Notes under the pieces: model-generated
Told to the model about the DNA's origin: nothing
What the model saw: only the letters and a program-made list of their open reading frames with translations
The model's database searches: none
Translations under genes and position numbers: made by a program
IMG/VR virus record: IMGVR_UViG_3300033388_005412
Coordinates: 32,001 to 96,000 of that record
From: a virus
Lineage: Duplodnaviria; Caudoviricetes
Length of the DNA stretch: 64,000 nucleotides
Direction: 5' to 3' (one strand)
Shown here: piece after piece, positions 1 through 64,000 of the stretch
Layout: every line of letters begins with the position of its first letter
Numbering within the stretch: the stretch's first letter is position 1

Positions 1-432
1 TGTTTTTCTCCAATCAAATCGTCTAATTCTTTTTGCGCCCGCCAGTTCAAGAAATTTTTTTAAAGTTTGAAAATCAAATCCCGTATAATGAATATTGTAA
101 AGATAATCTCCGCCTCCAAAAATAGGGCCAATAATAACAGACAGGTCTTTTGTTTTATTATATACATTAAACAAGCTTTCTATGTCTGGAACAGACAATC
201 TCAATATTCCGCCGGGCTTTAAAACCCTTAACCATTCCTTAAGAATATCAACAATAATTTTACGGTGAAAATGTTCCAAAATATGACAGGCATAAACCAA
301 ATCACAACTATTATCTTTTATCATAGGTAATCTATCAACGCTATTAACTATATCGATATGTGGAAAATTCATAATATCAATGTGCGTAAACCCTTTGATA
401 AACTTGTTGCCACATCCCAAGTGTAATTTCAT
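1..432 (-). CDS. Class I SAM-dependent methyltransferase (Methyltransf_11-like), truncated by the left window edge
   Basis: Not in the ORF track; translated by hand: MKLHLGCGNKFIKGFTHID...CDLVYACHILEHF...EWLRVLKPGGILRLSVPD. Has motif I (LGCG) and the post-II/III motifs; ATGA overlap with the upstream GT10 gene. Confidence 0.9.
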   Translation of the reverse strand, partial: MKLHLGCGNKFIKGFTHIDIMNFPHIDIVNSVDRLPMIKDNSCDLVYACHILEHFHRKIIVDILKEWLRVLKPGGILRLSVPDIESLFNVYNKTKDLSVIIGPIFGGGDYLYNIHYTGFDFQTLKKFLELAGAKRIRRFDWRKT

Positions 433-1379
433 CTTTTATTCCTTTCGGCGAGGATACCCGATAATTTTATTAACTCTTCGTAATAGGGGGCGTCGCAATC
501 GAGCCCTATATCTTTGCACAAAAACCTCATACATGATTCGTATGTTCTCATTCCAACCAATCTCTTTTGATTTTGCATAATTGCCCTCTGATAATTTAAT
601 ATTTCCTGCGAACTCATGTTCTTTATATAATTAAGCAGTTTCTTCTCAGACCAAAAGTCTCTATAATCAATATAACAGCTTTTTGGAATAAATTCAGAAA
701 TATCCATCGCTCCTAAATATACAGGAATACAGCCTGCTGCAATAATATCAAAAAGTTTTTCTGTTATATGTCCTATATCTAGCTGGCTTTCAATAGCTAA
801 AGAAAATATATATTTCGAAAGCATTTTTACTTTTGCCGAATACCTCGGTAGATATTTGGCTATAGTTTCTTCATTCACAGCATGGTTTGTTATGTCATCT
901 TTAATACGAATATTATATTGCCCATAAATATCAACCCCAAGGTTTTTAAAACAATTTATTATCTTTCCCTTTGGCTCTCCACGCAAATGATAATTAGTAG
1001 CCACTGTACAGAACAGCTTTTGGCGATTGCCGATGGGATAGCATTCTTTTTCTGTTATCCACAATGGAATTGGCATATATTTAACCGTATCATTGTCAAC
1101 ATCGGTAGATATATGCGTATATATTCTTCCAAATTGTTGCTGATATCTAACACCGAAACCGTGGGGTTGTCTATATCTTCCCTCGTAATGTATGAGAATT
1201 CTTTTTGAATAGTCAAATTTATTAATAATATCTGATAGAAGTTTTCTTTTTTCTATATCGTATGGCTGAAAAACAATTAACCAATCATCTTTTGTTGGAG
1301 AAACATCTGTCGTCGCATTTTTGACAACACCGCTGTTTAAGTACACCCCCCAACTCCAATAAGAAATAGAATAAATCAT
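429..1379 (-). CDS. Glycosyltransferase family 10 (alpha-1,3-fucosyltransferase-like)
   Basis: KYIFSLAIES...GHITEKLFD...GCIPVYLG matches the GT10 alpha-1,3 motif (YKFxLxFEN...YITEK...PVxxG). Confidence 0.8.
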   Translation of the reverse strand: MIYSISYWSWGVYLNSGVVKNATTDVSPTKDDWLIVFQPYDIEKRKLLSDIINKFDYSKRILIHYEGRYRQPHGFGVRYQQQFGRIYTHISTDVDNDTVKYMPIPLWITEKECYPIGNRQKLFCTVATNYHLRGEPKGKIINCFKNLGVDIYGQYNIRIKDDITNHAVNEETIAKYLPRYSAKVKMLSKYIFSLAIESQLDIGHITEKLFDIIAAGCIPVYLGAMDISEFIPKSCYIDYRDFWSEKKLLNYIKNMSSQEILNYQRAIMQNQKRLVGMRTYESCMRFLCKDIGLDCDAPYYEELIKLSGILAERNKR

Positions 1380-1633
1380 TTATTGTTCTCTGCTCTCTTC
1401 CACTCTTCGATTGTTACCAAATTCAATATTTCTTTTCTACGCTTGCAAAGGAAATTAAAGTTAACATCTTTATCAGCACATTTTAATAACTTTTGTCTTC
1501 CGTTTGGCTTAATAACACCGATTCCTTCATCTATATCTATCGTACATAGCGATATGTTTTCCATCGTTCTTCTACATGATAAAATTGCCTTCCACACAGA
1601 CCCGTTCCAATGATTAACAACTACATGTTCCAT
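1376..1633 (-). pseudogene. C-terminal fragment of a Methyltransf_24-like SAM methyltransferase
   Basis: WNGSVWKA...TIDIDEGIGVIK resembles the C-terminal WNGDVWKA...VDTDxGxGVI of that family; the N-terminal SAM-binding half is missing and an in-frame stop lies just upstream. Confidence 0.5.
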
Positions 1634-1827
1634 TTGGTGTTCTTCTCTACGCCATCGGCTTTATTCCAAATAGATTTGCCTGGCCAGAAAACATTTACTT
1701 TTTCAGAAATTTTTTTGTGAATTAATAACAAACTATTAAAAATTACTGTGGCATTAGACAACAATCCGCAATCATGTTTATCAAGAATTAATGTGTTTGT
1801 TTTTTGATTATAAGTAGTGCCGTACAT
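1621..1827 (-). CDS. Short hypothetical protein, possibly an N-terminal remnant
   Basis: 68-aa ORF starting 7 nt after the upstream stop and overlapping the methyltransferase fragment in another frame. Confidence 0.45.
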   Translation of the reverse strand: MYGTTYNQKTNTLILDKHDCGLLSNATVIFNSLLLIHKKISEKVNVFWPGKSIWNKADGVEKNTKWNM

Positions 1828-1833
1828 ATGATA

Positions 1834-3462
1834 TCACATCCATAACCAATTTCTAAAACACTTTGCACACATATTGTGTTTTTGATTTACAAAATCTTCT
1901 CTAAATTTTTGGCAATATTCATTATTCCACACAACAGGGTCTTTTATATTTCCATAAGCCGAATTACAAGGCAAAACAGAATTACAAATTGATATACTCC
2001 CGTTTCCATCAATTGCTATCATATCCCATGGTGATTGGCATGTTTGATTACCACCATTTTTATCTATTAAAGTTGGATATTTTTTTACAATATCAGCATT
2101 ATCTAGTTGTTTAATCTGATCAATATGCTGTTTATAATCTTTGGTTAAAACTAATTTCCAAAAATCTTTATTTTCAATATCATTAAAATGTGGTAATAAA
2201 TTATGCAAATGAACATTTTTAACACCTATAGATTTTATTAATTTTAATAATTGTGGAACAAATACTATATTTTCAGTAGTTACCACAGAACTAACATAAC
2301 ACGGTATTTCAGATTTTGCCACTAATTCAATACCTTTGATTACTCTATCCCATATATCAATTTTTGTTATTTTTTGATGTTCTTCTTTACAATGTGCATT
2401 TAGGCTTATAGAAATATAATCAGGCCTATGTTTACCTAATAAAGTATGAAATTTTTCAAGTAAAAATGAACCATTAGTAATTAATCCAACACTTTTATTT
2501 TGGTATTTTAATGTATTTATCACTGGAATTAAATTTGGACTTGACATTGGTTCACCATAACCACAGATACAAACACCTTTAATTGATGGAAGTTTTTTTA
2601 GCAAATAATCAGTAAGTTTTGGTGTTATGTCAGGAGCGTGCTCTATAAAATTATGTTGCCGATAACACCATTCGCATTTAAAATTACATTTATCTGTCAT
2701 ATAAATAGTTGCTTGCGTTGGACCTTTCATAAATTCTTCCAATCTTTTATATTCAAATCTTTTTTTTCTTATGTTTTTTTCTTCTTTTATGATTTTATTA
2801 GAATTTATACTAGCAAGCATACCAGCTATAGCATATAAATTTAAAATATTTGGGTTTTTTTTAAATATGTTAAATAGCATTTGGGGAACATCTTTTAACC
2901 ATCTATATCTGTAAATTTTAAATTTTTCCATTAAATTGTAATATCTTTCGAAAATACTTTCATTTGTCCATTTAGGACTATGTTTTCCAATACATTGTTC
3001 TATTATACAGCACCCATTGGAATCGTTATTAATATTATAACCATCTTTCTGTATTCTTTCCAATTGTTCCATTTCAGAACTTGGGTGTTTTAAATTATAT
3101 GGGTAATTTTTAAATATATTATATTTGTAAATCTTTATACCATATATTTTAAAATTCAAATGAATATCTAATAACTGAAAACATTTAAAAACACTTGAAT
3201 CAGTTTCGTCTTGTATTGAATTATACATAGTTTCAATAGCTGTTGGATATAAAATCATATCAGAATCGCATTCAATGTAAAATTTTGTTTCGCACTGATT
3301 AAGCATTTTCTGAAAAGCAGCAGACATTGGACTAATATTTTTAATTATTTTCAATGTAAACTTGACAGTTTGTTGGTTTAATGCATCTAAACAATCTTCA
3401 TAATTTAGATCAACACCAGATGTTATTAAAAAAACGGTTAAATTTTCACTTAAATCTATCAT
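1834..3462 (-). CDS. GT-A glycosyltransferase-like domain fused to a radical SAM/SPASM(twitch) domain
   Basis: N-terminal GT2-like fold with ECDSD (DxD); CNFKCEWC = CxxxCxxC; C-terminal CQSPW...SIC...CAKC auxiliary-cluster motif. Start moved to the ATG at 3462 to remove the overlap with the upstream gene. Confidence 0.85.
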   Translation of the reverse strand: MIDLSENLTVFLITSGVDLNYEDCLDALNQQTVKFTLKIIKNISPMSAAFQKMLNQCETKFYIECDSDMILYPTAIETMYNSIQDETDSSVFKCFQLLDIHLNFKIYGIKIYKYNIFKNYPYNLKHPSSEMEQLERIQKDGYNINNDSNGCCIIEQCIGKHSPKWTNESIFERYYNLMEKFKIYRYRWLKDVPQMLFNIFKKNPNILNLYAIAGMLASINSNKIIKEEKNIRKKRFEYKRLEEFMKGPTQATIYMTDKCNFKCEWCYRQHNFIEHAPDITPKLTDYLLKKLPSIKGVCICGYGEPMSSPNLIPVINTLKYQNKSVGLITNGSFLLEKFHTLLGKHRPDYISISLNAHCKEEHQKITKIDIWDRVIKGIELVAKSEIPCYVSSVVTTENIVFVPQLLKLIKSIGVKNVHLHNLLPHFNDIENKDFWKLVLTKDYKQHIDQIKQLDNADIVKKYPTLIDKNGGNQTCQSPWDMIAIDGNGSISICNSVLPCNSAYGNIKDPVVWNNEYCQKFREDFVNQKHNMCAKCFRNWLWM

Positions 3463-3463
3463 T

Positions 3464-6400
3464 TTATATATTATTAATTTTATCCCTTCGTTTGGAATGT
3501 ATTTGATGAAATTTTTCCATATCACCTAAAATAAAACATTCCCATATATCAGCAACAATATCCCAACTCCACCCAGCCACAATTATTTTTCTATTCGATA
3601 ATCCCGCTTGTTTCATTCTTTCCGGATCTTTTATCATTTTTATTATACCATCAGCTAATGAGTCAACATCTCTATTAACAATGCAATTTAAATAACTTAT
3701 GTTTATTTCTGAAGTTACACCTACTTCTGTTGAAACAAATGGAATACCACATGCACATGTTTCCACCAACGGTGTCGGTAGCCCCTCATTCGATGACGCA
3801 CAAATGTATAAATCAATATCAGAATAAAATTCCGGCATTTTTTCGTGGGGAATTAAGTTTTCATATCCATGTGTTTTAAAAATAACATTCGGATATTGTT
3901 TCTTTACAATATCTATTGCCGGAATGATAATATCATAATATCCTTTTAGTTTTTTATTTTTATTACCCACCCAACCTATAGTAATTGCATTATTTTCCAA
4001 TATATTATGAAATTTAAACATATTCGTATCAATTCCAGATGGTAAATAATACGCATCTATACTATGTTTATCTTTCCATGCTTGTATTATATTTTCAGAT
4101 ATTGTGCTATGTCTTAAACCATTTTGTATAAATTGAATTTCATTTTTTATCCATATGTTTCCGCTAATTTCGCTATTCTCAAGACCTATGCTATAAGGAT
4201 TATGATGAACCATTGTCACATTTGGTCTATTTAATAATGCGGGTGCAAAATTTGCACGGGACATACCAAATGAGGCCATAGCAAATATCATATCATATTT
4301 TTCTAGATTTAAAGTTAAAAATTCTCTCATGGAATATGCTGTGTAATTAACATCTGATTTTATATTATTTATGAATCCCTTTGCCTGGGAATGAATTGCC
4401 CAATCGGGGGAGTCATAAATCAAAGCAATATTTAAATTTCCCTTTCCTTTTTTTTGAATATAGTTTTTTTTACTTTCTAATATATTATTTAGAAATTCTT
4501 TTGACCTTATTTGCGGTGCAGCTGATTCATGATCCTGATGAATAAATTCAGATACTTTATCCCTTATTGTTTTTATGTTTTCAGCGCCGCATTTCCAAAA
4601 CATAAAATTATCTTCACCGCCCCATTGCTGAAAACTTTCCGGCCATTTTCCTATTTTTTCAAAGTCTGTTTTGTGTATTCCGCAATTACCATATCCGCCT
4701 TTGCGCCATCCTAGTTTATCAGCACACTGTAAAGTTTTCTCATTTTTACAAATAGGAAAACAAGCTTGATTTTCTTTAATATTTGATGACATAATATCTG
4801 TAAAATTTTCAGGAAAAAGCATGTCAGCATCAGTAAAAAATAGCCGACTGTATTTAGCAACTGCCGCACCGGCATTTAACCCACAGGATCGGTTAAATTC
4901 TTTTTCATTTTGTACAATTCTTATAGGAAATTTAAATTTTTGGCGTAAATCATTGAAATCAATATCTGTTGAGTGGAAATCCGATATAATTATTTCGAAG
5001 TTTTTATAATTTTGATTTGATATTGTTTCAAACATACGATGTAACATAGAAGCTCTATTTTTTAGTGTTAATATAATAGACACATTTTCTTTATTATCCA
5101 TGTGATGTTTCCTCTTTACAATGTTAACAGCGTCCGGCCAACTTATGACTGAACCACCTGTTATGCTGTTATCGCGAACATGCGCCATGAATAATGGTTC
5201 CGGAATATGTTTTCCAATCTTATTATTTTCTAACATAGTCAGCCAGAGATCCCAGTCCTGGGCACGTTGTATATAAGGGTCAAGCCCTGGAAAATCTTTT
5301 TTTCTGATAAGTGACATCATGCTTATGTAATTACTTTTTTTTAAATAACTGGCGTTAAAATTTATTGTTTTAAACGTATCATTTATTATTCCCTTTCTTT
5401 TATAATCAGAATACGCATAACTTATTTTTGGGTTATCTTTAAGAACACCTGCCATCTTTTCGAGCATCTGCGGATCCCATTCAGAATCAGCATCTGAGAA
5501 TAATAAATAATCACCTTTTGATTTTTCATATCCTTTTTCTCTCGCTATATTAGCATTTGTGTGTTTATTGCAATTTATTACTTTAAATTTATACCCATCT
5601 GCATATAATTCTTTCAATATATTTTCCGTATCATCTGTTGATCCGTCATTAACTATAATTATTTCAAAATGTTTGTATGTCTGATTATATATACTGCTTA
5701 TTAAATCCGGAAAATATTTACCACAGTTATATGTTGGTATGATAATACTAATTAACGGAGTGTCTGACGAAGTGTCTGACGAACCATTGTTAATTAGTAA
5801 ATTATTAGTATTTATTAGAACACTCTTATCCGGTTTATTAGATAATTTATCACACCACTTTGATTTAAACATATTCCGATCATCAATTAATCTCTCATCT
5901 CCAGATCTGCTTCTTGTTGCACATGTTATGTGTTTTGCCACAGCCTTATGCGCATATATTGTCTTATATCCAACATCTTCAGCCTTGAGGGAATAATCTA
6001 CATCACTTGATTCCATTTTATATTGTATTGAAAAACACCCAAGCTTATCAAATAAATCATGCCGCGTCATAAAACACGCGCCTGTGACAGCCTGAACTTC
6101 TTTTGTCTCATTGGCCTGAGGGTGGCCCCCTGGTTTACCAATATAAGAATGTTTACAATTGCATTGCTTATCTATTTCAATGCCGGCATGCTGAATTGTG
6201 CCATCTTGAAATAACAACTTGGCCCCGACAACACCAACTTTCGGTTTTGCCAGTTCTTCTACCATATTATTTAACCAGTCTATTTCCACAAAAGCATCAT
6301 TATTCAAAAAACAAAGTATATTATTTTTAGAATACTTTGCTCCGAGATTACAGAATCTAGAAAAATTAAATTCTTCCGGATGATTATAAACTCTGATGGC

Positions 6401-8452
6401 CGGATTTTGTTTTATTTGTTTTAAATAATTAACTGTATTCACATCCGTACTGCCATTATCAATTATGACTATCTCATAAGGATATTTCGTGTTTTTTCTT
6501 ATATGATTGATACACGTTGATAATAAATCATATCTATCTTTATTTAAAATAATAATACTAACTGGTTCCTTTTTTGCCACGTTTGTTGTTTTAAATAATT
6601 TTTCATCAGGAATCATTTTGTTTATAACATCAACCCATTTCGGGCCGATATTCTCCCATGAATACTTCTTAACATCTTTTCTACCGCTCTCTCCCAAACT
6701 TTTAATCAGTTTTCTATCATTATATAGTATATCAAATGAATCAGTAATTTCAGATATTGATGGTATGGCTCGGCGAATATTTGTCCCGGGTTCAACATAA
6801 AAACCAACCGGTCTAATAAACATTGTTCCCTTTTGAAAATTTTTTAATTCAGAATAATCTGTTATCACCGCTGGAGTCCCTGTAGAAAGGGAATCGCAGT
6901 TATGGGCGTATGCCACACCATTCACTATGTATGTATTATCATCTTCAACTTCTAAATTATAAACATATCCCTTGTACATTTTTCCCACTATTTTAGTGAT
7001 CGGCGTTTTAACATATGATCTGAATTCATTATCAACAACTCCTGTTTTGCTTCTTGAATTTGTTCTTCTTTTTGTCGTGTCCAATGCTATATTCTGATAG
7101 ATATTTAATTTAGTTTTACTTAATTTATTATGAATTCCCATTGATAAAAGACAATCGCGCATCCTGGCTAAGATTGGAAAATCCGTACAACGATGTGATA
7201 ATTTCGGGAAATGTGTGTCCAGTCGTAATTGTTTTCTTACTATTTTCTTTTCAACATCGGATGTTTCGATTATCGGATACCATAATAAATCACCGCGTTT
7301 CAAATGTTTTGCTGTTTTCCATGCCTTTGCTGTCCAAAACCTATGATTAGGTGTAACTTGTATAGGTGTCGACGTCTCGGTATATATATTGTAAATTTTA
7401 CCAGTATAATGTCTTTTAAAAACTTTAAGAACTTTTTTTAATTTACCTCTATGTGTATAAACATAATTTCCCGGCCGGATCCACTGAATTGGCTTATGTT
7501 CATATTTGGTTTTCACATAAGTATTTCTTAAAAAGCACACCGTACCGCCGAAGCCTTCCCCGCTTGACGGCAGCGTTGTTATGTCACACGCGTTATACAG
7601 TCGATTTAGTTTTTCAATTGGAACACCGTGCCCCAGTTGTAACGATGGATTTAATATAACTTTAGATTTGACATTATGATCACCTACCAATGAATGTAGG
7701 TCCCACCCGGCCGGATCATTTATTGCAGTATGCAAATATAAATATGTATTTGGTTTATTCCATTTTGCAAACGCCTCTATAGCATATGGTAGACCCTTCC
7801 TGGGATTTTGTCGGCCAAAATAACCAATAATAAATGAGTCTATATTAACATTCCATATTTGGGTTTTAATGCTTTTTTTATTTTTGAGTGGAACAAATTT
7901 ATTGATCTCACAACCGTCTGATATAATTGTCGTGAATTTCTTCATTATTTTATCCTTCTCTTTTGTTGATAGTTTTGATAATGTTGTTTGAAATCGTTCT
8001 TTTATAACCCGAAAAGCATACGGTCCCGCCGCAATTAATTTATCGGCCGATGCCAGTATTTGCGGACATGATATTATTTGATGTTGATTTTTAACAATAT
8101 TCGGTAATGGCTCGCCTTCTATATGAACATATAAAATTGTTGGAACTTCAGTATTCAGATATGGTTTGGCCGCCCAAATATCAGTTATTATAATTATCAA
8201 ATCAGGTGAAAATTCATTAACTATTTTATCATATTGTTTTTTCTGAAAATGTCGCGGATTGCCGCCTAAATTAACAGGCCATGATATTGTTTTATTATTA
8301 TAATTGTCGTTTTCATTATTTCTTGGATCAAATAATCCAATATGTTCAACAGCAAATCCATTATTATGTAAATAATTACCCAACCCACGACCCAACTGGC
8401 CAAAACCCGTATCGAGAAACGGGCTATCTGAAATTAATAATATCTTCTTCAA
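3464..8452 (-). CDS. Five-domain glycosyltransferase (GT4 with intein, GT2, GT2, GT2/GT7-like, GT4)
   Basis: GT4 motifs RQNPRKG and EGFG; GT2 starts VSIIILN (LNND) and ISIIIPTYN (FSDAD); third GT-A domain with TDAD and WGGED; C-terminal GT4 motif NEGLPTPLVETCACGIP. Confidence 0.9.
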   Translation of the reverse strand: MKKILLISDSPFLDTGFGQLGRGLGNYLHNNGFAVEHIGLFDPRNNENDNYNNKTISWPVNLGGNPRHFQKKQYDKIVNEFSPDLIIIITDIWAAKPYLNTEVPTILYVHIEGEPLPNIVKNQHQIISCPQILASADKLIAAGPYAFRVIKERFQTTLSKLSTKEKDKIMKKFTTIISDGCEINKFVPLKNKKSIKTQIWNVNIDSFIIGYFGRQNPRKGLPYAIEAFAKWNKPNTYLYLHTAINDPAGWDLHSLVGDHNVKSKVILNPSLQLGHGVPIEKLNRLYNACDITTLPSSGEGFGGTVCFLRNTYVKTKYEHKPIQWIRPGNYVYTHRGKLKKVLKVFKRHYTGKIYNIYTETSTPIQVTPNHRFWTAKAWKTAKHLKRGDLLWYPIIETSDVEKKIVRKQLRLDTHFPKLSHRCTDFPILARMRDCLLSMGIHNKLSKTKLNIYQNIALDTTKRRTNSRSKTGVVDNEFRSYVKTPITKIVGKMYKGYVYNLEVEDDNTYIVNGVAYAHNCDSLSTGTPAVITDYSELKNFQKGTMFIRPVGFYVEPGTNIRRAIPSISEITDSFDILYNDRKLIKSLGESGRKDVKKYSWENIGPKWVDVINKMIPDEKLFKTTNVAKKEPVSIIILNKDRYDLLSTCINHIRKNTKYPYEIVIIDNGSTDVNTVNYLKQIKQNPAIRVYNHPEEFNFSRFCNLGAKYSKNNILCFLNNDAFVEIDWLNNMVEELAKPKVGVVGAKLLFQDGTIQHAGIEIDKQCNCKHSYIGKPGGHPQANETKEVQAVTGACFMTRHDLFDKLGCFSIQYKMESSDVDYSLKAEDVGYKTIYAHKAVAKHITCATRSRSGDERLIDDRNMFKSKWCDKLSNKPDKSVLINTNNLLINNGSSDTSSDTPLISIIIPTYNCGKYFPDLISSIYNQTYKHFEIIIVNDGSTDDTENILKELYADGYKFKVINCNKHTNANIAREKGYEKSKGDYLLFSDADSEWDPQMLEKMAGVLKDNPKISYAYSDYKRKGIINDTFKTINFNASYLKKSNYISMMSLIRKKDFPGLDPYIQRAQDWDLWLTMLENNKIGKHIPEPLFMAHVRDNSITGGSVISWPDAVNIVKRKHHMDNKENVSIILTLKNRASMLHRMFETISNQNYKNFEIIISDFHSTDIDFNDLRQKFKFPIRIVQNEKEFNRSCGLNAGAAVAKYSRLFFTDADMLFPENFTDIMSSNIKENQACFPICKNEKTLQCADKLGWRKGGYGNCGIHKTDFEKIGKWPESFQQWGGEDNFMFWKCGAENIKTIRDKVSEFIHQDHESAAPQIRSKEFLNNILESKKNYIQKKGKGNLNIALIYDSPDWAIHSQAKGFINNIKSDVNYTAYSMREFLTLNLEKYDMIFAMASFGMSRANFAPALLNRPNVTMVHHNPYSIGLENSEISGNIWIKNEIQFIQNGLRHSTISENIIQAWKDKHSIDAYYLPSGIDTNMFKFHNILENNAITIGWVGNKNKKLKGYYDIIIPAIDIVKKQYPNVIFKTHGYENLIPHEKMPEFYSDIDLYICASSNEGLPTPLVETCACGIPFVSTEVGVTSEINISYLNCIVNRDVDSLADGIIKMIKDPERMKQAGLSNRKIIVAGWSWDIVADIWECFILGDMEKFHQIHSKRRDKINNI
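6899..7537 (-). mobile_element. Mini-intein (213 aa) inside the GT4 catalytic motif
   Basis: Block A starts CFLRNTYV; block B VTPNH (TxxH); block F VYNLEVEDDNTYIVNG; block G AHN followed by extein Cys. Splicing restores EGFGGTVCDSLSTGTP. Confidence 0.93.
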
Positions 8453-8664
8453 AATATCTTTTTCTTTTTTCTTAAAAACAACATTCCATTTCCACCGTGA
8501 CCGGATAATTTCGCGTGCCCAACTTCATATCCGTCTGGCAAATCAACAGCGTCCACAATTTCTTTTGAAAAATAATAAAACATTCTATTTTTGGAATATC
8601 TCGCAAGTTTAGAATGTAAATAATATGTTATTCCTGTTTTAGGATGAACAACGCTGCATGCCAT
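8449..8664 (-). CDS. Small basic hypothetical protein (TYYLH...YYFSKE...LPDGYEV...GMLFLRKK type)
   Basis: 71 aa, ATGA-type overlap; the pattern resembles a recurrent small prokaryotic hypothetical family (from memory, not searched). Confidence 0.6.
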   Translation of the reverse strand: MACSVVHPKTGITYYLHSKLARYSKNRMFYYFSKEIVDAVDLPDGYEVGHAKLSGHGGNGMLFLRKKKKIF

Positions 8665-8665
8665 T

Positions 8666-8881
8666 TTATTTTCCCCCCGATTTCTTTTTTGAACTCTTTT
8701 TAAGTTCTTTTGCTTTTTTCATTCTGTTTATTATATCATTGACTTGCCTGCCTGTCAACACCCTATTTTCTTTTTCAACTGTTTTTGTTTCTTCTTTTTT
8801 TATGTTGACCTGTTTAATTTGATCTTGTTGCTTTATTTTCGCCAATTTAGGATTGTAATTTATTGTGTTCGGAAATATCAT
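8666..8881 (-). CDS. Lys-rich hypothetical protein
   Basis: 71-aa ORF tightly coupled to both neighbours. Confidence 0.55.
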   Translation of the reverse strand: MIFPNTINYNPKLAKIKQQDQIKQVNIKKEETKTVEKENRVLTGRQVNDIINRMKKAKELKKSSKKKSGGK

Positions 8882-9348
8882 TTCATTTCAACCCCATGTG
8901 TGTCTAAATAAAATGTTAAGATCGCGAGAGATGACCATATATCTTTAGCAATACCGTACAACGGGCCTGGAGTTTTCTTAAGACCTATTGCTTTTTTTCT
9001 GCCGCCCCACCTATCCAGAAGCGCTTGACGTATATTTGAATCTTTAGCTCTCATTGAAAAACAATGATGCATTTTAACATCTTTTCTAAGTATTAATTCC
9101 GTTTTAAATCCTTTATCTATTGCAACTTGTTGGAATCTACCAATCCATTCAATTGTATCTATTGTTGTTGCGCCGATCGGCATTCCATATGACGCGATTT
9201 TTTCTATTAAAACCACTAAATTTGATGTGTGCGATTTTAATATATCAATGATTTTCTGGTTCTCGACGATTTCTTTACTTATTATCTTATCACACCATAA
9301 AATATATGCGCTCTGGGTTGTGCCGGGATCAATACTAATATATGTCAT
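8878..9348 (-). CDS. RuvC-like Holliday junction resolvase (phage type)
   Basis: ISIDPG catalytic strand, VLIEK Glu, C-terminal helix D-IWSSLAI; RNase H fold pattern. Confidence 0.75.
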   Translation of the reverse strand: MTYISIDPGTTQSAYILWCDKIISKEIVENQKIIDILKSHTSNLVVLIEKIASYGMPIGATTIDTIEWIGRFQQVAIDKGFKTELILRKDVKMHHCFSMRAKDSNIRQALLDRWGGRKKAIGLKKTPGPLYGIAKDIWSSLAILTFYLDTHGVEMK

Positions 9349-9575
9349 TTTTTAATATTTTCCCTGACAATCGAAAATATAGTCTGAAGATGTTTTCTTA
9401 CACATTCATGTGATATCGCAAGTTTGTTTGATATTTCTTTAAGTGTTAAATTTCTATTTATTCTCAAATAAAATATCAAAACATCTAAAGAATTTAATTC
9501 AGATATAGTATCTTCTAACGCAAGACTTAACATATAATTGTCAATTCTTTTTTCTTTTGTTTTTCTTTTTTCCAT
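9345..9575 (-). CDS. Sigma70 region-4-like helix-turn-helix protein
   Basis: LTLKEISNKLAISHECVRKHL matches the region-4 HTH pattern. Confidence 0.7.
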   Translation of the reverse strand: MEKRKTKEKRIDNYMLSLALEDTISELNSLDVLIFYLRINRNLTLKEISNKLAISHECVRKHLQTIFSIVRENIKK

Positions 9576-10545
9576 TCGAATTCCCTAATTCTTTATCCCA
9601 ATCTGTTAGTTGTCCGTTTTTATCGAATACTGTTATTTTACCATTTTGAATTTTAGCAAACTGTTTACGCCAAACACTGTGAGCAGAATCACGTATCATG
9701 ACATATTCATGATGTTCGCGGTCTGTCATACAACCCATCGACACTGCAAGATATTTAGCATTCACAGTAAATTCCATTCCAAAATTATGTCCATGTAACT
9801 GAAGAATATTCTGATCAAATTTATGTGCAAGTTTTAATGCTTTTGTTGTTGATCTGGCCGTAGCACGATCCGGATGTGTAATCCTCCACACCTGATTTCC
9901 CGACTTTAAAATACCATAATAATAATCACTTGAGCGAACATTGCCGACTTTTATTATCCTATTGCAAAGGGCGCCTAATGATTTCCAATTCATAACATAG
10001 TCTAATCGCCTTAAAATGCGGGCATCATGATCGCCGCAAATGAGCACAATCTGTTTAAATGTTTTAGTTAGTACCTTAATGACATCAAACAAAACTGAAA
10101 ATTCATCATCGAGTTTTCTTGATACACGTTCTGTGTTCAAATTAGGATATATTGACGTTGTTTTTTGGTCTGTCAAATCACCGCCGACAATTAATGTTGT
10201 TATTTTGTCACGTTTTGCTATTTTAATCATTTTATTCATCATATCAATATCATGAAAAGGAATGTGCGTGTCACCTATAACCATAGCATCACCGGATATT
10301 ACTTCAAATTTATTATACTTTTCAAGAACACAGCCCCCATCATATGTTAACAATGCGGCATCTTTTGATGAATCTAATCTAGTGCTATATCTACCCATCA
10401 TATTTGGATATTTTTGGTTTATTTTCTGAACGGCATCCGTGGTTGTACCAAAATAATCGGCAATTCGTTGCAATGTTAATCTTTGTTGTCTTAGTTCTTT
10501 TAATTTTTTAAGTTTACTTTCTGTCCATTTTATACGCATTTTCAT
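9541..10545 (-). CDS. N-terminal HTH fused to a calcineurin-like metallophosphoesterase
   Basis: WTESKLKKL...TLQRIADYFGTTTDAV (HTH); GDTHIP, GGDLTD, GDHD and HGH metal-binding motifs. Confidence 0.8.
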   Translation of the reverse strand: MKMRIKWTESKLKKLKELRQQRLTLQRIADYFGTTTDAVQKINQKYPNMMGRYSTRLDSSKDAALLTYDGGCVLEKYNKFEVISGDAMVIGDTHIPFHDIDMMNKMIKIAKRDKITTLIVGGDLTDQKTTSIYPNLNTERVSRKLDDEFSVLFDVIKVLTKTFKQIVLICGDHDARILRRLDYVMNWKSLGALCNRIIKVGNVRSSDYYYGILKSGNQVWRITHPDRATARSTTKALKLAHKFDQNILQLHGHNFGMEFTVNAKYLAVSMGCMTDREHHEYVMIRDSAHSVWRKQFAKIQNGKITVFDKNGQLTDWDKELGNSNGKKKNKRKKN

Positions 10546-11227
10546 TCTCCTTTTGCTTTTGTTTCCAGCCCTGTTTCCATAATTTTATTTTTCTTGTGTT
10601 AATCATATCTCTGACTTCATTATCACAAGAATCAACATCTATTTTATAAATTTGTGATGACCCGCGATTATTAAAATAATCTTTTATCCATAATATACCT
10701 CCAACTTCAACCGGCATTCTCGTACGCAATCCTAATAAATGTTTATAAAAACCTAATTGTATTGAATATTTGTGATGTTTCTCATCACCTATTTTACGAC
10801 TTGTTTTTATATCCCATATTCTTAAACAATCAGATGTTTGCTCAACAATATCCATTGTCCCGGCTATAAGATTAATCTCATCCCACGCCATTACTTCTGA
10901 TGTTAATTCCCCATTAAATTCAAATTTAGAAAATTTTTTAACAATTGATTTTAAATCGGAATTATCCGGCAATATATCATGTCTAATATATTCTTCAATT
11001 GCGGTATGTGCTTCCGTGCCGGTTTTTGTTATGTTGCCCCATAATGTCAAAACCTCTTTTTTTGTTTTTTTGTAATATACACTCCAAGGCATATTTATAA
11101 TTTTGTCTATAACACCGTCCACATCAAAAGCACCAAGACATTCTTCTATTAATTTATTAACTGATATATATTCCTGATTTAATTTATCAAAATATTGATG
11201 TGTCTCAGGGTAAAATTTAATACTCAT
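10514..11227 (-). CDS. PD-(D/E)XK exonuclease
   Basis: IAGTMDIV...IWDIKT...YSIQLGFY = motifs II, III and QxxxY; GTEAH motif I. Confidence 0.85.
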   Translation of the reverse strand: MSIKFYPETHQYFDKLNQEYISVNKLIEECLGAFDVDGVIDKIINMPWSVYYKKTKKEVLTLWGNITKTGTEAHTAIEEYIRHDILPDNSDLKSIVKKFSKFEFNGELTSEVMAWDEINLIAGTMDIVEQTSDCLRIWDIKTSRKIGDEKHHKYSIQLGFYKHLLGLRTRMPVEVGGILWIKDYFNNRGSSQIYKIDVDSCDNEVRDMINTRKIKLWKQGWKQKQKENENAYKMDRK

Positions 11228-11820
11228 TTTTCAACCACCTTAATAAATCTTTTTAAATTTCGATAATGTGTTTTATCCGATATCTTAAAATTAAAAAATT
11301 TACCAAATGGGACATTATAAATCGAAATTATATTCAACCATTCAAACTCCCGTTCAAAACCTTCCTTATAAAAGGAATAAATATAATTGGATTTGTAATA
11401 TTTTAAATCAGCCTGTTTATTGAAATCAAATAAACCAATATGAGCGATATTATTTTCTTTTATAATAAAATCAAATACACCCGCAAACAACACATCATTA
11501 ATTGAAACATCAAAAGGCATGCCAACACATTTAATGTTCATGTTGTTAGTGAAATTTTCTAAAAATGAACAAACCTGATTAGACAAATTTTCGGATAAAT
11601 CATGTTTATCGTTGATTTTATCATTGCTCACTTTTTTTTGATGCATGATTTTATATAAAATATTATTGAAAATTAAAATGGCGTTTTTCTGATATTTGGC
11701 TCTGATGTCAAAGTTATTAATTATTATTTTTTTTCTCATTTTTTTCTCATCCAATAATATACTATAATTAAAATCAAAACCCGTCAACCGACTTTTTATA
11801 ATTTTAGTTATTTTAGTCAT
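11224..11820 (-). CDS. Degenerate PD-(D/E)XK-fold protein, probably inactive
   Basis: FAGVFDFII...GLFDFN: motif II Asp kept, motif III Lys replaced by Asn, QxxxY lost. ATG at 11820 preferred over the TTG at 11826. Confidence 0.55.
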   Translation of the reverse strand: MTKITKIIKSRLTGFDFNYSILLDEKKMRKKIIINNFDIRAKYQKNAILIFNNILYKIMHQKKVSNDKINDKHDLSENLSNQVCSFLENFTNNMNIKCVGMPFDVSINDVLFAGVFDFIIKENNIAHIGLFDFNKQADLKYYKSNYIYSFYKEGFEREFEWLNIISIYNVPFGKFFNFKISDKTHYRNLKRFIKVVEK

Positions 11821-11847
11821 TGACAATAGGCTCGTAATGTTTTATAT
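11820..11847 (+). promoter_or_regulatory. Sigma70-type promoter of the rightward replication operon
   Basis: TTGACA (11820-11825), 16-bp spacer, TATATT (11842-11847), then a GGAGGT RBS before the ATG at 11874; lies in the divergent gap. Confidence 0.65.
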
Positions 11848-11873
11848 TAAAGTGAAAATAAAAATCAGGAGGT

Positions 11874-12515
11874 ATGGAAATGGATGAAAAAAAACTAATT
11901 GATGAGATGGGTTTAACGACGGAATTTAACAAAGCCGAACAAGCTGACTTAAAAGTAACATACGTCGGCATTGAACACGTTGTTGACGACGAAATGCATT
12001 ACACTGGAGAAAATGCAAAACTTAGAAAAACAAAAATTCCAAAAGCAAAAAGGTACATTGCGCAATGCACATGCTCACATGGTGATGGGCGATGGGTTGG
12101 AACAGGAACCGCCGCGGCTGATACCATTTCAACATTCAAACATCTAAAACTGGCACCCGAAGTGGCAATAATTCGTGCTAAAATAAATGCTTTTTCTTTA
12201 GCATTTAAATCATTATCTAAGTCATCTAAGTCATTGGAATTGCCGGAACCAGAAGAAATTACTCCCATACCATTAGTTTATGGGCCAACCGCAAAAACGG
12301 CTCTGGAAGGTGTGCCAAACAAAAATACACCGCCGAATAAATATACGCCGGAACAAATAAGTAAAATGAAAGCAATTAAAAAACGTCTGCAAACGGATAA
12401 TAATGGATTAGGACAATTCATATGGGAGTGGTCAGCCGGGCAATTGAAAACAAATAAAGATCTGACACCTGACAACATAGATAGTTTTATTGTTTTTATG
12501 AATACAAATTTCTAA
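11874..12515 (+). CDS. Putative single-strand annealing/recombination protein (Rad52/Sak-like)
   Basis: Beta-beta-beta-alpha pattern YIAQCTC...VGTGTA...PEVAIIRAKINAF, a Pro-rich linker and a C-terminal TPEQI helical domain; first gene before primase-helicase. Confidence 0.4.
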   Translation: MEMDEKKLIDEMGLTTEFNKAEQADLKVTYVGIEHVVDDEMHYTGENAKLRKTKIPKAKRYIAQCTCSHGDGRWVGTGTAAADTISTFKHLKLAPEVAIIRAKINAFSLAFKSLSKSSKSLELPEPEEITPIPLVYGPTAKTALEGVPNKNTPPNKYTPEQISKMKAIKKRLQTDNNGLGQFIWEWSAGQLKTNKDLTPDNIDSFIVFMNTNF

Positions 12516-12548
12516 GACAAGTATTTTGAATATTAAGGAGAATCGCGA

Positions 12549-15041
12549 ATGAGTCAATTAGACACAAATGATAAGTGTGATGTCATAGATCAACTTTATG
12601 GAAAACTAACAGAATATTTAACGATACATCATCATATTAAACAAGGCTCAAATGGTTTATTTAAATGTTTCACTAAACTACATGAAGATAAAACACCATC
12701 TCTTGGAATATTACCAACTAATTCTCATGTTTGGCATTGTCTATCTTGCAACCAAAGTGGGAACATTTTTCATGCCGCTCATTTTATAGAAGATTTACCA
12801 ATTGAAGGACCTGATTTTTGGAAAATAACAGTTCCATCATTAGCAAAAAGATTTAACATTCCTTATACACAGGAAGAAATGGAACAAGCTGACAAAGATA
12901 GATATCAAATGTTGAGGGCATATAAAGATGCCGCTGATATTATCTGCAGCCACCCTGACAAAGAAAAAGAAAAAGATGATCAAAACAAAATTTATGAGTA
13001 TTTGAATGAAAGAAAATTATCAATTCAAACAGCAATAGAATTAGGCATCGGCTCCGTTAGTTCACACGCTGAATATATGAAAAAACTTAAAAACATGGGA
13101 TGGTCAAAAGAATATTTATATTCGATTGAATTAGAAAATAAAACTATTTTCAATCAAAGAAATTTAATATTCACTGTTAAAGATATTAATGGCCGGCCGA
13201 TAGGTTTTGCGGCCAGGGATATGAAATGGACACATGGGTCAGTTGATCGAAAATATAATAACAATAGAACAAGCATTATTTATAAAAAGGGTTCAACTTT
13301 ATGGAATTTTCACAACATAAGCAATTCCGGACCTCTATGGCTTGTTGAAGGTTATATGGACGCCGCCACAATGTGGCAAGCCGGTATCAAAAACGTTGTC
13401 GCGCTGGGAGGAACGGCTTTTAGTGCTGATCATGTGGCTTTACTTAAACAACATGATATTTATAATTTAAATTTAATGCTTGATAATGATGACTCAGGTC
13501 AATTAAATACAGAAAATATTTTAAAAAACCACTTTGGAACAAGTATTTTATTTGATGTTAAAATATGCAACTATAACAAAGATATGTCGGACCCCGATTC
13601 TATAATTAATACATATGGTGTGGAAGAATTTAAAAAATTACAACTTATGGATTCATTTGATTGGGACTTAAAGCGACTCCCGTATGATATTGACAAGCAC
13701 ATTGTAGCCTCAGGTAAAATCGCCGAAATCGCAAGCGAAAAAAGCGGTATAAAACGTGATAAAATGATTCAAACACTATCCGAATTTACGGAAATAGAAA
13801 AACATATAATCGAAGATGATGTTAAACGCAAAATGGGAGACAAAGATTATAAACTGGATGAAGCCAAAAGAAAATTAAAAGAGCATGTGTTGTCAAATAT
13901 TGATCGGGATTTATTTAGAAAAAAAGTAGAACCATCATTATGGATTAATGAGTTATCATCATATTGGATTGGTATAACACAAACAATAGTTCCGGTTGTT
14001 AATGATCTCGAAAAATATAAAGATCGTCTTGATGATGCCAAACGAAAATGCGTTGATGATCCTGATATACCATTCAAAATGAATAGATTTAAAATATTCA
14101 CACAAAAAGCTGATGGTATTCCGAAACGTGCATGTTTTATTACATTTGGTGGGTTGCCTAACATTGGAAAATCATCAATATTACGAGCAATTGCGTGGGA
14201 TTTAATCCAAAGTAATGATGATGCGATGGTTTTATTCATAAGTATTGATGATGCATTCCTTAAAGTTATATCTTCTTTCCTTGCATTGGGATCGGGATTG
14301 ACGATTAACGAAATTAAAAGAGCAAAAGTTGTAATAGGTAACAATAAAGAAAAGAAAAGCAAGTGGGTTAATGTTTGGAAAAAATTTTTAGATGAAAAAA
14401 TATTTGAAAGACTGGTAATAAAAGACGCAACAGATGGAAACACTATTTCATCGATAGAAAAATACATTCAATATTATCAAAAACTTTTTCCTAATAAAAA
14501 AATGATAGTTATATTAGATAGTCTTCATAAATTAAAAGACTATTCCGGCATGGATCAGAGAATAAAATTCAGCAACATCAGTTTAAGACTAAAAGAATTA
14601 ACAAACACATATAACATACCTATGATAGCTATTGTTGAATTAAAACGAATTATGTTTGGAACCAAACCAACATTAAATGATATAAGAGAAACCAGTTCCA
14701 TAGAATATGATTCAGACATGGTATGGTTGCTTCACCAGGAATATCATGTCGACAGAAATACTCATTTGATTAAACAGATTCAAACTGATTCAGGCTCACT
14801 TGTGTGCCCTGTTAATGAACTAGTGTTTGGAAAAAATAAAGATGGCGAATTTAAAGGATCATTATATTTTTATTTTAAAACCAACACATCACAATTTGAA
14901 GAAGTCCCGGATAGTGATATAGCATTGATGATGGAGGCCGAAGAAAATAGAAAAAAAAGAAAATCAACTAGTGTTTTTGATGACCCAGTCTCAACACAAC
15001 CACAACAACTTGGTTTCAAAGGAAAAACACAGCAATGGTAA
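12549..15041 (+). CDS. DnaG-type primase fused to DnaB-type replicative helicase
   Basis: CHC2 zinc finger CFTKLHEDKTPS...WHCLSC; TOPRIM VEGYMD and LDND; Walker A GGLPNIGKS; Walker B VILDSL; RETSSIEYDSD and KNKDG DnaB motifs. Confidence 0.95.
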   Translation: MSQLDTNDKCDVIDQLYGKLTEYLTIHHHIKQGSNGLFKCFTKLHEDKTPSLGILPTNSHVWHCLSCNQSGNIFHAAHFIEDLPIEGPDFWKITVPSLAKRFNIPYTQEEMEQADKDRYQMLRAYKDAADIICSHPDKEKEKDDQNKIYEYLNERKLSIQTAIELGIGSVSSHAEYMKKLKNMGWSKEYLYSIELENKTIFNQRNLIFTVKDINGRPIGFAARDMKWTHGSVDRKYNNNRTSIIYKKGSTLWNFHNISNSGPLWLVEGYMDAATMWQAGIKNVVALGGTAFSADHVALLKQHDIYNLNLMLDNDDSGQLNTENILKNHFGTSILFDVKICNYNKDMSDPDSIINTYGVEEFKKLQLMDSFDWDLKRLPYDIDKHIVASGKIAEIASEKSGIKRDKMIQTLSEFTEIEKHIIEDDVKRKMGDKDYKLDEAKRKLKEHVLSNIDRDLFRKKVEPSLWINELSSYWIGITQTIVPVVNDLEKYKDRLDDAKRKCVDDPDIPFKMNRFKIFTQKADGIPKRACFITFGGLPNIGKSSILRAIAWDLIQSNDDAMVLFISIDDAFLKVISSFLALGSGLTINEIKRAKVVIGNNKEKKSKWVNVWKKFLDEKIFERLVIKDATDGNTISSIEKYIQYYQKLFPNKKMIVILDSLHKLKDYSGMDQRIKFSNISLRLKELTNTYNIPMIAIVELKRIMFGTKPTLNDIRETSSIEYDSDMVWLLHQEYHVDRNTHLIKQIQTDSGSLVCPVNELVFGKNKDGEFKGSLYFYFKTNTSQFEEVPDSDIALMMEAEENRKKRKSTSVFDDPVSTQPQQLGFKGKTQQW

Positions 15042-15907
15042 ATACAATGGTAAATATATCAGAAATAATAAATAAAAATATATCATTTACACAAGAGAAA
15101 TTATTGAAAAGAAATCCTATTGTATTCTGGCCGACCGATGCCGGCTGTTATGTTAATGAAACATATCACGGTGAGTGTATGAAAAAAATATATTGGAAAA
15201 TAATGGGAATACCTTACACGAATCCTGTAAATCCTAGAGTTAAAAGAGTTATGGATGTTGGGTCTTTAATAGAACACAACGAAATTAAATATTCTAAAGG
15301 ATCCAGACGCATATATGTTGATAACAACATTTGTTTTTCATATGAAATATCACCAAATATAATAATATCAGGTGAAATGGATGCTATATATGTAATTGAT
15401 GATATCTATTATGGAATTGAATATAAAACAGGTTCCGGATGGTATTTCAGAAATGATATTTTTGGATCAAAAACAACATTAGGATTTCCCAGGGCCAAAG
15501 ATTTACTTCAAGTGATGATTTATCTTGATTATTGTAAACAAAAATCTGATATGCCGATTAGTAATTTTAAATTGATTTATATCGACAGAGGACGATGCGA
15601 CACATGTGAGTTTGATATAAAATTATCAGATGAGAAAAAAGCTATTATTAATAATGAACTGTTATCCGAATTCAGTGTTTATGATATATGTAATACATAT
15701 GAGAATTTGCAAAAATATATTAACACAAATACATTGCCGCCTTGCTGTTATCATAATTTTTATGATAAGCCGACTATAAAACAAATGTATATAAAAAAAA
15801 TAATAACAAAAAATCAATATATAAAATGGATGAAAACAGGCGGAGGTATGGATTATCAATGTTCATATTGCATGTATTTAAATAGATGTTTGCAGGGGGT
15901 AAAATAA
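15035..15907 (+). CDS. Solo Cas4-like PD-(D/E)XK exonuclease with 4Fe-4S cysteines
   Basis: N-terminal ECMKKIYW; SGEMD...IEYKT...QVMIY; C-terminal CSYCMYLNRC (CxxC-x5-C). Confidence 0.85.
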   Translation: MVNTMVNISEIINKNISFTQEKLLKRNPIVFWPTDAGCYVNETYHGECMKKIYWKIMGIPYTNPVNPRVKRVMDVGSLIEHNEIKYSKGSRRIYVDNNICFSYEISPNIIISGEMDAIYVIDDIYYGIEYKTGSGWYFRNDIFGSKTTLGFPRAKDLLQVMIYLDYCKQKSDMPISNFKLIYIDRGRCDTCEFDIKLSDEKKAIINNELLSEFSVYDICNTYENLQKYINTNTLPPCCYHNFYDKPTIKQMYIKKIITKNQYIKWMKTGGGMDYQCSYCMYLNRCLQGVK

Positions 15908-16560
15908 TGAAAAATATTGAAACTGATAAAACGATCAAAACTATTATAGGTGTTGATTCTTGCGGAGATGGCGCATTAAGCGGTCCGGTTGTCGCCGGCG
16001 CGGCCGCCTTTAAATTCGATATCGACTCAACTAAAAAATATTTAATGGATATTGGTTTAAATGACAGCAAAAAACTCTCCCCGAAAAAACGATATTTCAT
16101 AGAAAAAGAAATTAAAAAATTTATAATCTATGGTAAAGTAAGCATTGGGTTATATGATAACACGGCTTCTTTAATCGATCAAATAGGTATTAAAAATGCG
16201 TCTTTAAATGCTATGTACATGGCCGCAATTAGAGTCGCGCATAATATCGAAAAACCAATGCAGCTGAATACCCGCCTGCAGTGTGTTTTAATGGTTGACG
16301 GCATTCGGGAGATACCCAATATGGATATGGAACAGGTTACTATTATAAAAGGTGACTCAAAAATCCCCGAAATTATGATTGCGAGCATAATTGCAAAATG
16401 CAGCCGTGATCGATTTATGATATTGATGAGTGAAAAATATCCAAAGTATGGATGGGCCAAAAATAAAGGATATGGTACAACAAAGCATATCGCGGCAATT
16501 AGGGAATACGACTTATCAGAATTACATAGGAGCACATTTTGTCAAAACTTCAGAAAATAA
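15907..16560 (+). CDS. rnhB: Ribonuclease HII homolog with an altered active-site motif
   Basis: GVDSCGDGALSGPVV (canonical GVDEAGRGPLAGPVV), LNDSKKL, VDG, KGD, ASIIAK, KGYGT, HR.TF. Start moved to the ATG at 15907. Confidence 0.9.
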   Translation: MKNIETDKTIKTIIGVDSCGDGALSGPVVAGAAAFKFDIDSTKKYLMDIGLNDSKKLSPKKRYFIEKEIKKFIIYGKVSIGLYDNTASLIDQIGIKNASLNAMYMAAIRVAHNIEKPMQLNTRLQCVLMVDGIREIPNMDMEQVTIIKGDSKIPEIMIASIIAKCSRDRFMILMSEKYPKYGWAKNKGYGTTKHIAAIREYDLSELHRSTFCQNFRK

Positions 16561-17009
16561 ATAAAACATCGACAGATGTCGTTGTATCAAGATATAAAAT
16601 AACGCTCGAATCGAAAATGACATCAATGACATTAGATGGATATTTAATACCGCCTGTTAATTTTAATCTCGAAAATCGATTAGTATCGGGCATGATTGAA
16701 ATAGACCCGCGCTATCAAAATAAAATCGGATTATTGAGCATGGAAAATTCATATTACGGTGGAAGATCTGATAAAACTTTTGTTCCGATAGATGATTATG
16801 ATCATGTTTATACAACGGTATCAAAATCATTAAATAATTCAATAACAATTTACACGTGGCACGAAAATTTCACATTTTATAATGTATATTTAAATAGATA
16901 TAAATCGGATGAAAAAATATTTAAATTTATGGCACAGGCGGCCCTTGATAATTTATTAAAGTTTGAACAGCAGTTCACAATTGTCCCGCCGAAACAACTT
17001 GACAAATGA
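16539..17009 (+). CDS. Hypothetical protein
   Basis: 156-aa ORF in the operon; true start may be the ATG at 16617. Confidence 0.55.
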   Translation: MSKLQKINKTSTDVVVSRYKITLESKMTSMTLDGYLIPPVNFNLENRLVSGMIEIDPRYQNKIGLLSMENSYYGGRSDKTFVPIDDYDHVYTTVSKSLNNSITIYTWHENFTFYNVYLNRYKSDEKIFKFMAQAALDNLLKFEQQFTIVPPKQLDK

Positions 17010-17039
17010 TTCTTGACAGATGACTCTTGACAGATGATT
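16998..17039 (+). repeat. Three tandem 14-bp repeats (CTTGACARATGAYT), each containing TTGACA
   Basis: cttgacaaatgatt / cttgacagatgact / cttgacagatgatt; the first copy contains the upstream stop codon. Confidence 0.95.
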
Positions 17040-17055
17040 TTTGGTTTTGTACTAT
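17027..17055 (+). promoter_or_regulatory. Sigma70-type promoter
   Basis: TTGACA (17027-17032), 17-bp spacer, TACTAT (17050-17055), then an AAGGAGG RBS and the ATG at 17074. Confidence 0.75.
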
Positions 17056-17073
17056 GTATGAAGGAGGAATAAA

Positions 17074-17376
17074 ATGATTGACATTAAGAAAGCGTTGGAT
17101 ACAACTAATTTTGAAGAAAAAATATTCAAACAAGCTAAAAAACAAAATGAATTTGATGAATTATTAATGAAGAGTGAAATTTTCACGGAAATGCGCCGAG
17201 TAGTTAAAAAATTATTTGAACTTGCTTTTATGGATGATCGCTCAGCAATTAAAAAGAAACTAAAAGCCAACTATAAAAAAAATGGAATTACTTTGGGTTT
17301 GCTTGATGACATCGAACATTGGAAAGATGAAAAATGGGAGACCAGGGAAAAACAAATAAAACAGGCAACAAAATGA
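17074..17376 (+). CDS. Hypothetical helical protein
   Basis: 100 aa, strong RBS, ATGA overlap with the next gene. Confidence 0.7.
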   Translation: MIDIKKALDTTNFEEKIFKQAKKQNEFDELLMKSEIFTEMRRVVKKLFELAFMDDRSAIKKKLKANYKKNGITLGLLDDIEHWKDEKWETREKQIKQATK

Positions 17377-18779
17377 ATGAAATAGTAATACCGAATGAAG
17401 CAAAAAAAATCTTTGATATTTTCAAAGATGCCGGTTATAAAATCTGGCTTGTTGGTGGGTGTTGCCGTGATCTTTTAATCGACGCAAACACTGAATTAAA
17501 AGATTTGGATTTCGCTAGTCCGACAAGGGCTGATATAACAACCAAAATATTAAAAGATAATGGATACAAACCATATACCATAGGATCGTATTTCGGTACA
17601 ATAGGGACAACTGTTAATAATATTGATATACAGGTAACAACATTTCGTAAAAAAGAACATTATAACAGAGGTTCCAGACATCCCGAGGTTGAATTCGGCG
17701 AATCCATAGACCAGGACATAGCCCGGCGGGATTTTCGCATGAATTCAATAGCGGCCGATGAAAATGGTAATATATATGATCCATATGATGGATATAAAGA
17801 TATCATAAATAAAGAAATATCAGTTGCCGGTGATATAAAAGAAATAATGTCAGAAGATCCGCTTAGATTATTAAGATGTGGGCGCTTTATAAGCAAATTC
17901 GGATTCAGCCCATCATTGGACTTACTTGATACTGTCGCTGAATTATCATATCTCATAACAACAATCAGCGTTGAAAGATGGAGACAGGAAATGGACAAGC
18001 TTCTACTTGGAAAAAATCCCGGAGACGCCCTTGATTTTATGATATATACAAAACTCTGCAATTATATGCTTCCTGAATTAATAAATATTGTCGATTTCGA
18101 TCAGTCAAGTCAATACCATCATAAAAATGTATTTGAACATACAAAACAAGTCATTGAACAAACTCCTCTCATACTGGAAATCAGATGGGCCGCCCTTATG
18201 CATGATTTGGGTAAAGCATATACACGAACATACGAAGATGGAAATGTTCATTTCTACAAGCATGAGATAATATCCGGAATACTGGCCAATGGAATCATGA
18301 ATAGATTCAAATTCCCAAATAAACTAAGAAAACGAATTAAAAATATCATAGAAAACCATATGTGCATTGTACAATATTCACCGGCATGGTGTGATTCGGC
18401 AGTACGGCGTTTCGCGAATAAGCATTCCAGTGCCGAATCAAGCATACTGGACAGTCTTTTTGAGCTTTCTATGGCTGATATAACATCTTCACACCCTGAC
18501 AGGGTTGAGGCCGGCATAGCTAACGTTAGACACCTCAAACAAAGAATTATTGACATGGCTAAGGCTAAAGAACTCGGCATTCATCTTCCAACCGGTTTAG
18601 GCAGGGCTATGATGGACACTCTTATGATTAAACAGGGGCCAATTATTGGAATAATTATGAAAAATATAATAGAACACATAGAAAGCGGTGAATTATTAGC
18701 AAATCAATCAATTGATTATTATATAGAGTGGATTAGAAAGAAGGAGGAATTATGGAAGCAGGAATGGAAACAGAAATGA
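17373..18779 (+). CDS. cca: Class II CCA tRNA nucleotidyltransferase with HD domain
   Basis: VGGCCRD, DLD, RRDFRMN, EDPLRLLR, ERW..E and the HD domain (EHT...MHDLGK...HE). Start moved to the ATG at 17373. Confidence 0.9.
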   Translation: MNEIVIPNEAKKIFDIFKDAGYKIWLVGGCCRDLLIDANTELKDLDFASPTRADITTKILKDNGYKPYTIGSYFGTIGTTVNNIDIQVTTFRKKEHYNRGSRHPEVEFGESIDQDIARRDFRMNSIAADENGNIYDPYDGYKDIINKEISVAGDIKEIMSEDPLRLLRCGRFISKFGFSPSLDLLDTVAELSYLITTISVERWRQEMDKLLLGKNPGDALDFMIYTKLCNYMLPELINIVDFDQSSQYHHKNVFEHTKQVIEQTPLILEIRWAALMHDLGKAYTRTYEDGNVHFYKHEIISGILANGIMNRFKFPNKLRKRIKNIIENHMCIVQYSPAWCDSAVRRFANKHSSAESSILDSLFELSMADITSSHPDRVEAGIANVRHLKQRIIDMAKAKELGIHLPTGLGRAMMDTLMIKQGPIIGIIMKNIIEHIESGELLANQSIDYYIEWIRKKEELWKQEWKQK

Positions 18780-18964
18780 AAATGGATGATGAGATAAACA
18801 GAGAAATTGATGAGCTTAAGAAAGAATTCTCAAAACTGCAGAATGAACTTGACATACTTGTTCAACAGGCAACTGATAAAAAAACAAGAATGGTTGAGAT
18901 CCAGGGCGCGTTTAAAATGTTAAGCAAAATGGGACAGATTAAAAAGGAGAAAAACAATGAGTAA
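18752..18964 (+). CDS. Small coiled-coil protein
   Basis: 70 aa heptad pattern; AAGGAGG upstream. Confidence 0.65.
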   Translation: MEAGMETEMKMDDEINREIDELKKEFSKLQNELDILVQQATDKKTRMVEIQGAFKMLSKMGQIKKEKNNE

Positions 18965-19199
18965 AGAAAAAACAGAATTAAGGCATGGTGTAAAAGACGC
19001 GATTGTTAAAGCAGTTGATGCGGCCGAAGCTCAAATAATAATGAGCGAGGTTCTGCTTGAGACAATCATGGATATGGACATCAAGGGCGCGGAAGCTGAT
19101 CAAACAGCAACACGTAAACAGCAAATTCGACAGGAAATTGAATTTAATAAACTTTATCTTGCAAAGCTAAAAAATAATTTTAAGGATATTCTTAGCTAA
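18957..19199 (+). CDS. Small coiled-coil protein, last gene of the rightward operon
   Basis: 80 aa; AAGGAG RBS; converges on the leftward operon. Confidence 0.65.
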   Translation: MSKEKTELRHGVKDAIVKAVDAAEAQIIMSEVLLETIMDMDIKGAEADQTATRKQQIRQEIEFNKLYLAKLKNNFKDILS

Positions 19200-19416
19200 T
19201 AGAATTAATTTTAGCGCTTAATATACTTATTTGCTTAGCGAGATTATCCACTTTTTGATTCAGTATAATAGACACGGTATTTAAATCAGCTGTTGTCGGT
19301 CCTGATGCATTTGCTATCTGCTGTCTCAGTATTTCAAGCTGCTTACTAATTCGCGTAATCTTTTTATCATAAAGCGTTTTAAATGCCGTAAAATCCCTGT
19401 CAGTTATATATGCCAT
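19192..19416 (-). CDS. Small coiled-coil protein, last gene of the structural operon
   Basis: 74 aa heptad pattern. Confidence 0.6.
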   Translation of the reverse strand: MAYITDRDFTAFKTLYDKKITRISKQLEILRQQIANASGPTTADLNTVSIILNQKVDNLAKQISILSAKINSIS

Positions 19417-19430
19417 GTTTGGTTATTCGG

Positions 19431-19859
19431 TTATTCGGCATCAGCCTCGTCGTTTTTCTTATCAAGTTCTATAACTTCAACAGCATCTTCCAGTTTTTTA
19501 ACATCACCTGTTACTTTATAAGTATTTTCGTCGGAAACATTATCAAACTGTAAATCAGCCGAATCGCCGATTCCCTTGCCGAGTCCCTTAACAACCGTTC
19601 TGCCTGGAGCTAATCTGTACGTTGTTGTTTTCAAAACACCTTTATCATCTTTTTCTTCAATGTCCCATGAAAGAAAAATATCCTGTGACGGCCCAACACT
19701 CTCAATACCACCGGCTGTCATTGGCGCATATGCTGAAAAATACACATGTTTAACAATTGATTGCTTAGTTACATCTGCTCCATTTACAACCAAACTCGTT
19801 CCCTCCGAAGTACCATCTGATTTGATAGTTACCTTAATCGTCTTTTCCTTTTTTGCCAT
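19431..19859 (-). CDS. Hypothetical protein
   Basis: 142 aa; AAGGAGG RBS. Confidence 0.7.
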   Translation of the reverse strand: MAKKEKTIKVTIKSDGTSEGTSLVVNGADVTKQSIVKHVYFSAYAPMTAGGIESVGPSQDIFLSWDIEEKDDKGVLKTTTYRLAPGRTVVKGLGKGIGDSADLQFDNVSDENTYKVTGDVKKLEDAVEVIELDKKNDEADAE

Positions 19860-19879
19860 TTCATCTTCCTCCTTTTTTT

Positions 19880-20032
19880 TTATCTATGCGGCCCAGTACC
19901 ATTATATTTACGTGTTCCGCTGCAACTTCCCCGGCCTCCACGTCCACCACCGGTTTTCCTATTACTCGCCCGGCCTAAACCTCTTCCTCCTCCTCTTCCT
20001 AAACCTCGTCTTGGTCTTGCTGTCATTTTCAT
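19880..20032 (-). CDS. Arg/Gly-rich (RGG) 50-aa microprotein
   Basis: Not in the ORF track; MKMTARPRRGLGRGGGRGLGRASNRKTGGGRGGRGSCSGTRKYNGTGPHR; AAGGAGG RBS and fills the gap between neighbours exactly. Confidence 0.75.
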   Translation of the reverse strand: MKMTARPRRGLGRGGGRGLGRASNRKTGGGRGGRGSCSGTRKYNGTGPHR

Positions 20033-20033
20033 G

Positions 20034-20282
20034 TTATTTTCCTCCTTTTTTCAAATTAATAATCTCATGTTCAATAAATGCTAATTTCTGGAAGGCTTTC
20101 TCTACCTGTTTATCCAGTAAATCTCTTGTTTGCGGCGCTAATTGCTGCTTAGGACTTAACGCATCAATCCGTCTTTTAATATCCTCAAGCTGTAATAAAA
20201 GAGTTTTGGCCTGTTCCGTCCTAAATCTTTTATACCGATCCCACTCTTCTCTTGTGATAAATTCACTTTCAATAACGTCCAT
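20034..20282 (-). CDS. Small coiled-coil protein
   Basis: 82 aa; AGGAGG RBS. Confidence 0.65.
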   Translation of the reverse strand: MDVIESEFITREEWDRYKRFRTEQAKTLLLQLEDIKRRIDALSPKQQLAPQTRDLLDKQVEKAFQKLAFIEHEIINLKKGGK

Positions 20283-20997
20283 AAAACCTCCTAATTAATT
20301 TTTTTGCTTTATTTAAATTTCCCATATATTCAACACCATCTATGACTCTAGTTGTCGCCCATAATGGTTGCAAATTCTTTAATGCCCAACATTCTTTGAA
20401 TCCAATATCGTTATATGATTCAAATTTAAAAACAACTTTAGGAACAATATGATCAATATGCCATTCGCCATAATTATCCCAAGTCATTTCTTGTGTGAAT
20501 AACATCTCCAAATGCTTTTTTAAATCATTTAATGTGTAATTAATAAGGTCTTCCCAATGCTTTCCTGCTTTATTTTTTTTAAGTGCGCACCAAAACATTT
20601 TTCCCATACTATTATTTAATCTACCATCAATACTAGACAATCTTTTCTGATAGTACTTTCTTGAAATTTCGCGGTACTTTCCAGGATTGGATTTACGCCA
20701 TTTTTTATTACATTTATTAACTTTTTCTGAATTTTCTATACGATATTTTTTCATACGCAATTTATTTTTATTTACATGTTTTTCGTTATATTTTTTGTTT
20801 AATAATTTAATCTTCTCCGGATTATTTTTTCTATATAAAACAGCTTTTCTTTTTTCAAGTTCTTTATTTTTTATATAATATTTTCTTCTATATTTTCTGC
20901 AACATTCCACACATCTAATAAGATGACCATTTTTATATTCTCGTTCTTTATGACAAACATGGCAAATTTTTGTTTTTTTCATAAAATATTTACTCAA
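20269..20997 (-). CDS. HNH-type homing endonuclease-like protein
   Basis: N-terminal CxxC...CxxC and Lys-rich repeats; C-terminal MTWDNYGEWHIDHIVP...NLQPLW...N motif. Confidence 0.8.
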   Translation of the reverse strand: MSKYFMKKTKICHVCHKEREYKNGHLIRCVECCRKYRRKYYIKNKELEKRKAVLYRKNNPEKIKLLNKKYNEKHVNKNKLRMKKYRIENSEKVNKCNKKWRKSNPGKYREISRKYYQKRLSSIDGRLNNSMGKMFWCALKKNKAGKHWEDLINYTLNDLKKHLEMLFTQEMTWDNYGEWHIDHIVPKVVFKFESYNDIGFKECWALKNLQPLWATTRVIDGVEYMGNLNKAKKLIRRFYGRY

Positions 20998-22084
20998 TTT
21001 TGTCTAACGTAATTCCGGTAATAACCGGTGTCACATTTTCAATCTTTTCCAATTTAACTTCAATTTTCCAATCTTTAGTGACATCTAATAATAAACTCTG
21101 TTCCAATGGATATGTGCTCGGTACATCCGCTGTTTCGCCGCTTGTATCATATATTATTATACTGTCATCCTGCGTTTTAATTTTAATAACAAACGGCCGA
21201 TTTTCAGCCAGGTCAATCGGCACGATATAAGGATCATCTAATAATATTGAACTTAAACCAACAGCAGTTCCCATATCCAAATCATAACTAAAAGTTCCCT
21301 CCATAGCATAATCGCATTTGAAAATGCCGATATCTCTAATTGAAAAAATATATTTACCATCTTCAAGTTTTCCCTGTAATTTTACAATGATCTCATTAGT
21401 ATAATTTTCTATTTTTCTATGTATTTTAACCGGCCATGCTGTATCAAATAACTCAATTGGACCTGTCACACCATTATAATATATTTCTCTTATCTTTGTT
21501 CCCATTAAAGGAAACACTGTTATATATGAAGCATTGTCTGATTCAGACACAGATGTTGTTTTAACTTTCAAATAAATAAAGCCAGCGTCTGTTTCGGCGG
21601 GATCCAGTTCTGTACACCATATATCATTATTTCCATTTATAACATGCCGCAAATCAGTGAGATCGGCCCAGGGTCCGGTTGCTGCCGTACTTTCTTGTAT
21701 CTCACATGATGCTATCGCCTGGCTTTCGCCATATTCATTTTCAACTAATGGTATTTTACTAACGATATCCTCTTCAGCTAAACTTAATTGGCCATAAACT
21801 GAATCAACTTGAATATCATCTGAATAATCAGGTGCAAGATATCCGGATTTTATAATTTTACCTGCTACAGAACTCACTATATTATTAATCTCAGCTGTCA
21901 GCCAGTTAATAGTTTTCTCAGCCGCATATTTATAATCACTATGGGTTTTAGAAAGTCTTTGAAATCTTTTATATAAACTTAAAATATTTTTAAGAAAGCT
22001 ATCGGTAGTATCATTAAAAAATCGTGACGTGAATTTACTCAAATCACTTAACACATAATCTTTGATCGAAATATCTAAACTCAT
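20990..22084 (-). CDS. Putative virion structural (baseplate-region) protein
   Basis: Helical N-terminus, acidic beta-rich body and C-terminal TPVITGITL motif shared with three upstream paralog-like genes. Confidence 0.5.
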   Translation of the reverse strand: MSLDISIKDYVLSDLSKFTSRFFNDTTDSFLKNILSLYKRFQRLSKTHSDYKYAAEKTINWLTAEINNIVSSVAGKIIKSGYLAPDYSDDIQVDSVYGQLSLAEEDIVSKIPLVENEYGESQAIASCEIQESTAATGPWADLTDLRHVINGNNDIWCTELDPAETDAGFIYLKVKTTSVSESDNASYITVFPLMGTKIREIYYNGVTGPIELFDTAWPVKIHRKIENYTNEIIVKLQGKLEDGKYIFSIRDIGIFKCDYAMEGTFSYDLDMGTAVGLSSILLDDPYIVPIDLAENRPFVIKIKTQDDSIIIYDTSGETADVPSTYPLEQSLLLDVTKDWKIEVKLEKIENVTPVITGITLDKIE

Positions 22085-22305
22085 TATATCCTCCTATGCA
22101 CATTAAGTGCCGGTATTATAGATAATATTTCAGTTTTATATAAAAATTCAACATCTGTTTTTAAATCTTCATCAAAATCAATGAAATCCTCTCTCAAATT
22201 TTCCATATCATTCTTAAGATTGCCCCAAAACTTATTCCATATTTCATGATCCAAATTATATCTATATCTGAAATTTAATTTATAACTTTTCCATTTTTTA
22301 TTCAT
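22084..22305 (-). CDS. Small hypothetical structural-region protein
   Basis: 73 aa; AAGGAG RBS. Confidence 0.6.
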   Translation of the reverse strand: MNKKWKSYKLNFRYRYNLDHEIWNKFWGNLKNDMENLREDFIDFDEDLKTDVEFLYKTEILSIIPALNVHRRI

Positions 22306-22322
22306 ATATAATTCTCCTTATT

Positions 22323-22697
22323 TCAGTCACTACTGACCTCCACTTTATACCAATCTGTTGAATGTAAATAATCAATAACTTCCTGTGACATTGTATTTGC
22401 CTCAATATTATATCCAATAAATTCTACATAAGGAATATTAAAAAACCAAGTTATTTCAGTTTCGTTAAAATTTCCCTGCACTAATCGCTTGCTATCGTCA
22501 ACATTGCTTATATAATGAGTAATATCTCTCGGTTGTCCTGACGGATTTCGTCCCTGCAAACCCCTCGCAAGAATATTATCAAAAACAATTTCTCTGGAAG
22601 GGTCGGGGAGAAACGATGTATCAACGGAAAAATAGCATCTTTCATCAGCCTGAATAAAGCAAGCCACGAACAAAAATATAATTATTCTTTTTTTCAT
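22323..22697 (-). CDS. Secreted hypothetical protein (Sec signal peptide)
   Basis: MKKRIIIFLFVACFIQA-DE: basic n-region, hydrophobic h-region, cleavage after Ala. Confidence 0.65.
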   Translation of the reverse strand: MKKRIIIFLFVACFIQADERCYFSVDTSFLPDPSREIVFDNILARGLQGRNPSGQPRDITHYISNVDDSKRLVQGNFNETEITWFFNIPYVEFIGYNIEANTMSQEVIDYLHSTDWYKVEVSSD

Positions 22698-23413
22698 TAT
22701 CTTACCCCCACCTGTTCTTCATATCTGTATAGTATTTCTGCGACAGACCAACTTCTTTCTGAAATTATTACCTCATCTATGGCCGTGTTTACAATTCCAG
22801 TTCCCGCACTTCTCGCACCGATTATAACATTGTCCGCTAAAAATGGTTCAATATCCCCAACAATATAGCAATTATCTTTTCGGATTCCGTCTAAATATAT
22901 TTCATAATTTGTCCCATTGTGCCTTAAAACTAAATTATGCCAATCCGCAGAAATGGATTCTGTTGAGCTACACCAACCGATTGTAGCTGCGCCATAGGCT
23001 TGTATATAAATAATTTCGTTCAGGAAGGAGCTAGTTCCCGCCCCTAACCAAAGTAACTGCTGATTTACTCCGCCTATTTGCATAATGATTTTATATGCCG
23101 ACGCAGACGTTATTGGGGTATCGGGATTTAACCATAGTGAAATTGTGCGAGCATATTTTCCCATATCTCCAACATTAACATCATCACTCCCGTCAAAAAA
23201 TAAACACTTTCCTAACCAGCTATCAATCCACAACGCACCAGTTATAGTTCCGTTATTCCCCTGCCCCGAAACATCGTAAGCGGTAGACCCAGTCCCTTTG
23301 TTAAAATGCCAAAGTCCTGCAGTGTAAGAAGTAGACCCTAACTGATAATCACCTTTCCATTCTGCAAAAGAAACCCCACAAAACAATAAAATAATCAGTA
23401 ATTTTTTCATCAA
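22697..23413 (-). CDS. LamG/concanavalin-A-like lectin domain protein with signal peptide
   Basis: MMKKLLIILLFCGVSFA-EW; GLWHFNKGTG...DVSGQGNNGT...LFFDGSDD...TISLW...WHNLV...IYLDG...IDEVII = LamG pattern. Confidence 0.85.
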   Translation of the reverse strand: MMKKLLIILLFCGVSFAEWKGDYQLGSTSYTAGLWHFNKGTGSTAYDVSGQGNNGTITGALWIDSWLGKCLFFDGSDDVNVGDMGKYARTISLWLNPDTPITSASAYKIIMQIGGVNQQLLWLGAGTSSFLNEIIYIQAYGAATIGWCSSTESISADWHNLVLRHNGTNYEIYLDGIRKDNCYIVGDIEPFLADNVIIGARSAGTGIVNTAIDEVIISERSWSVAEILYRYEEQVGVR

Positions 23414-26376
23414 TCTTCCTTAAAAATTGCCACGACCGAAACTCCACCTGGCGAGTCATTTTCGTCAACATCTTCAAAATCTATACCAATAGCTGTATTT
23501 TCATCGCACCTTATTCCTGTAAAAAATTTCAGATAAGTCACTCCCGCCGTAATAGACAATGTTGTTGTGCTTACTCCGTCACGCCATACCCTGATAGTAA
23601 AAGCGTCAGGTGTTGCCGATGTAATTTTAATATGAAATGCCTCAACATTTCCAGTCGCTCCGCAAACTTCAAACCAATGGCCGTTAGTGTAAAGAGTATC
23701 GCTTGAATTATAAATATTAGAAGCCCCTGTTCCACCATATAAAGCTATACGGTGATTGGATGAACCGCCTGCGCCACCACCAGTGCTATTTATTGTCACT
23801 ATTCCTCGCCCGTCTGTCGGTGTAATTGTAATATTATCTCCTGCAAGTATCTGCGAAACACCTGTTGACATTCCGGTTTCATAATCGTTTTTGTTTACAT
23901 AAGTTTCCGTTGCCGAACTCTCGTCAAGTTTATATGTTATATCTGTTATGTTAGTCAGCACCTGCACACCTGTCGTTGAAATAGCCGCCGCATTTGCGTC
24001 TATCAAATCTTTGTTCGTGCCCGTGCTTACGCCAATAGCCGTTATTTCAGTATCTGTTGTTACTATTTCGTCGGACAATGCCGCCCCTGTTGACCGCAAA
24101 GCCGTGTAAATCGTCGTCGTATCTGTTGCCACATTTTCAAAATCTACATTAGTTGCTATTATCTCCACTGATAGCGCCGCCCCGGTACTTTTTAATTCAT
24201 CGTAAATCTGCCCCGTTGTCGCTGCCGTTAAACTCAAATCCGCCGCAATTGCATAATCAGATATTGTGTATTCTTCCGCCGCCCCTGCGCCGTCAAATCC
24301 AGCAAATGTACTTGCCGTGCCTGTATGACCTGAATTTGTCCACGCCAATGTTCCTAAATCAGGGTGATTCGGCGGTGTGGATATTTTGTATGGTATAATA
24401 TATCTATTATCAATTTCTATAAAATTCGGTTCGCCTTCTTTAACTATTATTCTTGCCGCTAATATCCCAAAATTATTCACAACCGAGGGTATCGTAGCCG
24501 GGTCATCGGAGAGTTGGGCATCAATAAGTTTCAAAAATTGCTCCTGCCCATAGACTACATTTATATCGCTGTCATAATGAACATATGCGTATTGGCACAT
24601 ATAATAATTATTTGTAAGCGCAACCGTGCTACCGCTGCCATCGTCATATGCTGTGTTATCCACTTGTGTCAATGAACTTACTGAAATCCAATCGCCCGCG
24701 TCGCCCCTATACCACGCTATAAACCTCGCCGCATCCGATGTATCTTGTGTTGTTGTTTCTATGGGATTGTTTCCGTGCCAGAATTTCCCCGTCGTTGATG
24801 TTAAATACCTTTCTCCTGTTTCAGCAATCACTCCGCCGAATTCTCTCTCAAATCCTCTTACACCAACTACCCTTTTTCTTGCTCTATGCCGCCAATCATA
24901 AACGTTAAGCCCTGTGTCTATGTGGTGCATTGTGTTATCGCCGTTTTTATAAACAAGTCCTATTCCAAACTGTGTCTGTCCGTTTATTTCAGTTGTCGCC
25001 GCCGTTGTGGATATTTCTACATTTCCACCGTTGTAATCAATATAAACTTTTATAACAATGCCCGAAGCTATATCAATATCATATTTGCCGTCAAAATCAA
25101 AAGACACAAGTGTTGCCGTTGAACTCGCCGTAGTCCGTATCATTCCCGTGCCGCTTGACACTGATATTGTGCCGTCGCCGTTATCTGTAATTTGCCCACC
25201 GGTTGCTCTGCCTGCCGAGCCTGCAATATATATATAGTCTTGTGAGGTGTCGTATGTTGCGGAATTAAGGTTATTAATATAAACGTGATTTGCAGTAACA
25301 GAACTTGCCACAACACCGGTAAAATTAGAACCGTCAAAAGTTGGTGACGAACCGGATGTTACATCTTGGTTAATATAGCTGTGGTCACTGCCGTCATTTG
25401 CAATATGATCAGACAGAGCGGCAGCCGTGCTTTGCAAGGCAGTATAAATTCCACCTGTTGATATTCCAATTGCCTCTATAGCATCATCGTTCGTAGTTAT
25501 CTGTCCCTGTAATGAATCAACCTGTCCACTCAAAACAGCTGTTGAATACTCAAGCGCGGCAATTCTATCTTTATTCTCACCTGTTGATACCTGTAAATCA
25601 TATATATCAGCAGCATTTGTTCCCGTAGATACGGCTATATCATTTTCTCTCGCCACTGCTCTTGTTATTTCTGCGGATAACGCCGCAGCTGTTGAATTTA
25701 ACGCCGCATATATGGTCCCTGTGGAAACGCCCAGGGCGGCATCACCACCTATTCTATCTGATATCTCAGTATTAAGGTCAGTTCTTAATGTTGAAGTATC
25801 TATAGCAACATTTTCAAAATTAATATCTGTCGTCGCTATTTCCTCTGACAGCGTCGCCCCTGTTGACTGCAACGCCGCATAAATTGTACCAGTTGAGACT
25901 CCTAATACGCTATCGCCATTTTTTCTATTTGCGATTTCTGTTGTAAGATTATTTGCATTTGTTGTTGTATCCGTTGCAACATTATTAAAATTGGTATCGG
26001 TGTCTGCTATTTCTTCATCAAGAGCCGTCTTGATAGTACCGGTACTTGCCGCCGTTAAAGACCAACTGCTTCTAACCGCAAAATATGATTCATCATGATT
26101 ATCAAGTAAGTCAGAATCGGCCGCCTTTTCTGTTTTATATAAATATGTATCAGGTGCTGAACTTATAAACACAGGATCTGATTCTGCACCGCCGGCACCA
26201 AACTGTAAATCCACATAATCTTTATTTGCCGCCTGGCCACTTATTGTTGGTGTAGCTGTATATATTGTACCGCCCCTAAAATCCCATGAGCCAACTGGTT
26301 CGGCGTCATTTGTTTTTATATCCCATGCATATAATTGAGCCCCCAACAACAAAATTCCAAATAATATTTTTTTCAT
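23410..26376 (-). CDS. Large fibre-like protein with signal peptide and Ser/Thr-rich coiled-coil repeats
   Basis: MKKILFGILLLGAQLYA-WD (start at 26376 behind AGGAGG); AANKDYVD, ESDPVF and ADSDLLD fibre motifs; repeated STGTIYAALxST.AxLS.EI units. Confidence 0.7.
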   Translation of the reverse strand: MKKILFGILLLGAQLYAWDIKTNDAEPVGSWDFRGGTIYTATPTISGQAANKDYVDLQFGAGGAESDPVFISSAPDTYLYKTEKAADSDLLDNHDESYFAVRSSWSLTAASTGTIKTALDEEIADTDTNFNNVATDTTTNANNLTTEIANRKNGDSVLGVSTGTIYAALQSTGATLSEEIATTDINFENVAIDTSTLRTDLNTEISDRIGGDAALGVSTGTIYAALNSTAAALSAEITRAVARENDIAVSTGTNAADIYDLQVSTGENKDRIAALEYSTAVLSGQVDSLQGQITTNDDAIEAIGISTGGIYTALQSTAAALSDHIANDGSDHSYINQDVTSGSSPTFDGSNFTGVVASSVTANHVYINNLNSATYDTSQDYIYIAGSAGRATGGQITDNGDGTISVSSGTGMIRTTASSTATLVSFDFDGKYDIDIASGIVIKVYIDYNGGNVEISTTAATTEINGQTQFGIGLVYKNGDNTMHHIDTGLNVYDWRHRARKRVVGVRGFEREFGGVIAETGERYLTSTTGKFWHGNNPIETTTQDTSDAARFIAWYRGDAGDWISVSSLTQVDNTAYDDGSGSTVALTNNYYMCQYAYVHYDSDINVVYGQEQFLKLIDAQLSDDPATIPSVVNNFGILAARIIVKEGEPNFIEIDNRYIIPYKISTPPNHPDLGTLAWTNSGHTGTASTFAGFDGAGAAEEYTISDYAIAADLSLTAATTGQIYDELKSTGAALSVEIIATNVDFENVATDTTTIYTALRSTGAALSDEIVTTDTEITAIGVSTGTNKDLIDANAAAISTTGVQVLTNITDITYKLDESSATETYVNKNDYETGMSTGVSQILAGDNITITPTDGRGIVTINSTGGGAGGSSNHRIALYGGTGASNIYNSSDTLYTNGHWFEVCGATGNVEAFHIKITSATPDAFTIRVWRDGVSTTTLSITAGVTYLKFFTGIRCDENTAIGIDFEDVDENDSPGGVSVVAIFKED
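25478..25602. repeat. 125-bp dispersed direct repeat, copy 1 (copy 2 at 48553-48677)
   Basis: Aligned by eye: 123 of 125 identical, both mismatches at synonymous third positions; encodes YDLQVSTGENKDRIAALEYSTAVLSGQVDSLQGQITTNDDA. Confidence 0.95.
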
Positions 26377-26386
26377 ACCATTCCTC

Positions 26387-28480
26387 CTAATTTTCATAAA
26401 TTACAACATCACCCTCATATGTTGCCACACTAATAACTGAGTTTGTATTGCCATACCGTGCTATTGTATCATCAGGATATGTTGCAATCATATTTATTAT
26501 CTGATTTATTGTAAATGTTTCTAATTTTCCACTGTTTTCTGAATATGCCGCCGATGATACAGATGATGCAAATGGTAAATTCGTTAAATTACTGCCATCA
26601 CCATAGAAATACGTCGCCGAAGCTTTTCCTACCACATAAACATTTGTATCTATATGTACACCAAAATCATCAGTCGTTATGTTTCCTGTATCCAACGCTA
26701 TTCCTGTCACCGTAATTGTATCTTTTATAATAGCGTTATCTCCGTATAAATCATCACCGTAAATATCGCCCGCCACCCTCGTCGTCGCGCCCATTGTTAT
26801 TTCAGAACCGTCATATTCTATGCTCGTCACTCCACCACCTATATGAAAATCAATACCCGCTGTATTTTCTGAATATGCCACAAAATATCCCCCGCGAGCC
26901 CCTTGGTTAATTGCATCAGGATAATTTTCACTCCCCCCGTCAAAAATTGCCGCTCCCCCTTCTGATGAAACGAAAAATTCACCATCTCCGACATCTATTG
27001 CAAGCCCCCTATTTTTTTGGTAATCGCTTGACTTTGGTTTTATCGTCGCCAAATCAGTATTTAATACTTCGTAAGAAGATAAATATGTGCTTTCTGTATA
27101 ATAATCAAAAGAACAATGACTCTTATAATTTATCCACGAAGTTCCTATTGCCATATAAGGTTGTAAGAATGTCTGCAATGTAGTTTCATATGAGCCTGTA
27201 TATATTGTTGTACGATTTTTAACAAATCTATATGTTACTGTTGTATCGTAATGTTTTAATGTTATTAGCGCGTCGTCTCCATCGTTCATAGTGAATGACA
27301 AATCAACGCTCCTCTGTGCACCTTCTGTATCTATGTAATAAAAATAAACACCAGCGCCACCAAAACGGTTAGCTTGTTGTATATAAAATCCTATCTTTGG
27401 AAAAATGTCAGGGCTATCCCTTTTCAGTCCTATAAAATACCCCCACATTATATCCCAAATCTCTCCTTCCTCGCCTATATCATTCCGTGCCGTCATATCC
27501 CATGTAGCAGTCAACACAGTTGCTGATGAGTTAAATGTTTTATTTCTTGTAAATAGCACGGCGCCATCGTTTGGAGAAGGTGGAGTTACATCTTGTTTTA
27601 TATGTAATTCTCCTGCCTCCACATAACATCCACCAGAGTCGGTAGGGTTATCTGCATATATCCAATCATTGACAATATCCGGGTAAACATCAAAATTATC
27701 CGTAAACCGTGAGTCTGCTTTATTATTATAATCTTCTTTTTCCACAAACCCGTCAATCTTAATCGTATTCGTCGTCCCCGTCGTCCAATAAGTATCCGAG
27801 GAATAATGCACCATTGAACCGTTAAACTGCGATCTACCTGTTTTACCATCAAGAACTATATTACAAGTTGCGCCGTTTGTTAATTTTATATTTGTTGAGT
27901 TCATTATTAATGAACCATTCATTTCATCGCCTTGGGTTGAAACAAAAGCATCATAATTTCTACCGTCCAATAAATCACTGTCATGTGCTTTCCACGTTGG
28001 TGTGTCTAAAAATAATTGATAATCATAACCATGTAATCCATCAAGTTTATCACTGTTATCACTATTATCACTGTTGTCACTGTTATAACTATCATATGCT
28101 TTCCATGACGATGTATCCAAATATAATTGAAAATCTGAACTATCATACCCATCCAATAGATCACTATCATACGCCTTCCATGTTGAAGTATCTAATTTTT
28201 TCTGATATATTGATTCGGCATCGTTTTTCTGCAAATATACTGCCGGGCCTGAACTTGTAAACACAGGATCACTTTCTTCCGGTGATCCAATACCGGTTAA
28301 ATTCGATCCATCGCCGTAATATGTTGTCGCCGATGAATAACCCGTAATATATGTATGGCTTGCTATTTTAATTTCCGCGCCGTCAGTTGTTTTTATACTA
28401 TTTCCTGACATTCTTAAGGTGGCGCACACAGGTGAAGTCAATGCGGCTAAAATTATAAAAATATCTCTATATTTTCTCAC
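26387..28480 (-). CDS. Fibre-like protein with signal peptide and DSDxLDG repeats
   Basis: MRKYRDIFIILAALTSPVCA-TL; YYGDGSNLT twice, ESDPVF, three DTxxWKAxDS(D.LDG) repeats and a central lectin-like beta domain. Confidence 0.7.
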   Translation of the reverse strand: MRKYRDIFIILAALTSPVCATLRMSGNSIKTTDGAEIKIASHTYITGYSSATTYYGDGSNLTGIGSPEESDPVFTSSGPAVYLQKNDAESIYQKKLDTSTWKAYDSDLLDGYDSSDFQLYLDTSSWKAYDSYNSDNSDNSDNSDKLDGLHGYDYQLFLDTPTWKAHDSDLLDGRNYDAFVSTQGDEMNGSLIMNSTNIKLTNGATCNIVLDGKTGRSQFNGSMVHYSSDTYWTTGTTNTIKIDGFVEKEDYNNKADSRFTDNFDVYPDIVNDWIYADNPTDSGGCYVEAGELHIKQDVTPPSPNDGAVLFTRNKTFNSSATVLTATWDMTARNDIGEEGEIWDIMWGYFIGLKRDSPDIFPKIGFYIQQANRFGGAGVYFYYIDTEGAQRSVDLSFTMNDGDDALITLKHYDTTVTYRFVKNRTTIYTGSYETTLQTFLQPYMAIGTSWINYKSHCSFDYYTESTYLSSYEVLNTDLATIKPKSSDYQKNRGLAIDVGDGEFFVSSEGGAAIFDGGSENYPDAINQGARGGYFVAYSENTAGIDFHIGGGVTSIEYDGSEITMGATTRVAGDIYGDDLYGDNAIIKDTITVTGIALDTGNITTDDFGVHIDTNVYVVGKASATYFYGDGSNLTNLPFASSVSSAAYSENSGKLETFTINQIINMIATYPDDTIARYGNTNSVISVATYEGDVVIYEN
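28047..28082. repeat. In-frame 9-bp tandem repeat x4 (Asn-Ser-Asp)
   Basis: ttatcactg ttatcacta ttatcactg ttgtcactg. Confidence 0.9.
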
Positions 28481-28674
28481 GGCTCAACTCCCCATTTTTC
28501 AACCCAAATACCCAATTCACGTCTTTCTACTAAAAAATTATTATCGCTCACAATTATTCTGTATGTCCCATCCTTATTTTTATTACCTATATATATAACA
28601 CCTGTTTCAATATCGCCGCCATCGCCTGAAATATGCTGCATCTTCCTGGTAAAAGGATTTAAAATCACCCTCAT
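28477..28674 (-). CDS. Small tail-region protein
   Basis: 65 aa, NPFT motif, 4-bp overlaps with both neighbours. Confidence 0.65.
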   Translation of the reverse strand: MRVILNPFTRKMQHISGDGGDIETGVIYIGNKNKDGTYRIIVSDNNFLVERRELGIWVEKWGVEP

Positions 28675-30500
28675 ACTAAATCTCCTGGCACAATGCTATT
28701 TTTCAACTCATAAGATCTTAAAGTCGGTGTTATGAACCCGCGATTGCCGATAAATTCGCACTCAAAGACAACCTTAATATCGGCTGTACTTGATGCTGCA
28801 TATTTAATGAATAAATCATCATCATCTTCATGTTTTGTTATGGCATATCCATCAATCCAATAAGTCCCCCTTTCTAATTCCGTGCTATGAACAACCCGCT
28901 TCAGCGGATATCTATATGCGAAAGCCATTAAATGCGTAACATCAGTTATTTCCGGCTCAGAAGGCGGTTCGCACGGCACCCATATTTCACTTTCATAGTG
29001 AAAGTATTCAATCTCAATTAAATTTGAGCCTTCCAATCCTGAAAATGTATAATTATCATCACCATTCACAACAACATTTAAAACCTCATTGTTTATTTTA
29101 CCCGAAAAATTAAGATGTCTGATTGTACATTTATAATCCTCCTGTAAATTATGAACAACTGTGATATCCTGATCAGCCTGAAGCTCAATATACATTCGCC
29201 GCTGTATCACATTTATCTTTTTCTTTAAAACAATTTCACATTTTAACTCATCCGGACCCAGGTATGTTGTCACGTCAGCGTCATCCACCTGACTTAATAC
29301 TGTAATTGGAATCTTATCGCCAATTTTAATAATTCTGACAACTTTGTTCTCCTCATCATACTTAACAAAATAATCAACATCTTTTACAAAATTTCCCTGC
29401 ATTCCTTCTATATAAACACTTTCAACACCATCTTTAACTATTTCATAATTATCCATCGTGAGGGATAAAAAATCAATTATCCCGGTCTCACCCAAAACAG
29501 TTAATTTCTCATTTTTGTATTCCCAATCATCTTCATCAACATGTTCAAATTTCTGATATCCGCTTCTGACCATTAAACTGTCTAAAACATAATTAGCATC
29601 CAACACACACGGCAGTGAAGTTGATTCTTTCCACTCAATTCCGCTCATGCCGCCTTTCGCCGTAATTAAATCATCCACTAAGCCAACCGAACCGATAGGT
29701 ATTCGATCGCCCGGTACGCCATCTTTGATAATTCTGATATATGAATTCAATTTAGAACCATTTGGTACACAAATATCTCTTGTTAAACTTAATTTATATA
29801 AATTATCAATATCAAACTCTTCACTTATAAATGTTCCTCGTGTTTTATACCGTGCCAAACACGCGTCGATGTAATTAATTGAAACTAAAGACGCGATACC
29901 TGTTATTTTTATCTCAACAGCCTTTCTCGGCCAGAAATTCCAAACATGCTGCTGGCCGGTTCTCTCGCCGAGGTTCTCAAATTCATTATTTGACGCATTC
30001 TTAACACTTAATGTCAGAGCAATATCATTATTTGTTCTGATAAAAATTTTATTAACTAATTCACGTTTCTCAAAACTCAATAAAAACTCAAAAGGTGTTT
30101 CAGTATCTGTCTGGTATGCCCAGAAACCCTCGTTATCTTCAAAAATTTTCTTAAAATCAGTACCTGGGACAGGACGACCGGAAATCATCGACATCGGATA
30201 CATAGCTTTTTTATAATAATCCGGGTTAAATAAAACTCTTTTAGATCTGAATTTCAAAGCATAACCGTCTTTATCATAAACAAGATTATCCTCGCTTTTA
30301 ACTAAATTAAGATCATGAAATGAATCACCATATTCAACCGGCTGTTTTTTCAAATTTATAAATTCATAATACGATGCCAAAATTTTCCTGCGCTGACGTA
30401 ATATCTGATCAACAGTGCTTCTATATAACTTTTCAATATATGTTTTAATATAATTAAAATTTGTATTAAGTGATTCTATAAATTTATCCTGATTATTCAT
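28671..30500 (-). CDS. Putative baseplate/tail structural protein
   Basis: 609 aa, acidic and beta-rich; C-terminal TPTLRSYEL; structural operon context. Confidence 0.55.
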   Translation of the reverse strand: MNNQDKFIESLNTNFNYIKTYIEKLYRSTVDQILRQRRKILASYYEFINLKKQPVEYGDSFHDLNLVKSEDNLVYDKDGYALKFRSKRVLFNPDYYKKAMYPMSMISGRPVPGTDFKKIFEDNEGFWAYQTDTETPFEFLLSFEKRELVNKIFIRTNNDIALTLSVKNASNNEFENLGERTGQQHVWNFWPRKAVEIKITGIASLVSINYIDACLARYKTRGTFISEEFDIDNLYKLSLTRDICVPNGSKLNSYIRIIKDGVPGDRIPIGSVGLVDDLITAKGGMSGIEWKESTSLPCVLDANYVLDSLMVRSGYQKFEHVDEDDWEYKNEKLTVLGETGIIDFLSLTMDNYEIVKDGVESVYIEGMQGNFVKDVDYFVKYDEENKVVRIIKIGDKIPITVLSQVDDADVTTYLGPDELKCEIVLKKKINVIQRRMYIELQADQDITVVHNLQEDYKCTIRHLNFSGKINNEVLNVVVNGDDNYTFSGLEGSNLIEIEYFHYESEIWVPCEPPSEPEITDVTHLMAFAYRYPLKRVVHSTELERGTYWIDGYAITKHEDDDDLFIKYAASSTADIKVVFECEFIGNRGFITPTLRSYELKNSIVPGDLV

Positions 30501-30511
30501 TTATTCATCCT

Positions 30512-32128
30512 TTATTCATCCTTTGTATATGGATTTCCCGTCACAAATATCGGATAAAAATTTTTAATAACCGGCGTCTCCATATCATCTCCTTTAACCA
30601 ATATAACTTTAATTCTTATTTTTTTTGATTCAGTATCTATATATGGTGAATTTGTATTCAAATCAACTCCCGTAATAGAATTTTCTTTTCTTGTCTGAGA
30701 TATATCTGAATTTATATAAATCTTCTTAGGCAGCGGTTTAAAATTTTTAATTATATCTTCTCTATTAACAGGTATAATTCTGTGCCACACCAAACCATCA
30801 TCAACTGAAACAAAATATGATATCCCATCAACAGAATCATCGCTGTGTATTTTAACCGCGGTGCAATTATCCGGTATATCTATTTCTTTCGTAACGCCTT
30901 CCGATATATCTTCATATGTGTTATGGCCTATTTTTATGTCTGTTATGCCCATAGCATAGCGTTTTCTCTTTGACTCCCGTGATTGAACCGTTAGATACCC
31001 CCCAGTGCCCATTAAAACGTCTAAAACAGGTGTTTCGGTGTATTCAACCCCTGGAAGCCAATGGTCCATAATCCACGATGGAGCATCATTAATAACAGTC
31101 GTTATGTTTCTATTATCATCCCCGCTCATTTTCATAACTTTATCCAGGACATATGGTCCCGTTACATCAACCCAGCTTTCATTATTGGCTATCCTGAAAT
31201 AACCCAAATCATATTTCATATAATAACCGTGCTCCTGCTTAAAAGTTAAATTAATCGATTTTATTTTATCTTCTGTATTAAAAAAAGGTGACTCAAATGT
31301 AAATACTGTTTCTTTTGTTATCAATGTTTCCGGTATATCAATCGGCTTCTGCTCATATCCGTTTGACGCAACGGCTAAAACAATTTTATAATAAGTACTT
31401 GATGAGAATGAATGCGGTATTACAGTTATGGTGTTGATATCCATACCCTCAGAAAACACAAATTTCACAGTTGTCGTTAAATTTATTTCAGTATCTTTTA
31501 TCTGCTGAGAAAATACGGCGTCTTCGCGTTCCTCCTGGAGAACCACACCCTCGGCCTCCCAGAATGTGTCTTTATCATCAACAATAACGGCACCATCGTT
31601 GGCAGCCGGCCTGATTCCGTCCTCACCTGTTTCATTTCCTTCTATCCAGCGGCCATATGATTTTCCATAATAAACTGAAATATCCTTATCGCTTGAAATT
31701 GTGTTCAGAACAGGCGGCGCCTTCAATGTCGGGACAGCATCGGTATATGACTTAACACCGAGAACCGTTGTATTGAATTCGGAAATTGATGGGTTCTCTT
31801 TCAAGAACAAATCATCATACATTTTAACTTCTTCATCTGGTTTTTTGATCTGCTCAACACTGTTCCACGCGCTTAAAATTCTGGATTTTATATTTTGCTG
31901 TTCATTTTTAATTAAGTTTATATCACGCTCAATATAATCAATATATTTATTAATCACTTCGGACGACACAAAATCAGCTTTTTTAATCAGTTGAATATCC
32001 TGCGACATGCTGTTTTTAATTCTAAGAAAAAAATCAGTGATAGCTTTTAAAGAATTCTTCAAATAATCTATTGATTTAACAGCTTTTGTAACCAGTCTGA
32101 ATACTTCCTGTTCGATTTCTTTTATCAT
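30512..32128 (-). CDS. Putative baseplate/tail structural protein
   Basis: 538 aa; helical N-terminus; C-terminal TPVIKNF. Confidence 0.55.
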   Translation of the reverse strand: MIKEIEQEVFRLVTKAVKSIDYLKNSLKAITDFFLRIKNSMSQDIQLIKKADFVSSEVINKYIDYIERDINLIKNEQQNIKSRILSAWNSVEQIKKPDEEVKMYDDLFLKENPSISEFNTTVLGVKSYTDAVPTLKAPPVLNTISSDKDISVYYGKSYGRWIEGNETGEDGIRPAANDGAVIVDDKDTFWEAEGVVLQEEREDAVFSQQIKDTEINLTTTVKFVFSEGMDINTITVIPHSFSSSTYYKIVLAVASNGYEQKPIDIPETLITKETVFTFESPFFNTEDKIKSINLTFKQEHGYYMKYDLGYFRIANNESWVDVTGPYVLDKVMKMSGDDNRNITTVINDAPSWIMDHWLPGVEYTETPVLDVLMGTGGYLTVQSRESKRKRYAMGITDIKIGHNTYEDISEGVTKEIDIPDNCTAVKIHSDDSVDGISYFVSVDDGLVWHRIIPVNREDIIKNFKPLPKKIYINSDISQTRKENSITGVDLNTNSPYIDTESKKIRIKVILVKGDDMETPVIKNFYPIFVTGNPYTKDE

Positions 32129-32142
32129 TCTTTATTCCTTTT

Positions 32143-33711
32143 CTATTCCTCGTTTAGTTTAACATCGAATGACAATATCATCGGTGTCACGGACGCTGTA
32201 TTATCCGTATTTGTTTTCATCTCTATTCTAATTATAACATAATCAGAATAATGCTTGTATGTTACATTAATTATAGAACCCTTCAAATTTTTATTAAAAA
32301 ATATTTTATTTTTTCTAATTATACATTGATTATCCTGTGTAAATTCATCAACAACATCATACGAAATACCATTAACCCGTATATCGATATTACTTGAGAC
32401 CTCAATAACCGGATAACTTGACAATGTTATAACATTTCCAGTCATATTTGAAAACACCTCGGATTTATCAAATAACTGAGTCAATAAAACCGCCGAATTC
32501 GCGGCCGGAACCGTAACTCTGCTATCATCACTTTGAACTATCTCATACTCAATTGTTGAATCAGGTGGTTTATATTCTTCACTCACAATTTTAACTGTTT
32601 TTATAGGATCATCCATCGTATATTTTCTACTTGTAAATATACCAGGCTCCGTGCCGCTGTATGTTTCCAGTAAAAAAGAAATATTATAACAACCTATTAT
32701 ATATTCATACACATTTGAGTATTTTGTTGTTTTCACAAATGAAGCCGGCCGATCATCCAGTAAAACATCATTCACAATTTTATTTTTTTCCTCAAGCAGC
32801 GAGACATCATCATTATTAACTATTCCCTCTAAATAAGTCTCGGTATTATCTATTGTTTTTTCCCATATAAAATCATATTTCGGCTGAATCAGTGTTAGTT
32901 TTATTTTCTTGGCCCTGAGCGGGTCAGTCTTGACATGAAGCACGATCTTTTTCTCACTTATATCAACTCTATAATCATCAGCGCTGACAGTTTCCCAATC
33001 ATCTGAATCATCGGTTTTCGGTATTTCCAGTTTATTGATATTCACAACATATTTTCCGGCCGATTGTATGATGAGATTATTAAACGAAATTACGCCGCCA
33101 AAATCGAATTCCAACACGGCCCCGGCATCGCATTTTGAATTGGATAAAATACTCGTTATCCAATATCCCGACTCGGTGCCCGGGAATGTGTTTTCCGGCG
33201 AAGGCTGATTACCTGATACGGCAATAACATTTTCAGGAAAAATGTCCGAATCAATACTTATCGGAAAATACTGCTTTCTCATGTTAGGGGCAAGAGAAAT
33301 CACGCCGTCTTTGACCTCTATCATATTTATTTTATAACTTTTAATCGTGTTATCAACCATTCGTAAGAACTGTGTTGAAGAATCTGTATATGCTTTAACA
33401 ACATCCTTCCTGAACATCTCATGCTTGCCGATTAAACTGGCAATTAAATTGTTTTCACTTATCAGCGCTAATAATGTAACAATAATATCTTCCAATTTAT
33501 GTACAATTTTCACCGGAAGTATTTTGCTGTAACCGATAATGCGCGATATAACATACGGCTGCCGCAAATCTACTAATCTCTCTGAAAATGTTTTAGTCAG
33601 AACATCCTGCCACACAATTTTCTTATCCTGTATCTCACTGTTAAGCAGTTTCTCAAGCTCACGCCGCTGAGCATCAGAAAATATTGAAGGTAATTTGTCT
33701 AATAGTTTCAT
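32143..33711 (-). CDS. Putative baseplate/tail structural protein
   Basis: 522 aa; helical N-terminus; C-terminal TPMILSFDV. Confidence 0.55.
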   Translation of the reverse strand: MKLLDKLPSIFSDAQRRELEKLLNSEIQDKKIVWQDVLTKTFSERLVDLRQPYVISRIIGYSKILPVKIVHKLEDIIVTLLALISENNLIASLIGKHEMFRKDVVKAYTDSSTQFLRMVDNTIKSYKINMIEVKDGVISLAPNMRKQYFPISIDSDIFPENVIAVSGNQPSPENTFPGTESGYWITSILSNSKCDAGAVLEFDFGGVISFNNLIIQSAGKYVVNINKLEIPKTDDSDDWETVSADDYRVDISEKKIVLHVKTDPLRAKKIKLTLIQPKYDFIWEKTIDNTETYLEGIVNNDDVSLLEEKNKIVNDVLLDDRPASFVKTTKYSNVYEYIIGCYNISFLLETYSGTEPGIFTSRKYTMDDPIKTVKIVSEEYKPPDSTIEYEIVQSDDSRVTVPAANSAVLLTQLFDKSEVFSNMTGNVITLSSYPVIEVSSNIDIRVNGISYDVVDEFTQDNQCIIRKNKIFFNKNLKGSIINVTYKHYSDYVIIRIEMKTNTDNTASVTPMILSFDVKLNEE

Positions 33712-33712
33712 T

Positions 33713-36103
33713 TTACTTTCCTATAATATCCTTTACAACTTCCGAAAACGGCTCATCATATAATATATCATTTTCATCCACAATCAAAAAATAGACCCCT
33801 GCGGCAATATGTTTCTCAATTTCTTTTTTAATATACATCATGCATTTCTCAGGCGTATCAAATTTCGTATCTAGCTCAGCTTTTAATGCCCGCGGTATTT
33901 TATAGAAAATAATTGAGTTCGGAATCTGTTCGCCGTTTACATAGCCGATATCCATATAGCCTCGAGACAGTGGAAATTTTTTATTTCTGATGTCTATGCT
34001 GCCTAAATCATCATCTTCTTTGATGCCACCCCCTGTCCGCCGAATATCAGTATATACAGCCGTGCTTATCATAGTGATATCGGCCAACTTTATATAATCA
34101 TGATCTGTTCCCAAACTGACATTTATTTCTTCCCCCGTTAAACAACTGTAATATGTATCTCCAGGAATTCCGTTTGTCATCACTTTATAAACCATCCTTT
34201 CTATCGGATCCAAAGGATGTAATACTGAATAATTCGAATATGACGGCCGCAAATACAACTGAAATTCATTACCGGCAATTACGTCTTTAGACACATTAGG
34301 ATATTGCGCGATATATGAATCGGCTTTTCTTAAATACGTCACCCTCACATTATCATCAGATTTTAATCTTCGGGATAATTCAATAATTCCCGAATAATGA
34401 TAATTTATAATTTCACTGTTATCAATTAATTCATTATTTATATAAATATTCAAACCTCTTATGCTTATGTAGTTAATATTCGTATCAACTATCAAATCAA
34501 CAACGCCGCTCGGGGCCGGTGTAAATCTGGCGTATTTATGTTCTTCATATGTACCGGGAATAACATAATCCGGATACATGCCTTCATTACATAAAAACTT
34601 ATTTATCTTAAATTTATAATCTCCTATAATTTTCGCCTTTTCTCTTATTATCTTCCAACAGAATATTGGCTCACTGACCTGGTTATCAACCATAAGAGGT
34701 ATTTCATCGTACTCGGGAAGATAAAAATAATCTCCCGTATCATCAAAATCATCACCTTTGAATATGCCGTTTATAACATTTATCTTATTCTGATTATCTA
34801 AATAAACTTTAATCTGCTTCTCGACAATCGGCGCCATCCAAAGCGTATCAGTATCGGCCCATCCCGGAAAACAGTTATCATATAACGTCTCAGTTAATGT
34901 TACAGTTCCATCGGCGTAATACCAGTCGTTCACTTCAATCGCCGAATACTTTTTATATAATAATTCGCAATTTACAATTTCCTTTTTATTTAATATTATC
35001 CCGCCGTCCTCGTCAACAGCATCATAAATCAAAGTATATTCCTGATCATCCGGTAAAAGCAGCCGGATTCTGTATGGCGAAGTCAAAGACGCCGTATGCC
35101 ATATAATAGATTTACTATATCTATATAAATATATGGGATTTATCCATGTATCCTCGACGACATGATCGAATATGGCCATATTATAGAGATAACTGTTATT
35201 CGCTCTTATATAAAAATCCTGGCCTGTTAAACTATCTATAAAACTTTCAGCAAGAGTATTTATATTCTGAGACGCTGTTCCGGATTCACTTAATAATGTA
35301 ACTTTTATTTCCGATGACACGCCGTCCTTTGCCCATGTTACATATAATTTATACCAAACACCCTGTGTGACGGCCAAAGTGCCCTTGGAAACGCCGTCAA
35401 CAAGAAAATCCAACTTGTATTCTGTTATTGAATGTGTATATACAAAATTAACCTCAACATCGCCGCCTTTAAATGATAATACCGGTTCATCAACATCGCT
35501 AGTTCTCTCTTTTGCCATGAAATATATCTCAAATTGCCCTTCGTCGGCCAGCAACGTAGAACTATAATCAACTCTGCCATTTGATAAACACATATCATGA
35601 TTTGTATATGGTAAATCCTGACCGACATTGTTAAGAAAACTATAAGACGTTCCCGACATGTTTATTCCTAATTCTGTTTTGTCGTCCAATGAATCGGCGT
35701 GTAAAGCTTCATTGTTATTTAAAGGATAATCAGCACGAGAACCAATATCAATGCTGCCATATTCAACATTTACTGGAACTCTCTTGTTATCGCTGTCATA
35801 TAATTTAATATTCTGAATATTCACCGCATCAAATTTAGGCTGATACTGATAAAACAAAGGAACACCAAGAGTCGTCTCCTTGTCTGTAAATATAACATTA
35901 TCATTCGGAACATCTTCAACATATAATTCATCAAATCCAGATTTTTTAATTAATTTTTCCTCAGCTGAAACTATGTTATATTGATTATACTTATAAGTTG
36001 AACTATAATCAACTAACAAGGGAAAATAACTGACTTTCTCCGAACTAATCGGCACACAATCATCCGAGATGATTCTTTGATAATTAAAATCTATGTTATC
36101 CAC
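33713..36103 (-). CDS. Putative baseplate wedge-like structural protein with a LamG-like insert
   Basis: 796 aa, GTG start; central beta-sandwich (EGQFEIYF...WYKLYVTW...YNMAIFD); C-terminal DIRRTGGG domain. Confidence 0.5.
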   Translation of the reverse strand: MDNIDFNYQRIISDDCVPISSEKVSYFPLLVDYSSTYKYNQYNIVSAEEKLIKKSGFDELYVEDVPNDNVIFTDKETTLGVPLFYQYQPKFDAVNIQNIKLYDSDNKRVPVNVEYGSIDIGSRADYPLNNNEALHADSLDDKTELGINMSGTSYSFLNNVGQDLPYTNHDMCLSNGRVDYSSTLLADEGQFEIYFMAKERTSDVDEPVLSFKGGDVEVNFVYTHSITEYKLDFLVDGVSKGTLAVTQGVWYKLYVTWAKDGVSSEIKVTLLSESGTASQNINTLAESFIDSLTGQDFYIRANNSYLYNMAIFDHVVEDTWINPIYLYRYSKSIIWHTASLTSPYRIRLLLPDDQEYTLIYDAVDEDGGIILNKKEIVNCELLYKKYSAIEVNDWYYADGTVTLTETLYDNCFPGWADTDTLWMAPIVEKQIKVYLDNQNKINVINGIFKGDDFDDTGDYFYLPEYDEIPLMVDNQVSEPIFCWKIIREKAKIIGDYKFKINKFLCNEGMYPDYVIPGTYEEHKYARFTPAPSGVVDLIVDTNINYISIRGLNIYINNELIDNSEIINYHYSGIIELSRRLKSDDNVRVTYLRKADSYIAQYPNVSKDVIAGNEFQLYLRPSYSNYSVLHPLDPIERMVYKVMTNGIPGDTYYSCLTGEEINVSLGTDHDYIKLADITMISTAVYTDIRRTGGGIKEDDDLGSIDIRNKKFPLSRGYMDIGYVNGEQIPNSIIFYKIPRALKAELDTKFDTPEKCMMYIKKEIEKHIAAGVYFLIVDENDILYDEPFSEVVKDIIGK

Positions 36104-36120
36104 TTAGTTTGTTCACTCTC

Positions 36121-36720
36121 TTATAATTGTTTTGCTCTATATAAACCTGTTGTTGCCGAAAAACCCGCGCTACAACTACCTGGAATTATAAGGTCAATTT
36201 TTATTGACTCCGCATAAGGAAACCATAAAAGTTTAGTGTAACCAGCTCCTGTAACCAAATTGTAACCTATAGATTCCATTTCATATGTAACACTTGTACC
36301 GAAAGATGCCTCCCTAACAACCACACCATTATCAATATTTACTCTAACAGTTCCAGTTCCTGCGCCACCATGTGTAACAGCTAATATCATTGCAAATAAT
36401 ATTCCCTTTTCATTCGTAATATTAATCATATTAAAAACTTGTTCAACACCAGTATAGGTGCTGACAGGTGTACTACCACTTATTTCATCCTGAATTTGCA
36501 AATTAAACATATTATCCTCCAAATCGTAGGTGTTCGCACCCACCTTAAATACCAATTTCCCGCCACTTTCATACATGGTAAGCGAATCATCTTTCGCCAC
36601 TGAAAAATCATTCTTCACGCTATACAAAGTATCCGGTTTAACTATTTCTAAACTTCCAACTTGTAAATCAACATCTCTTAATAAATAATTAAAGACCTTT
36701 TGTTTCAAATTTTTAATCAT
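36121..36720 (-). CDS. Hypothetical tail-fibre-associated protein
   Basis: 199 aa; ATGA overlap with the fibre gene. Confidence 0.55.
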   Translation of the reverse strand: MIKNLKQKVFNYLLRDVDLQVGSLEIVKPDTLYSVKNDFSVAKDDSLTMYESGGKLVFKVGANTYDLEDNMFNLQIQDEISGSTPVSTYTGVEQVFNMINITNEKGILFAMILAVTHGGAGTGTVRVNIDNGVVVREASFGTSVTYEMESIGYNLVTGAGYTKLLWFPYAESIKIDLIIPGSCSAGFSATTGLYRAKQL

Positions 36721-37691
36721 GTTATTTCCTCCATACTTAATTTGAACATTTTTCCGGTTTTATTGTTTCTTATAGTTAAATAATCATCTTCTTCTATCAT
36801 AGTCCAATTCCCTCTTTCGTTTTTTAAATGTAAATCACCCGCATAAATATCTGTTGCTGATACACTGTTAAATATAACATCGGATGTTGTTTTAAGTGAC
36901 TGATCGAGATTAGTACTTCGCCAAGTGTTTATTTCAGACTCAGTATAATATCTACTATCAAGATTATACGAAGTTAATCCCGTCATATGTCCGTATGTGT
37001 CCAATGTTATGTCCTGAATAACCGTTCCATTGCTATTATTAACACTTGCCTGGCTTGACGTATTGGCATGCGCAACCGTAATATCACCATCCGGGCCATA
37101 AAGAGTATTATTTCCACCGCCCGTTATAGTTATTCCACCACCAGATAACAAATCCTTAGCCATACCATATAATTCCTGGGGACCCTGACCGGTATCAACA
37201 CTGGCAAATGTTACGGCAGATGTAGTGAGTACGTTTTGGTCCATATCATAAAGTTCATTATTGCCTTGTCCGGTATTTACGCTAGCAAATGTAACCGCCG
37301 ATGTAGTAAGTACATTTTGATCCATATCGTACAGCTCGTTAGCACCCTGACCGGTATTTATCGTCGAAGCCGTTATACCACCGGATGCTGCGATATCGCC
37401 TAAAACATCAAGTTCAACACCAGCGCCGGGTTCCTTCCCAATACCAATTCCAGAACTTGCAATTCTAAGTGATCCTAACTGATGAACTCCGACTAAAAAT
37501 CCAGACCCATCACTTTTTAAAGCACTTGTAACCCCTAAAGTTCCAGTATGATCATGCCTCAAAACAAACTCCCTAATATCAATCAGAAGTTTTGAAATCT
37601 GATTCAGTTTAGAAAATGTTGGTATTTCCCTAACGGCATATAAATCCGATCTACTTTCTAATGTAATATTTCCACTTCCGTCTACTGACAT
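36717..37691 (-). CDS. Short tail-fibre-like protein
   Basis: HDH motif, GIGxxP beta-repeats, 27-aa repeats, HANTSSQASVNN...YGH...LDSRYYTESE fibre motifs and a C-terminal GDLHL..GNWT..E module. Confidence 0.7.
   Translation of the reverse strand: MSVDGSGNITLESRSDLYAVREIPTFSKLNQISKLLIDIREFVLRHDHTGTLGVTSALKSDGSGFLVGVHQLGSLRIASSGIGIGKEPGAGVELDVLGDIAASGGITASTINTGQGANELYDMDQNVLTTSAVTFASVNTGQGNNELYDMDQNVLTTSAVTFASVDTGQGPQELYGMAKDLLSGGGITITGGGNNTLYGPDGDITVAHANTSSQASVNNSNGTVIQDITLDTYGHMTGLTSYNLDSRYYTESEINTWRSTNLDQSLKTTSDVIFNSVSATDIYAGDLHLKNERGNWTMIEEDDYLTIRNNKTGKMFKLSMEEIT
37161..37358 (-). repeat. 81-bp/27-aa in-frame tandem repeat (about 2.5 copies)
   Basis: NTGQGANELYDMDQNVLTTSAVTFASV / NTGQGNNELYDMDQNVLTTSAVTFASV / DTGQGPQELYGM; many synonymous differences between copies. 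Confidence 0.9.
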
Positions 37692-37726
37692 AGTAACCCT
37701 CCTATATATAATATATTTTTCATCAT
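37692..37726 (-). promoter_or_regulatory. Candidate phage-specific promoter motif (AT-rich ...TATATATAG just before the RBS)
   Basis: GATGAAAAATATATTATATATAGGAGG; similar sequences precede the starts at 45678, 50855 and 58632. Confidence 0.4.
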
Positions 37727-37745
37727 CATTTTATCAAATTATACC

Positions 37746-39572
37746 TCATTCCAAATACGCATACGACGAAACATCTTCAACTGTTCTATCCTGCTCATTA
37801 TATTCCAATATATTATCACTATCTATACTATAAATAGCAACTCCACGAAAATAAAAATCAATCGCAGGATCAAATTCTAATGAATAATATTCTTCCGGCG
37901 TATATAAAACATACATGGTGCTATCATATGTTCCACCGCCGAACGGCAAAACCGCACCCTCACTCACAATATCATTCCACGAACCCAAATCGCCGAACAC
38001 AGAATAACCATCAAATAAATCAGTTCTATTTATATAATAATCATCACCCGCATTTTTAATACCGGCCGCGGCAAAATATGTTGTTCTTATTTCATATCCC
38101 GACACCAGATACTGGCCCCAGTATCCATCAACTGAAACTCTCATATCTTTCATCGTATTAACAATTCCACTGGGTGTTGGAACCCCGCTCGGCGGAACAA
38201 TACCGCTTGGGACCGGTAAAAAACCATGTCCATTATAATAATCCATAGCATTCCAAAATCCTGATGTCTCATTCACAGCATCTTCACTTGTAACAGGCGG
38301 CCTTTCTAATTCCGGATGCGCGGCCTCCCAATCACCATGTTTTTCCGGAGCATTCCAGATCGCAAAATCATCTATCTCTGTTTCTGCATCTGTATTAGAA
38401 GCCCATATTTCGCCATACAGACCCGATGGTTGAGACGCGAAACAATTGAACCCCATTGCTGTTTTAGCCTGTTGAGAATCCCATATGTTATCCGTATCGA
38501 GCTGAAATACGCCGGTATATATTTCCATAAACGCACCTGGTGTCTGTATCCATATAGACGAGGAAATAACATCTTCAGCCTTTACAAATATATGTGATCC
38601 TGATAAAGTTCCCTCTAGAAAAAAATCCAAATAAGCAACACCGTCGGCATCTGTCGTCGCCATGCCTTTGTATTCAACACTATCATCCTCTTTTACTTCA
38701 TACCACGTTATATCAACACCGGGCATTCGAATGCCCGAGGAGTCCTCGGCTAAAGCATATGACCTGAATATTGTATTAGCTCTCGTATACGACACCCACA
38801 TGGGCTTAACTTCCAATGTTGCTGTATCTACCGGCACTTTCTTTAAAACAAGATATTTATCCTCAAAAGGGATTCTTCTGGTTAATGTTCTCTCAAGTTC
38901 TTTTTCAAATACCAGATATAAATCTTCATCGTACGCATATCCGCTTGGTGTCGGTATCCAGTTTTCGCCGCTCTGCGCCCACTCAACCTCATAATCTTTA
39001 TTTACAGGTGTTTTACACATATTCTCGGCGGTAAACGATTCAGGAACTATGAAATAAGGTTCACCCTGCTCATATTCATAAGCCACGCCGCTTGGAACCG
39101 GTAAAGCGACTTTCTCCATATCAGCAAATAAATAATATTCCTCATTATCTATATAAAAATAGCCCGGCTTAACAACAGGATACTGACCGATTCCAGAAGG
39201 TGTGATATCAATCTGTTTTAAATTATCTTCAAGACCGCCAACGCCGTTTATATAATCACTTACATCAATATCCTTATAAAATTTAATAGATTTATTTGCT
39301 TCAGGACCCGATGAACAGCCTATCAGTTTTAATGTTCCAAACGCGGCAAATTCTGTCTTAAACTGAACTGTTTTTTCAACACCGGATTCTACATCGGCGG
39401 TAAAAATTTCGCCATCTTCATATTCGATAATAACCTGTCCGTCATTCGGTAGATTTATTATTAAAGATTTTAAACCATATAGAGTTCTATTGAATATTAA
39501 GGGATCGGCGATTGTGCCCAAACCAGCCCAGTAATCGCCGAACAACGTATCTCTAAAAACACACTTTATCAT
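37746..39572 (-). CDS. Putative structural protein with an Ig-like (Big_1-type) segment and PSG repeats
   Basis: GVDITW...GMATTDADGVA Ig-like signature; PVPSGIVPPSGVPTPSGIV. Confidence 0.55.
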   Translation of the reverse strand: MIKCVFRDTLFGDYWAGLGTIADPLIFNRTLYGLKSLIINLPNDGQVIIEYEDGEIFTADVESGVEKTVQFKTEFAAFGTLKLIGCSSGPEANKSIKFYKDIDVSDYINGVGGLEDNLKQIDITPSGIGQYPVVKPGYFYIDNEEYYLFADMEKVALPVPSGVAYEYEQGEPYFIVPESFTAENMCKTPVNKDYEVEWAQSGENWIPTPSGYAYDEDLYLVFEKELERTLTRRIPFEDKYLVLKKVPVDTATLEVKPMWVSYTRANTIFRSYALAEDSSGIRMPGVDITWYEVKEDDSVEYKGMATTDADGVAYLDFFLEGTLSGSHIFVKAEDVISSSIWIQTPGAFMEIYTGVFQLDTDNIWDSQQAKTAMGFNCFASQPSGLYGEIWASNTDAETEIDDFAIWNAPEKHGDWEAAHPELERPPVTSEDAVNETSGFWNAMDYYNGHGFLPVPSGIVPPSGVPTPSGIVNTMKDMRVSVDGYWGQYLVSGYEIRTTYFAAAGIKNAGDDYYINRTDLFDGYSVFGDLGSWNDIVSEGAVLPFGGGTYDSTMYVLYTPEEYYSLEFDPAIDFYFRGVAIYSIDSDNILEYNEQDRTVEDVSSYAYLE

Positions 39573-39784
39573 TTTGTTAATTTTACACGTTTCCTAAACA
39601 CCTTGTCAAGCATACATAACACTTCCATTTGGAAAAATGATATAAAAACATCAGCCGCTTTTTCGGGATCATTTTTATTTTTTTCTATAATTCTTATAAT
39701 CATCGGCCTGTATTTTATAAAACTAGAAACATATTCTGATAACTCGGTATGTATAAATCCGGATATTTTTCTTATCAAATACAT
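39569..39784 (-). CDS. Small helical protein, paralog of 42127-42336
   Basis: Shared pattern Y.P....IIEK...P...AD..I.FF..E....L..VF.K. Confidence 0.65.
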   Translation of the reverse strand: MYLIRKISGFIHTELSEYVSSFIKYRPMIIRIIEKNKNDPEKAADVFISFFQMEVLCMLDKVFRKRVKLTK

Positions 39785-39786
39785 AA

Positions 39787-40161
39787 TTAAAACAATTTAA
39801 AAACCACTTTAGCTAACACTGTCCCGCCGGCGCTAAAAAACGCCACAAGTATTGTCACCATAAATATGCGCAATATCTTCACAGTTGCCGTGTTTTTTGT
39901 TGTCTCATCTATTGTTGTATTTATCAAACCGTTTTTCGGGTTATCTAAAACATAAAGACGTTCATTAATACCAACTACTTGTTTTTTCTGTTCTTCATAT
40001 GCCGAACTCAATTTACCAACTTCTTTCTCAACTGACTTTGTCACATTAACATTTTCCTGGACATCATTTATTAGATTACTAATTTGCGCATTAGTTTCTC
40101 CCATAAATTTTGCAACCTTTTCAACAAGATCCACGACGTATTCTTCAGTTTTCCCGTTCAT
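39787..40161 (-). CDS. Coiled-coil protein with a C-terminal TM helix (XhlA/holin-like)
   Basis: Heptads followed by ILRIFMVTILVAFFSAGGTVLAKVVF; GGAGGG RBS; lysis-like cluster. Confidence 0.5.
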   Translation of the reverse strand: MNGKTEEYVVDLVEKVAKFMGETNAQISNLINDVQENVNVTKSVEKEVGKLSSAYEEQKKQVVGINERLYVLDNPKNGLINTTIDETTKNTATVKILRIFMVTILVAFFSAGGTVLAKVVFKLF

Positions 40162-40171
40162 ATCAACCCTC

Positions 40172-40303
40172 CTACTTTTTTATAAATTCTGATATCTGTT
40201 TCCAGAATGCCTCAAACTTTCGTCCAATTATAAAAAATATAATTGAACCGCAACCAAAACATGCACACTCGCGCAATGTAAAATATTCCATAAAATTTAA
40301 CAT
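40172..40303 (-). CDS. 43-aa membrane peptide
   Basis: Not in the track; MLNFMEYFTLRECACFGCGSIIFFIIGRKFEAFWKQISEFIKK fills the gap between neighbours. Confidence 0.5.
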   Translation of the reverse strand: MLNFMEYFTLRECACFGCGSIIFFIIGRKFEAFWKQISEFIKK

Positions 40304-40304
40304 A

Positions 40305-41000
40305 TTATTCCTTAGACTCTTCAACAGACTTTTCAACAGACTTCTCAATAACTAAATATCCACTATCTCCGCCAACCCAACAACCCAGGTTAATGTAATC
40401 TTTATTATTATATTTAATATGTTGTTTATGATGGGTATGGCCAAAAATAACAGTATCATAATCATTTTTCAATAATAAATCTTTTGCACCAGATTCATAT
40501 CTAGCATGATCATCTCTTTTCTTCATCTTCAATATTCTCAACTCAGAACCGGCTTTACGAAAAATAAGTCTTTCTATATAACCGTAAAACTTAACAAAAG
40601 GAATTATAACCTTCCACCATTTCTTTTTTAAAAGATCATATCGATGGCCGTGCTCGCAATGATATTTTTTACCATTATGCGAGAAGTTAAATTCAGTACA
40701 AGTTTTAAAGGGAAAATCAGAATTTGACATAAGCTCATGATCATGATTACCCAAAATACATATAACATTATAAAACTTTAACACAGCAAATAATCTTCTG
40801 TATTTTTCCCAAATTTTATCATAGTTTGCTTGCCAGAGCTCTAAAAAATCACCGACAATTATAATAAAATCCGGACTCACGTTATGTGTTATTTCTATTA
40901 GCTTATTCTCTTGTGCGGATCCGAAATTATCTTCGCCCCCCTTGGATGCCAAATGAGTGTCAGAAAATAATAGAATTTTTTTGCCTGTTAAATCTAACAT
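40305..41000 (-). CDS. LpxH/YbbF-like metallophosphoesterase (UDP-2,3-diacylglucosamine diphosphatase-like)
   Basis: FSDTHL, VGDFLELW, GNHD, EHGHRYD, FGHTH, YINLGCW. Confidence 0.8.
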   Translation of the reverse strand: MLDLTGKKILLFSDTHLASKGGEDNFGSAQENKLIEITHNVSPDFIIIVGDFLELWQANYDKIWEKYRRLFAVLKFYNVICILGNHDHELMSNSDFPFKTCTEFNFSHNGKKYHCEHGHRYDLLKKKWWKVIIPFVKFYGYIERLIFRKAGSELRILKMKKRDDHARYESGAKDLLLKNDYDTVIFGHTHHKQHIKYNNKDYINLGCWVGGDSGYLVIEKSVEKSVEESKE

Positions 41001-41521
41001 TTACCATCCTTAATTTTAATATTTTGTTCCATTTCTTTTTTTATTTTAGCAAATTCGGGATCTAATTTCATGAGCCATAAGTTTTGATATTTAATTCTAC
41101 TATCTACAAGATATTTATTACGCTTTGCAAGTGCTGTAATACGAGCTTTCATGAATCCAATTAAAGCAAGACAAATACTTACAATTCCGGCAAAAATAGA
41201 TTTCATTAAATTAGTATCATTAACTGTTTTCGTTATAATATCTCTCCCGGCATTTTGTGCAATGCTTTTATCCAAACCAGCACTTACTTTTGCAACAGTA
41301 TTTGCCTGGGCCGACATCTTAACTTCAAGTTTATCTATTTTACTTTTTAGACCAACAACCTCGATCTCATTATCGCTCATCTGCTTGTTAACCGAATCCT
41401 GAAGTTCAGTTATCTTTTTTTCATATTTGGCAGAAATTCCAAATAACTTATCAATAAAAGATGCCCTCACCGGCGCAGAACATAACAAAACCAAACATAA
41501 AATACATACATTATTTTTCAT
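40994..41521 (-). CDS. Signal peptide + coiled coil + C-terminal TM protein (spanin-like candidate)
   Basis: MKNNVCILCLVLLCSAPVRA; heptad stretch; SIFAGIVSICLALIGF TM helix; basic tail. Confidence 0.45.
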   Translation of the reverse strand: MKNNVCILCLVLLCSAPVRASFIDKLFGISAKYEKKITELQDSVNKQMSDNEIEVVGLKSKIDKLEVKMSAQANTVAKVSAGLDKSIAQNAGRDIITKTVNDTNLMKSIFAGIVSICLALIGFMKARITALAKRNKYLVDSRIKYQNLWLMKLDPEFAKIKKEMEQNIKIKDGKC

Positions 41522-41708
41522 AATAATACCCCCAATTTATCACAGAACAATTTTTATTTTTCAAATTTGTATCATCATATTTAAGTTCTTCAATTTCTCC
41601 GTTTTTGTATGCCTGATTAATACAATACACTCTGTTATGACATTCACGGCAATCCTTACTGAGATGAACTATCTTTTTTTCCACCCTACCTCCAATCAAA
41701 TTTCCCAA
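41511..41708 (-). CDS. Small Cys-containing protein
   Basis: CRECHNRVYC...C; 65 aa. Confidence 0.55.
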   Translation of the reverse strand: MGNLIGGRVEKKIVHLSKDCRECHNRVYCINQAYKNGEIEELKYDDTNLKNKNCSVINWGYYYEK

Positions 41709-41880
41709 AATAAATTCTTGCTGTCAAACCTATCACACCAATTAAAAGTATCGATAAACCCCACCAAAAAGAAAAATTATTACATGTTATATAGGAAATA
41801 AATAATAAACACAAACCCGCAATAATTTGAAATGGCCAAACCCAAATCAGCTGATATAAAATAAGCCCCCACCAAGTCAT
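41686..41880 (-). CDS. Small two-TM membrane protein (holin-like candidate)
   Basis: MTWWGLILYQLIWVWPFQIIAGLCLLFISY...FWWGLSILLIGVIGL; start at 41880 overlaps the upstream stop (ATGA). Confidence 0.55.
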   Translation of the reverse strand: MTWWGLILYQLIWVWPFQIIAGLCLLFISYITCNNFSFWWGLSILLIGVIGLTARIYFGKFDWR

Positions 41881-42020
41881 AATTTGCCTCCACGGACATA
41901 ACAACCCAAACAAATATATTTCTGCCCTTTTGCTTTAGGTTTTTCATTTGGCGGAAAATAATCAAGCTTTTTAAACGGAAACATTTTTCCGCAATTTATA
42001 CATTTTCCTTTTCTTTTCAT
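41877..42020 (-). CDS. 47-aa C4 zinc-finger microprotein
   Basis: Not in the track; MKRKGKCINCGKMF...YICLGCYVRGGKL (CxxC...CxxC). Confidence 0.65.
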   Translation of the reverse strand: MKRKGKCINCGKMFPFKKLDYFPPNEKPKAKGQKYICLGCYVRGGKL

Positions 42021-42023
42021 CTG

Positions 42024-42134
42024 TTACCACCTGAAATAGTTACGAAAATACATAAACCACGTTGTGTTCATGTTTTCATACATAAACCATGCCCCGACCA
42101 AAAACCCGAATAAAAAAACTAATATATCATGCAT
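42024..42134 (-). CDS. 36-aa membrane peptide
   Basis: Not in the track; MHDILVFLFGFLVGAWFMYENMNTTWFMYFRNYFRW, with an internal duplicated WFMY. Confidence 0.5.
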   Translation of the reverse strand: MHDILVFLFGFLVGAWFMYENMNTTWFMYFRNYFRW

Positions 42135-42336
42135 TCTTCTTTTTAAAAACCCCGTTTAAAAGTTTCATCAATTCCACTTTAAAAAAATCTATCACCCTAT
42201 CGGCGATTTCACTGGGCGGCAATTCCTTTTCTATGATTTCAGTTAAAAGCGGCTTATATAAATCCAACTTATTTATATTTTCTTTAATTTCTTCAAAAAG
42301 AAAATTACCGAAATACCTTATCAAACCTCGAATCAT
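42127..42336 (-). CDS. Small helical protein, paralog of 39569-39784
   Basis: Same shared pattern as its paralog; GGAGGG RBS. Confidence 0.65.
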   Translation of the reverse strand: MIRGLIRYFGNFLFEEIKENINKLDLYKPLLTEIIEKELPPSEIADRVIDFFKVELMKLLNGVFKKKNA

Positions 42337-42345
42337 ATTTCCCTC

Positions 42346-42831
42346 CTATGTGTAAGGATATCCCCGCCAATCAGCTTTCAACGGCCCAAGCCTTAATCGC
42401 GGAAATACCCGATCTCTCCCTATACAATCTATAATTTCCAAATCAAATTCATCAACATCTTTAACCTTACTCATAAACTCATTAAAACCCTTTCTGGATT
42501 TCAATATGCCGTTCCACCAATGTTTTTTATAATAAAATCTCTCAAACATTTCACCAACAAGAACACACCCAAGTGTGTGTGTATCTACAATTCCAGTATG
42601 TATAATAATTCCTTTTCTTCCTGGGACATTCATAATTTCAAAATATCTTTTATATTTACCCCATGTCCGGCGTTTACAGTGATAGGTTTCGGACGGTATA
42701 CAAGATTTGTTTTGTTTATTTTGCCGCCAAGGGAGCTCCAATGTAAGCGCGAACGGGGTATCACCGTCTATAAAATTACCATATGTTGCTTCACTGTTTT
42801 CAGCGACCCGTTTAATTGTTAATTTCTTCAT
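42346..42831 (-). CDS. DUF5675-family protein (L,D-transpeptidase-like fold, putative endolysin)
   Basis: TLELPWRQN....SCIP..TY...NVPGR.GI.IH.G....T.GC.LVG. Confidence 0.8.
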   Translation of the reverse strand: MKKLTIKRVAENSEATYGNFIDGDTPFALTLELPWRQNKQNKSCIPSETYHCKRRTWGKYKRYFEIMNVPGRKGIIIHTGIVDTHTLGCVLVGEMFERFYYKKHWWNGILKSRKGFNEFMSKVKDVDEFDLEIIDCIGRDRVFPRLRLGPLKADWRGYPYT

Positions 42832-43205
42832 TTTTTACCCCCGAAGTATTCCTTCCCTAATTTCAATTTAATCATTTCTTTCACTATGCTTTTGCCACCC
42901 ATAAAAATATCGGCCAGCCACCGTCCATACTTACCTTTACCATAAACCTCAAGAGTGAATATTTTATCTTTTAATTTTCTACGCAGCCAGTTTCTGACTT
43001 TCAAGCCCATCTCCTTTTCTTTTTTGTCTTTTGTTCTAATCTCAGGCGTATCTATTCCAAAAAGACGAAGTTTAATTTTATTAAAACCAACATGAAACCC
43101 CAAATCTAAACTATTAATGGAAATGGAATCTCCGTCATATATTTGTTTTTTATCGACAATTTTACACCTCTCAAATCGCCAAAATTCTTTAGGTTTCTTT
43201 TTCAT
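42828..43205 (-). CDS. Thermonuclease (SNase) family protein
   Basis: YDGDSI...DLGF...RLFGIDTPE...GKYGRWLA; start moved to the ATG at 43205. Confidence 0.85.
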   Translation of the reverse strand: MKKKPKEFWRFERCKIVDKKQIYDGDSISINSLDLGFHVGFNKIKLRLFGIDTPEIRTKDKKEKEMGLKVRNWLRRKLKDKIFTLEVYGKGKYGRWLADIFMGGKSIVKEMIKLKLGKEYFGGKK

Positions 43206-43210
43206 AACAT

Positions 43211-43486
43211 CTACTCCACAATTTGCGTCCAATCCTCATAAACATGGTTAAAAATACCATATCCCAAAGAACCAACATCCCAGAATTTTATATTATCACC
43301 CCATTTCATAGGATTAATCTTTCTAATATTTTTATATAAACTTAATAATTTATATGTAGGAAACTGATTTGATAAAAGCCAGCCACCCAAAATCAATACA
43401 TCAGTATCAAACCCGTAAATTTTTATATCTATGTCTTCATGGGTCCGCGTTTCCAGCTCAGGATTATAAATATAGATTTTATTCAT
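43211..43486 (-). CDS. Hypothetical protein
   Basis: 91-aa ORF in the operon. Confidence 0.6.
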   Translation of the reverse strand: MNKIYIYNPELETRTHEDIDIKIYGFDTDVLILGGWLLSNQFPTYKLLSLYKNIRKINPMKWGDNIKFWDVGSLGYGIFNHVYEDWTQIVE

Positions 43487-43499
43487 TCTTAATTACTTC

Positions 43500-43802
43500 T
43501 TATTCCTCAACTTTATCTGTATGCCAATCACCATCATCATCAAGATATATTTTCCATTTATAATTGTCAGAATGAACATACCACGGCGCCGATCTACCAA
43601 TCGCTATGCTGTTATTTATAGATAAATCATTAACCTTCAGTCCGCCAACTGTCACACTGAGTGTTGATATGTATGATTGTATGCTATTCCACAGCGTTAT
43701 AATCCACGAAGCCGCGCCTTCAGATGAAATACCAGTGCCTGTCTCAGGATCTATTTTAAATTTATCAAAATCCTTATTTATAAATTGCGTTATTCTATCC
43801 AT
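43500..43802 (-). CDS. Small tail-region protein
   Basis: 100 aa; C-terminal WKIYLDDDGD fibre-like strand. Confidence 0.55.
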   Translation of the reverse strand: MDRITQFINKDFDKFKIDPETGTGISSEGAASWIITLWNSIQSYISTLSVTVGGLKVNDLSINNSIAIGRSAPWYVHSDNYKWKIYLDDDGDWHTDKVEE

Positions 43803-43803
43803 A

Positions 43804-44370
43804 TTATTCCTCCGTTATTATACCATTTTCCCATATTAATTTTTTCGATGATTCCTCAACTAAAGTGATTTCATTATCAATAATTGTCTGATAAATAAAA
43901 ACAACACTATCGGGGACATATGATGCCTCCCATGTCGGAAAATAACCACCAGTTACATTTTTGTATAGTGTCCAGTACTTCCCGTCAATGACATTTGTAA
44001 CATCTTTAACATCGATTTCAAGGGTCGGATCAGCCGGGACAGATGTTATAATTGTATAAACATCCGTGCCGTCTTTAATAACCGGCTCCTGATATGAAAC
44101 ATCCGCACCGTACTTTAAATTACACTCAGCCATTGAAATCGGGGCATGGGTTGAGAAAAAAACCTTTTTCGATGAAACAGGCTTTGTTTCTAAATCAAAC
44201 AACCCGGCACCACTGTTTAACAAACCCTGAAATGTTGAATTCGTTGTTTTCCGGTTCACTATTCGTCTTCTTAGATTGATATTTGTTTCATCATCCATAC
44301 GCTCAATACTAAACAACGCGGCGATCTCGTCGAGCGGCCCCCAAATATTCATTAATTTAACACTAGCCAT
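43804..44370 (-). CDS. Baseplate wedge-like protein (P2 gpI/DUF2612-like N-terminal motif)
   Basis: LDEIAALFSIERMDDETNINLRRRI matches LDxxG..R...E.D...R.RI. Confidence 0.5.
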   Translation of the reverse strand: MASVKLMNIWGPLDEIAALFSIERMDDETNINLRRRIVNRKTTNSTFQGLLNSGAGLFDLETKPVSSKKVFFSTHAPISMAECNLKYGADVSYQEPVIKDGTDVYTIITSVPADPTLEIDVKDVTNVIDGKYWTLYKNVTGGYFPTWEASYVPDSVVFIYQTIIDNEITLVEESSKKLIWENGIITEE

Positions 44371-44515
44371 GTTTCTTTGATTCCTTTATGAGTTTCTGAT
44401 ATATTCTTTTCGTACAAACATCGGAATAAATTTTATTACGACATTTTTTTCGCATCTTGGGATTATCTTTCATTATTTTTTCAATCTCTTCCTTAAAAAC
44501 ACCCATTCTATTCAT
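44363..44515 (-). CDS. 50-aa basic microprotein
   Basis: Not in the track; MNRMGVFKEEIEKIMKDNPKMRKKCRNK...; ATGA overlap upstream and 8-bp overlap downstream. Confidence 0.55.
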   Translation of the reverse strand: MNRMGVFKEEIEKIMKDNPKMRKKCRNKIYSDVCTKRIYQKLIKESKKHG

Positions 44516-45678
44516 AATATACTAACTCCATTCACCTTTATCGACGGACTTGATTCCCGTGTATAGATTCGATTATTCACCCAATCTATATAACCAAAAT
44601 TATGTTTGATTCTGTATCTTTCTATTTTATCATTATTGGCAACGGCAATTGATCCATCTGGCAAATAACTAAGATCAGTTCCCGTAATGGCGGCCCAGTG
44701 ATATGCCGGTGTAACAAACTCATCCCATTTATCAAAAGCATATAAACCGTTACCGGTCATAATAAAAATAGTTTTACCGACTGACAATCCGCCATAAAAT
44801 TCAGTACTGACTGAACATCTCTGATCTTCAATTTTTATTATTTCTCTCAGATGTTGACCTTTAGGTGAAGTCTCATACCTTAAGAAAGGCAGGCCGCTCT
44901 CGAGCGGGACTATTGCTTCGGCTTCACCATTTTTTAATATATTAATCCTATTTGATAACGTACCAACTGAGTTTAGTTCCCAAATATCATCATCGACATA
45001 AAAAATACCGGTGTTTCCGGGTGTTGTTATTGTAAAACTATCAAAAATATATTCAGCATCTTCATCATATACCGGTTCAATGATGCTCATAGGTATGATT
45101 TTCCCATCTTCTTCAATAAAATCCAAATAATGCTCACCCCAATAACTATAATTGACATCAACATTATCCGGCGGATCCTCTAACTCCCCGGTAATCTGAA
45201 TAACCTTCGAATATTTACTTGGTTCATCATAGATATAACTTCCAACTGAATGAAGAGCGGCAATTTCATGCTTCAATTCAACTGTCCAATCTTCTTTAAT
45301 ACTTGCCGATTCTGTTATAGTAATCAATCCCATTGCCGGCTGCGCCACAACACTCTGAGTTTGAGCAATTGTATAATAAACTCTTAATGTTGTCTCCTTT
45401 GAATTAGTCCACGGCGCCTGAATTGTCACTTTTGTATAACCATTATCTAAATCTTCGATTTTAACATATTCATACGTCAATATATCAAAATCATCACAGT
45501 GTATCGCCTCTTTTGTAACAAATCCCGGATATGTTTGTTCAAATGTTTCTGATAGATTCCATGCTGTATCCGTATGCTTTATACAATTCATATGTAATTC
45601 ATATGTGTTGCCCGATCGCACCTCATATGGGCTAAACGCAAGTCCACTGCCGGTCGTTTCACTTAAATTGATATTCAT
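44512..45678 (-). CDS. Putative baseplate structural protein
   Basis: 388 aa, acidic and beta-rich; structural context. Confidence 0.5.
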   Translation of the reverse strand: MNINLSETTGSGLAFSPYEVRSGNTYELHMNCIKHTDTAWNLSETFEQTYPGFVTKEAIHCDDFDILTYEYVKIEDLDNGYTKVTIQAPWTNSKETTLRVYYTIAQTQSVVAQPAMGLITITESASIKEDWTVELKHEIAALHSVGSYIYDEPSKYSKVIQITGELEDPPDNVDVNYSYWGEHYLDFIEEDGKIIPMSIIEPVYDEDAEYIFDSFTITTPGNTGIFYVDDDIWELNSVGTLSNRINILKNGEAEAIVPLESGLPFLRYETSPKGQHLREIIKIEDQRCSVSTEFYGGLSVGKTIFIMTGNGLYAFDKWDEFVTPAYHWAAITGTDLSYLPDGSIAVANNDKIERYRIKHNFGYIDWVNNRIYTRESSPSIKVNGVSIL

Positions 45679-45710
45679 TTCACCCCTATATATATTATTA
45701 TTTTCATCTC

Positions 45711-46910
45711 TTATATATCAATACTCGCCAAAGGAATACCTTTAATACCAAGATCTCTCATATACTGCTTTTGTGTCAAATATTTAGGTTTATTCTCAAC
45801 CCTGTGGAAATACTCAACAATATAACTAGAACCAAAAGCCATATCGGGTTGATAATCAACAGGGTACACGATATCGGAATCAATTGTTCCTGATGCCGGA
45901 ATGTAATCCGATCTACTTTTATCGAAAATTATTTTATTGTTATTTAATTCATCACCGACAGTATAATCGTCCGATGAAACAACTATGCCGGCGGAATCGG
46001 GATCATTCGGATTTCTTAGATTCCCAACATCAATAATGACCAAATCCTGAACAGGGTCATTCTGCAAATAGGCGACTTTCCGGTCACCCATCAAAAGAAA
46101 CTCAGTTAAAAATGATAAATTCGGAAATTCCGAATAAAAGAATAAATGCCATTGTCCGCCGTCATAATCAGCTTCTTTAACATAATAATAATTACCATCA
46201 AAAAACAAACAATCGTAAAGAGGATCCACTGTCGAATCACCATTAAAAATATATTCACCTGTTTCCACACCATTTTCAACATATGTAAAGTAAACTTGGT
46301 CGCCGTCTTTCAAAACCGGTAGAACTTCTGTTTGAATTGATAAGTATTCATCCGCGCCTGTGTTATCATAATCCTGTTTTACTATCGTATAATCAAAATG
46401 CGTTACAACATTCTCATCAGCAGGAAATACACCGGACGGCAATATGCCGGATGGGAAAACACCCGACGGTGAAATATTTGAAACAACATCGATGAAATTA
46501 TTGCCGCTTGTAACATACAATGCCGGATCATCCCAATCAAAACCATATGACAAACCAATAATACCGGACGGGAAAACACCTGATGCCAGGGGATGTTCAG
46601 AAATTTTATCAAGTCCAGTAACATCATTACTTAAAAAATCATTTAAATTATCAACAATTTTAGTATCGCCTGTGATAACATCAGTTGATAACAATTTTTT
46701 TTCAACATAATAAACTTTACATGGATATGCCGGATCCACGGTGTCAATAAACAAATTATCGGTTTTTTCTTTTGTTTCTTTTCTGAAATCCTGGAAATTT
46801 CTACCATGCACATCTGTAATAACATACAATGGATCGTCACGCTTCTGAGTAAAGCTTAAATTAGATGGTAAATTATTCAATAACTCTTCGGTTTTCGCGG
46901 CGTTTCTCAT
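45711..46910 (-). CDS. Putative baseplate structural protein with PSG repeats
   Basis: 399 aa; ASGVFPSGII...SPSGVFPSGILPSGVFP. Confidence 0.5.
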   Translation of the reverse strand: MRNAAKTEELLNNLPSNLSFTQKRDDPLYVITDVHGRNFQDFRKETKEKTDNLFIDTVDPAYPCKVYYVEKKLLSTDVITGDTKIVDNLNDFLSNDVTGLDKISEHPLASGVFPSGIIGLSYGFDWDDPALYVTSGNNFIDVVSNISPSGVFPSGILPSGVFPADENVVTHFDYTIVKQDYDNTGADEYLSIQTEVLPVLKDGDQVYFTYVENGVETGEYIFNGDSTVDPLYDCLFFDGNYYYVKEADYDGGQWHLFFYSEFPNLSFLTEFLLMGDRKVAYLQNDPVQDLVIIDVGNLRNPNDPDSAGIVVSSDDYTVGDELNNNKIIFDKSRSDYIPASGTIDSDIVYPVDYQPDMAFGSSYIVEYFHRVENKPKYLTQKQYMRDLGIKGIPLASIDI

Positions 46911-46931
46911 ATCAATTCATATTTGTACCAA

Positions 46932-47300
46932 TCAGTTGCTGCTGATATCCACATCATAATTAATTTCATTTAATACTAAAATTCTATTCTCAGTTGTTAC
47001 CGGAAAATAATTAATAATATCAACAGTGGTACCAGTTGAAATAAATGCCTTTTCCTGTATTGCATAATAACCATACTTACGCACCTCATTAATTATAACT
47101 TTGTACTCTTCAACGCTTAATTCATTATCCGTTTCAATTACCACCTCATCGCCGTCTATTGCCCATGTAAATGGTGAAGAAATTATAATTTCGAGTGCGC
47201 CCGTACTAACCAATTCTGGATTAACATGCTTTTTAAAATTGTAAATATATCCTGCATTTAATATACTCACACAAATCAATAATGCTATAACACTTTTCAT
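46932..47300 (-). CDS. Secreted hypothetical protein (Sec signal peptide)
   Basis: MKSVIALLICVSILNA-GY; ST motifs (VSTG, ISTGT); AGGAGG RBS. Confidence 0.65.
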   Translation of the reverse strand: MKSVIALLICVSILNAGYIYNFKKHVNPELVSTGALEIIISSPFTWAIDGDEVVIETDNELSVEEYKVIINEVRKYGYYAIQEKAFISTGTTVDIINYFPVTTENRILVLNEINYDVDISSN

Positions 47301-47309
47301 ATTTCCTCC

Positions 47310-48860
47310 TTAATTCGGCTTATGATAAACTATTTTCAGATAAACATAATCTAAATCATAATAAGCCGTTCCATTTGTCGGCGACGTGGTTTCATTGAGC
47401 ATTGTTTCCCACTTTCCCGTATAACAAAGTTCTTTGGGTATCGGCACTATGGTTGGAAACCATACCCAGTCCGTTTCTGTTGTTTCACTATAAACATTTG
47501 GGTTCGGATAATTCAAATTGTTATCCGGGGTTCTTACCTTCGCCTTTATTTTGACTGTTATATCTGTTGCCGTGGAATGCGCCGCCGCATAAAAATACAT
47601 ATCCGCGGATATAATTGTATTTGTGTCAATATCCAAATGCATATAAACAGGGTTTGTGAATTTGTCACCGGCGGAAGTTCCCGACCCAGAAGTTTGACTT
47701 TGTGTTTCAAATGGGAATATAACTTCTGTAACAGTATATGTACTTACTGTTTCATATGATTTCCAACTTCCTGAGTTTACGACTGCCTCCGTTGATATAT
47801 ATAATGTGTGATCAGAAACCTGATACGCCATAGTTCCTTCTTCATGTCCACTTGTCGGCAAATTTGTAAATGCTCCGGCAAACCCCAACCCGTATCCGGA
47901 TGTTGTTGCTGTTGATACTTGAAGCTTTTCAGTTGATGTTGGTTTACCGATACTAACATTAAGTTCTTTAGTTATTCTCACAGCCTCAACAGAATTACCC
48001 GCTCTCAACGACAATTCTCCATTTGGATTCGATGCTCCTATCTGCATAAGAAATTTACCATATTCCCATCTAATCATCCCACCGCTAATATCGGCAGGAC
48101 TTCCAAAATATACATTTGAAGCATTTGCATTAGGTGTAATTAACGATATCCCACCTGTAGAATCACTCTCTACAACAATATCATCCGCGACACCGGCGAC
48201 AGCCGAAACTCCAGATAAACCCGATATCACATGAAAAGCGCCCTTGGCTTTACAAGCCGTTGTTCCGGCAATAATTTGTCCTATAGCATTCATACACAAC
48301 CCGCCCTTACCATCTGATGTTAAAAAGTGCAAATCTCCATCTAGAGTTGTTATCGTTGAAACCTTTACATACCCGTTCACTGTAATTGTGTCTACAATGA
48401 CATTACCGGAAAACACAGGATTATGTGTTGATGCTTTTTGATCATACAATGTCTGTGTTGATACACCAAGATTATTAAAATTAGAATCTGTTGCCAGAAT
48501 TTCGGCATCCAATTCAGACTTGATTGTCCCGGATGATTCACCAAGTATTTCAATAGCGTCATCGTTCGTAGTTATCTGTCCCTGTAACGAATCAACCTGT
48601 CCACTCAAAACAGCTGTTGAATACTCAAGCGCGGCAATTCTATCTTTATTCTCACCTGTTGATACCTGTAAATCATAAATTGCGGTGGAAGATATACCAA
48701 CTACGGAATCAATAATACCATCATAATCCGCATCATACACGGCCCTCCTCATATCACCCATTCCGCTATATCCGCCAAATCCGCCAAACGGATTAGCAAA
48801 AACATATTTGCCGGAAAGCAATATACAAAATACTACAAAAAATTTTAATATTTTATTCAT
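47310..48860 (-). CDS. Fibre-like protein with signal peptide
   Basis: MNKILKFFVVFCILLSGKYVFA-NP; GDM...YD.D.DG..D motif, coiled coil shared with the 23410 gene, beta-helical IG...P/T..L.V repeats. Confidence 0.7.
   Translation of the reverse strand: MNKILKFFVVFCILLSGKYVFANPFGGFGGYSGMGDMRRAVYDADYDGIIDSVVGISSTAIYDLQVSTGENKDRIAALEYSTAVLSGQVDSLQGQITTNDDAIEILGESSGTIKSELDAEILATDSNFNNLGVSTQTLYDQKASTHNPVFSGNVIVDTITVNGYVKVSTITTLDGDLHFLTSDGKGGLCMNAIGQIIAGTTACKAKGAFHVISGLSGVSAVAGVADDIVVESDSTGGISLITPNANASNVYFGSPADISGGMIRWEYGKFLMQIGASNPNGELSLRAGNSVEAVRITKELNVSIGKPTSTEKLQVSTATTSGYGLGFAGAFTNLPTSGHEEGTMAYQVSDHTLYISTEAVVNSGSWKSYETVSTYTVTEVIFPFETQSQTSGSGTSAGDKFTNPVYMHLDIDTNTIISADMYFYAAAHSTATDITVKIKAKVRTPDNNLNYPNPNVYSETTETDWVWFPTIVPIPKELCYTGKWETMLNETTSPTNGTAYYDLDYVYLKIVYHKPN
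48553..48677. repeat. 125-bp dispersed direct repeat, copy 2 (copy 1 at 25478-25602)
   Basis: 123 of 125 identical to copy 1, same orientation. Confidence 0.95.
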
Positions 48861-48870
48861 TTTTAACCAC

Positions 48871-49158
48871 CTATGTTAACACTTTACCCGTAACAACATA
48901 GTACAATGTTGCGCCGGCCTCTAAAACAACAGATATAACAGAATTTTCAACCGGAGCGCCAACACCTCCAGTCATACTTGTTCCACTTATAATATGTATA
49001 TCACCTGTTATAAAATCCATACTAACATCACTATATCCGCCAATTGAAAAAAACGAATAATTCGTAACACCAAAATCAACGTCGGGTATATCACCAGATA
49101 CTACCAATTTACCAGCGACCCCTGTTGATGCCCCCACTAATTTATCACTCATAACCAA
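48871..49158 (-). CDS. Small hypothetical structural-region protein
   Basis: 95 aa; AAGGAGG RBS. Confidence 0.6.
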   Translation of the reverse strand: MVMSDKLVGASTGVAGKLVVSGDIPDVDFGVTNYSFFSIGGYSDVSMDFITGDIHIISGTSMTGGVGAPVENSVISVVLEAGATLYYVVTGKVLT

Positions 49159-49186
49159 TCCTCCTTAATATTCCTATTTCTCATTT

Positions 49187-50386
49187 TCAGTCATAACAAG
49201 CGCTAACCAATTTCGTGTTAGAAATCCACTTAGTTATTGCGCCAACATCCTGATTTGTGTTCAAAGAATACTCAAAATAATCAATTAATCCGGTATCAAG
49301 GTTATATTCACCCGTCCCGAACTTTTGAATATCAACATCATGAATATCTTCAGATGTTTCCATTATCCTTTGAATAATTTCATTAAAAACCAACTCGGTT
49401 CCCATTGAAAGATTATTTATATAATTAACAACATTTGTTACAACAGTTCTCGTCACATCATCTTTTGTACCTGTTGGTGTTGCCGCCTTAAACTCCAAAT
49501 TAATGCTCATGCTGCACGCCTTATACGTCGGGGCCGAAGCAACACCGCGCTCACCCGCGGCCTGAGTCTCATTTATAGCCGTCTGAACGGCACTTAGGAC
49601 GCCATTTGATATAACAGGGCTTTCTGATATGACAAACACGCCGAATGTCCCTATGCCATACTCATAATTACGTATCAAAACATCGCTAACGCCCGGGACT
49701 GATAAACATGCCAATCGTATAGCCGTCAGGTTGGCCTTCTCGGCGCCCTTCATTGCATTAATTATTCTATATCTGAAATTATTATCAGATTCAGTATCGG
49801 CGCCTGTGGTTATTGGCGTCGGATTTGACACTAAAATCAAATCTCTGATAACAACATAATTTAAATCTGAATTATTCCAGACAGTTAACACGCCGCTCGG
49901 CGCATTTGCCGCCGCCCCTAAATATACTGATAATGCGCTGACTGTAACACCATCATCTGTTAAAACAATGTCATCTGTTGTTTTATATTCATATGTTCCG
50001 TCAGTATCCTCGATTTTAGTTAACGCCGGTATCACAATATCCTCAAGAACAACGCCGGTATCGTCATAAATCATGGTTTTTAAATCACTAACAGTTTTAC
50101 CCGACGCTGGATCAATAGTAAATTTAACCTCACCCAGTGGATAATTTGATGATGACCTATCCAGCAAAAACAATTTACCTATCTGGTCCAGGAATTCGCC
50201 GGTTGCCGTTGTTATCATGGACTGAACAAAACGCGAATCCAGATACTCCGATAATGAAACCAGCTCTGAGCTTCCGATCTCAAGTAAAGACCTTGCGATA
50301 CTCCCTGGTGAAAAATTTTTTATTTCAGTGTCGGTTAATAATCTATCTCTGGCCGACACCATTAAATTATCAAAATTCAATCCCAT
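49187..50386 (-). CDS. Baseplate J-like (gp47/gp6 wedge) protein
   Basis: NFSPGSIARSLLE, ATGEFLDQIG, GADTESDNNFRYRI, SVPGVSDV. Confidence 0.9.
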   Translation of the reverse strand: MGLNFDNLMVSARDRLLTDTEIKNFSPGSIARSLLEIGSSELVSLSEYLDSRFVQSMITTATGEFLDQIGKLFLLDRSSSNYPLGEVKFTIDPASGKTVSDLKTMIYDDTGVVLEDIVIPALTKIEDTDGTYEYKTTDDIVLTDDGVTVSALSVYLGAAANAPSGVLTVWNNSDLNYVVIRDLILVSNPTPITTGADTESDNNFRYRIINAMKGAEKANLTAIRLACLSVPGVSDVLIRNYEYGIGTFGVFVISESPVISNGVLSAVQTAINETQAAGERGVASAPTYKACSMSINLEFKAATPTGTKDDVTRTVVTNVVNYINNLSMGTELVFNEIIQRIMETSEDIHDVDIQKFGTGEYNLDTGLIDYFEYSLNTNQDVGAITKWISNTKLVSACYD

Positions 50387-50411
50387 AACTTATCTCCTTA
50401 CTGACGTCATA

Positions 50412-50855
50412 CTAACGCCTTCGCATGTAAACATTCAAGGGCTCTCTTGCGTTTACAACCTCTTCGTTATTTTGTGTTTCAGACACATAATTCAAACCAC
50501 CGTTCTGAAAATTAAATGTAAACTTAACTCCTGATGTTCCTATCAACGAGACTATTTCAATATTACAAATTATTGAAGAATCATCAACCGGTAAAACAAG
50601 AACTTTCGCAACAATATCATAATCCCTTAATTTCGTCTGAATCTCATTCCTCATTTTTTGCCGAGTTTGCGAGTCATTTAACATTCCGGTATATTTATTC
50701 AACCCGATACCTAAGTATGGGTGAAACACAAAAGAACCTTCATACACCATCAACATATTTTTAACAAAATCTGAATCATCTTCAGATAATATAAAGTCAC
50801 CGCTCTCAATCATTGTCGCACCAGCCAACGTTAATTTTATATCTGATTCATACAT
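50412..50855 (-). CDS. gp25/gpW-like baseplate wedge (sheath initiator) protein
   Basis: 147 aa; G...FHPYLGIGL...G motif; position directly upstream of baseplate J. Confidence 0.7.
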   Translation of the reverse strand: MYESDIKLTLAGATMIESGDFILSEDDSDFVKNMLMVYEGSFVFHPYLGIGLNKYTGMLNDSQTRQKMRNEIQTKLRDYDIVAKVLVLPVDDSSIICNIEIVSLIGTSGVKFTFNFQNGGLNYVSETQNNEEVVNAREPLNVYMRRR

Positions 50856-50919
50856 AATTTATTTCCTATATCATCCCTCTATTATAATATAATATTTACC
50901 CCTTTAAAATCATCTTTTT

Positions 50920-51606
50920 TCAAAATAAATCCTTTAATTTTTTAACAATATTTAAAGCTTCCGACGCCCTTACCACCATAGTAACATCGGGTAAATGATC
51001 AGGCATACAGAATGGTGGCACGAACGCTTTCGGCAGCATAGACATCATCCCGCTTTCTTTTAACACCACGTTGCTGCGAGTGGGGAAGTCATATTCAACT
51101 ATCTTTCCGAAAACTGATATCTGAGACGGGCTAATAGTTACCAAACTGCCTTCTTCTCCATCACCGGCCGAGCGTAACGCAATAGCATCATCAGAAATCA
51201 ACACCCTGCTTTTGGCACCCGGGAACGACCTGATAGATTTATAGTTAGTTTTAACATTTGAATTATCAATCAACTGAGCAGGCTTCGCCGGTTCTACTGT
51301 ATCAGAATCATTTCCACCATCTTTTTTCATCTTCGGTGTAAAATACGCGAAATGTTTACTGACATCTCTCATATTTGATGAAACATTATCTTCATAAAAT
51401 AAAGTACAGTCAAAATCTTTATCATTTATAGAATAATCCATAATGCCGTTCATATATTGAATTTTGATATCAATAGGAACTTTAGAGAACTCAAAATCAC
51501 CGGCGGTCTTCGGCATAAAATAAATCAACAGCGTGTGATCAGGCAAGCTCCCGGGTTTTTCTTTTGATTTAATTATAAAATTAGAAAGTGTGATCTGCTT
51601 TATCAT
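50920..51606 (-). CDS. Putative central spike (gpV/gp5-like) protein
   Basis: Lies between the hub-like and gp25-like genes; C-terminal short beta repeats (RVLISDDAIALRS...SLVTISPSQISVFG). Start moved to 51606 behind AGGAG. Confidence 0.35.
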   Translation of the reverse strand: MIKQITLSNFIIKSKEKPGSLPDHTLLIYFMPKTAGDFEFSKVPIDIKIQYMNGIMDYSINDKDFDCTLFYEDNVSSNMRDVSKHFAYFTPKMKKDGGNDSDTVEPAKPAQLIDNSNVKTNYKSIRSFPGAKSRVLISDDAIALRSAGDGEEGSLVTISPSQISVFGKIVEYDFPTRSNVVLKESGMMSMLPKAFVPPFCMPDHLPDVTMVVRASEALNIVKKLKDLF

Positions 51607-54600
51607 TTTCATCTCCTGTCGCGGCGCTAATTGTGTCCACAAAATCAAATATTGAATAAATTTTGTCCATAATATGAACTTTAAAACTATCCTTATACAT
51701 ACCTTCCAGGCCGGCGACATACGGCTGGCCCTTATATGTTAAACCGATGACATCTATACAATCTCTGCCCAGAAATTTTCCAATTGTCCAGCTCATAATG
51801 CTGTTTCCCAATAAAAAAGCCGGAATCACAACAGCCGCTGATATGCCTGTAACCCACGGTAACGCTGTCATTGCTGTGGTATACGCCCCGGATGCCGCTA
51901 TTGCCGAATATACGCCTGATGTTGCAGTGACCGCCACCCCAGCTGCTGTTGGTCCAACACCGGCAGCCAGTGCCCCCGATGCCGCTAATCCACCAGACAC
52001 AACTTCAGCCGCAACACCAGTTCCGACCACCCCAGTAACCGCAATCCCAGTTCCAGCCGCGGCCGTTCCCAACCCCATTGCCCCGACTGCTGCTTTCATA
52101 ATTCCTTTTCCCAATCCCATTGCGCTTCCAAAAAAAGGAACACCAAATCCATTCATAGCAGCAATTTCATATTTTATCACAGGATCCTGCGGATAAACAA
52201 TTGCATTCGGTGTAATAGTCGTTAAAAAACCTTTTTGATCAATTCTTTGAACAACCTGTTCAATTTCAATCGGACCATACATCCCATTATAAAGATCTCT
52301 GATAAAAATAATGTCCCAGACTTTCAACTGGGGCATCCCTAATAATGTTAATGACCCTCTATACATCGGCCGCATCATATTCGCCAGAACATTATATCCT
52401 ATTCTGTAAACAGTTGGAATTCGCCCACCCCAAACAGTTTGAACATTTCTTATAAAATCATTAAACCATTCAAACACCCCGAATGATGATGGGTCTATAT
52501 TATTCTGATATGAAATATAACTCTTCAGGTTACTGGTTTTAATATTATCATCAGCGAAAAATTCATGTGTTCGCCATGCACCGGTATTCGGGTTATCTTT
52601 TGGTTCCTCTGGATATCTTATTTTAACATGATTTGAAATTTCTTCAGAACTAGCTCTGATACTATTATCAACTATGTGTCTCAAACTATCAACATAATAA
52701 TAATTACGAATAGGCATATAGCCCCTTTCAATATTACCTTCTGAGTCTTTCAAATCATCAGGATTTTTAATACTCAGTGCGATGCCAGTTGCTTTACTAG
52801 TTTTATCCTCTTTTGTTTGACGAATTAAATTTTTATTTTCTATTGCATCCAATTGAAATTTGAATTTTAATATTTCTGATTTCGTGTATCCAACATTTTT
52901 ATCCTGTCTGATTTTAATCTTATCAACTGAAAATTTTTTAGTAAATAAATCGCCGGCAACGTCGCTCTTAAAAACATACTCCTGAATATCTGTGATAAAT
53001 TCCATCACTTTCTTTCTATCATTGGCTTTCATAACAATACTTAAACTATGTTCGGGATTTTTTTCAATATATTTATCCAATAATTTAAATATCTCATCAT
53101 ATGTTTGAGTTCTAACAATAGAACTAACAACATCCGCAACACCCCGGGTAATGAAACTTTTAATTCCGGCTTTTACCACACTGATAACACTGGATGACGG
53201 CCGGAATCCCTCTCTGTTTTTTTCACTATATTTACTACTAGGTTCTTTAAAAAAATCAGTCAATCGTTTCAAAAGTTCAGCACGATCCTTTCCTTTCTTA
53301 ACTATTTTTTCCATTTTTTCCCGCGTATCATACGCATCCGTATATTTATAATAACCGTTTCTAGGACCTAAATAAATTGTCTGTCTTGTTAAACCGGGAA
53401 CATTACTATTATATGGCAACACAGCCGCAATGTAATCTTCGTGATACAATGTTATCTCATTCAAAATTTCCCACAACGACTGATTACTTATTCTCCAGTC
53501 AAATGTATTATCTTTATATCGATTTCCTATATCTTTCGATGTCCAACCAAATAAAAATGTTAACCACCCCCCGAAAATATGATCCGTAAATGGTAAATAG
53601 ATATTTTCCAATCTAGGATCATAAGTTCCGAATTTATAATATATATCAACAATCGGATTTATTTTACTTCTGAAAAGATCAAAAAAACGATCTTTCGGAC
53701 TCGTGTAATATGATGTTGGTTCAATTTCAAGCCCGAATCTGGCCAGCATATTCGGACTGCCCATATGGCTTAAGCCTGTTATTGATTTCATAGCATAAAT
53801 AACAACATCACCATGTGTCTGCCCGGCACTGCAAAAACCAACATGATAATTGCCACCATCAAAACACTTCTCGTGTAATTCGGCCCCGAAACTCTGAGCA
53901 ACTATTGAAACTCTGTCACCTTGCTGAACCGACACGACCTTTCCAATAAAAAGTGTATCTAAATTCATTGGATTATTGTCGTATCCGGCCTTTATCATTA
54001 TCGTTGTGCCCTCACGTAATAGAAAACGTAAAACGGTCTGCTCCTGCAGCGTCTGTTCTTTCCTTATATTCTCACCCTGATTTGAATTTTTATCACTTAA
54101 ATTTCCAGTTATGTTACTGACACTTATTGTAGCAACATCCCCAGGTGTGTTTTTATTTGATATAACTTCAATACTTTCTATCGCGTTATATGTGTAATAA
54201 TCATCAATCATACCCCATTCTTTGTTGTCTTCTTCGATAAAATACAATTTTACAGTTGGATATGCACGACTCATATGAAGCGTTTTATCTTTTGCTCTAA
54301 ATCCGTTCGTATAACTAATACATTTATTTAAAAGATCTTCCTCCTCTGTTACCCCAAACTCAGATAACACATTCCATGACTGTAAAAAACTATTATCCAG
54401 CTGATTAATTGTGCTGATTTCATCTATCATGCGGTCTATTTGCCTTTTCTTTGAGTCAAGTGACTCAGCGCCTTCATCGGTTCCCAAGTCAGTTGTTATT
54501 TCACCTTCAAATTCTTGAATTAGTTTATAATATGCCCCGATTTTCAAACAATAATTTATCGATGCTACGTTTTTCAATAAATACTGCGATGTGTTGCACT

Positions 54601-57600
54601 CACCATACCTTCCCTTAACTTCATCGTCTGAAGAATTTAAAAAATTAACATATTTCTTCATCTCATTTTCATCATAATCTTTATTTATTTCAACAATTTT
54701 ATCCATAACTTCTTTTCTGGATTTGCCGCCTTTGCCCCATTTTTTACGCCAGTCTCCGCACAAAAGAGATTTTGATAATTTATCATTGTGTTTTTCAAGC
54801 ATAGATAATCCGGGGGCAAATTGCAATAACTCATCACGTTTATGCAAAAGCGCTATTTTAGTTTTAATGGTATCTCTCAATATTTGATAACTTGTATCAT
54901 TTTGAAATTCTTCTCTAATATAAAAAAAATCGGCCGGAGTTGATAGAAAACCGCTTTTGTGTTCAGGTAATTCCAAATCCTGATAATTACCATAATTGCC
55001 TTTCATATATAAAGGCAACTTAGGGATAAACTGTTCTTTTTTAAAACCGAATTTTGCTATTAATTCATCCTTAGCATATAAAATACATTTTATGGCCTGC
55101 TGCCTTAATAACAAATTAATAATACCGACGGCATATTTTTCAGGATCATGCCCTTTCGGCACCCCAATTGTTGGACTCCATACTGTTCCAGCTGCGAAAC
55201 CAATGCCGGCTCCTGCTAAACCACCAATAAATGTTCCCCACCCTGGAACAATTGATCCAACTCCAGCACCAAATACCATTCCACCTATAGCAAGCGGCAA
55301 ACCCGTATAAAATTTTAATTTTAATGCGAATCGTTCTTTTCTTTCTTTTTTCCAATTGTTATATAAGAATAAATATTTAATAGCATCAAAAATTTCAATT
55401 ATTTTTAATCCACCTTTATATCTTTTTAAAAATTCTCCACGGAAAAAACCCTTTTCATAATTAAACGGTAACCTAACATCGCCGCCTAAAATTAATGCTG
55501 ATACAACTTTTTCATATAATGGAAAATACTTTTTTAATTCAAAAGCATCACTGAAATTTAAATCATAATTATTTATTTGTTCAGTCGCCCAGTCCATTGT
55601 CATGTGACCATATGGCACATCAATTTCGGAACCATATCCAACAAAAAAGAATAATCTCAAAATCATAGCTCGCATATTCTGCATAGCTCTACCGTATATG
55701 TAACTGTCTTTCTCATTATCTTCCGGTAATCTATATTCAGTTATAAGTTTTTTCTTAACATCTTCGATTAAATTATCATCAAAGAAATTCGACGGCACAA
55801 GTCTTTCATATTCCGTCATGTCAATATCAGACTGAACCAGTCGTAACGTCAGATTCCACCACCCTGGTTTGCCTTTAATTGTCTCACATACAAAATCCTT
55901 AAATAATACACGAGTTATGCCCAATACTTTAAAAAGCCCGTTATAATTCAAATCAGGCGGAACTTCTAAACTATTTGTCCTCGCGATAAGTTTTGAAATA
56001 CCAATTCTTTCTCTCAATGACCGGGAAACGCATGCTTTTTTAGATAAAGATTTCAGCACTCTCATCAAAGTTTCATTACATGTCTGCAAATTAACCTGAA
56101 CAACCCAGTCACCACGGCCCATGTACTGTTTTGTCGGCATTGTGTAGTTCAGCACCGGAATTTCGGCCATCCTTGTTTCCAATGACGCCGACATACCGGC
56201 TATAATAGTATCTTCATCCTCGGTGAATTCAAATTTATATCTATTGGTAAAACCATATTTAAGCTTTTTCTGTCGTGCAATCTGTTTATCCATTAAAACC
56301 ATAATTTTTTTTCCGGATGGTATCTTTTCAAATTCATTAACAAATTCCAAAAGTGTATACGGGCCATGATCTTTTTTTAAATCAGTCCCTGGTATATCTA
56401 TAGGAATTGAAATAGTTTTCTCGCCCTTATACGCCTCCGCGAATTTTTTAACACCCCACCCGTAATATGTTGAACCACTTCCATAGTAAAATAAACCAAT
56501 AGTTCGCCAAAATTCAGTCCATGCCCGCACAATAACATTTGTAACTTTAGTTGTCGTGCCGGGCCATTCCAGACTATTAACTAATTCAACAATTTTAAAT
56601 TGTATATCAGCATTTAATTTCAAAATATCATTTTGTAATGATTCGCGCTCCTCATCGCCGAACTCCGTTATATCATATCTGCATTTAAACCGTTTAAAAT
56701 CATTTGTCCCGACCTGACGCAGCCAATTATCCGGCGCAAGAAAATTAAAACCACTTTTAATCGTGGTATTTTCATTCTGTTTAGATAAAGAAGGAACATA
56801 ATTCATTTTGATATCAACATCATCGTCAATTACTGGAAGTCCGGTTAATAAAGGTTTAACATAATTTTCAAATGGTTTGCAATTTGATATATTTTTTGTA
56901 CGATTTATGTTCTGATTGCTGGCATACTGCATATCGTTCGCCGTTTCCGGATACTGTAAATTAGTTATCTGTGAATAATATTCAATCTGTTTCAACGCAT
57001 CTTCATTTGACACGCAAAACTCAAATCCCGATGAATACGGCGAATAATTAAAAACATCCAGCACCAAATTACATTGAAGTGACTCAGGAAACCCCGGAAC
57101 TGTCGACACAACTATTGATTGTAAAGCACATGCAAGCTGAACATCTTCATATATTCCAAGCTCTTTATATTCATCTATCATATCAGCAGCCACACCCGCT
57201 TTACTTATATTTGTTCTTTCCTTTTCTTTTTTGCTTTTGGCCTTTTTTAATAATTTTATATCATTTTCTAATTTTTGAATCTCGGTATTATATTCTTTAA
57301 ATTTCTCAGGATCTGCGGCAAACACATCAAGATTTGCTTTTTTTATCTTTAGTTCTTCTTCCTTCTCCGTTATTTCTTTTTGCTTTTCTTTTATATCAGC
57401 ATCAAAGTAATCAATAACCCCGGCATACGTGTCCATTACAACTTTCTGAAAATTTTCATCAGTTTTTTTAAAATATCCTGCGCCCTGATTCTTATCAACT
57501 TCCCTCTCATAAGACGGTGATCTGTATCTTCCGGGTGATTCCTCCAATTTTTTAGGTTTACTCCACGTTACATCAGGTATTAATAAACTTCTAATGTGCT

Positions 57601-58447
57601 GATTTTCAATCGGGAGAAACGGCGATCTTAAAAACTCAGCCAGTAATTTGCGAAAACTATTATCATAATCCTTCTCCACTTTGCCGTTAATATCCTGCAG
57701 CGATGGAAAAAATATAGTCAATTCTATACGATTATTCTGCTGGCCCGTCTTAATTTTCGGCGTGCCGGCCGTCCTAACCGTATTAATCGGCATGTTAACA
57801 TTCTGTTCCGTTATTGTTATCTGATCAGGTGGAACCGGGAGAATAACAGTTCCTATTTTACAGGCACCGGGAACTTGCAATTCCTCTTCAGCGCCTTTCA
57901 TTGCCTCTATTATTTTACCTGTTCTGGCAATTTGGGCTTTATAACTTTCTTTCTTTTCAGCGAAATCAGCCCGCCTGTTTTTATCAGCTAATTGTGTGAG
58001 ATATTCTTTATTACTAATTTGATCTGTTGACCTGACACTGTCAAACCCATTTCCTGATTTGATAAGTTCAGCATTCATGTTTTTACCATCAACATAAACA
58101 ACACCTAATTGACGATCATACATATCTTCAGAAATTATTGTTTGATCCTGACTTGGATCTTGCTGTAAAAACTCTATTTCTTTTCCAGCTAAATTATCTT
58201 TTGCCCATTGTGTTGCTTTTTCACCTTCTGGTGTGTCTTTTTCATATGCATCAACACCGATGGGCCGAACTACTACTGGATCAGCACCATCAAATGACAC
58301 CCAGTATGTATCACCATCAATAACACCTGTAGGACAGGGACGATCCGGATCTATACTAGGTACTATTTTACCTGTTTTTAAAGGAAAACATTTACTGATA
58401 TTTTTCTTATTTATCGCAGGATCGTATTTTAAATATTCTTCACTCAT
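51581..58447 (-). CDS. Giant baseplate-hub-like protein with an N-terminal staphylococcal nuclease domain and membrane-type segments
   Basis: VIDGDT...VRPIGVDAYE...DMYDRQL...NAELIKSG (SNase); LPVPPDQI tube-initiator-like motif; hub-like IESIEV...ATISVSN...I.AGY...F.GKV..V...V.I.AQSFG; glycine zipper and long Ala/Gly hydrophobic C-terminus. Confidence 0.75.
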   Translation of the reverse strand: MSEEYLKYDPAINKKNISKCFPLKTGKIVPSIDPDRPCPTGVIDGDTYWVSFDGADPVVVRPIGVDAYEKDTPEGEKATQWAKDNLAGKEIEFLQQDPSQDQTIISEDMYDRQLGVVYVDGKNMNAELIKSGNGFDSVRSTDQISNKEYLTQLADKNRRADFAEKKESYKAQIARTGKIIEAMKGAEEELQVPGACKIGTVILPVPPDQITITEQNVNMPINTVRTAGTPKIKTGQQNNRIELTIFFPSLQDINGKVEKDYDNSFRKLLAEFLRSPFLPIENQHIRSLLIPDVTWSKPKKLEESPGRYRSPSYEREVDKNQGAGYFKKTDENFQKVVMDTYAGVIDYFDADIKEKQKEITEKEEELKIKKANLDVFAADPEKFKEYNTEIQKLENDIKLLKKAKSKKEKERTNISKAGVAADMIDEYKELGIYEDVQLACALQSIVVSTVPGFPESLQCNLVLDVFNYSPYSSGFEFCVSNEDALKQIEYYSQITNLQYPETANDMQYASNQNINRTKNISNCKPFENYVKPLLTGLPVIDDDVDIKMNYVPSLSKQNENTTIKSGFNFLAPDNWLRQVGTNDFKRFKCRYDITEFGDEERESLQNDILKLNADIQFKIVELVNSLEWPGTTTKVTNVIVRAWTEFWRTIGLFYYGSGSTYYGWGVKKFAEAYKGEKTISIPIDIPGTDLKKDHGPYTLLEFVNEFEKIPSGKKIMVLMDKQIARQKKLKYGFTNRYKFEFTEDEDTIIAGMSASLETRMAEIPVLNYTMPTKQYMGRGDWVVQVNLQTCNETLMRVLKSLSKKACVSRSLRERIGISKLIARTNSLEVPPDLNYNGLFKVLGITRVLFKDFVCETIKGKPGWWNLTLRLVQSDIDMTEYERLVPSNFFDDNLIEDVKKKLITEYRLPEDNEKDSYIYGRAMQNMRAMILRLFFFVGYGSEIDVPYGHMTMDWATEQINNYDLNFSDAFELKKYFPLYEKVVSALILGGDVRLPFNYEKGFFRGEFLKRYKGGLKIIEIFDAIKYLFLYNNWKKERKERFALKLKFYTGLPLAIGGMVFGAGVGSIVPGWGTFIGGLAGAGIGFAAGTVWSPTIGVPKGHDPEKYAVGIINLLLRQQAIKCILYAKDELIAKFGFKKEQFIPKLPLYMKGNYGNYQDLELPEHKSGFLSTPADFFYIREEFQNDTSYQILRDTIKTKIALLHKRDELLQFAPGLSMLEKHNDKLSKSLLCGDWRKKWGKGGKSRKEVMDKIVEINKDYDENEMKKYVNFLNSSDDEVKGRYGECNTSQYLLKNVASINYCLKIGAYYKLIQEFEGEITTDLGTDEGAESLDSKKRQIDRMIDEISTINQLDNSFLQSWNVLSEFGVTEEEDLLNKCISYTNGFRAKDKTLHMSRAYPTVKLYFIEEDNKEWGMIDDYYTYNAIESIEVISNKNTPGDVATISVSNITGNLSDKNSNQGENIRKEQTLQEQTVLRFLLREGTTIMIKAGYDNNPMNLDTLFIGKVVSVQQGDRVSIVAQSFGAELHEKCFDGGNYHVGFCSAGQTHGDVVIYAMKSITGLSHMGSPNMLARFGLEIEPTSYYTSPKDRFFDLFRSKINPIVDIYYKFGTYDPRLENIYLPFTDHIFGGWLTFLFGWTSKDIGNRYKDNTFDWRISNQSLWEILNEITLYHEDYIAAVLPYNSNVPGLTRQTIYLGPRNGYYKYTDAYDTREKMEKIVKKGKDRAELLKRLTDFFKEPSSKYSEKNREGFRPSSSVISVVKAGIKSFITRGVADVVSSIVRTQTYDEIFKLLDKYIEKNPEHSLSIVMKANDRKKVMEFITDIQEYVFKSDVAGDLFTKKFSVDKIKIRQDKNVGYTKSEILKFKFQLDAIENKNLIRQTKEDKTSKATGIALSIKNPDDLKDSEGNIERGYMPIRNYYYVDSLRHIVDNSIRASSEEISNHVKIRYPEEPKDNPNTGAWRTHEFFADDNIKTSNLKSYISYQNNIDPSSFGVFEWFNDFIRNVQTVWGGRIPTVYRIGYNVLANMMRPMYRGSLTLLGMPQLKVWDIIFIRDLYNGMYGPIEIEQVVQRIDQKGFLTTITPNAIVYPQDPVIKYEIAAMNGFGVPFFGSAMGLGKGIMKAAVGAMGLGTAAAGTGIAVTGVVGTGVAAEVVSGGLAASGALAAGVGPTAAGVAVTATSGVYSAIAASGAYTTAMTALPWVTGISAAVVIPAFLLGNSIMSWTIGKFLGRDCIDVIGLTYKGQPYVAGLEGMYKDSFKVHIMDKIYSIFDFVDTISAATGDENDKADHTF

Positions 58448-58632
58448 TTCTGTAGTAATTTCCTCTGGCGATGATCCATTTCTTTCTGATTATTTTTATT
58501 AGTTTTACGGCGATCCATAACAGATACAGTGCATCTATCCCCAGTCGCCGATTCAACTAACTGAGCAATCATGTTAGCTAAATTATTCGCGTCTTTGTCA
58601 GACTGTATTCTCACCTCAACATTATATGCCAT
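58444..58632 (-). CDS. Small hypothetical protein
   Basis: 62 aa; AGAGG RBS; ATGA overlap with the hub gene. Confidence 0.6.
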   Translation of the reverse strand: MAYNVEVRIQSDKDANNLANMIAQLVESATGDRCTVSVMDRRKTNKNNQKEMDHRQRKLLQK

Positions 58633-58670
58633 ATTCCTCTATATATACTATTATATTTAACACACATTTA

Positions 58671-61600
58671 TCATTTTCCGTATTTTTGCAATTTCTCCCG
58701 GACACTCACACTGTCGATATTATATGACGTAGTCGAGAAATTATTTCGTGTATACGCTTTCTGCCTGATTTCATTTTTAAAAACAGGCATCCTCGGTAAA
58801 CTTAAATATTTCTTTTTCTGTATATTTTCAAAACTTTTATTATTAAATAATTCTATATAAGCCTTAGGCAAATCACTTGGATTTCCTAAAGGAGTCTGCA
58901 TTAATTGAGCCCAATCCAATTCCGGTTTTGTAAAAGCATAATCCCACTTCTCACCGCCGTTGCCGGGCATGTGTCCCAATGACCCCATCTGATTAGGCCT
59001 GAACAAATTCAACGCAGCATATCCTAAAGCAACCATGCCGCCGATTCTACTTAAATTACCGGCATTTTTCCATGCGGTTTGCCCAAGTTTATTAACAAAA
59101 TCCTTTTTCATACATTGCAACATTGTTATATCCGAACCCTGTGTTTGAAAATTCAAACCATCCAATAAAAAAGGTTTAACGTGTTCACTGGCAGCTGTTG
59201 CTCCGGGATTTGTAATATTATGTATAATGGCCTTACCAATAGTTGAATTGCCCGATATAAAACTTTGTGTTACCCTATTACCACGACTCCAATAATCAGG
59301 TTGATCCATTTCCGCCGCAACCATCCATTCCCGAGTCCTTACTTTAGCATTTGGACCTAAATGTTTCCGCACAAATGCGGCCGACGACTTACCCGGCAAT
59401 TCAGCATTCCAAAATTCCCCAACTTTAACATCCAATTTCGCCGTATCGTCCATAAACCTCACATTCTTCGGCTCACTAAGATTATACAACGCATTTGAAA
59501 CCTCATCTGAAAGTGTCATAGTTTTACCTTTAACTTTCAAACCCCATTCTATCATCGGAGTTATTTTCCCCAAAAAATCATGTGCTTCGGTTGGTCTCCA
59601 CTTCTGGTCACCCATCAAAGCAATCGCTCTATTAACCAACGGTGTTATTTTAGGCGGCCACGATTTTGGAAATGTTGCCATTTTTTCCATAACCTTTTCC
59701 CATTCACCAGGACTTGATTTCATAAACGCAAATTCATTTCTGATATTTTTCTTTATAATTTCCTTTGCAATTTTCAATGGCTTTAACACACTTGCATGTA
59801 ATTTAGGATCATATGTCGCATATTTTGTGACATCGCCACGTGTAACTGGCTCCAATGCCATCGTAGATGCTTTACTATAAACACCCCTTCTAGTAAAAGC
59901 AGCCTGTGAAAACTCTTTCATACCCTTTGGAGTAATCGCCAAAAAAGCCTCATCACCATCGGAATCACCCCCTAATAATTTTCCGATAACGGATGATATA
60001 CGCATCATATCACCCTTTATAGTACTTCTTGCCCACGCCATGACAGGCGGCATTGACTCACCGCCCGTTGTTGGAAATCTTATTGCAACACCAGGCGCCG
60101 GTATCAATTCCTTTGAAAAGGCATCAGACCATAACTTCCTTATTTGTCCGCCTTTAATACTATTCAAATTGGTTTCCTGAGTTGCTTTAAATAAACCATC
60201 AACGGTCATATCCTTTTCACCTAATTTACCAACTACTTTATTAGCAACCTGCTTCCAATATGGGTGAGCCGCACCAACATGATTTTTATTTCCAGAAATC
60301 CACCCGCCATAATTTTTTAAATATTTCATAACAGAATCCATCTCAGACGATCCCATACTGGTTATCTGCTGCTTAATCATCTTAGCATTATTGTTAACCC
60401 AGTCTTTTGAAACCTGCACTTCAAAGTCCAAAACAGATTTCTTAGTATAATTTCCCAATATACCTTCCGCCCCTGTTATATATGGATCAGCAAACTGAAG
60501 TGTTCCAGTCGCGCCTGGTGCGGAAAATTTCATTCCAGGTGTTATTTTATATTCGCTCATAATATCAAGCATTTTTTGTAAAAAACCACCCGCACCAGGA
60601 GATCCGCTAAGTACCTTTTTCAATAAATTTGCCTGAGTTATCATTAATTGTGATGTTATACTGTGTTTTCCGTCAGTGGCATCAATCCATGGCTGCTCGT
60701 ATAACTGAACAACACTGTTCGACATGCCAAATCTTGTTCCTGGAACTTTAGCAAATGTCGCTTTCGGCGTTTTCACATATCCCAAACCAATTTTCTGAAA
60801 TAAATCGGCGATATCTCTCGGGACTGTTCTGCCCCTAATAATTTGTTCTGATATCAACTTACCCTTTGCTTTCAAATATGTTGGTAATTTCGAATATTCC
60901 GGACTATTTACATCATAAAGCGTTCCCTCAATCTCATGAAATGTTTGATCGGCTATTTTAGCCATTGAGCCCCATTCAGACGGATCACTATGCAAAAACT
61001 TTTTGGCCATTTTTTTAAACTCGTTACCCTCAACTCCTTTTAAAATACTATTAAATTTTTGTATTATATCAACACCGCCCGGTTCCACAACTCCCTGTGA
61101 TATCGCAAACTGCCTACGAAGCTGTCCCATTTTATAACTATTTTGCTCCTGTGCCATATTCAACAATCCTTCAAATAATTTAGAACTGCCAGGCTGATGC
61201 TTTAAAACATTTAAAAAAGAAATATTTAAAGGCACTGTTCCTCCGCCGCGGCCCATAAGCGATTCCAATTGACTAAACCCAAACTGCATATTTGACACTA
61301 GCACACCAGGTGTGAAATCGCCCGGCTGTTGTTTATTAACTAAAGGTCTAACAATTTCAAGAAAGGAAACATATTTCTTTGAAAAAATCTTATCGACAAC
61401 TGCTGAGTCATATGACTTGATTTCGCCAACCATTTTACGGGCTTCTTCGGCCCAGCCTGAAAACTCATCAGGTGACATTTCCCACGCTTTCTGATAAAAT
61501 TGCGAATACATGCTACCGGGTATTGATATTCGTCGTATCAATTCAGAAACAACCGCCCCTTTTTCAGCAGCATCCCATGTTCTATTCATAACAGCAGTCA

Positions 61601-64000
61601 CACCGGCCGCTGACGCTGTTATATTTGAAAAACTAGGAACATCCTGTGTCATCTTCAAACTTTTCATAACTTTAACAATACTATTTAATGCTTTATCATA
61701 ATTTCCGGCAAAAATACTTTCTTTAAACGCATTTGCTTTTATCACTAATTCACCAGTTTGGCGATGAGTTACAACATTCAATTTATCACTTATTCCGGTG
61801 CTCTTAACGGCTCTTACTACCGCAGCCTTTTTATTGGCATCCTTTCCAGCCCATGCTGAAATTCGCCCAAGCATAATAGTTAACATGCCGGCAGGATCAA
61901 CTGTTTTAAGAGTATCATGTCCAACCATCATATCAACACCGTCTGTCATGTCAGCTGTTTCTCTAATTATTCCTTTAGTTAATCCCTTCACCAAAACTTT
62001 CATACCGGCTTTTGCTTTATGTAAATAATCGAATTCTATACGTGTTTTACCTTGATATGATTTAACACTTGTAATTACGGCTTCAGTATTTCCTTTATAA
62101 TGCTGTGCAATGCCATTTAGTACACCAAAAGAATCATTGGGTTTAATAAACTGCCCAGGAGCAAGCTTTTCAATTTTCGTATCAACAATAGCATGTCCCC
62201 CATGACGAACAACCCCGAAACGATTCAAAAATTTTTTATCCATCCAAACCTGCTGCTCATGTGTTTCTTTACTATGCGTAATTAAAACATTCGCCCTATG
62301 CATATAATTTCTAAGTCCACCGTCAAGCATTTCATCTTCAAATAAACCAGGCATAAATGATCTACCTGTCTTATCAACTTTTAAACCTTTCCAATCAATA
62401 TTTCTACCACGGCCAACATCTATGGAAGTTGTGCTACCAAAAAACTGATACAGTGCCCTATGCAACGGCATACCATGAAATTCCGGATACACTTCATCAT
62501 ATGGTAATAATGTTTGTATTCCTCTAATTGATTTATTCGGTGATACAAGTCCTGAGACAAATGGTTTAAATTTAGGAGACATTTTCTCCATGGCATCCAT
62601 ATAATTCGGGCGATTTTTACGAATATTCCAATCTTTTTCGGACCATAAATAATTATCCAAAAAAGCATATAAATTATCTAGTACAGATTCATGCGCCACG
62701 TTTGAGTCATATAATTTTTGCCAACTCATTCCTTTATATAACCTACCAACCAATTTATCAACAAAATTTCTAACACCGCGGGGACCCTGTGGCAGATCTT
62801 CCAAGTATTTTATTCTATTATTAACCAGCGTTCTCAAATGTTCACCTGATAATGATCTATGCGCACCAGGATTTAATTTCATAGACTTTTGCTGATCAAG
62901 TGAACCTTGCAAAAACCTTATCACATCGCCAACTCCGCGACTTTTAGATTTATTTAATAATGTATTGAACGCATCAATATCACCTTGAATATTTTTACCA
63001 ATAACCTGTCCCTTTAAATATTGCGGCAACATTTTTATCAATTCATCACTTGTCACAGGAACAACTTTGTACTTTGCGGAACCCTTCAACGTAGCTAATC
63101 TTTCTCTATTTGCCGTTAACCCACTTATTTTAGCCACAAACTCACGTTTACCCTTTTGTACATCTGTTAGTTCAAATCTTATTGCCTCTTTGATCTCAGC
63201 GCCGTTTTTTGTCTTAATAACATTTAAAATTCCTATATCTTTTATACTATCTACTTTCACACCGTCAACAACAATTTTATCACGACTCATATCAATGTAT
63301 GTCAACACAGAATCCCTTTCTAAAAATTTAGCATGAATTTTCTGTAATTCCGGTAAAGCTGTTTTTTCAAGACCACTCATAAATCCCATAGATTTTAAAG
63401 TTTCTTTATACGGCGCAACATTTAATGATCGTGTCCAATCAACAATATCAACACCAGATACCGGCTCGGCGCCTTTTGTTATATTTCTCATACCCTTGTC
63501 GACCATGCCCTGAACATCTTTTTCAGCGCCTTGTATTAACAAACTCTTATTTTCAGTCGCCATTAAATTCAAAAAATATTTATGTATATTTGCAGACAAC
63601 TTTTGATACTGTTCGTTTGGGTAATTAATATCACCTATTTTAGCCTGTGATGTGATTTTTATAGGAGAAATCGGATCAAATCGCGTGGCCCATTTATTCG
63701 GCATATTCAAAGGTAATTTTATATGCCTGGATTGACCATTTGCTTTATTAAGAGCAACATCAAAAACAAATTTAGAACCGCCTCTGCCGAAATCTTCTAT
63801 GTTAACTGTGATATCATCAAGATTTGCGCCTATGTCGCTCGCTGTTTTTCTTATTAACTGGTAATATTTCATTAAATTATCATATCCCGGGCGAATATAC
63901 CCCGCACCTTTTAACATCTTTCCTGTTTTGGTGTATTTTCCACCAAAAACATCTAAAAGATTAGCGTCTTTAAATACTCTGTCTATTCTTTTTAATTGTT
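58671..64000 (-). CDS. Giant tape-measure-position virion protein containing a single-chain two-barrel RNA polymerase (N-terminus outside the window)
   Basis: Frame is open to base 63998 (QLKRIDRVFKDANLLDVFGGKYTKTGK-MLKG). Beta-like barrel: HEQQVWM, GQFIKPND...AVITSV, GMKVLVKGLTKGII, GVDMMV. Beta-prime-like barrel: EVQVS, AIRFPT, GGDSDGD. C-terminal hydrophobic IGGMVALGYAALNLF. Confidence 0.85.
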   Translation of the reverse strand, partial: QLKRIDRVFKDANLLDVFGGKYTKTGKMLKGAGYIRPGYDNLMKYYQLIRKTASDIGANLDDITVNIEDFGRGGSKFVFDVALNKANGQSRHIKLPLNMPNKWATRFDPISPIKITSQAKIGDINYPNEQYQKLSANIHKYFLNLMATENKSLLIQGAEKDVQGMVDKGMRNITKGAEPVSGVDIVDWTRSLNVAPYKETLKSMGFMSGLEKTALPELQKIHAKFLERDSVLTYIDMSRDKIVVDGVKVDSIKDIGILNVIKTKNGAEIKEAIRFELTDVQKGKREFVAKISGLTANRERLATLKGSAKYKVVPVTSDELIKMLPQYLKGQVIGKNIQGDIDAFNTLLNKSKSRGVGDVIRFLQGSLDQQKSMKLNPGAHRSLSGEHLRTLVNNRIKYLEDLPQGPRGVRNFVDKLVGRLYKGMSWQKLYDSNVAHESVLDNLYAFLDNYLWSEKDWNIRKNRPNYMDAMEKMSPKFKPFVSGLVSPNKSIRGIQTLLPYDEVYPEFHGMPLHRALYQFFGSTTSIDVGRGRNIDWKGLKVDKTGRSFMPGLFEDEMLDGGLRNYMHRANVLITHSKETHEQQVWMDKKFLNRFGVVRHGGHAIVDTKIEKLAPGQFIKPNDSFGVLNGIAQHYKGNTEAVITSVKSYQGKTRIEFDYLHKAKAGMKVLVKGLTKGIIRETADMTDGVDMMVGHDTLKTVDPAGMLTIMLGRISAWAGKDANKKAAVVRAVKSTGISDKLNVVTHRQTGELVIKANAFKESIFAGNYDKALNSIVKVMKSLKMTQDVPSFSNITASAAGVTAVMNRTWDAAEKGAVVSELIRRISIPGSMYSQFYQKAWEMSPDEFSGWAEEARKMVGEIKSYDSAVVDKIFSKKYVSFLEIVRPLVNKQQPGDFTPGVLVSNMQFGFSQLESLMGRGGGTVPLNISFLNVLKHQPGSSKLFEGLLNMAQEQNSYKMGQLRRQFAISQGVVEPGGVDIIQKFNSILKGVEGNEFKKMAKKFLHSDPSEWGSMAKIADQTFHEIEGTLYDVNSPEYSKLPTYLKAKGKLISEQIIRGRTVPRDIADLFQKIGLGYVKTPKATFAKVPGTRFGMSNSVVQLYEQPWIDATDGKHSITSQLMITQANLLKKVLSGSPGAGGFLQKMLDIMSEYKITPGMKFSAPGATGTLQFADPYITGAEGILGNYTKKSVLDFEVQVSKDWVNNNAKMIKQQITSMGSSEMDSVMKYLKNYGGWISGNKNHVGAAHPYWKQVANKVVGKLGEKDMTVDGLFKATQETNLNSIKGGQIRKLWSDAFSKELIPAPGVAIRFPTTGGESMPPVMAWARSTIKGDMMRISSVIGKLLGGDSDGDEAFLAITPKGMKEFSQAAFTRRGVYSKASTMALEPVTRGDVTKYATYDPKLHASVLKPLKIAKEIIKKNIRNEFAFMKSSPGEWEKVMEKMATFPKSWPPKITPLVNRAIALMGDQKWRPTEAHDFLGKITPMIEWGLKVKGKTMTLSDEVSNALYNLSEPKNVRFMDDTAKLDVKVGEFWNAELPGKSSAAFVRKHLGPNAKVRTREWMVAAEMDQPDYWSRGNRVTQSFISGNSTIGKAIIHNITNPGATAASEHVKPFLLDGLNFQTQGSDITMLQCMKKDFVNKLGQTAWKNAGNLSRIGGMVALGYAALNLFRPNQMGSLGHMPGNGGEKWDYAFTKPELDWAQLMQTPLGNPSDLPKAYIELFNNKSFENIQKKKYLSLPRMPVFKNEIRQKAYTRNNFSTTSYNIDSVSVREKLQKYGK

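Follow-up and report, generated by a model that had tools for sequence, protein, structure and literature searches.

Four consecutive genes in a 64,000-nucleotide stretch of a 203-kb contractile-tailed jumbo phage genome (the whole stretch analyzed, hereafter the window) are shown here to encode the pieces of one modular host-binding distal tail fibre, and each piece begins with what looks like a Sec-type signal. From the sequence comparisons presented here, these signals are real, non-random and conserved; they are a selected property of the fibre cassette wherever it is found. Phages of three tail types have conserved them, which is suggestive evidence, short of proof, that the fibres mature outside the cytoplasm. 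The best explanation, to which we give a probability of about 0.4, is that the proteins would be exported by Sec, assembled into a fibre in the periplasm and attached to the virion after the holin has opened the inner membrane. Textbooks place tailed-phage assembly wholly in the cytoplasm. This explanation is the best supported one, since the signals are conserved, under selection and found on genuine parts of a fibre. To our knowledge, no tailed phage assembles any part of its tail outside the cytoplasm.

The four genes close a late baseplate operon

All four genes are read from the minus strand and close the late baseplate operon, with which they are contiguous and translationally coupled, their stops and starts overlapping; a wedge homolog (phrog_6, 2e-40) is encoded upstream in the same operon. 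The gene for P0004 (26387..28480, 697 aa), the proximal fibre piece, starts from a GTG at 28480, and its SD sequence GGGGAG at 28488-28493 overlaps the stop of the upstream gene. The protein consists of a signal-like peptide (aa 1-20, nt 28421-28480), lineage-specific N-terminal repeats, a conserved body of ~450 aa and a short C-terminal tail. P0003 (23410..26376, 988 aa), the distal piece, begins at the ATG at 26376, as the initial annotation had it, with the SD AGGAGG at 26383-26388; its signal-like peptide (aa 1-17, nt 26326-26376) is followed by a joint that is conserved at the N-terminus, a shaft of STG repeats, a central domain also seen in other phages' fibres that have no signal, and a tip domain at the C-terminus. 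P0002 (22697..23410, 237 aa) is a LamG/ConA-like protein with a signal-like peptide at aa 1-16 (nt 23363-23410), and it starts from an ATG at 23410 with the SD AAGGAAG in front. In P0001 (22323..22697, 124 aa), a signal-like peptide (aa 1-17, nt 22647-22697) precedes a ferredoxin-like alpha/beta domain; the start is an ATG at 22697 with the SD GGTGGGGG in front, and it overlaps the stop of P0002 as TAATG. A scan for promoters and terminators gave no signal above chance.

Signal-like N-termini of the fibre proteins

Each of the four proteins opens with M-K/R-K, continues with an uncharged hydrophobic core of 10-14 residues and has Ala at position -1, the predicted cut sites (all of which, here and in the relatives, were assigned by eye) being VCA↓T in P0004, LYA↓W in P0003, SFA↓E in P0002 and IQA↓D in P0001. 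This n-h-c layout with a small-x-small site is that of Sec/signal-peptidase-I signals. The initial annotation had described four consecutive N-termini of this type and flanking genes that have none, and our analysis bore out both: every one of the four has an SD-backed minus-strand start and the n-h-c layout, and such an N-terminus is missing from five genes upstream (65, 609, 538, 522 and 796 aa) and two downstream (73 and 364 aa). Across the 203 kb, a strict signal-like rule of our own definition, applied to crude ORFs, was satisfied by 10 of 356; the longest run of passing ORFs was formed by these four genes and was equalled in 1 of 20,000 shuffles. Tail-part signals in this contractile-tailed phage were confined to fibre cassettes.

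The survey of this phage and its relatives, the latter a small sample of ~30 proteins from ~8 contigs, gave 29 predicted signal peptides, 14-27 aa long (median 16), whose cores of 10-14 residues are too short as stable membrane anchors. Position -1 is occupied by Ala (25), Ser (2) or Gly (2), and position -3 by Leu (10), Ile (6), Val (5), Ala (4), Cys (2), Ser (1) or Gly (1); the first six residues carry a net positive charge in 28 of the 29, all four proteins of the cassette included. Pooled identity was 31% in the signal part versus 46% in the adjacent mature part, and the length of the signal varied, so that the signal part diverges faster and more freely in length, as targeting peptides do.

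Other kinds of signal were considered and rejected: a lipoprotein signal because the lipobox is not conserved, a Tat signal because no twin-arginine motif was found except a bare RR in one relative, and a type IV pilin signal because G↓F-x-x-x-E is absent. The mature proteins contain few cysteines in odd numbers (3, 3, 3 and 1), which are neither conserved nor paired, so oxidative folding offers no obvious motive for export, and disulfide-driven export was rejected as well. We also considered processing by the phage's own enzymes and discarded it, since the genome encodes no signal peptidase, Wzy_C/O-oligosaccharyltransferase or STT3. The lack of an obvious reason in the cysteines and of such phage enzymes counts against export.

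P0004 and P0003 are fibre pieces in split and fused forms

The fibre motifs YYGDGSNLT, ESDPVF, DSDLLD and NKDYVD were found in the two largest proteins, in agreement with the initial annotation. The central domain of P0003 matches proteins named "tail fiber protein" in Stenotrophomonas phage DLP_6 (E 1e-4) and in a Caudoviricetes sp. (E 2e-9), as well as a "virion structural protein" (E 2e-5), these fibre matches being weak to moderate. Over 88% of its length P0003 is 41% identical to P0006, which has a signal, and the body of P0004 is 37-42% identical to P0014, P0015, P0016 and a 520-aa protein of contig L006, all of which have one too. P0015 aligns at aa 119-548 with aa 196-635 of P0004 (E 7e-74) and ends C-terminally in Peptidase_S74. 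The four proteins can be identified as fibre pieces because their genes close the baseplate operon and overlap at stops and starts, and because of the tail-fibre matches and the Peptidase_S74 of P0015; a multi-chain architecture in split and fused forms together with an S74 chaperone is a hallmark of fibres.

In P0015 and P0014, the P0004-type body runs into a P0003-type shaft and the fusion has a single signal at its N-terminus, with no hydrophobic segment inside, whereas in the split genes (P0004 and P0003) each half has a separate signal. Relatives of P0003 and P0004 that align from the N-terminus have a signal in 12 of 12 cases, and none was seen in the three relatives that share the central domain alone or in the DLP_6 tail fibre. 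Fibre-type repeats are visible in the sequence, and the AF2 model of the P0003 central domain was poor (pLDDT 46.8). Searches of PDB sequences with P0003 and P0004 gave no match, and the genome contains no copy of the binding domains without a signal for the virion to use.

P0002 and P0001 accompany the fibre tip

The assignment of the gene at 22697 to LamG in the initial annotation held: P0002 matches Laminin_G_3 (PF13385) at residues 83-227 with 39.1 bits against a Pfam cut-off of 27.6 (E 1.1e-9). Every one of the five P0003-type tips (G000, L004, L005, L006 and L009) is followed by a LamG gene that has a signal, and in three phages a small ferredoxin-like protein follows the LamG gene. When three copies of the P0003 tip were predicted in complex with mature LamG, the score was 0.60, against 0.00 for the best of three controls. 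Among 80 solved complexes, 58 passed the mark used for such scores, as did 2 of 110 mismatched pairs; scores that passed the mark and yet did not exceed 0.60 were obtained for 7 of the 80 solved complexes and for both passing mismatches. Contact agreement between runs was at least 0%, and the pLDDT of the partner was at least 72. The prediction lends weak support to P0002 as a candidate partner of the C-terminal domain of P0003.

P0001, a putative small partner, is always found together with the LamG gene and the tip of the fibre, and it is co-transcribed with late genes. A signal is present in five of its six small relatives, one of which has an extra C-terminal membrane anchor, and the family alignment showed no conserved lipobox Cys. 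The AF2 model of P0001 (pLDDT 75.5) has its N-terminal helix detached from the domain and predicted at low confidence, and with this model Foldseek returned nothing below E 1e-3, the hits being generic ferredoxin-like folds alone. P0001 also shows a weak match to repeats within a protein of 2720 aa that has HYR repeats, far above the Pfam cut-off, and a T9SS C-terminal sorting domain below threshold (21.3 versus 27 bits); this may be a hint of extracellular use.

Relatives in other phages and clues to the host

The same signal-bearing modules occur in this jumbo myophage, in SU10-like podophages and in a phage with a long tail. In the podophage relatives of ~40 kb, the homologous signal-bearing proteins are the sole fibre candidates and are encoded after the adaptor and the nozzle, and the nozzle-like protein has a signal too. 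Every relative comes from a phage contig, where its neighbours are capsid, portal, adaptor or baseplate genes, and outside these contigs the two MAG bins contain no copy. Candidatus Omnitrophica is a phylum suspected of host-dependent lifestyles, and contig L003 was binned with a MAG of that phylum; its close relative L007 was assigned to the bin of a Candidatus Methanoperedens MAG, so that the bins conflict. An archaeal host is argued against by the M15 endolysin, the Rz-like protein and the lipobox lipoproteins. The host search gave no spacer-like match above chance. IMG/VR scans with P0003 and the P0004-family alignment detected no relatives, the metagenome scan gave two N-terminally truncated fragments and nothing else, a scan of the genome collection with the Rz-like family returned the contig of L007 alone, and all leads from the protein atlas stayed under 0.9. 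For 22323-28480, no sequencing run was listed.

Proposed export followed by late joining, and alternative explanations

We infer export, cleavage and late attachment of the fibre to the virion. P0004 as the proximal rod, P0003 as the distal rod, P0002 as the LamG tip partner and P0001 as the small alpha/beta partner are the chains of one fibre in this reading, and each would be synthesised as a precursor bearing a short signal of the Sec type, cleavable by signal peptidase I. The host Sec translocon would export the chains, the signals would be removed, and the chains would then trimerise and join in the periplasm. The particle would be built fibre-less in the cytoplasm and meet the fibres only after the inner membrane has been opened by the holin, or in the lysate. 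The M15 endolysin of the podophage relatives lacks a signal and is encoded beside small membrane proteins and an Rz-like protein, which makes a canonical holin step that mixes the two compartments plausible. Two points speak against late joining: attachment after holin firing must be fast or dilution-tolerant, and the signal on the nozzle-like protein of the podophages is hard to square with cytoplasmic sealing of DNA-filled heads. The initial annotation had proposed exported fibres that are added at lysis, possibly after glycosylation outside the cytoplasm; the former part is what the conserved signals on real fibre parts favour, but the glycosylation variant is unsupported because the phage lacks the transferases named above. 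We tentatively extend the proposal to a two-compartment assembly in which the host-recognition apparatus would be built apart from the rest of the virion in contractile, long- and short-tailed members alike. Such a pathway has not been described for tailed phages, and our search of the literature found no printed precedent in them.

The proteins could instead be virion fibres whose signal-like N-terminus does not export the virion pool and is retained or removed in the cytoplasm, which we find doubtful but worth serious consideration; the N-terminus might then plug the joints between chains, anchor late assembly at the membrane or insert into the host outer membrane at adsorption. It would agree with the rule that tails of tailed phages assemble in the cytoplasm, the nozzle-like core protein of the podophages with its similar N-terminus is easier to explain if nothing is exported, the fusion without an internal hydrophobic segment fits a joint element that is needless under a covalent link, and the paired-cysteine signature is absent. 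However, a structural helix needs neither the full n-h-c layout, with Ala, Ser or Gly at -1 in 29 of 29 peptides, nor the basic start seen in 28, and the signal diverges faster than the mature N-terminus and varies in length, unlike a docking element. The detached helix of the P0001 model also fits such a role poorly, the positive charges at the N-terminus would, by the positive-inside rule, put the bulk of the protein outside the membrane, and like peptides occur on the Rz-like protein and the lipobox lipoproteins of these phages, which are necessarily Sec substrates. It is far less probable that the signals are an artefact of annotation, with true starts downstream and hydrophobic stretches that are untranslated or there by chance. 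The initial annotation had named this possibility itself, and P0004 has an in-frame Met24 right after the hydrophobic stretch, the only such Met in the four proteins. Yet Met24 has no SD, whereas strong SDs fix the upstream starts; in the other three proteins the stretch from the hydrophobic core to the conserved mature N-terminus contains no start codon, the homologs keep the hydrophobic feature, and the shuffles seldom reproduce the four-gene run.

Exported proteins that are not part of the virion would also account for the signals: shown on the surface of the infected cell or set free into its envelope, they could be receptor-masking or superinfection-exclusion proteins, decoys or adhesins, with P0001 a protector similar to Llp or Cor. 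Genes for exported proteins are familiar neighbours of fibre genes (lambda Lom, T5 Llp, Cor), one P0001 relative has the C-terminal membrane anchor, and the lectin-like baseplate proteins (F5/8 type C, below the cut-off) could be the receptor-binding proteins of the virion. Many envelope-directed proteins are encoded by huge phages (bioRxiv 10.64898/2026.10.24.761521), which counts in the same direction. Nevertheless, decoys and exclusion proteins, as raised in the initial annotation, seem unlikely, because without a signal-less copy of the binding domains in the genome the masking would match no virion fibre, and the homologs are all that the ~40-kb podophages have as fibre candidates. Translational coupling of the genes to the late baseplate operon, in which no terminator signal exceeded chance, a lipobox that is not conserved in the P0001 family, and a split and fused multi-chain architecture with an S74 chaperone, typical of fibres, are likewise against it. 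A cassette captured recently from the surface-adhesin repertoire of a predatory or epibiotic bacterium, whose signals would be functionless leftovers, appears quite improbable; capture from a host surface-protein repertoire was the third proposal of the initial annotation. Its architecture (signal, conserved N-domain, presumed trimeric shaft, variable tip and, in some, S74) would be that of the MAT-type fibres of Bdellovibrio, and L003 was binned with Omnitrophica as described. However, the GC scan gave GC3 z-scores of -0.31 to +0.60 for the four genes, all within 0.6 SD of the genome mean, every relative is on a phage contig with no further copies in the bins, and P0003 and P0004 gave no sequence match to solved MAT tips. 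The signals have also persisted across three or more phage morphotypes whose proteins are 30-50% identical, and every split piece has one of its own afresh, which points to selection rather than a relic.

If, as in the preferred reading, the fibres are exported and added only at lysis, phage assembly and the timing of lysis would need rethinking, the fibres might never be met by cytoplasmic defence sensors, and they could be folded or modified in the periplasm. Host-range engineering with fibres of uncultured phages would then have to express them with export in mind. The cassette is compact, common to several morphotypes and has signals on split and fused forms, and would thus be a clean test case; what it adds to the subject of signals on fibres is a contractile-tailed jumbo phage and the argument from split and fused genes.

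Comparison with known systems

The long tail fibre of T4 is made of gp34-gp35-gp36-gp37 with the gp38 adhesin/chaperone, and the finished fibre is added last, to a particle complete in all other respects, also in vitro. The cassette resembles it in having consecutive genes for a proximal and a distal rod and for small partners at the tip or in assembly, joined end to end, but the T4 proteins lack signal peptides and form their fibre in the cytoplasm, and no sequence relation was detectable. T5 Llp and Cor are receptor-blocking lipoproteins with a lipobox Cys and lambda Lom is exported, all encoded near genes for receptor-binding proteins. P0001 and the 122-aa protein described below are similarly small, signal-bearing and beside fibre genes; unlike Llp and Cor, they have no conserved lipobox, and P0001 travels with the LamG gene and the tip and is co-transcribed late.

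The g3p of M13 is a receptor-binding virion protein; the signal sequence of its preprotein engages SecY, and the protein is exported before joining the particle (PMC8310372). Inoviruses, however, assemble at and extrude through the envelope, whereas the head and tail here are expected to be cytoplasmic. In Bdellovibrio bacteriovorus, mosaic adhesive trimer (MAT) fibres are phage-fibre-like proteins that are exported by Sec and trimerise in the periplasm (Caulton et al. 2024, PMC10769870), a precedent for the feasibility of exported fibres, and a subset of them ends in a Peptidase_S74 chaperone as P0015 does (PMC10769870). In the MAT family the signal peptide, a feature also present here, is followed by a conserved, beta-rich N-domain of ~130 aa. 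MAT genes are chromosomal and serve the predator's own surface, while the genes here are in phage tail operons with capsid, portal and baseplate genes; the MAT family is defined as chromosomal and outside a virion gene cluster, and the copies here are all in phage contigs.

Other signal-bearing genes in the window

An Rz-like protein of 175 aa (40994..41521, minus strand) has an N-terminal signal/anchor, a coiled coil and a second hydrophobic segment. It is kept in all related phages, with 51-56% identity to the proteins of L004, L007 and L010, and the L010 homolog weakly matches the Rz-like spanin phrog_739 (E 3e-4). Its presence indicates that these phages use host Sec targeting and that their host is probably diderm. 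Among the other large baseplate proteins, the lectin-like F5/8 type C match (E 1.4e-5) has 25.7 bits, just under the Pfam cut-off of 28.2.

A second fibre-like protein of 516 aa with a signal-like peptide (47310..48860, minus strand) is encoded among the baseplate genes and is directly followed by a 122-aa protein that also has a signal-like peptide (46932..47300, minus strand). The latter is unrelated to the P0001 family apart from the signal (hhalign probability 6.6%). The 516-aa protein is a paralog of the P0003 shaft, 47% identical to aa 258-399 of P0003, and a 131-bp stretch of its gene (48550-48680) is 97% identical to 25475-25605.

Signal-type N-termini on four distal genes of the late operon

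The window spans bases 32001-96000 of an IMG/VR virus record (203,294 bp, direct terminal repeats, 34.8% GC). Its long minus-strand late operon has genes for a baseplate wedge homolog (phrog_6, 2e-40) and for giant hub and tape-measure-position proteins, along with numerous structural genes that lack annotation. Four tightly packed genes (22323-28480), all of them real ORFs, lie at its distal end. P0004, the proximal fibre piece (697 aa, 26387-28480), starts at GTG 28480 behind GGGGAG and overlaps the upstream stop; P0003, the distal fibre piece (988 aa, 23410-26376), starts at ATG 26376 with AGGAGG directly upstream, and an alternative start at ATG 26397 would merely extend its basic segment. 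P0002 (237 aa, 22697-23410, start ATG 23410) matches Laminin_G_3 (LamG) above the Pfam cut-off, and the start codon of P0001, a small alpha/beta protein (124 aa, 22323-22697), is ATG 22697 and overlaps the stop of P0002. As the initial annotation had claimed, each of the four begins with a signal-type N-terminus, in which M-K/R-K is followed by an uncharged hydrophobic core of 10-14 residues and Ala at -1; the fibre motifs it quoted are all present, and the adjoining baseplate genes have no comparable N-termini. By a strict rule of our own, 10 of 356 ORFs in a crude set for the genome are signal-like, and a run of four such genes arose in 1 in 20,000 shuffles. A second signal-bearing pair, a 516-aa fibre-like protein (47310-48860) and a 122-aa protein (46932-47300), lies at 46932-48860. 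A 131-bp stretch encoding a coiled-coil segment is 97% identical between P0003 (25475-25605) and this 516-aa paralog (48550-48680), and is nearly identical also in the related proteins P0006 and P0010, which suggests either recent recombination between two signal-bearing fibre genes or a common docking segment.

Conservation of the signals

Signal-like peptides, differing in sequence, were present on all P0003/P0004 relatives that align from the N-terminus (P0006, P0008, P0010, P0011, P0014, P0015, P0016, P0017, and a 520-aa and a 601-aa protein of the related contigs L006 and L007). Where the central domain alone is common, the N-termini are ordinary, as in P0007, P0009, P0012 and the tail fibre of the cultured Stenotrophomonas phage DLP_6. 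With cut sites placed by eye, the 29 inferred peptides have Ala (25), Ser (2) or Gly (2) at -1, always a small or aliphatic residue at -3, often Phe at -2, and a basic start in 28. Identity is 31% in the signal part versus 46% in the first 45 mature residues. Judged from these alignments, the putative signals are conserved and selected. Among small P0001 relatives, five of six bear a signal, and in one a C-terminal membrane anchor is added. P0021, a P0001 relative on an ENA contig of 3198 bp, has an apparent membrane or sorting anchor, consistent with an extracytoplasmic location for the family.

The four proteins as parts of one fibre

Gene order and homology indicate that P0001-P0004 are parts of one fibre. 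In the P0004 relatives P0014 and P0015, a P0004-type body runs straight into a P0003-type shaft (P0015 aa 119-548 vs P0004 aa 196-635, E 7e-74; P0015 aa 549-622 vs P0003 aa 94-185, E 7e-12), a Rosetta-stone fusion of the two types; the fusion carries a single signal, and each split gene has one of its own. L006 repeats the order P0004-like, P0003-like, LamG. Every P0003-type C-terminal domain has a signal-bearing LamG gene after it, in the genome under study and in L004, L005, L006 and L009, while fibres with other tips have no LamG gene downstream; a P0001-like gene lies 3' of the LamG gene in our genome, L004 and L009. Fibre identity is indicated by matches of the P0003 central domain to tail-fibre proteins and by a Peptidase_S74 chaperone domain in P0015. 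A predicted complex of three copies of the P0003 tip with mature LamG scored 0.60 (best of three controls, 0.00). Of 80 solved complexes, 58 reached the mark, as did 2 of 110 mismatched pairs; scores at 0.60 or below account for just 7 of those 80 and for both mismatches that passed. Agreement between runs is at least 0% of contacts, and the partner pLDDT is at least 72. The prediction lends weak support to this contact. P0001 was modeled with a detached N-terminal helix ahead of a ferredoxin-like alpha/beta domain (pLDDT 75.5), and a structure search returned no specific structural relative.

One cassette in three phage morphotypes

L004 derives from a close relative of the jumbo phage (74-90% amino acid identity across 12 flanking genes). 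Its cassette of fibre, LamG, small protein and HNH genes (L004 2725-7797) lies ~20 kb away in gene order, between homologs of window 43211-43486 and 42346-42831, and at the matching site (42346-43486) the jumbo phage has a staphylococcal-nuclease gene instead. The cassette therefore looks mobile inside the lineage, and the HNH gene may travel with it. It is common to three morphotypes: the contractile-tailed jumbo phage, which has signals on its fibre cassettes only; L009, which is long-tailed and encodes a Mu-F-like protein and a tail terminator; and L003, L007 and L010, which are ~40-kb SU10-like podophages. In the podophages, signal-like N-termini are found also on the nozzle-position protein (~1000 aa, beta-propeller-like repeats, N-terminal DFxGGLN motif), a SU10_adaptor-domain paralog and proteins beside the capsid gene (L007 3046-9132; L010 4708-10001); their portal, capsid, first adaptor and internal proteins have none. 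A 116-aa HNH endonuclease directly 3' of the podophage fibre genes also has a signal-like start (L003 12226-12576; L007 13563-13913), and the homologous L004 protein (7417-7797) has none; export of an HNH nuclease would be unusual.

Export of the fibre and competing explanations

We propose that host Sec would export the fibre chains, that their signals would then be cleaved, and that the multi-chain fibre would assemble in the periplasm and join fibre-less particles once holin has breached the inner membrane. In T4 and P22, finished particles are known to acquire their fibres late, even in vitro. The Bdellovibrio MAT fibres (PMC10769870) are an established case of phage-fibre-like trimers exported through Sec. 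We put this reading at roughly 40%, and favor it because of these precedents and because the peptides show every sequence hallmark of cleavable signals and evolve like targeting peptides; in a set of co-assembling chains, each translated separately, one signal per chain is also as expected if all of them share one destination compartment. Its main rival, in which the N-terminus is not used for exporting the virion pool, is somewhat unlikely but gains from the signal on the podophage nozzle-like protein, which is awkward for export.

The initial annotation had also suggested host-surface decoys or exclusion proteins. Exported proteins with such non-virion roles appear improbable: no copy of the binding domains that lacks a signal occurs in the genome, and because the small podophage genomes offer no fibre candidates besides the signal-bearing proteins, this distribution argues strongly that they are virion parts rather than decoys. 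It is more improbable still that the signals are left over from a capture of the genes out of a host adhesin repertoire, a capture that had likewise been proposed, given that in GC3 the four genes deviate from the genome mean by no more than 0.6 SD (the P0003 gene owes its raised GC to an Ala/Gly/Thr-rich composition) and that two MAG bins hold no fibre copies outside phage contigs. An annotation artefact is very hard to credit with the start sites and conservation found. Neither a phage-encoded signal peptidase nor a Wzy_C-type oligosaccharyltransferase or STT3 was found in the genome, and the fibre proteins have few cysteines, in odd numbers and without conservation.

Literature searches turned up no tailed phage whose tail proteins are Sec-processed. 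Besides the MAT fibres, the nearest printed cases include M13 g3p (PMC8310372) and reportedly exported tailspike-like enzymes such as WceF (PMC7949094); signal peptides are reported on capsid, spanin and unknown genes of Porphyromonas phages (PMC10367356), and envelope-directed proteins in huge phages (bioRxiv 10.64898/2026.10.24.761521). What the present case brings is a contractile-tailed jumbo phage, a cassette shared by three morphotypes, and the argument from split and fused genes; the phenomenon would be categorically new only if the virion pool were shown to be exported.

Host and lysis genes

The MAG bins with related contigs disagree, Candidatus Omnitrophica (G001) versus Candidatus Methanoperedens (G002), and they gave no convincing spacer matches. 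Their podophage contigs, L003 (G001 contig 31) and L007 (G002 contig 1), share 92-97% DNA identity over ~2.4 kb; because the two MAGs belong to different domains, one or both of the contigs must be misbinned, and neither bin is therefore safe as host evidence. Judging from an M15 endolysin without a signal, an Rz-like protein and lipobox lipoproteins, the host would be a diderm bacterium lysed by the canonical holin-dependent route. In L004 a lipobox lipoprotein (8288-8521) lies just before the Rz-like gene; the window ORF at the equivalent position (41511-41708) has neither signal nor lipobox. The baseplate genes are interrupted at 39569-43232 by a non-structural-looking block, which encodes a 175-aa Rz-like protein (N-terminal signal or anchor plus a second hydrophobic segment), a metallophosphatase, a DUF5675 protein, a staphylococcal-nuclease homolog and small membrane proteins, and may be a lysis cassette.

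What the first reader, a model, noticed from the sequence alone, without database searches (positions are those of the whole stretch)
51581..58447. Catalytically intact staphylococcal nuclease fused to a 2288-aa hub-like protein with membrane-inserting segments
SEEN: the N-terminal SNase domain keeps equivalents of all active-site residues: DGD (58310-58318, D19/D21), R in VRPIG (R35), D and E in VDAYE (D40/E43), and D and R in DMYDR (D83/R87). It is followed by a tube-initiator-like segment, an acidic/basic coiled coil, a glycine zipper (GGMVFGAGVGSIVPGWGTFIGGLAGAGIGFAAG, about 55190-55300), a gp27/gp44-like hub region (about 53850-54250) and a roughly 130-aa Ala/Gly hydrophobic tail (about 51760-52170). 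INFERENCE: the layout recalls evolved VgrG-effector fusions, i.e. a tail tip that inserts into the membrane and may deliver a nuclease.
Basis: partly seen in the sequence, partly recalled or inferred. Interest (0 to 1): 0.75.

Follow-up and report, generated by a model that had tools for sequence, protein, structure and literature searches.

The report
Giant phage baseplate hub carrying nuclease
This 2288-residue gene is the oversized central hub of a jumbo phage's contractile-tail baseplate, with an apparently intact staphylococcal-type nuclease at its front end; such nuclease-bearing hubs were first noted in 2007, and the nuclease's role is still untested.

Summary
Residues 16-160 are a complete SNase fold. 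It scores above the Pfam threshold, and the Ca2+ ligands and catalytic Arg/Glu residues are kept. Residues 194-880 form two tail-tube-like domains in tandem, like the trimeric, pseudo-hexameric baseplate-tail connector of HFTV1.

The gene lies upstream of gp25-like and Baseplate_J genes in a complete 203-kb phage genome. Its family is large: 2125 representative clusters, mostly proteins of 1800-2600 aa.

In relatives, the N-terminal position and an internal slot carry SLT, M15 or M23 cell-wall hydrolases, or SNase, sometimes together on one chain. I therefore read the nuclease as an accessory envelope-acting enzyme, probably cutting extracellular or surface nucleic acid. Injection into the host is a weaker rival.

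The protein is not VgrG-like in detail. It has no spike, and the enzyme is N-terminal. Membrane insertion of the Gly/Ala-rich segments is not shown.

Hardies et al. (2007) already described this "hyperplastic gp27 homologue" with an SNase head. This scan has also met it in at least five other genomes. Verdict: a new member of a known kind.

The parts
51581..58447 (-). Whole ORF, 2288 aa plus stop: giant baseplate hub protein (P0001)
   Evidence: Homologues of 1800-2600 aa.
57968..58402 (-). SNase (thermonuclease) domain, aa 16-160
   Evidence: Pfam PF00565 29.1/34.9 bits against cut-off 21. PDB phmmer alignment with the catalytic residues. VIA 1sta_A Z 12.2, rmsd 2.6, 117/137 aligned over model 20-159.
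57878..57973 (-). Helical linker, aa 159-190
   Evidence: AF2 helix 159-188
55808..57868 (-). Tandem tail-tube-like domains (tube-initiator / baseplate-tail-connector-like), aa 194-880, with helical insertions
   Evidence: VIA wide: HFTV1 9fkb_BA Z 15.7, 254/284 aligned; P74-26 tube Z 11.0; T5 pb6 Z 9.6. Foldseek top hit is Mu baseplate chain 9ki1_u. BFVD hits include DNA-circulation N-terminal, Dit-like and CIS tube proteins. Conserved cores 185-320, 441-600 and 720-920.
57161..57460 (-). Charged coiled-coil hairpin inserted in the first tube-like domain, aa 330-429; variable in the family
   Evidence: AF2 helices 331-378 and 380-412, pLDDT about 90. Gap fraction 0.74 in homologues.
54986..55732 (-). 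Variable internal slot, aa 906-1154. It is helical here. In relatives it holds M23 or SNase domains.
55178..55306 (-). Glycine-zipper hydrophobic segment, aa 1048-1090
   Evidence: Kyte-Doolittle 19-residue peak 1.72, 6 GxxxG motifs, 1 charged residue in 48. pLDDT below 50.
54848..54985 (-). Conserved block, aa 1155-1200 (family motif around Y1155/D1157/F1174)
52172..54277 (-). Complete gp27 / Mu gp44 / P2 gpD-type hub fold, aa 1391-2092
   Evidence: Foldseek against PDB: phi812 hub 1.5e-10; Mu gp44, MuSo2, pyocin R2 and T4 gp27. VIA: HFTV1 hub Z 19.4, Milano hub 19.4, Mu gp44 17.2 (296/325 aligned), T4 gp27 14.2. tblastn to 0305phi8-36 ORF147.
52778..53323 (-). Helical, low-confidence insertion inside the hub fold, aa 1709-1890; variable in the family
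51860..52150 (-). Gly/Ala-rich, nearly uncharged stretch, aa 2100-2196
   Evidence: 48% Gly+Ala, 3 charged residues. pLDDT below 50.
51770..51880 (-). Hydrophobic TM-like helix, aa 2190-2226
   Evidence: Kyte-Doolittle 19-residue peak 1.95. AF2 helix at model 818-847.
51584..51769 (-). Conserved C-terminal domain, aa 2227-2288
   Evidence: Conserved in all homologues
58444..58632 (-). 62-aa ORF whose stop overlaps the hub start (ATGA), suggesting translational coupling
   Evidence: A 49-aa ORF sits in the same position in L015.
50920..51606 (-). Downstream 228-aa gene. The likely start is MKMIKQ after an AGGAG, overlapping the hub's end. It is a candidate spike but is unassigned.
   Evidence: Conserved 219-228-aa gene in L014/L015. 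The only hint is a weak Atlas lead to DUF2345 at 0.90.
50412..50855 (-). gp25/gpW-like baseplate protein, 147 aa
   Evidence: PHROG 975, E 5e-5
49187..50386 (-). Baseplate_J (gp6/gpJ-like) wedge protein, 399 aa
   Evidence: PHROG 6, E 2e-40. Pfam PF04865, 73 bits.

Best explanation
P0001 is the inner-baseplate protein of a complete 203-kb uncultured contractile-tailed phage of the 0305phi8-36-like lineage. One chain combines what simpler phages encode separately: two tube-like domains in tandem (aa 194-880) and a full gp27/gp44 hub (aa 1391-2092).

Inferred: three copies form a pseudo-hexameric tube-initiator ring stacked on a trimeric hub. This matches the six-fold tube to the three-fold tip.

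Accessory modules hang on this scaffold: an N-terminal Ca2+-type SNase (aa 16-160), a variable internal slot, and Gly/Ala-rich hydrophobic segments.

Inferred mechanism: on sheath contraction the hub is driven into the cell envelope. The SNase travels with it and works outside the cytoplasm, where Ca2+ is available. There it cuts extracellular, matrix or cell-surface nucleic acid, as a companion to or substitute for the peptidoglycan hydrolases that relatives carry in the same positions. The hydrophobic segments may then contact the membrane.

Shown here: the folds, the catalytic residues, the gene context and the domain swapping. Not shown: catalytic activity, presence in virions, location on the particle, and substrate.
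For: Identity as a hub:
- Foldseek and VIA match solved hubs (Z 17-19, about 300/325 residues).
- There is sequence homology to the 0305phi8-36 ORF147 hub and to PHROG 20474.
- The gene lies just upstream of gp25-like and Baseplate_J genes, and this order is conserved in relatives.

Tube-like tandem region:
- Z 15.7 to HFTV1 gp41, with 254/284 residues aligned. Duplicated tube proteins P74-26 and T5 pb6 also match.
- HFTV1 gp41 is described as a pseudo-hexameric trimer (10.1101/2024.12.09.627619).

SNase domain:
- It passes the Pfam cut-off, has the complete fold, and keeps all Ca2+ and catalytic residues.
- Across 25 hub-borne SNase domains at about 25% identity, D19, D21 and R35 are kept in 25/25 and E43 in 23/25.

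The SNase sits in an envelope-enzyme slot:
- Among 101 N-terminal extensions, Pfam finds SLT 8, SNase 8, M15 5 and M23 2. In the internal slot it finds M23 3 and SNase 2.
- SNase occurs on the same chain as M15 (P0041, P0042) and M23 (P0004).

Established knowledge: SNase needs millimolar Ca2+ and is typically extracellular, and a non-specific nuclease in the cytoplasm would also threaten the phage's own DNA.

Hardies et al. 2007 (PMC2147016) reached the same positional inference.
Against: - No activity, virion or localisation data exist for any member.
- The AF2 model of the SNase domain is only moderately confident: pLDDT 64-83 across most of residues 21-130, and below 50 in 101-110 and 136-163.
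- The strand carrying SNase Y113/Y115 is shortened and poorly aligned here.
- In the four families tested and SLT, this phage's tail genes show no recognisable peptidoglycan hydrolase. M23, Amidase_2, Amidase_3 and NlpC/P60 are absent from the whole genome, and the one SLT hit lies outside the window. It is therefore unclear how the wall is crossed, and the SNase may do something other than assist a lysin.
- Mu's tube initiator gp43 enters the cell with the DNA (PMC11915804). A cytoplasmic destination for a tube-initiator-fused domain therefore cannot be excluded.
- The host is unknown.
Confidence: 0.5

Rival explanations
1. Injected effector. The hydrophobic Gly/Ala segments insert into the cytoplasmic membrane. 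The N-terminal SNase is carried into the cell with the DNA, whole or after cleavage, to degrade host DNA or RNA or defence nucleic acids. It might act together with the giant protein encoded just upstream.
For: Hydrophobic TM-like segments occur here and in 82 of 124 full-length relatives. [quoted passage not shown] The upstream neighbour was read by an earlier follow-up as a virion RNA polymerase (e1-5369153; not tested here). T6SS and eCIS systems deliver nuclease effectors (established knowledge).
Against: The SNase is covalently joined to a roughly 250-kDa structural chain, and no cleavage site is known. The conserved Ca2+ ligands imply a need for Ca2+ levels not found in cytoplasm. A non-specific nuclease would also cut incoming phage DNA. 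The same slot holds wall hydrolases in relatives. The genome also encodes a separate small, intact SNase (42828-43232) that could serve intracellular needs.
Confidence: 0.2
2. The SNase domain is not a working nuclease. It is an OB-fold used structurally, or to hold a nucleic acid, for example the leading end of the phage genome at the tail tip.
For: SNase is an OB-fold, and hub and spike proteins often use OB-folds (established knowledge). Ca2+ ligand D40 is Asn in 8 of 25 hub-borne copies, and R87 is replaced in some. The C-terminal third of the domain is divergent and modelled at low confidence here.
Against: In this protein every catalytic and Ca2+ residue is kept. D19, D21 and R35 are invariant and E43 nearly so across copies of about 25% identity. 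This pattern is expected under selection for catalysis, with the caveat that the copies were collected with an HMM that rewards these motifs.
Confidence: 0.12
3. The domain hydrolyses a phosphodiester polymer of the envelope other than nucleic acid, such as teichoic acid.
For: It shares its slot with wall-degrading enzymes. Cultured relatives include phages of Gram-positive hosts (Bacillus, Moorella).
Against: I know of no SNase-family enzyme with this activity. Relatives with SNase also infect Gram-negative Acinetobacter (e1-1991736).
Confidence: 0.05
4. The protein is a tape-measure or ejection protein rather than a hub. This was suggested by its size and glycine zippers.
For: It is very long, with Gly-zipper hydrophobic segments as in some tape measures.
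Against: Two confident globular folds, tube-like and hub, account for the conserved cores. It is not an extended helix.
Confidence: 0.03

Closest known systems
Bacillus phage 0305phi8-36 gp147 and its BtI1 prophage homologue RBTH_07687 ('hyperplastic homologue of the T4 gp27 hub', Hardies, Thomas & Serwer 2007, PMC2147016)
   Same: A giant hub in which the gp27-like part is only a fraction of the chain. It has exchangeable enzymatic end domains. The BtI1 homologue has an N-terminal staphylococcal-nuclease domain, as here. There is direct sequence homology (tblastn 29.8% identity over aa 1392-1524, E 7e-11; BFVD hit A7KUS1_1, probably the same phage, over about 976 columns).
   Different: gp147 itself carries a transglycosylase, NlpC/P60 and M23 domains rather than SNase. 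The 2007 paper recognised only hub domains 1 and 3 and left the N-terminal half unassigned. Here all four hub domains align structurally, and the N-terminal half resolves as tandem tube-like domains.
Acinetobacter phage vB_AbaM_ME3 baseplate hub; Moorella phage MTATph1 CDS0032 (2225 aa, annotated 'endolysin'); Bacillus phages Edson and vB_BceM_WH1 giant virion proteins
   Same: All are cultured-phage members of the same giant-hub family (loci L007, L008). MTATph1 matches across the SNase and first tube-like core (aa 44-288).
   Different: Identity is only 25-30% over parts of the chain. Their accessory domains differ. None has been studied functionally, as far as the papers I searched show.
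Haloferax tailed virus 1 gp41 (baseplate-tail connector) plus gp44 (baseplate hub)
   Same: These are the best structural matches for both halves: 9fkb_BA Z 15.7 for aa 194-877 and 9h4p_BD Z 19.4 for the hub. gp41 is a trimer of tandem tube-like domains stacked on the trimeric hub.
   Different: HFTV1 has two separate small proteins in a non-contractile archaeal virus. There is no sequence similarity beyond fold level (9-17% identity) and no nuclease.
Phage Mu gp43 (tube initiator / DNA circularisation protein N) plus gp44 (hub)
   Same: The gene-order position and folds match: a tube-like domain plus helical domain, followed by the hub.
   Different: Mu gp43 is a hexamer of single tube domains with a LysM module. 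The Mu proteins are separate, small, and carry no enzyme.
T4 gp27-gp5 cell-puncturing device and evolved VgrG spikes of type VI secretion
   Same: A gp27-type hub (T4 gp27 Z 14.2, VgrG1 Z 15.3) that carries an enzyme to the target envelope.
   Different: Here there is no gp5 OB-fold or beta-helix in the chain. The enzyme is N-terminal, next to the tube-like ring, rather than on or beyond the spike. It is a nuclease rather than a lysozyme.

Membership tests
SNase / thermonuclease (Pfam PF00565) | Scores above the family's curated HMM threshold | tested here: met
   29.1 bits on the whole protein and 34.9 bits on aa 1-189, against a cut-off of 21
SNase / thermonuclease (Pfam PF00565) | OB-fold barrel with flanking helices | tested here: met
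   AF2 model compared with 1sta_A: Z 12.2, rmsd 2.6, 117/137 aligned. Foldseek TM by target is about 0.7.
SNase / thermonuclease (Pfam PF00565) | Ca2+ ligands D21 and D40, and catalytic R35, E43 and R87 | tested here: met
   D46, D66, R61, E69 and R112 in the phmmer alignment. They are conserved in hub-borne homologues.
SNase / thermonuclease (Pfam PF00565) | Ca2+-dependent hydrolysis of DNA and RNA | not testable with these tools
   Needs an enzyme assay
gp27 / Mu gp44 / P2 gpD baseplate hub | Four-domain hub fold | tested here: met
   VIA: Mu gp44 1wru Z 17.2 (296/325 aligned), Milano hub Z 19.4 (304/326), T4 gp27 Z 14.2 (327/364), over aa 1391-2092
gp27 / Mu gp44 / P2 gpD baseplate hub | Match to the Pfam sequence model Phage_GPD | tested here: not met
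   No such hit at E <= 1 in P0001 or at E <= 0.01 in twelve relatives scanned full-length. Membership is at the level of fold and distant homology only.
gp27 / Mu gp44 / P2 gpD baseplate hub | Gene position before the gpV/gpW/gpJ-type baseplate genes | tested here: met
   Followed by a 228-aa gene, a gp25-like gene and Baseplate_J. The same order occurs in L014 and L015.
gp27 / Mu gp44 / P2 gpD baseplate hub | Trimer at the tail tip of the virion | not testable with these tools
   The chain is too long for the complex tool. Needs proteomics or cryo-EM.
0305phi8-36 gp147-type giant ('hyperplastic') hub | Sequence homology to the gp147 hub core | tested here: met
   tblastn E 7e-11. PHROG 20474 E 8.4e-55. 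The profile finds 2125 representative clusters.
0305phi8-36 gp147-type giant ('hyperplastic') hub | Conserved scaffold with exchangeable enzymatic domains | tested here: met
   N-terminal SLT, SNase, M15 or M23, and slot M23 or SNase, across members
Evolved VgrG (hub + spike + C-terminal effector) | gp5-like OB-fold and beta-helical spike in the same chain | tested here: not met
   Residues 2093-2288 are modelled as low-confidence Gly/Ala-rich sequence, helices and three short strands. VgrG matches cover only their gp27-like part, chain residues about 5-354.
Evolved VgrG (hub + spike + C-terminal effector) | Effector domain appended C-terminal to the spike | tested here: not met
   The only enzymatic domain is N-terminal
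Tandem tube-domain connector / tube initiator (HFTV1 gp41, T5 pb6-type duplication, Mu gp43) | Two tail-tube-like domains in one chain | tested here: met
   9fkb_BA Z 15.7, 254/284 aligned over aa 194-877. 8ed0_A Z 11.0. 5ngj_A Z 9.6.
Tandem tube-domain connector / tube initiator (HFTV1 gp41, T5 pb6-type duplication, Mu gp43) | Assembles as a trimeric pseudo-hexameric ring under the tube | not testable with these tools
   Three copies exceed the size limit of the complex tool
Tandem tube-domain connector / tube initiator (HFTV1 gp41, T5 pb6-type duplication, Mu gp43) | LysM module, as in Mu gp43 | tested here: inconclusive
   No Pfam LysM hit. Aa 890-1380 is only partly modelled and at low confidence.

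The most novel reading that the evidence does not exclude
The giant hub is a delivery device. After contraction its Gly/Ala-rich segments insert into the cytoplasmic membrane, and the N-terminal SNase enters the host with the genome as an early host-takeover or anti-defence nuclease. It would act alongside the giant protein encoded immediately upstream.
Probability: 0.15. Interest if true: 0.65.

Novelty: new member of a known kind. Interest (0 to 1): 0.3.

Why it matters
Tail-tip enzymes of phages are almost always cell-wall hydrolases or polysaccharide depolymerases. A nuclease that recurs in the same positions of a very large, mostly uncultured family of jumbo-phage hubs points to a step of infection nobody has tested, such as clearing extracellular DNA or attacking host nucleic acid.

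The domain map gives concrete constructs for testing. It also shows that one chain can supply both the six-fold tube-initiator ring and the three-fold hub.

The basic observation is 19 years old and has turned up repeatedly in this scan. This window therefore adds a well-resolved example rather than a new kind of system.

Tried and rejected
- Profile searches of both halves against PDB sequences found nothing meaningful (best E 0.21 and 0.9).
- Pfam gives no hub, tube or LysM family for P0001 or its relatives.
- The genome-contig scan returned only two short contigs, binned as Candidate Phyla Radiation MAGs. They give no reliable host.
- The viral-contig scan gave only 6 loci.
- Sequencing runs: none was listed, and no RNA holder was listed.
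- A recent intragenomic copy of the stand-alone SNase gene as the source of the hub's domain is rejected. The two share only 23% identity over 83 residues.
- The tape-measure reading is rejected on fold grounds.
- The downstream 228-aa gene could not be assigned. Pfam and PHROGs find nothing. The Atlas's own model is poor (pLDDT 0.37), and the only hint is a 0.90 feature match to a DUF2345 cluster, which is a lead only.
I therefore could not measure whether the SNase lies on the lumen side or the outside of the tube-like ring.
- The complex predictor was not used because three copies of either scaffold domain exceed its size limit.
- P0002, a 100% identical 2165-aa record starting at residue 124, is another gene call on a 6.8-kb contig and not evidence for a later start. 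The ATGA overlap and the N-terminus conserved with P0003 support the ATG at 58447.


Full report
**The observation.** The minus-strand ORF 51581-58447 encodes 2288 residues. Its ATG overlaps the stop of a 62-aa upstream ORF as ATGA. Its first 40 residues are conserved in the nearest homologue P0003 (65% identity). The annotated start therefore stands. The genome is a complete, terminally repeated virus record of 203,294 bp.

**The nuclease.**
- Pfam SNase scores 29.1 bits on the whole protein and 34.9 bits on residues 1-189, against a cut-off of 21.
- The alignment to S. aureus nuclease pairs D19/D21/R35/D40/E43/D83/Y85/R87 with D44/D46/R61/D66/E69/D108/Y110/R112.
- The AF2 model of residues 1-1200 (mean pLDDT 73) superposes on nuclease 1sta_A at Z 12.2, rmsd 2.6, with 117 of 137 residues aligned.
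- The last third of the domain is divergent and of low confidence.
- Among 25 SNase-like domains found on related hubs, at about 25% identity, D19, D21 and R35 are invariant. E43 is kept in 23. D40 is Asp in 15 and Asn in 8. The HMM used to collect these domains favours the same motifs, so this is supportive rather than decisive.

**The scaffold.** Family alignment shows conserved cores at 185-320, 441-600, 720-920, 1120-1200, 1361-1720, 1881-2100 and 2201-2280. Variable inserts separate them.
- With a 96-sequence alignment, residues 1380-2288 fold with pTM 0.72, and 301 residues have pLDDT above 90.
- Foldseek and VIA-align place residues 1391-2092 firmly among solved hubs: HFTV1 hub Z 19.4, phage Milano hub Z 19.4, Mu gp44 Z 17.2 (296 of 325 residues), pyocin R2 hub Z 17.2, T4 gp27 Z 14.2 and VgrG1 Z 15.3.
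It is interrupted by a helical insert at about 1709-1890.
- Residues 194-877 match HFTV1 chain 9fkb_BA at Z 15.7, with 254 of 284 residues aligned. They also match the duplicated tube proteins of P74-26 (Z 11.0) and T5 (Z 9.6).
- By its length, and because it is present in the emptied tail that lacks the hub, I take 9fkb_BA to be gp41.
- Foldseek's top PDB hit is a 419-residue chain of the Mu baseplate, which I take to be the tube initiator gp43. BFVD hits include 'DNA circulation, N-terminal', Dit-like and CIS tube proteins.
- HFTV1 gp41 is a trimer whose two homologous domains give a pseudo-hexameric ring between tube and hub. Mu gp43 is the hexameric tube initiator above gp44.
- My reading, which is inference, is that three copies of P0001 supply both rings.

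**Context.** Downstream lie a 228-aa gene overlapping the hub's end, a gp25-like gene and a Baseplate_J gene. Relatives keep the order: giant gene, giant gene, (small gene), hub, about 220-aa gene, about 115-147-aa gene, Baseplate_J.

**The family.**
- A profile of the C-terminal half finds 2125 representative clusters at E <= 0.001 and 1409 at E <= 1e-30. Most are proteins of 1800-2600 aa.
- Of the 158 proteins held, 132 also carry the tube-like half.
- Cultured members include Bacillus phages 0305phi8-36, Edson and WH1, Moorella phage MTATph1 and Acinetobacter phage ME3.

**Accessory domains.**
- In 101 N-terminal extensions Pfam finds SLT in 8, SNase in 8, Peptidase_M15_3 in 5 and M23 in 2. 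The rest are unassigned.
- In the internal slot between the tube-like half and the block at 1155-1200, Pfam finds M23 in 3 and SNase in 2 of 90 members. My own HMM finds 16 SNase-like copies that are not N-terminal, most of them at residues about 780-1060, where the slot lies in full-length members.
- SNase shares a chain with M15 in P0041 and P0042, and with M23 in P0004.
- The nuclease is thus one item in a repertoire otherwise made of wall hydrolases, and it occupies the same two positions.

**Hydrophobic segments.**
- The glycine zipper (1048-1090) and the Gly/Ala tail plus helix (2100-2226) are real, but both model at pLDDT below 50.
- In relatives such segments occur in the slot (40 of 90), near the C-terminus (44 of 89), or inside the hub insert. 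Of 124 full-length members, 82 have at least one.
- This recurrence suggests a function. Membrane insertion is only a hypothesis.

**Mechanism.** I favour action outside the cytoplasm, with confidence of about one in two, for four reasons:
- the SNase shares its slot with envelope enzymes;
- it keeps the Ca2+ site of an enzyme family that needs millimolar Ca2+;
- it would endanger the phage's own DNA inside the cell;
- it is covalently part of a structural ring.

Two points keep the injection reading alive, at about 0.2. Mu gp43 enters the host with the DNA. I also found no peptidoglycan hydrolase of the families tested in this phage's tail genes.

**Comparison with what is known.** Hardies, Thomas and Serwer (2007) called 0305phi8-36 gp147 a 'hyperplastic homologue of the T4 gp27 hub' with exchangeable wall-degrading domains. 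[quoted passage not shown] I found that paper before consulting the scan's notes. Those notes show the same kind of protein in at least five other genomes, including phage ME3.

This window adds two things:
- the structural assignment of the N-terminal half as tandem tube-like domains fused to the hub, which I did not find in the papers I read;
- counts of domain usage across the family.

**Verdict.** This is a new member of a known kind, of modest interest.

Noticed in passing
window 42828-43232 (-): A second, stand-alone SNase gene (about 125-134 aa, Pfam 43 bits) with DGD, R, D-x-x-E and Y-G-R all present. It is only 23% identical to the hub's domain, so it is not a recent copy of it.
   Followed up: partly
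window 58444-58632 (-): A 62-aa ORF fills the gap between the upstream giant gene and the hub and ends in an ATGA overlap with the hub's start. A 49-aa ORF sits in the same place in relative L015.
   Followed up: partly
L015:9182-9865 and L014:7140-7826: Relatives have a 227-228-aa gene (Amidase_2 in L015) between the upstream giant gene and the hub. This window has none. The whole genome shows no Amidase_2, Amidase_3, M23 or NlpC/P60 match. Its only SLT match is in a 219-aa ORF at genome 27003-27239, outside the window.
   Followed up: partly
window 58671-64000 (-): The upstream giant ORF (more than 1748 aa in the window) has no Pfam or PHROG hit. An earlier follow-up read it as a virion RNA polymerase. 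I did not test that.
   Followed up: no
window 51747-52196 (+): A 149-aa Pro/Ala-rich ORF lies antisense to the hub's Gly/Ala-rich tail. It is probably a mirror artefact of the biased codons, not a gene.
   Followed up: no
window 40305-41000 (-) and 42346-42831 (-): A calcineurin-like metallophosphoesterase (Pfam 60.6 bits) and a DUF5675 protein (79 bits) lie next to the stand-alone SNase, downstream of the baseplate genes.
   Followed up: no
L012 and L013: The only family members found in the species-genome collection lie on short contigs binned as Candidatus Saccharibacteria and Candidatus Howlettbacteria MAGs. This could reflect mis-binned phage DNA or a hint about hosts.
   Followed up: no
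P0131, P0136, P0142, P0128, P0145 (628-877 aa): Some representatives cover the whole hub profile in under 900 residues. The hub half may therefore also exist as a separate gene in some phages, or these may be partial gene calls.
   Followed up: no

Follow-up and report, generated by a model that had tools for sequence, protein, structure and literature searches.

A giant phage protein, P0003, is on balance probably a virion two-barrel polymerase that fills a myovirus tape-measure slot, a variation on the theme known from phage P23-45. It was recognised in a stretch of 64,000 nucleotides (the window), positions 32,001 to 96,000 of IMG/VR record IMGVR_UViG_3300033388_005412, which belongs to a metagenomic phage genome of 203 kb. 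Judged by its sequence, the part of P0003 that resembles the beta-prime subunit of RNA polymerase exceeds what chance would give. A preliminary description of this DNA had placed the catalytic elements of both barrels in one chain; the beta-prime-like elements held up, scoring above 16 nulls, whereas the similarity of the beta-like elements is not above null.

P0003 and its surroundings in the tail module

The features of the gene and of its downstream neighbours are as follows, in window coordinates.

58671..64000, minus strand: portion of the giant P0003 ORF inside the window (residues 329-2103)
58983..59042, minus strand: moderately hydrophobic helix GGMVALGYAALNLF (residues 1981-2000)
58803..58982, minus strand: best-conserved block of the P0003 family (about residues 2001-2060; consensus SLGHMPGxGGEYWDY...LMQTPLGNPxDLPKAYI)
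51581..58447, minus strand: P0002, the downstream giant gene, whose 2288-aa product has a staphylococcal-nuclease domain at its N-terminus and is homologous to the baseplate hub gp147 of 0305phi8-36
49187..50855, minus strand: baseplate genes, one gp25/W-like (50412-50855) and one of the Baseplate_J type (49187-50386)

The frame had been described as open past position 64000, giving a protein of at least 1775 aa. It is indeed open, and recovery of the whole ORF from the adjoining DNA now sets the full length at 2103 aa: the gene runs over window coordinates 58671-64982 (genome 90671-96982, minus strand) from an ATG at 64982, outside the window, which shares 1 nt with the TAA codon that ends the giant gene upstream. 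All of the motif strings quoted in the preliminary description were found, where it had put them, in the translation of window 58671-63998 (minus strand). The hydrophobic helix that it had assigned to the end of the protein actually lies about 110 aa short of the C-terminus, and residues 1981-1994 of this helix fall below the Kyte-Doolittle transmembrane threshold. Pfam gave no peptidase match in P0003.

By blastp, the genes are arranged collinearly with gp136 to gp151 of Bacillus phage 0305phi8-36, with matches to gp136, gp138, the sheath, the tube, a tube paralog, gp142, the chaperones gp143/144, gp145, the hub gp147 and the gpJ-like gp151. Strong GGAGG ribosome-binding sites, together with the kinship to 0305phi8-36 and to Moorella phage MTATph1, suggest hosts among the Bacillota. 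P0003 is the sole compared gene without a 0305phi8-36 match and occupies the position of gp146; the order here is chaperone pair, gp145 homolog, P0003 and hub, which leaves P0003 one gene away from the chaperones. The gp146 gene of 0305phi8-36 is likewise one gene removed from its chaperones, and gp146 itself, the putative tape measure, was assigned as a ruler of 2537 aa from tail length and was detected in virions by mass spectrometry (PMC2147016). This synteny bears out the tape-measure position among contractile-tail and baseplate genes that had been ascribed to P0003, and supports its predicted assignment to the tape-measure slot of a contractile-tail module in a phage of the 0305phi8-36 lineage. 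We infer from this placement that P0003 is present in virions. Since gp146 has no DxDxD, the slot alone does not imply a polymerase. The arrangement of a giant intein-bearing gene followed by a P0003 homolog is repeated in the homolog contigs examined (L004-L007), and the downstream giant gene is also present in L004. The upstream intein-bearing giant was considered as a source of the beta-like barrel and set aside: no polymerase motif could be recognised in it, and it is a collinear homolog of the virion protein gp145.

The P0003 family counts seven members among 1.8 billion representatives, an exhaustive search of which returned 8 proteins. Its proteins measure 2100-2300 aa and are 18-23% identical to P0003, except P0005 (58%); within the block at about residues 2001-2060 the mean identity of the six other members to P0003 rises to 0.62, from about 0.2-0.3 elsewhere. 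A word-indexed search for relatives recovered P0005 alone, two scans of viral contigs yielded none, and a metagenome scan gave one long locus with a 2122-aa ORF (P0008 is equally long) and three C-terminal fragments. Queries with the single P0003 sequence found no match in Pfam, PHROGs, NCBIfam or PDB, the 7-sequence profile found none in PDB and tblastn found none among GenBank phages, so that the lineage appears, as had been suggested, to be undescribed. No sequencing run was listed with the P0003 gene.

The beta-prime-like and beta-like regions

Two regions carry the resemblance to RNA polymerase, the beta-prime-like one being listed before the beta-like one.

59883..60470, minus strand: beta-prime-like catalytic region (about residues 1505-1700), made up of the EVQVS strand, a helical insert, RFP, the DSDGD loop, a hydrophobic (strand-like) segment and Pro
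59952..59966, minus strand: DSDGD loop with D1673, D1675 and D1677, a putative Mg-binding triad, invariant in all seven members
60072..60080, minus strand: R-F-P motif (R1635-P1637, R1635 at 60080), kept as R/K-x-P in all seven members
62250..62291, minus strand: NVLITHSKETHEQQ (residues 898-911), proposed first beta-like barrel element, with E909 (62258) at the position of beta E813
61995..62228, minus strand: SBHM-like (sandwich-barrel hybrid) beta domain (about residues 919-996), flap-like and assigned with moderate confidence
61974..62000, minus strand: GMKVLVKGLTKG (from residue 993), holding K995-x7-K1003 as the proposed two basic residues (K995 at 62000, K1003 at 61976)
61848..61940, minus strand: GVDMMV...AGMLTIMLG (residues 1015-1045), a resemblance only

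In the beta-prime-like region EVQVS begins at residue 1521, AIRFPT at 1633 and GGDSDGD at 1671. The loop follows the consensus G-[GA]-D-x-D-[GFA]-D throughout the seven members (L-D in one of them), and P1685, 8 aa past the loop, is invariant in all. The distance of 38 aa from R1635 to D1673 was confirmed, as was that of 35 aa from R425 to D460 in E. coli beta-prime; the spacing from R-x-P to the first Asp is also 38 aa in P23-45 gp96 and 39 aa in phi14:2 gp66. The beta-prime-type signature (RxP, about 38 aa, GGDxDGD, a hydrophobic segment, P) is conserved in the family and common to these two proven virion polymerases. Written as the pattern [RK]xP-(28-42)-[GANS][GAVS]DxDxD-(5-8)-P, which was composed after inspection of the sequences, and run against a small control set of 963,000 residues containing 221 DxDxD, it matched only RpoC (71 times), P23-45 gp96 and gp64, phi14:2 gp66 and the P0003 family.

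Profile comparison leads to the same site. When the 2103-column family profile was aligned by hhalign with a 67-sequence RpoC profile, the best match was NRAPTLH...NADFDGD...HVP, spanning residues 1596-1692 of P0003 and 375-478 of beta-prime with a score of 27.0-27.7; 16 block-reversed nulls scored 16.1-24.2, all of them lower. For residues 1500-1760 the nearest named families in ESM-Atlas were RdRP (PF05183) and RNA_pol_Rpb1_2 (PF00623), with scores at the level of a lead only. The possibility that the loop is an EF-hand (DxDxDG) was weighed and rejected: position 6 lacks Gly, position 12 lacks Glu, and what follows is a hydrophobic, strand-like segment and Pro.

The beta-like region is the weaker of the two. 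Its SBHM-like insert was found exactly where the preliminary description had placed it; SBHM domains are common outside polymerases. The K-x7-K spacing does equal that of K1065/K1073 in E. coli beta, and both positions are basic (K/R/H and K/R) in all seven members, with shifts of at most one residue. The position of E909 is acidic in six of the seven and has no profile significance. Around GVDMMV the consensus ID..V..D...K...G.ML...LG.L resembles VDIVLNP...RMNIGQILE..LG of beta. In a windowed hhalign comparison the GMKVLVKGLTKG segment paired with GDKMAGRHGNKG at a score of 24.6, which is not above the full-length null, and since the region had been chosen by eye for its resemblance, this match is not independent evidence. 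The family profile scored inside the null range against RpoB, the ESM-Atlas neighbours of residues 880-1090 were irrelevant and gave no polymerase support, and hhalign of the region against the two mini polymerase-like paralogs in the same genome returned noise. In P0003 the proposed barrels stand about 490 aa apart, versus about 140 aa in gp66 and QDE-1.

Structure prediction from the 7-sequence alignment gave low-confidence models, neither of which contains barrels. AlphaFold2 modelled residues 860-1960 at pLDDT 46, as mixed alpha/beta with an SBHM domain, and residues 1490-1790 at pLDDT 44 and pTM 0.33; the flanks of the SBHM and basic-residue region were modelled at pLDDT below 50. Foldseek found no significant match for either model, and the beta-prime chains that stood high in its list for 860-1960 matched just the SBHM domain. 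Between RFP and DSDGD the low-confidence model has three predicted strands and a short helix, and this strand-strand-strand-helix order ahead of the loop is compatible with a barrel; for the AFLAIT segment after the loop the same model predicts no strand. A two-chain prediction combining 870-1110, 1490-1790 and Mg scored 0.01, which is no answer for or against.

Proposed role and rival explanations

The right arm of the phage genome carries two further polymerase-like ORFs of about 650 aa each, with the loop GGD[FY]DGD, which fits a transcription programme run by the phage. The best match of the P0003 profile to these mini paralogs is the DSDGD site (E 0.0055); the region after the loop gave noise. 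When intergenic 11-mers were searched for a common promoter-like motif, only Shine-Dalgarno sites emerged, and the sequences upstream of the two mini polymerase genes had no motif in common.

In the mechanism that we propose, the elements of P0003 would form two double-psi beta-barrels with a common active site, in the manner of single-chain two-barrel RNA polymerases. The upstream chaperone pair would help to assemble the protein into the tail, from which it would exit via the tail tube at infection and transcribe the first phage genes ahead of any phage protein synthesis. The two polymerase-like genes of about 650 aa may be among the first genes so transcribed, in parallel with the P23-45 cascade, which passes from gp96 to gp64 to the host RNA polymerase. 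A fuller version is put forward tentatively, as possible rather than probable: the P0003 family may represent undescribed, injected, single-chain two-barrel RNA polymerases that came to occupy the tape-measure slot in the 0305phi8-36 lineage of contractile-tailed jumbo phages, with a beta-like barrel bearing a cellular-type SBHM (flap) insert, unlike the YonO/gp66/QDE-1 clade, and standing at the head of a three-polymerase cascade from virion enzyme to the two polymerases of about 650 aa to sigma-directed host RNA polymerase.

Much of this evidence could also be read as that of a plain tape measure, or of another ejected protein of the tail lumen, whose DxDxD loop is a metal-binding or other non-polymerase site, whether structural or part of a different enzyme. 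Such a protein would sit, as P0003 does, exactly in the gp146 slot, one gene past the chaperone pair; the 2100-2300 aa of the family are comparable in size to the 2537 aa of gp146, and the C-terminal 60 or so residues are the best conserved, as in the gp146 lineage (PMC2147016). Embedded enzymatic domains are frequent in tape measures, structure prediction yielded no barrel fold, and the similarity of the beta-like barrel is not significant. We nevertheless regard this explanation as rather doubtful: in the control set the full signature had no matches other than proven two-barrel polymerases, and it beats the nulls against beta-prime, the context of DxDxD is without EF-hand features, and the half that was modelled, at low confidence, is mixed alpha/beta with an SBHM domain and not long helices.

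A genuine two-barrel nucleotidyl transferase might also serve some purpose other than early-gene expression, such as pulling in the genome by transcription, priming, or RNA-templated synthesis of the QDE-1 kind. The motif evidence for these roles is identical to that for early transcription, and the phage already encodes two other polymerase-like genes. RNA-dependent RNA polymerases and archaeal PolD belong to the two-barrel superfamily (PMC7824862), and polymerase-assisted injection was raised by Hardies et al. for the 0305phi8-36 lineage (PMC2147016). All of the characterised virion two-barrel enzymes (gp66, gp96 and the phiKZ virion RNA polymerase) transcribe early genes, however, and nothing found tells such roles apart; we consider another role unlikely. 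Least probable, and by our estimate very much so, is that the motif match is a coincidence and P0003 a structural component without enzymatic function that stays outside the cell. The want of database matches and the poor fold predictions would suit such a protein, but at 18-23% overall identity three Asp and the Gly and Pro that flank them do not vary, the catalytic-site alignment is above null, and ejection is the general rule for proteins of the tail lumen and the hub region.

To our knowledge, the only characterised RNA polymerase associated with a tape measure is gp96 of P23-45, a thermophilic siphovirus. Were P0003 active, polymerase injection via the tail lumen would extend to contractile-tailed jumbo phages and would have an origin in a lineage without detectable homology to gp96 or gp66; this would speak for carriage of the first transcriptase in the tail as a recurrent solution. 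A very divergent branch, possibly with a cellular-type flap insert, would also join the two-barrel polymerase tree, which serves reasoning on the origin of transcription, and activity would raise the question of how one protein sets or fills a long tail and then refolds as an enzyme.

Comparison with known systems

The counterpart by position is gp146 of 0305phi8-36, a giant of 2537 aa in the same slot of a collinear module, and in both gp146 and P0003 a moderately hydrophobic helix, with a G-H motif after it, lies near the C-terminus. An hhalign comparison of the family helix and C-terminus with gp146 (22.6, E 0.07) was not above controls, and gp146 has neither significant similarity to P0003 nor a DxDxD. 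The only recognised polymerase of 0305phi8-36 is the non-virion, RdRP/YonO-like orf99 (PMC2147016).

With bacterial RNA polymerase, the likeness lies in the NRAPTLH segment of beta-prime, which aligns above null with VAIRFPT...MRISSVIGKLLGGDSDGDEAFLAITP of P0003, and in an order of elements that is as in beta: acidic strand, SBHM insert, K-x7-K and VD..V...ML..LG. Unlike the bacterial enzyme, P0003 is a single chain, with Gln at the position of beta D814 and Ser where the loop usually has Phe or Tyr; it has no recognisable motifs of clamp, Zn-finger or bridge helix.

The virion RNA polymerase of phi14:2, a crAss-like phage, gp66 (gp077 in GenBank), is at 2180 aa nearly the size of P0003, its gene similarly adjoins those of other giant virion proteins, and its beta-like element lies N-terminal to a beta-prime-like one that reads R-I-P, 39 aa, DFDID, strand and Pro. 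Its loop is DFDID versus DxDGD in P0003, and the best hhalign match between gp66 and the P0003 family (21.2) lies away from the active site. Neither gp66 nor the QDE-1-type enzymes have an SBHM insert (PMC7824862). Phage phi14:2 is a podovirus-like crassvirus and, unlike the P0003 phage, offers no sheath or tape-measure context.

The tape-measure-fused virion two-barrel RNA polymerase of P23-45, gp96 (bioRxiv 10.1101/2022.12.01.518664; PMC10770324), differs from P0003, a putative polymerase, in having proven activity. Its polymerase occupies the N-terminal 1200 of 5002 aa, ahead of a long tape that contains membrane and metallopeptidase domains, whereas P0003, of 2103 aa, carries the signature at 900-1700 and showed no peptidase domain. 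The tail of P23-45 is non-contractile, whereas the present phage has sheath and baseplate genes. Outside the loop no homology between gp96 and P0003 was detected by tblastn or hhalign, the best hhalign match being DFDGD...LPKGL (24.4 versus 20.9 when reversed). Both proteins are nonetheless encoded at the tape-measure position of a tail module, and both phages carry smaller, separate, non-virion polymerase-like genes (gp64 in P23-45, the two ORFs of about 650 aa here). The layouts of the two sites, R-N-P, 38 aa, DFDGD-TLVVL-PKGL in gp96 and R-F-P, 38 aa, DSDGD-EAFLAIT-PKGM in P0003, are almost superimposable.

The tape-measure slot and its neighbours

The gene of P0003 lies within an 85-kb structural block on the minus strand of a viral record of 203,294 bp with terminal repeats, of which the window covers bases 32001-96000. 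Translation of window 58671-63998 (minus strand) gave a frame open throughout, without stops, in which every motif string quoted in the preliminary description is present, its window coordinates being exact conversions of P0003 residue numbers. The frame does continue past the window edge, as had been noted, and recovery of the full ORF beyond it places its ATG at window position 64982 (genome 96982), sharing one base with the TAA that ends the upstream gene; the earlier minimum of 1775 aa is thus replaced by an exact size of 2103 aa. The protein had also been said to end in a hydrophobic helix, a claim that does not hold: the helix (residues 1981-1994) is merely moderately hydrophobic and sits about 110 residues ahead of the C-terminus.

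Features of the structural block around P0003
Genome 96982-105537 (L003:83-8638), minus strand: P0006, the upstream giant, 2851 aa, just past the window end
Window 58803-58982, minus strand: best-conserved block of the P0003 family, residues ~2001-2060, SLGHMPGxGGEYWDY..KPELDW..LMQTPLGNPxDLPKAYI
Window 58444-58632, minus strand: 62-aa ORF with a good ribosome-binding site
Window 51581-58447, minus strand: P0002, the downstream hub-like giant, 2288 aa, homolog of 0305phi8-36 gp147

In transcriptional order, the tail sheath, tube, tube paralog, a gp142-like gene and two small chaperone-like genes are followed by P0006, split by two inteins, then P0003, the 62-aa ORF, P0002, and finally a gp25/W-like gene and a Baseplate_J gene. 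Judged by the sheath protein, Moorella phage MTATph1 and Bacillus phage 0305phi8-36 come closest among cultured phages. The record of the latter shows the same order: sheath gp139, tube gp140, tube paralog gp141, gp142 and chaperones gp143/144, then gp145 (1930 aa, virion), gp146 (2537 aa, annotated 'hypothetical tape measure protein', virion by mass spectrometry) and the hub gp147 (1903 aa), followed by gpV-like and gpJ-like genes. When the two modules were compared by blastp, collinear homologs of gp136, gp138, gp139, gp140, gp141, gp142, gp143/144 and gp151 were recovered, with P0006 the match of gp145 and P0002 that of gp147; P0003 against gp146 was the sole compared pair without a match. 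Because the modules are collinear and P0003 stands at the place of gp146, the tape-measure position of this giant protein in a contractile-tail module, proposed at the outset, is well supported by synteny, from which its presence in virions may reasonably be inferred.

The neighbouring genes have features of their own. Two inteins that contain homing-endonuclease domains interrupt P0006 (residues 1320-1772 and 1797-2219, a gap of 24 residues), and the P0006 extein of 1975 aa is collinear with gp145. Since both inteins fall within the best-conserved block of P0006 (RAFWD..G..E..RR..P...NP / N.MP.W), this hotspot suggests an important active site in the upstream giant. In the contigs of relatives, the homologous gene at this place likewise bears intein-type (Hint/LAGLIDADG) domains. 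Between P0003 and the hub gene, a gap of 223 nt is taken up by the 62-aa ORF, whose TGA overlaps the hub ATG (ATGA); at the matching place the P0008 contigs have a gap of ~260 nt, and the P0007 contig has two small ORFs after the homolog. P0002 possesses an N-terminal staphylococcal-nuclease domain (PF00565, E 1.4e-6), a hub-like core and long Gly/Ala-rich hydrophobic stretches at mid-protein and at the C-terminus. Its baseplate-hub nuclease may act on host nucleic acid during entry.

A small family with a beta-prime-type loop

P0003, its family profile included, matches no sequence in Pfam, PHROG, NCBIfam or PDB, and no relatives were found in GenBank phages. Exhaustive searching of 1.84 billion representatives with HMMER returned eight proteins: the protein's own fragment, P0005 (58% identity), five giants of 1742-2299 aa (P0007-P0011, 18-23% identity) and one short fragment. 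Among the contigs of homologs examined, a giant gene, intein-bearing or truncated by the contig end, precedes the homolog, and a second giant follows it in L004, the lone contig reaching far enough. The best-conserved block, which matches nothing known, lies C-terminal to the hydrophobic helix and may serve for docking to the tail tip or hub, or as a processing site.

Residues of the proposed catalytic elements (P0003 numbering)
E909/Q910: within NVLITHSKETHEQQ
K995 and K1003: within GMKVLVKGLTKG
R1635: within AIRFPT
D1673/D1675/D1677: within GGDSDGD

This giant carries a conserved beta-prime-type Mg-loop signature together with an SBHM-like (sandwich-barrel hybrid) domain. Six of seven family members have G-[GA]-D-x-D-[GFA]-D as the loop sequence, an R/K-x-P 38 aa upstream is kept in all seven, and the 37 invariant columns of the full-length alignment include D1673, D1675, D1677 and P1685. 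The layout, R-x-P, ~36 aa, DxDxD, a short hydrophobic segment and Pro, is shared with Thermus phage P23-45 gp96 (RNP, 38 aa, DFDGD-TLVVL-PKGL), crAss-like phi14:2 gp66 (RIP, 39 aa, DFDID-KMYVML-P) and E. coli beta-prime (RAP, then 35 aa); the E. coli spacings cited previously, R425 to D460 (35 aa) and K1065/K1073 (K-x7-K), are right on the K-12 genes. Run on six-frame ORFs 80 aa or longer (963,000 residues, 221 DxDxD), the pattern matched 71 RpoC genes, gp96, gp64, gp66 and the P0003 family, and none besides, a result that measures specificity and not probability, as the pattern was composed after the sequences were seen and the background set is limited in size.

Greater independence came from a test with a profile of 67 proteobacterial RpoC sequences. 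When it was compared with all 2103 columns of the family profile, the top match joined P0003 1596-1692 to beta-prime 375-478, exactly the NRAPTLH-to-HVP segment (score 27.0-27.7), versus 16.1-24.2 for 16 nulls (40-column blocks reversed and shuffled) and 21.4 for the fully reversed family. Weaker observations agree with this: the best match of the family to gp96 is the catalytic loop of gp96 (24.4 versus 20.9 reversed), and that to two mini polymerase-like ORFs of the same genome is again at this site (E 0.0055). As a lead, language-model features of residues 1500-1760 fall, among clusters that have names, nearest to RdRP (PF05183, 0.84) and RNA_pol_Rpb1_2 (PF00623, 0.75), a proximity that probably reflects the same motif.

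Genome 147331-149316, plus strand: L008, mini polymerase-like ORF, 661 aa
Genome 172127-174073, plus strand: L009, mini polymerase-like ORF, 648 aa

These paralogs (46% identical) share TR[YF]PW, 31 aa and GGD[FY]DGDQ, and hhalign sets their loop on beta-prime NADFDGD (score 35.5, E 0.002). They have no match in Pfam, PDB or GenBank phages and are candidate non-virion polymerases of the phage. In the plus-strand right arm (137-203 kb), long intergenic gaps (150-750 nt) are numerous. Genome-wide, the commonest intergenic 11-mers are GGAGGAAAAAT-type Shine-Dalgarno sites; these, a GC content of 35% and the kinship to Bacillus and Moorella phages point to a Bacillota-like host.

A probable polymerase, or another use of the loop

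The beta-like half is less distinct. Six of seven members have an acidic residue where P0003 has E909, and all seven keep basic residues at 995 and 1003 if one-residue shifts are allowed. A windowed profile comparison pairs RIEF..GMKVLVKGLTKG..VDMMV..MLTIMLG with KVYLAV..GDKMAGRHGNKG..VDIVLNP..RMNIGQILETHLG at a score of 24.6, which is not independent because the region was picked by eye for its resemblance. The SBHM insert described initially is plausibly real, standing directly ahead of K-x7-K as the flap does in bacterial beta; in the full-length profile comparison, however, the best match to RpoB lies elsewhere (25.2) and does not exceed the nulls (up to 25.9). The language model gave no support to this region, and SBHM domains are frequent in non-polymerase proteins. 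The spacer between the two putative barrels (~490 aa) is also far longer than the ~140-aa connector of gp66 and QDE-1. AlphaFold2 models from a seven-sequence alignment were of low confidence (residues 860-1960, pLDDT 46, pTM 0.26; residues 1490-1790, pLDDT 44, pTM 0.33), and Foldseek found nothing significant with either. The low-confidence model of 1490-1790 has strand, strand, strand and short helix before the loop, an order that fits the beta-prime barrel, and no predicted strand after it.

We lean slightly towards reading P0003 as a two-barrel, tail-borne polymerase that is ejected and makes the first transcripts. The two barrels would form one active site; the chaperone pair would help to build the protein into the tail, and after leaving through the tail tube it would synthesise first transcripts, possibly including those of the two ~650-aa GGD[FY]DGD ORFs. 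The main rival, which we consider rather unlikely, makes P0003 just a ruler or ejected lumen protein whose Asp loop has another function. The positional counterpart of P0003, gp146, was named a ruler chiefly on a tail-length correlation, and conservation within the gp146 lineage is limited to the last 60 residues (Hardies et al., PMC2147016). The P0003 family, too, is best kept in a ~60-aa block close to the C-terminus; DxDxD is absent from gp146. A polymerase with another role, in genome pulling, priming or RNA-templated synthesis, we regard as distinctly improbable.

Relation to known single-chain polymerases

By function and position, P23-45 gp96 is the closest system, and the proposed scheme parallels its cascade of gp96, gp64 and host RNAP. 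Homology is nevertheless undetectable outside the catalytic loop, and the polymerase-like part of P0003 is not N-terminal, with no peptidase and no long tape, in a phage whose tail is contractile; on such architecture, P0003 falls outside the gp96 type. Nor is P0003 a member of the gp66 family. If active, P0003 would be a new form of tape-measure-associated virion polymerase, in a jumbo myovirus lineage, and its SBHM insert would be a trait of cellular-type beta subunits, unlike YonO, gp66 and QDE-1-type enzymes, from which that insert is missing (PMC7824862).
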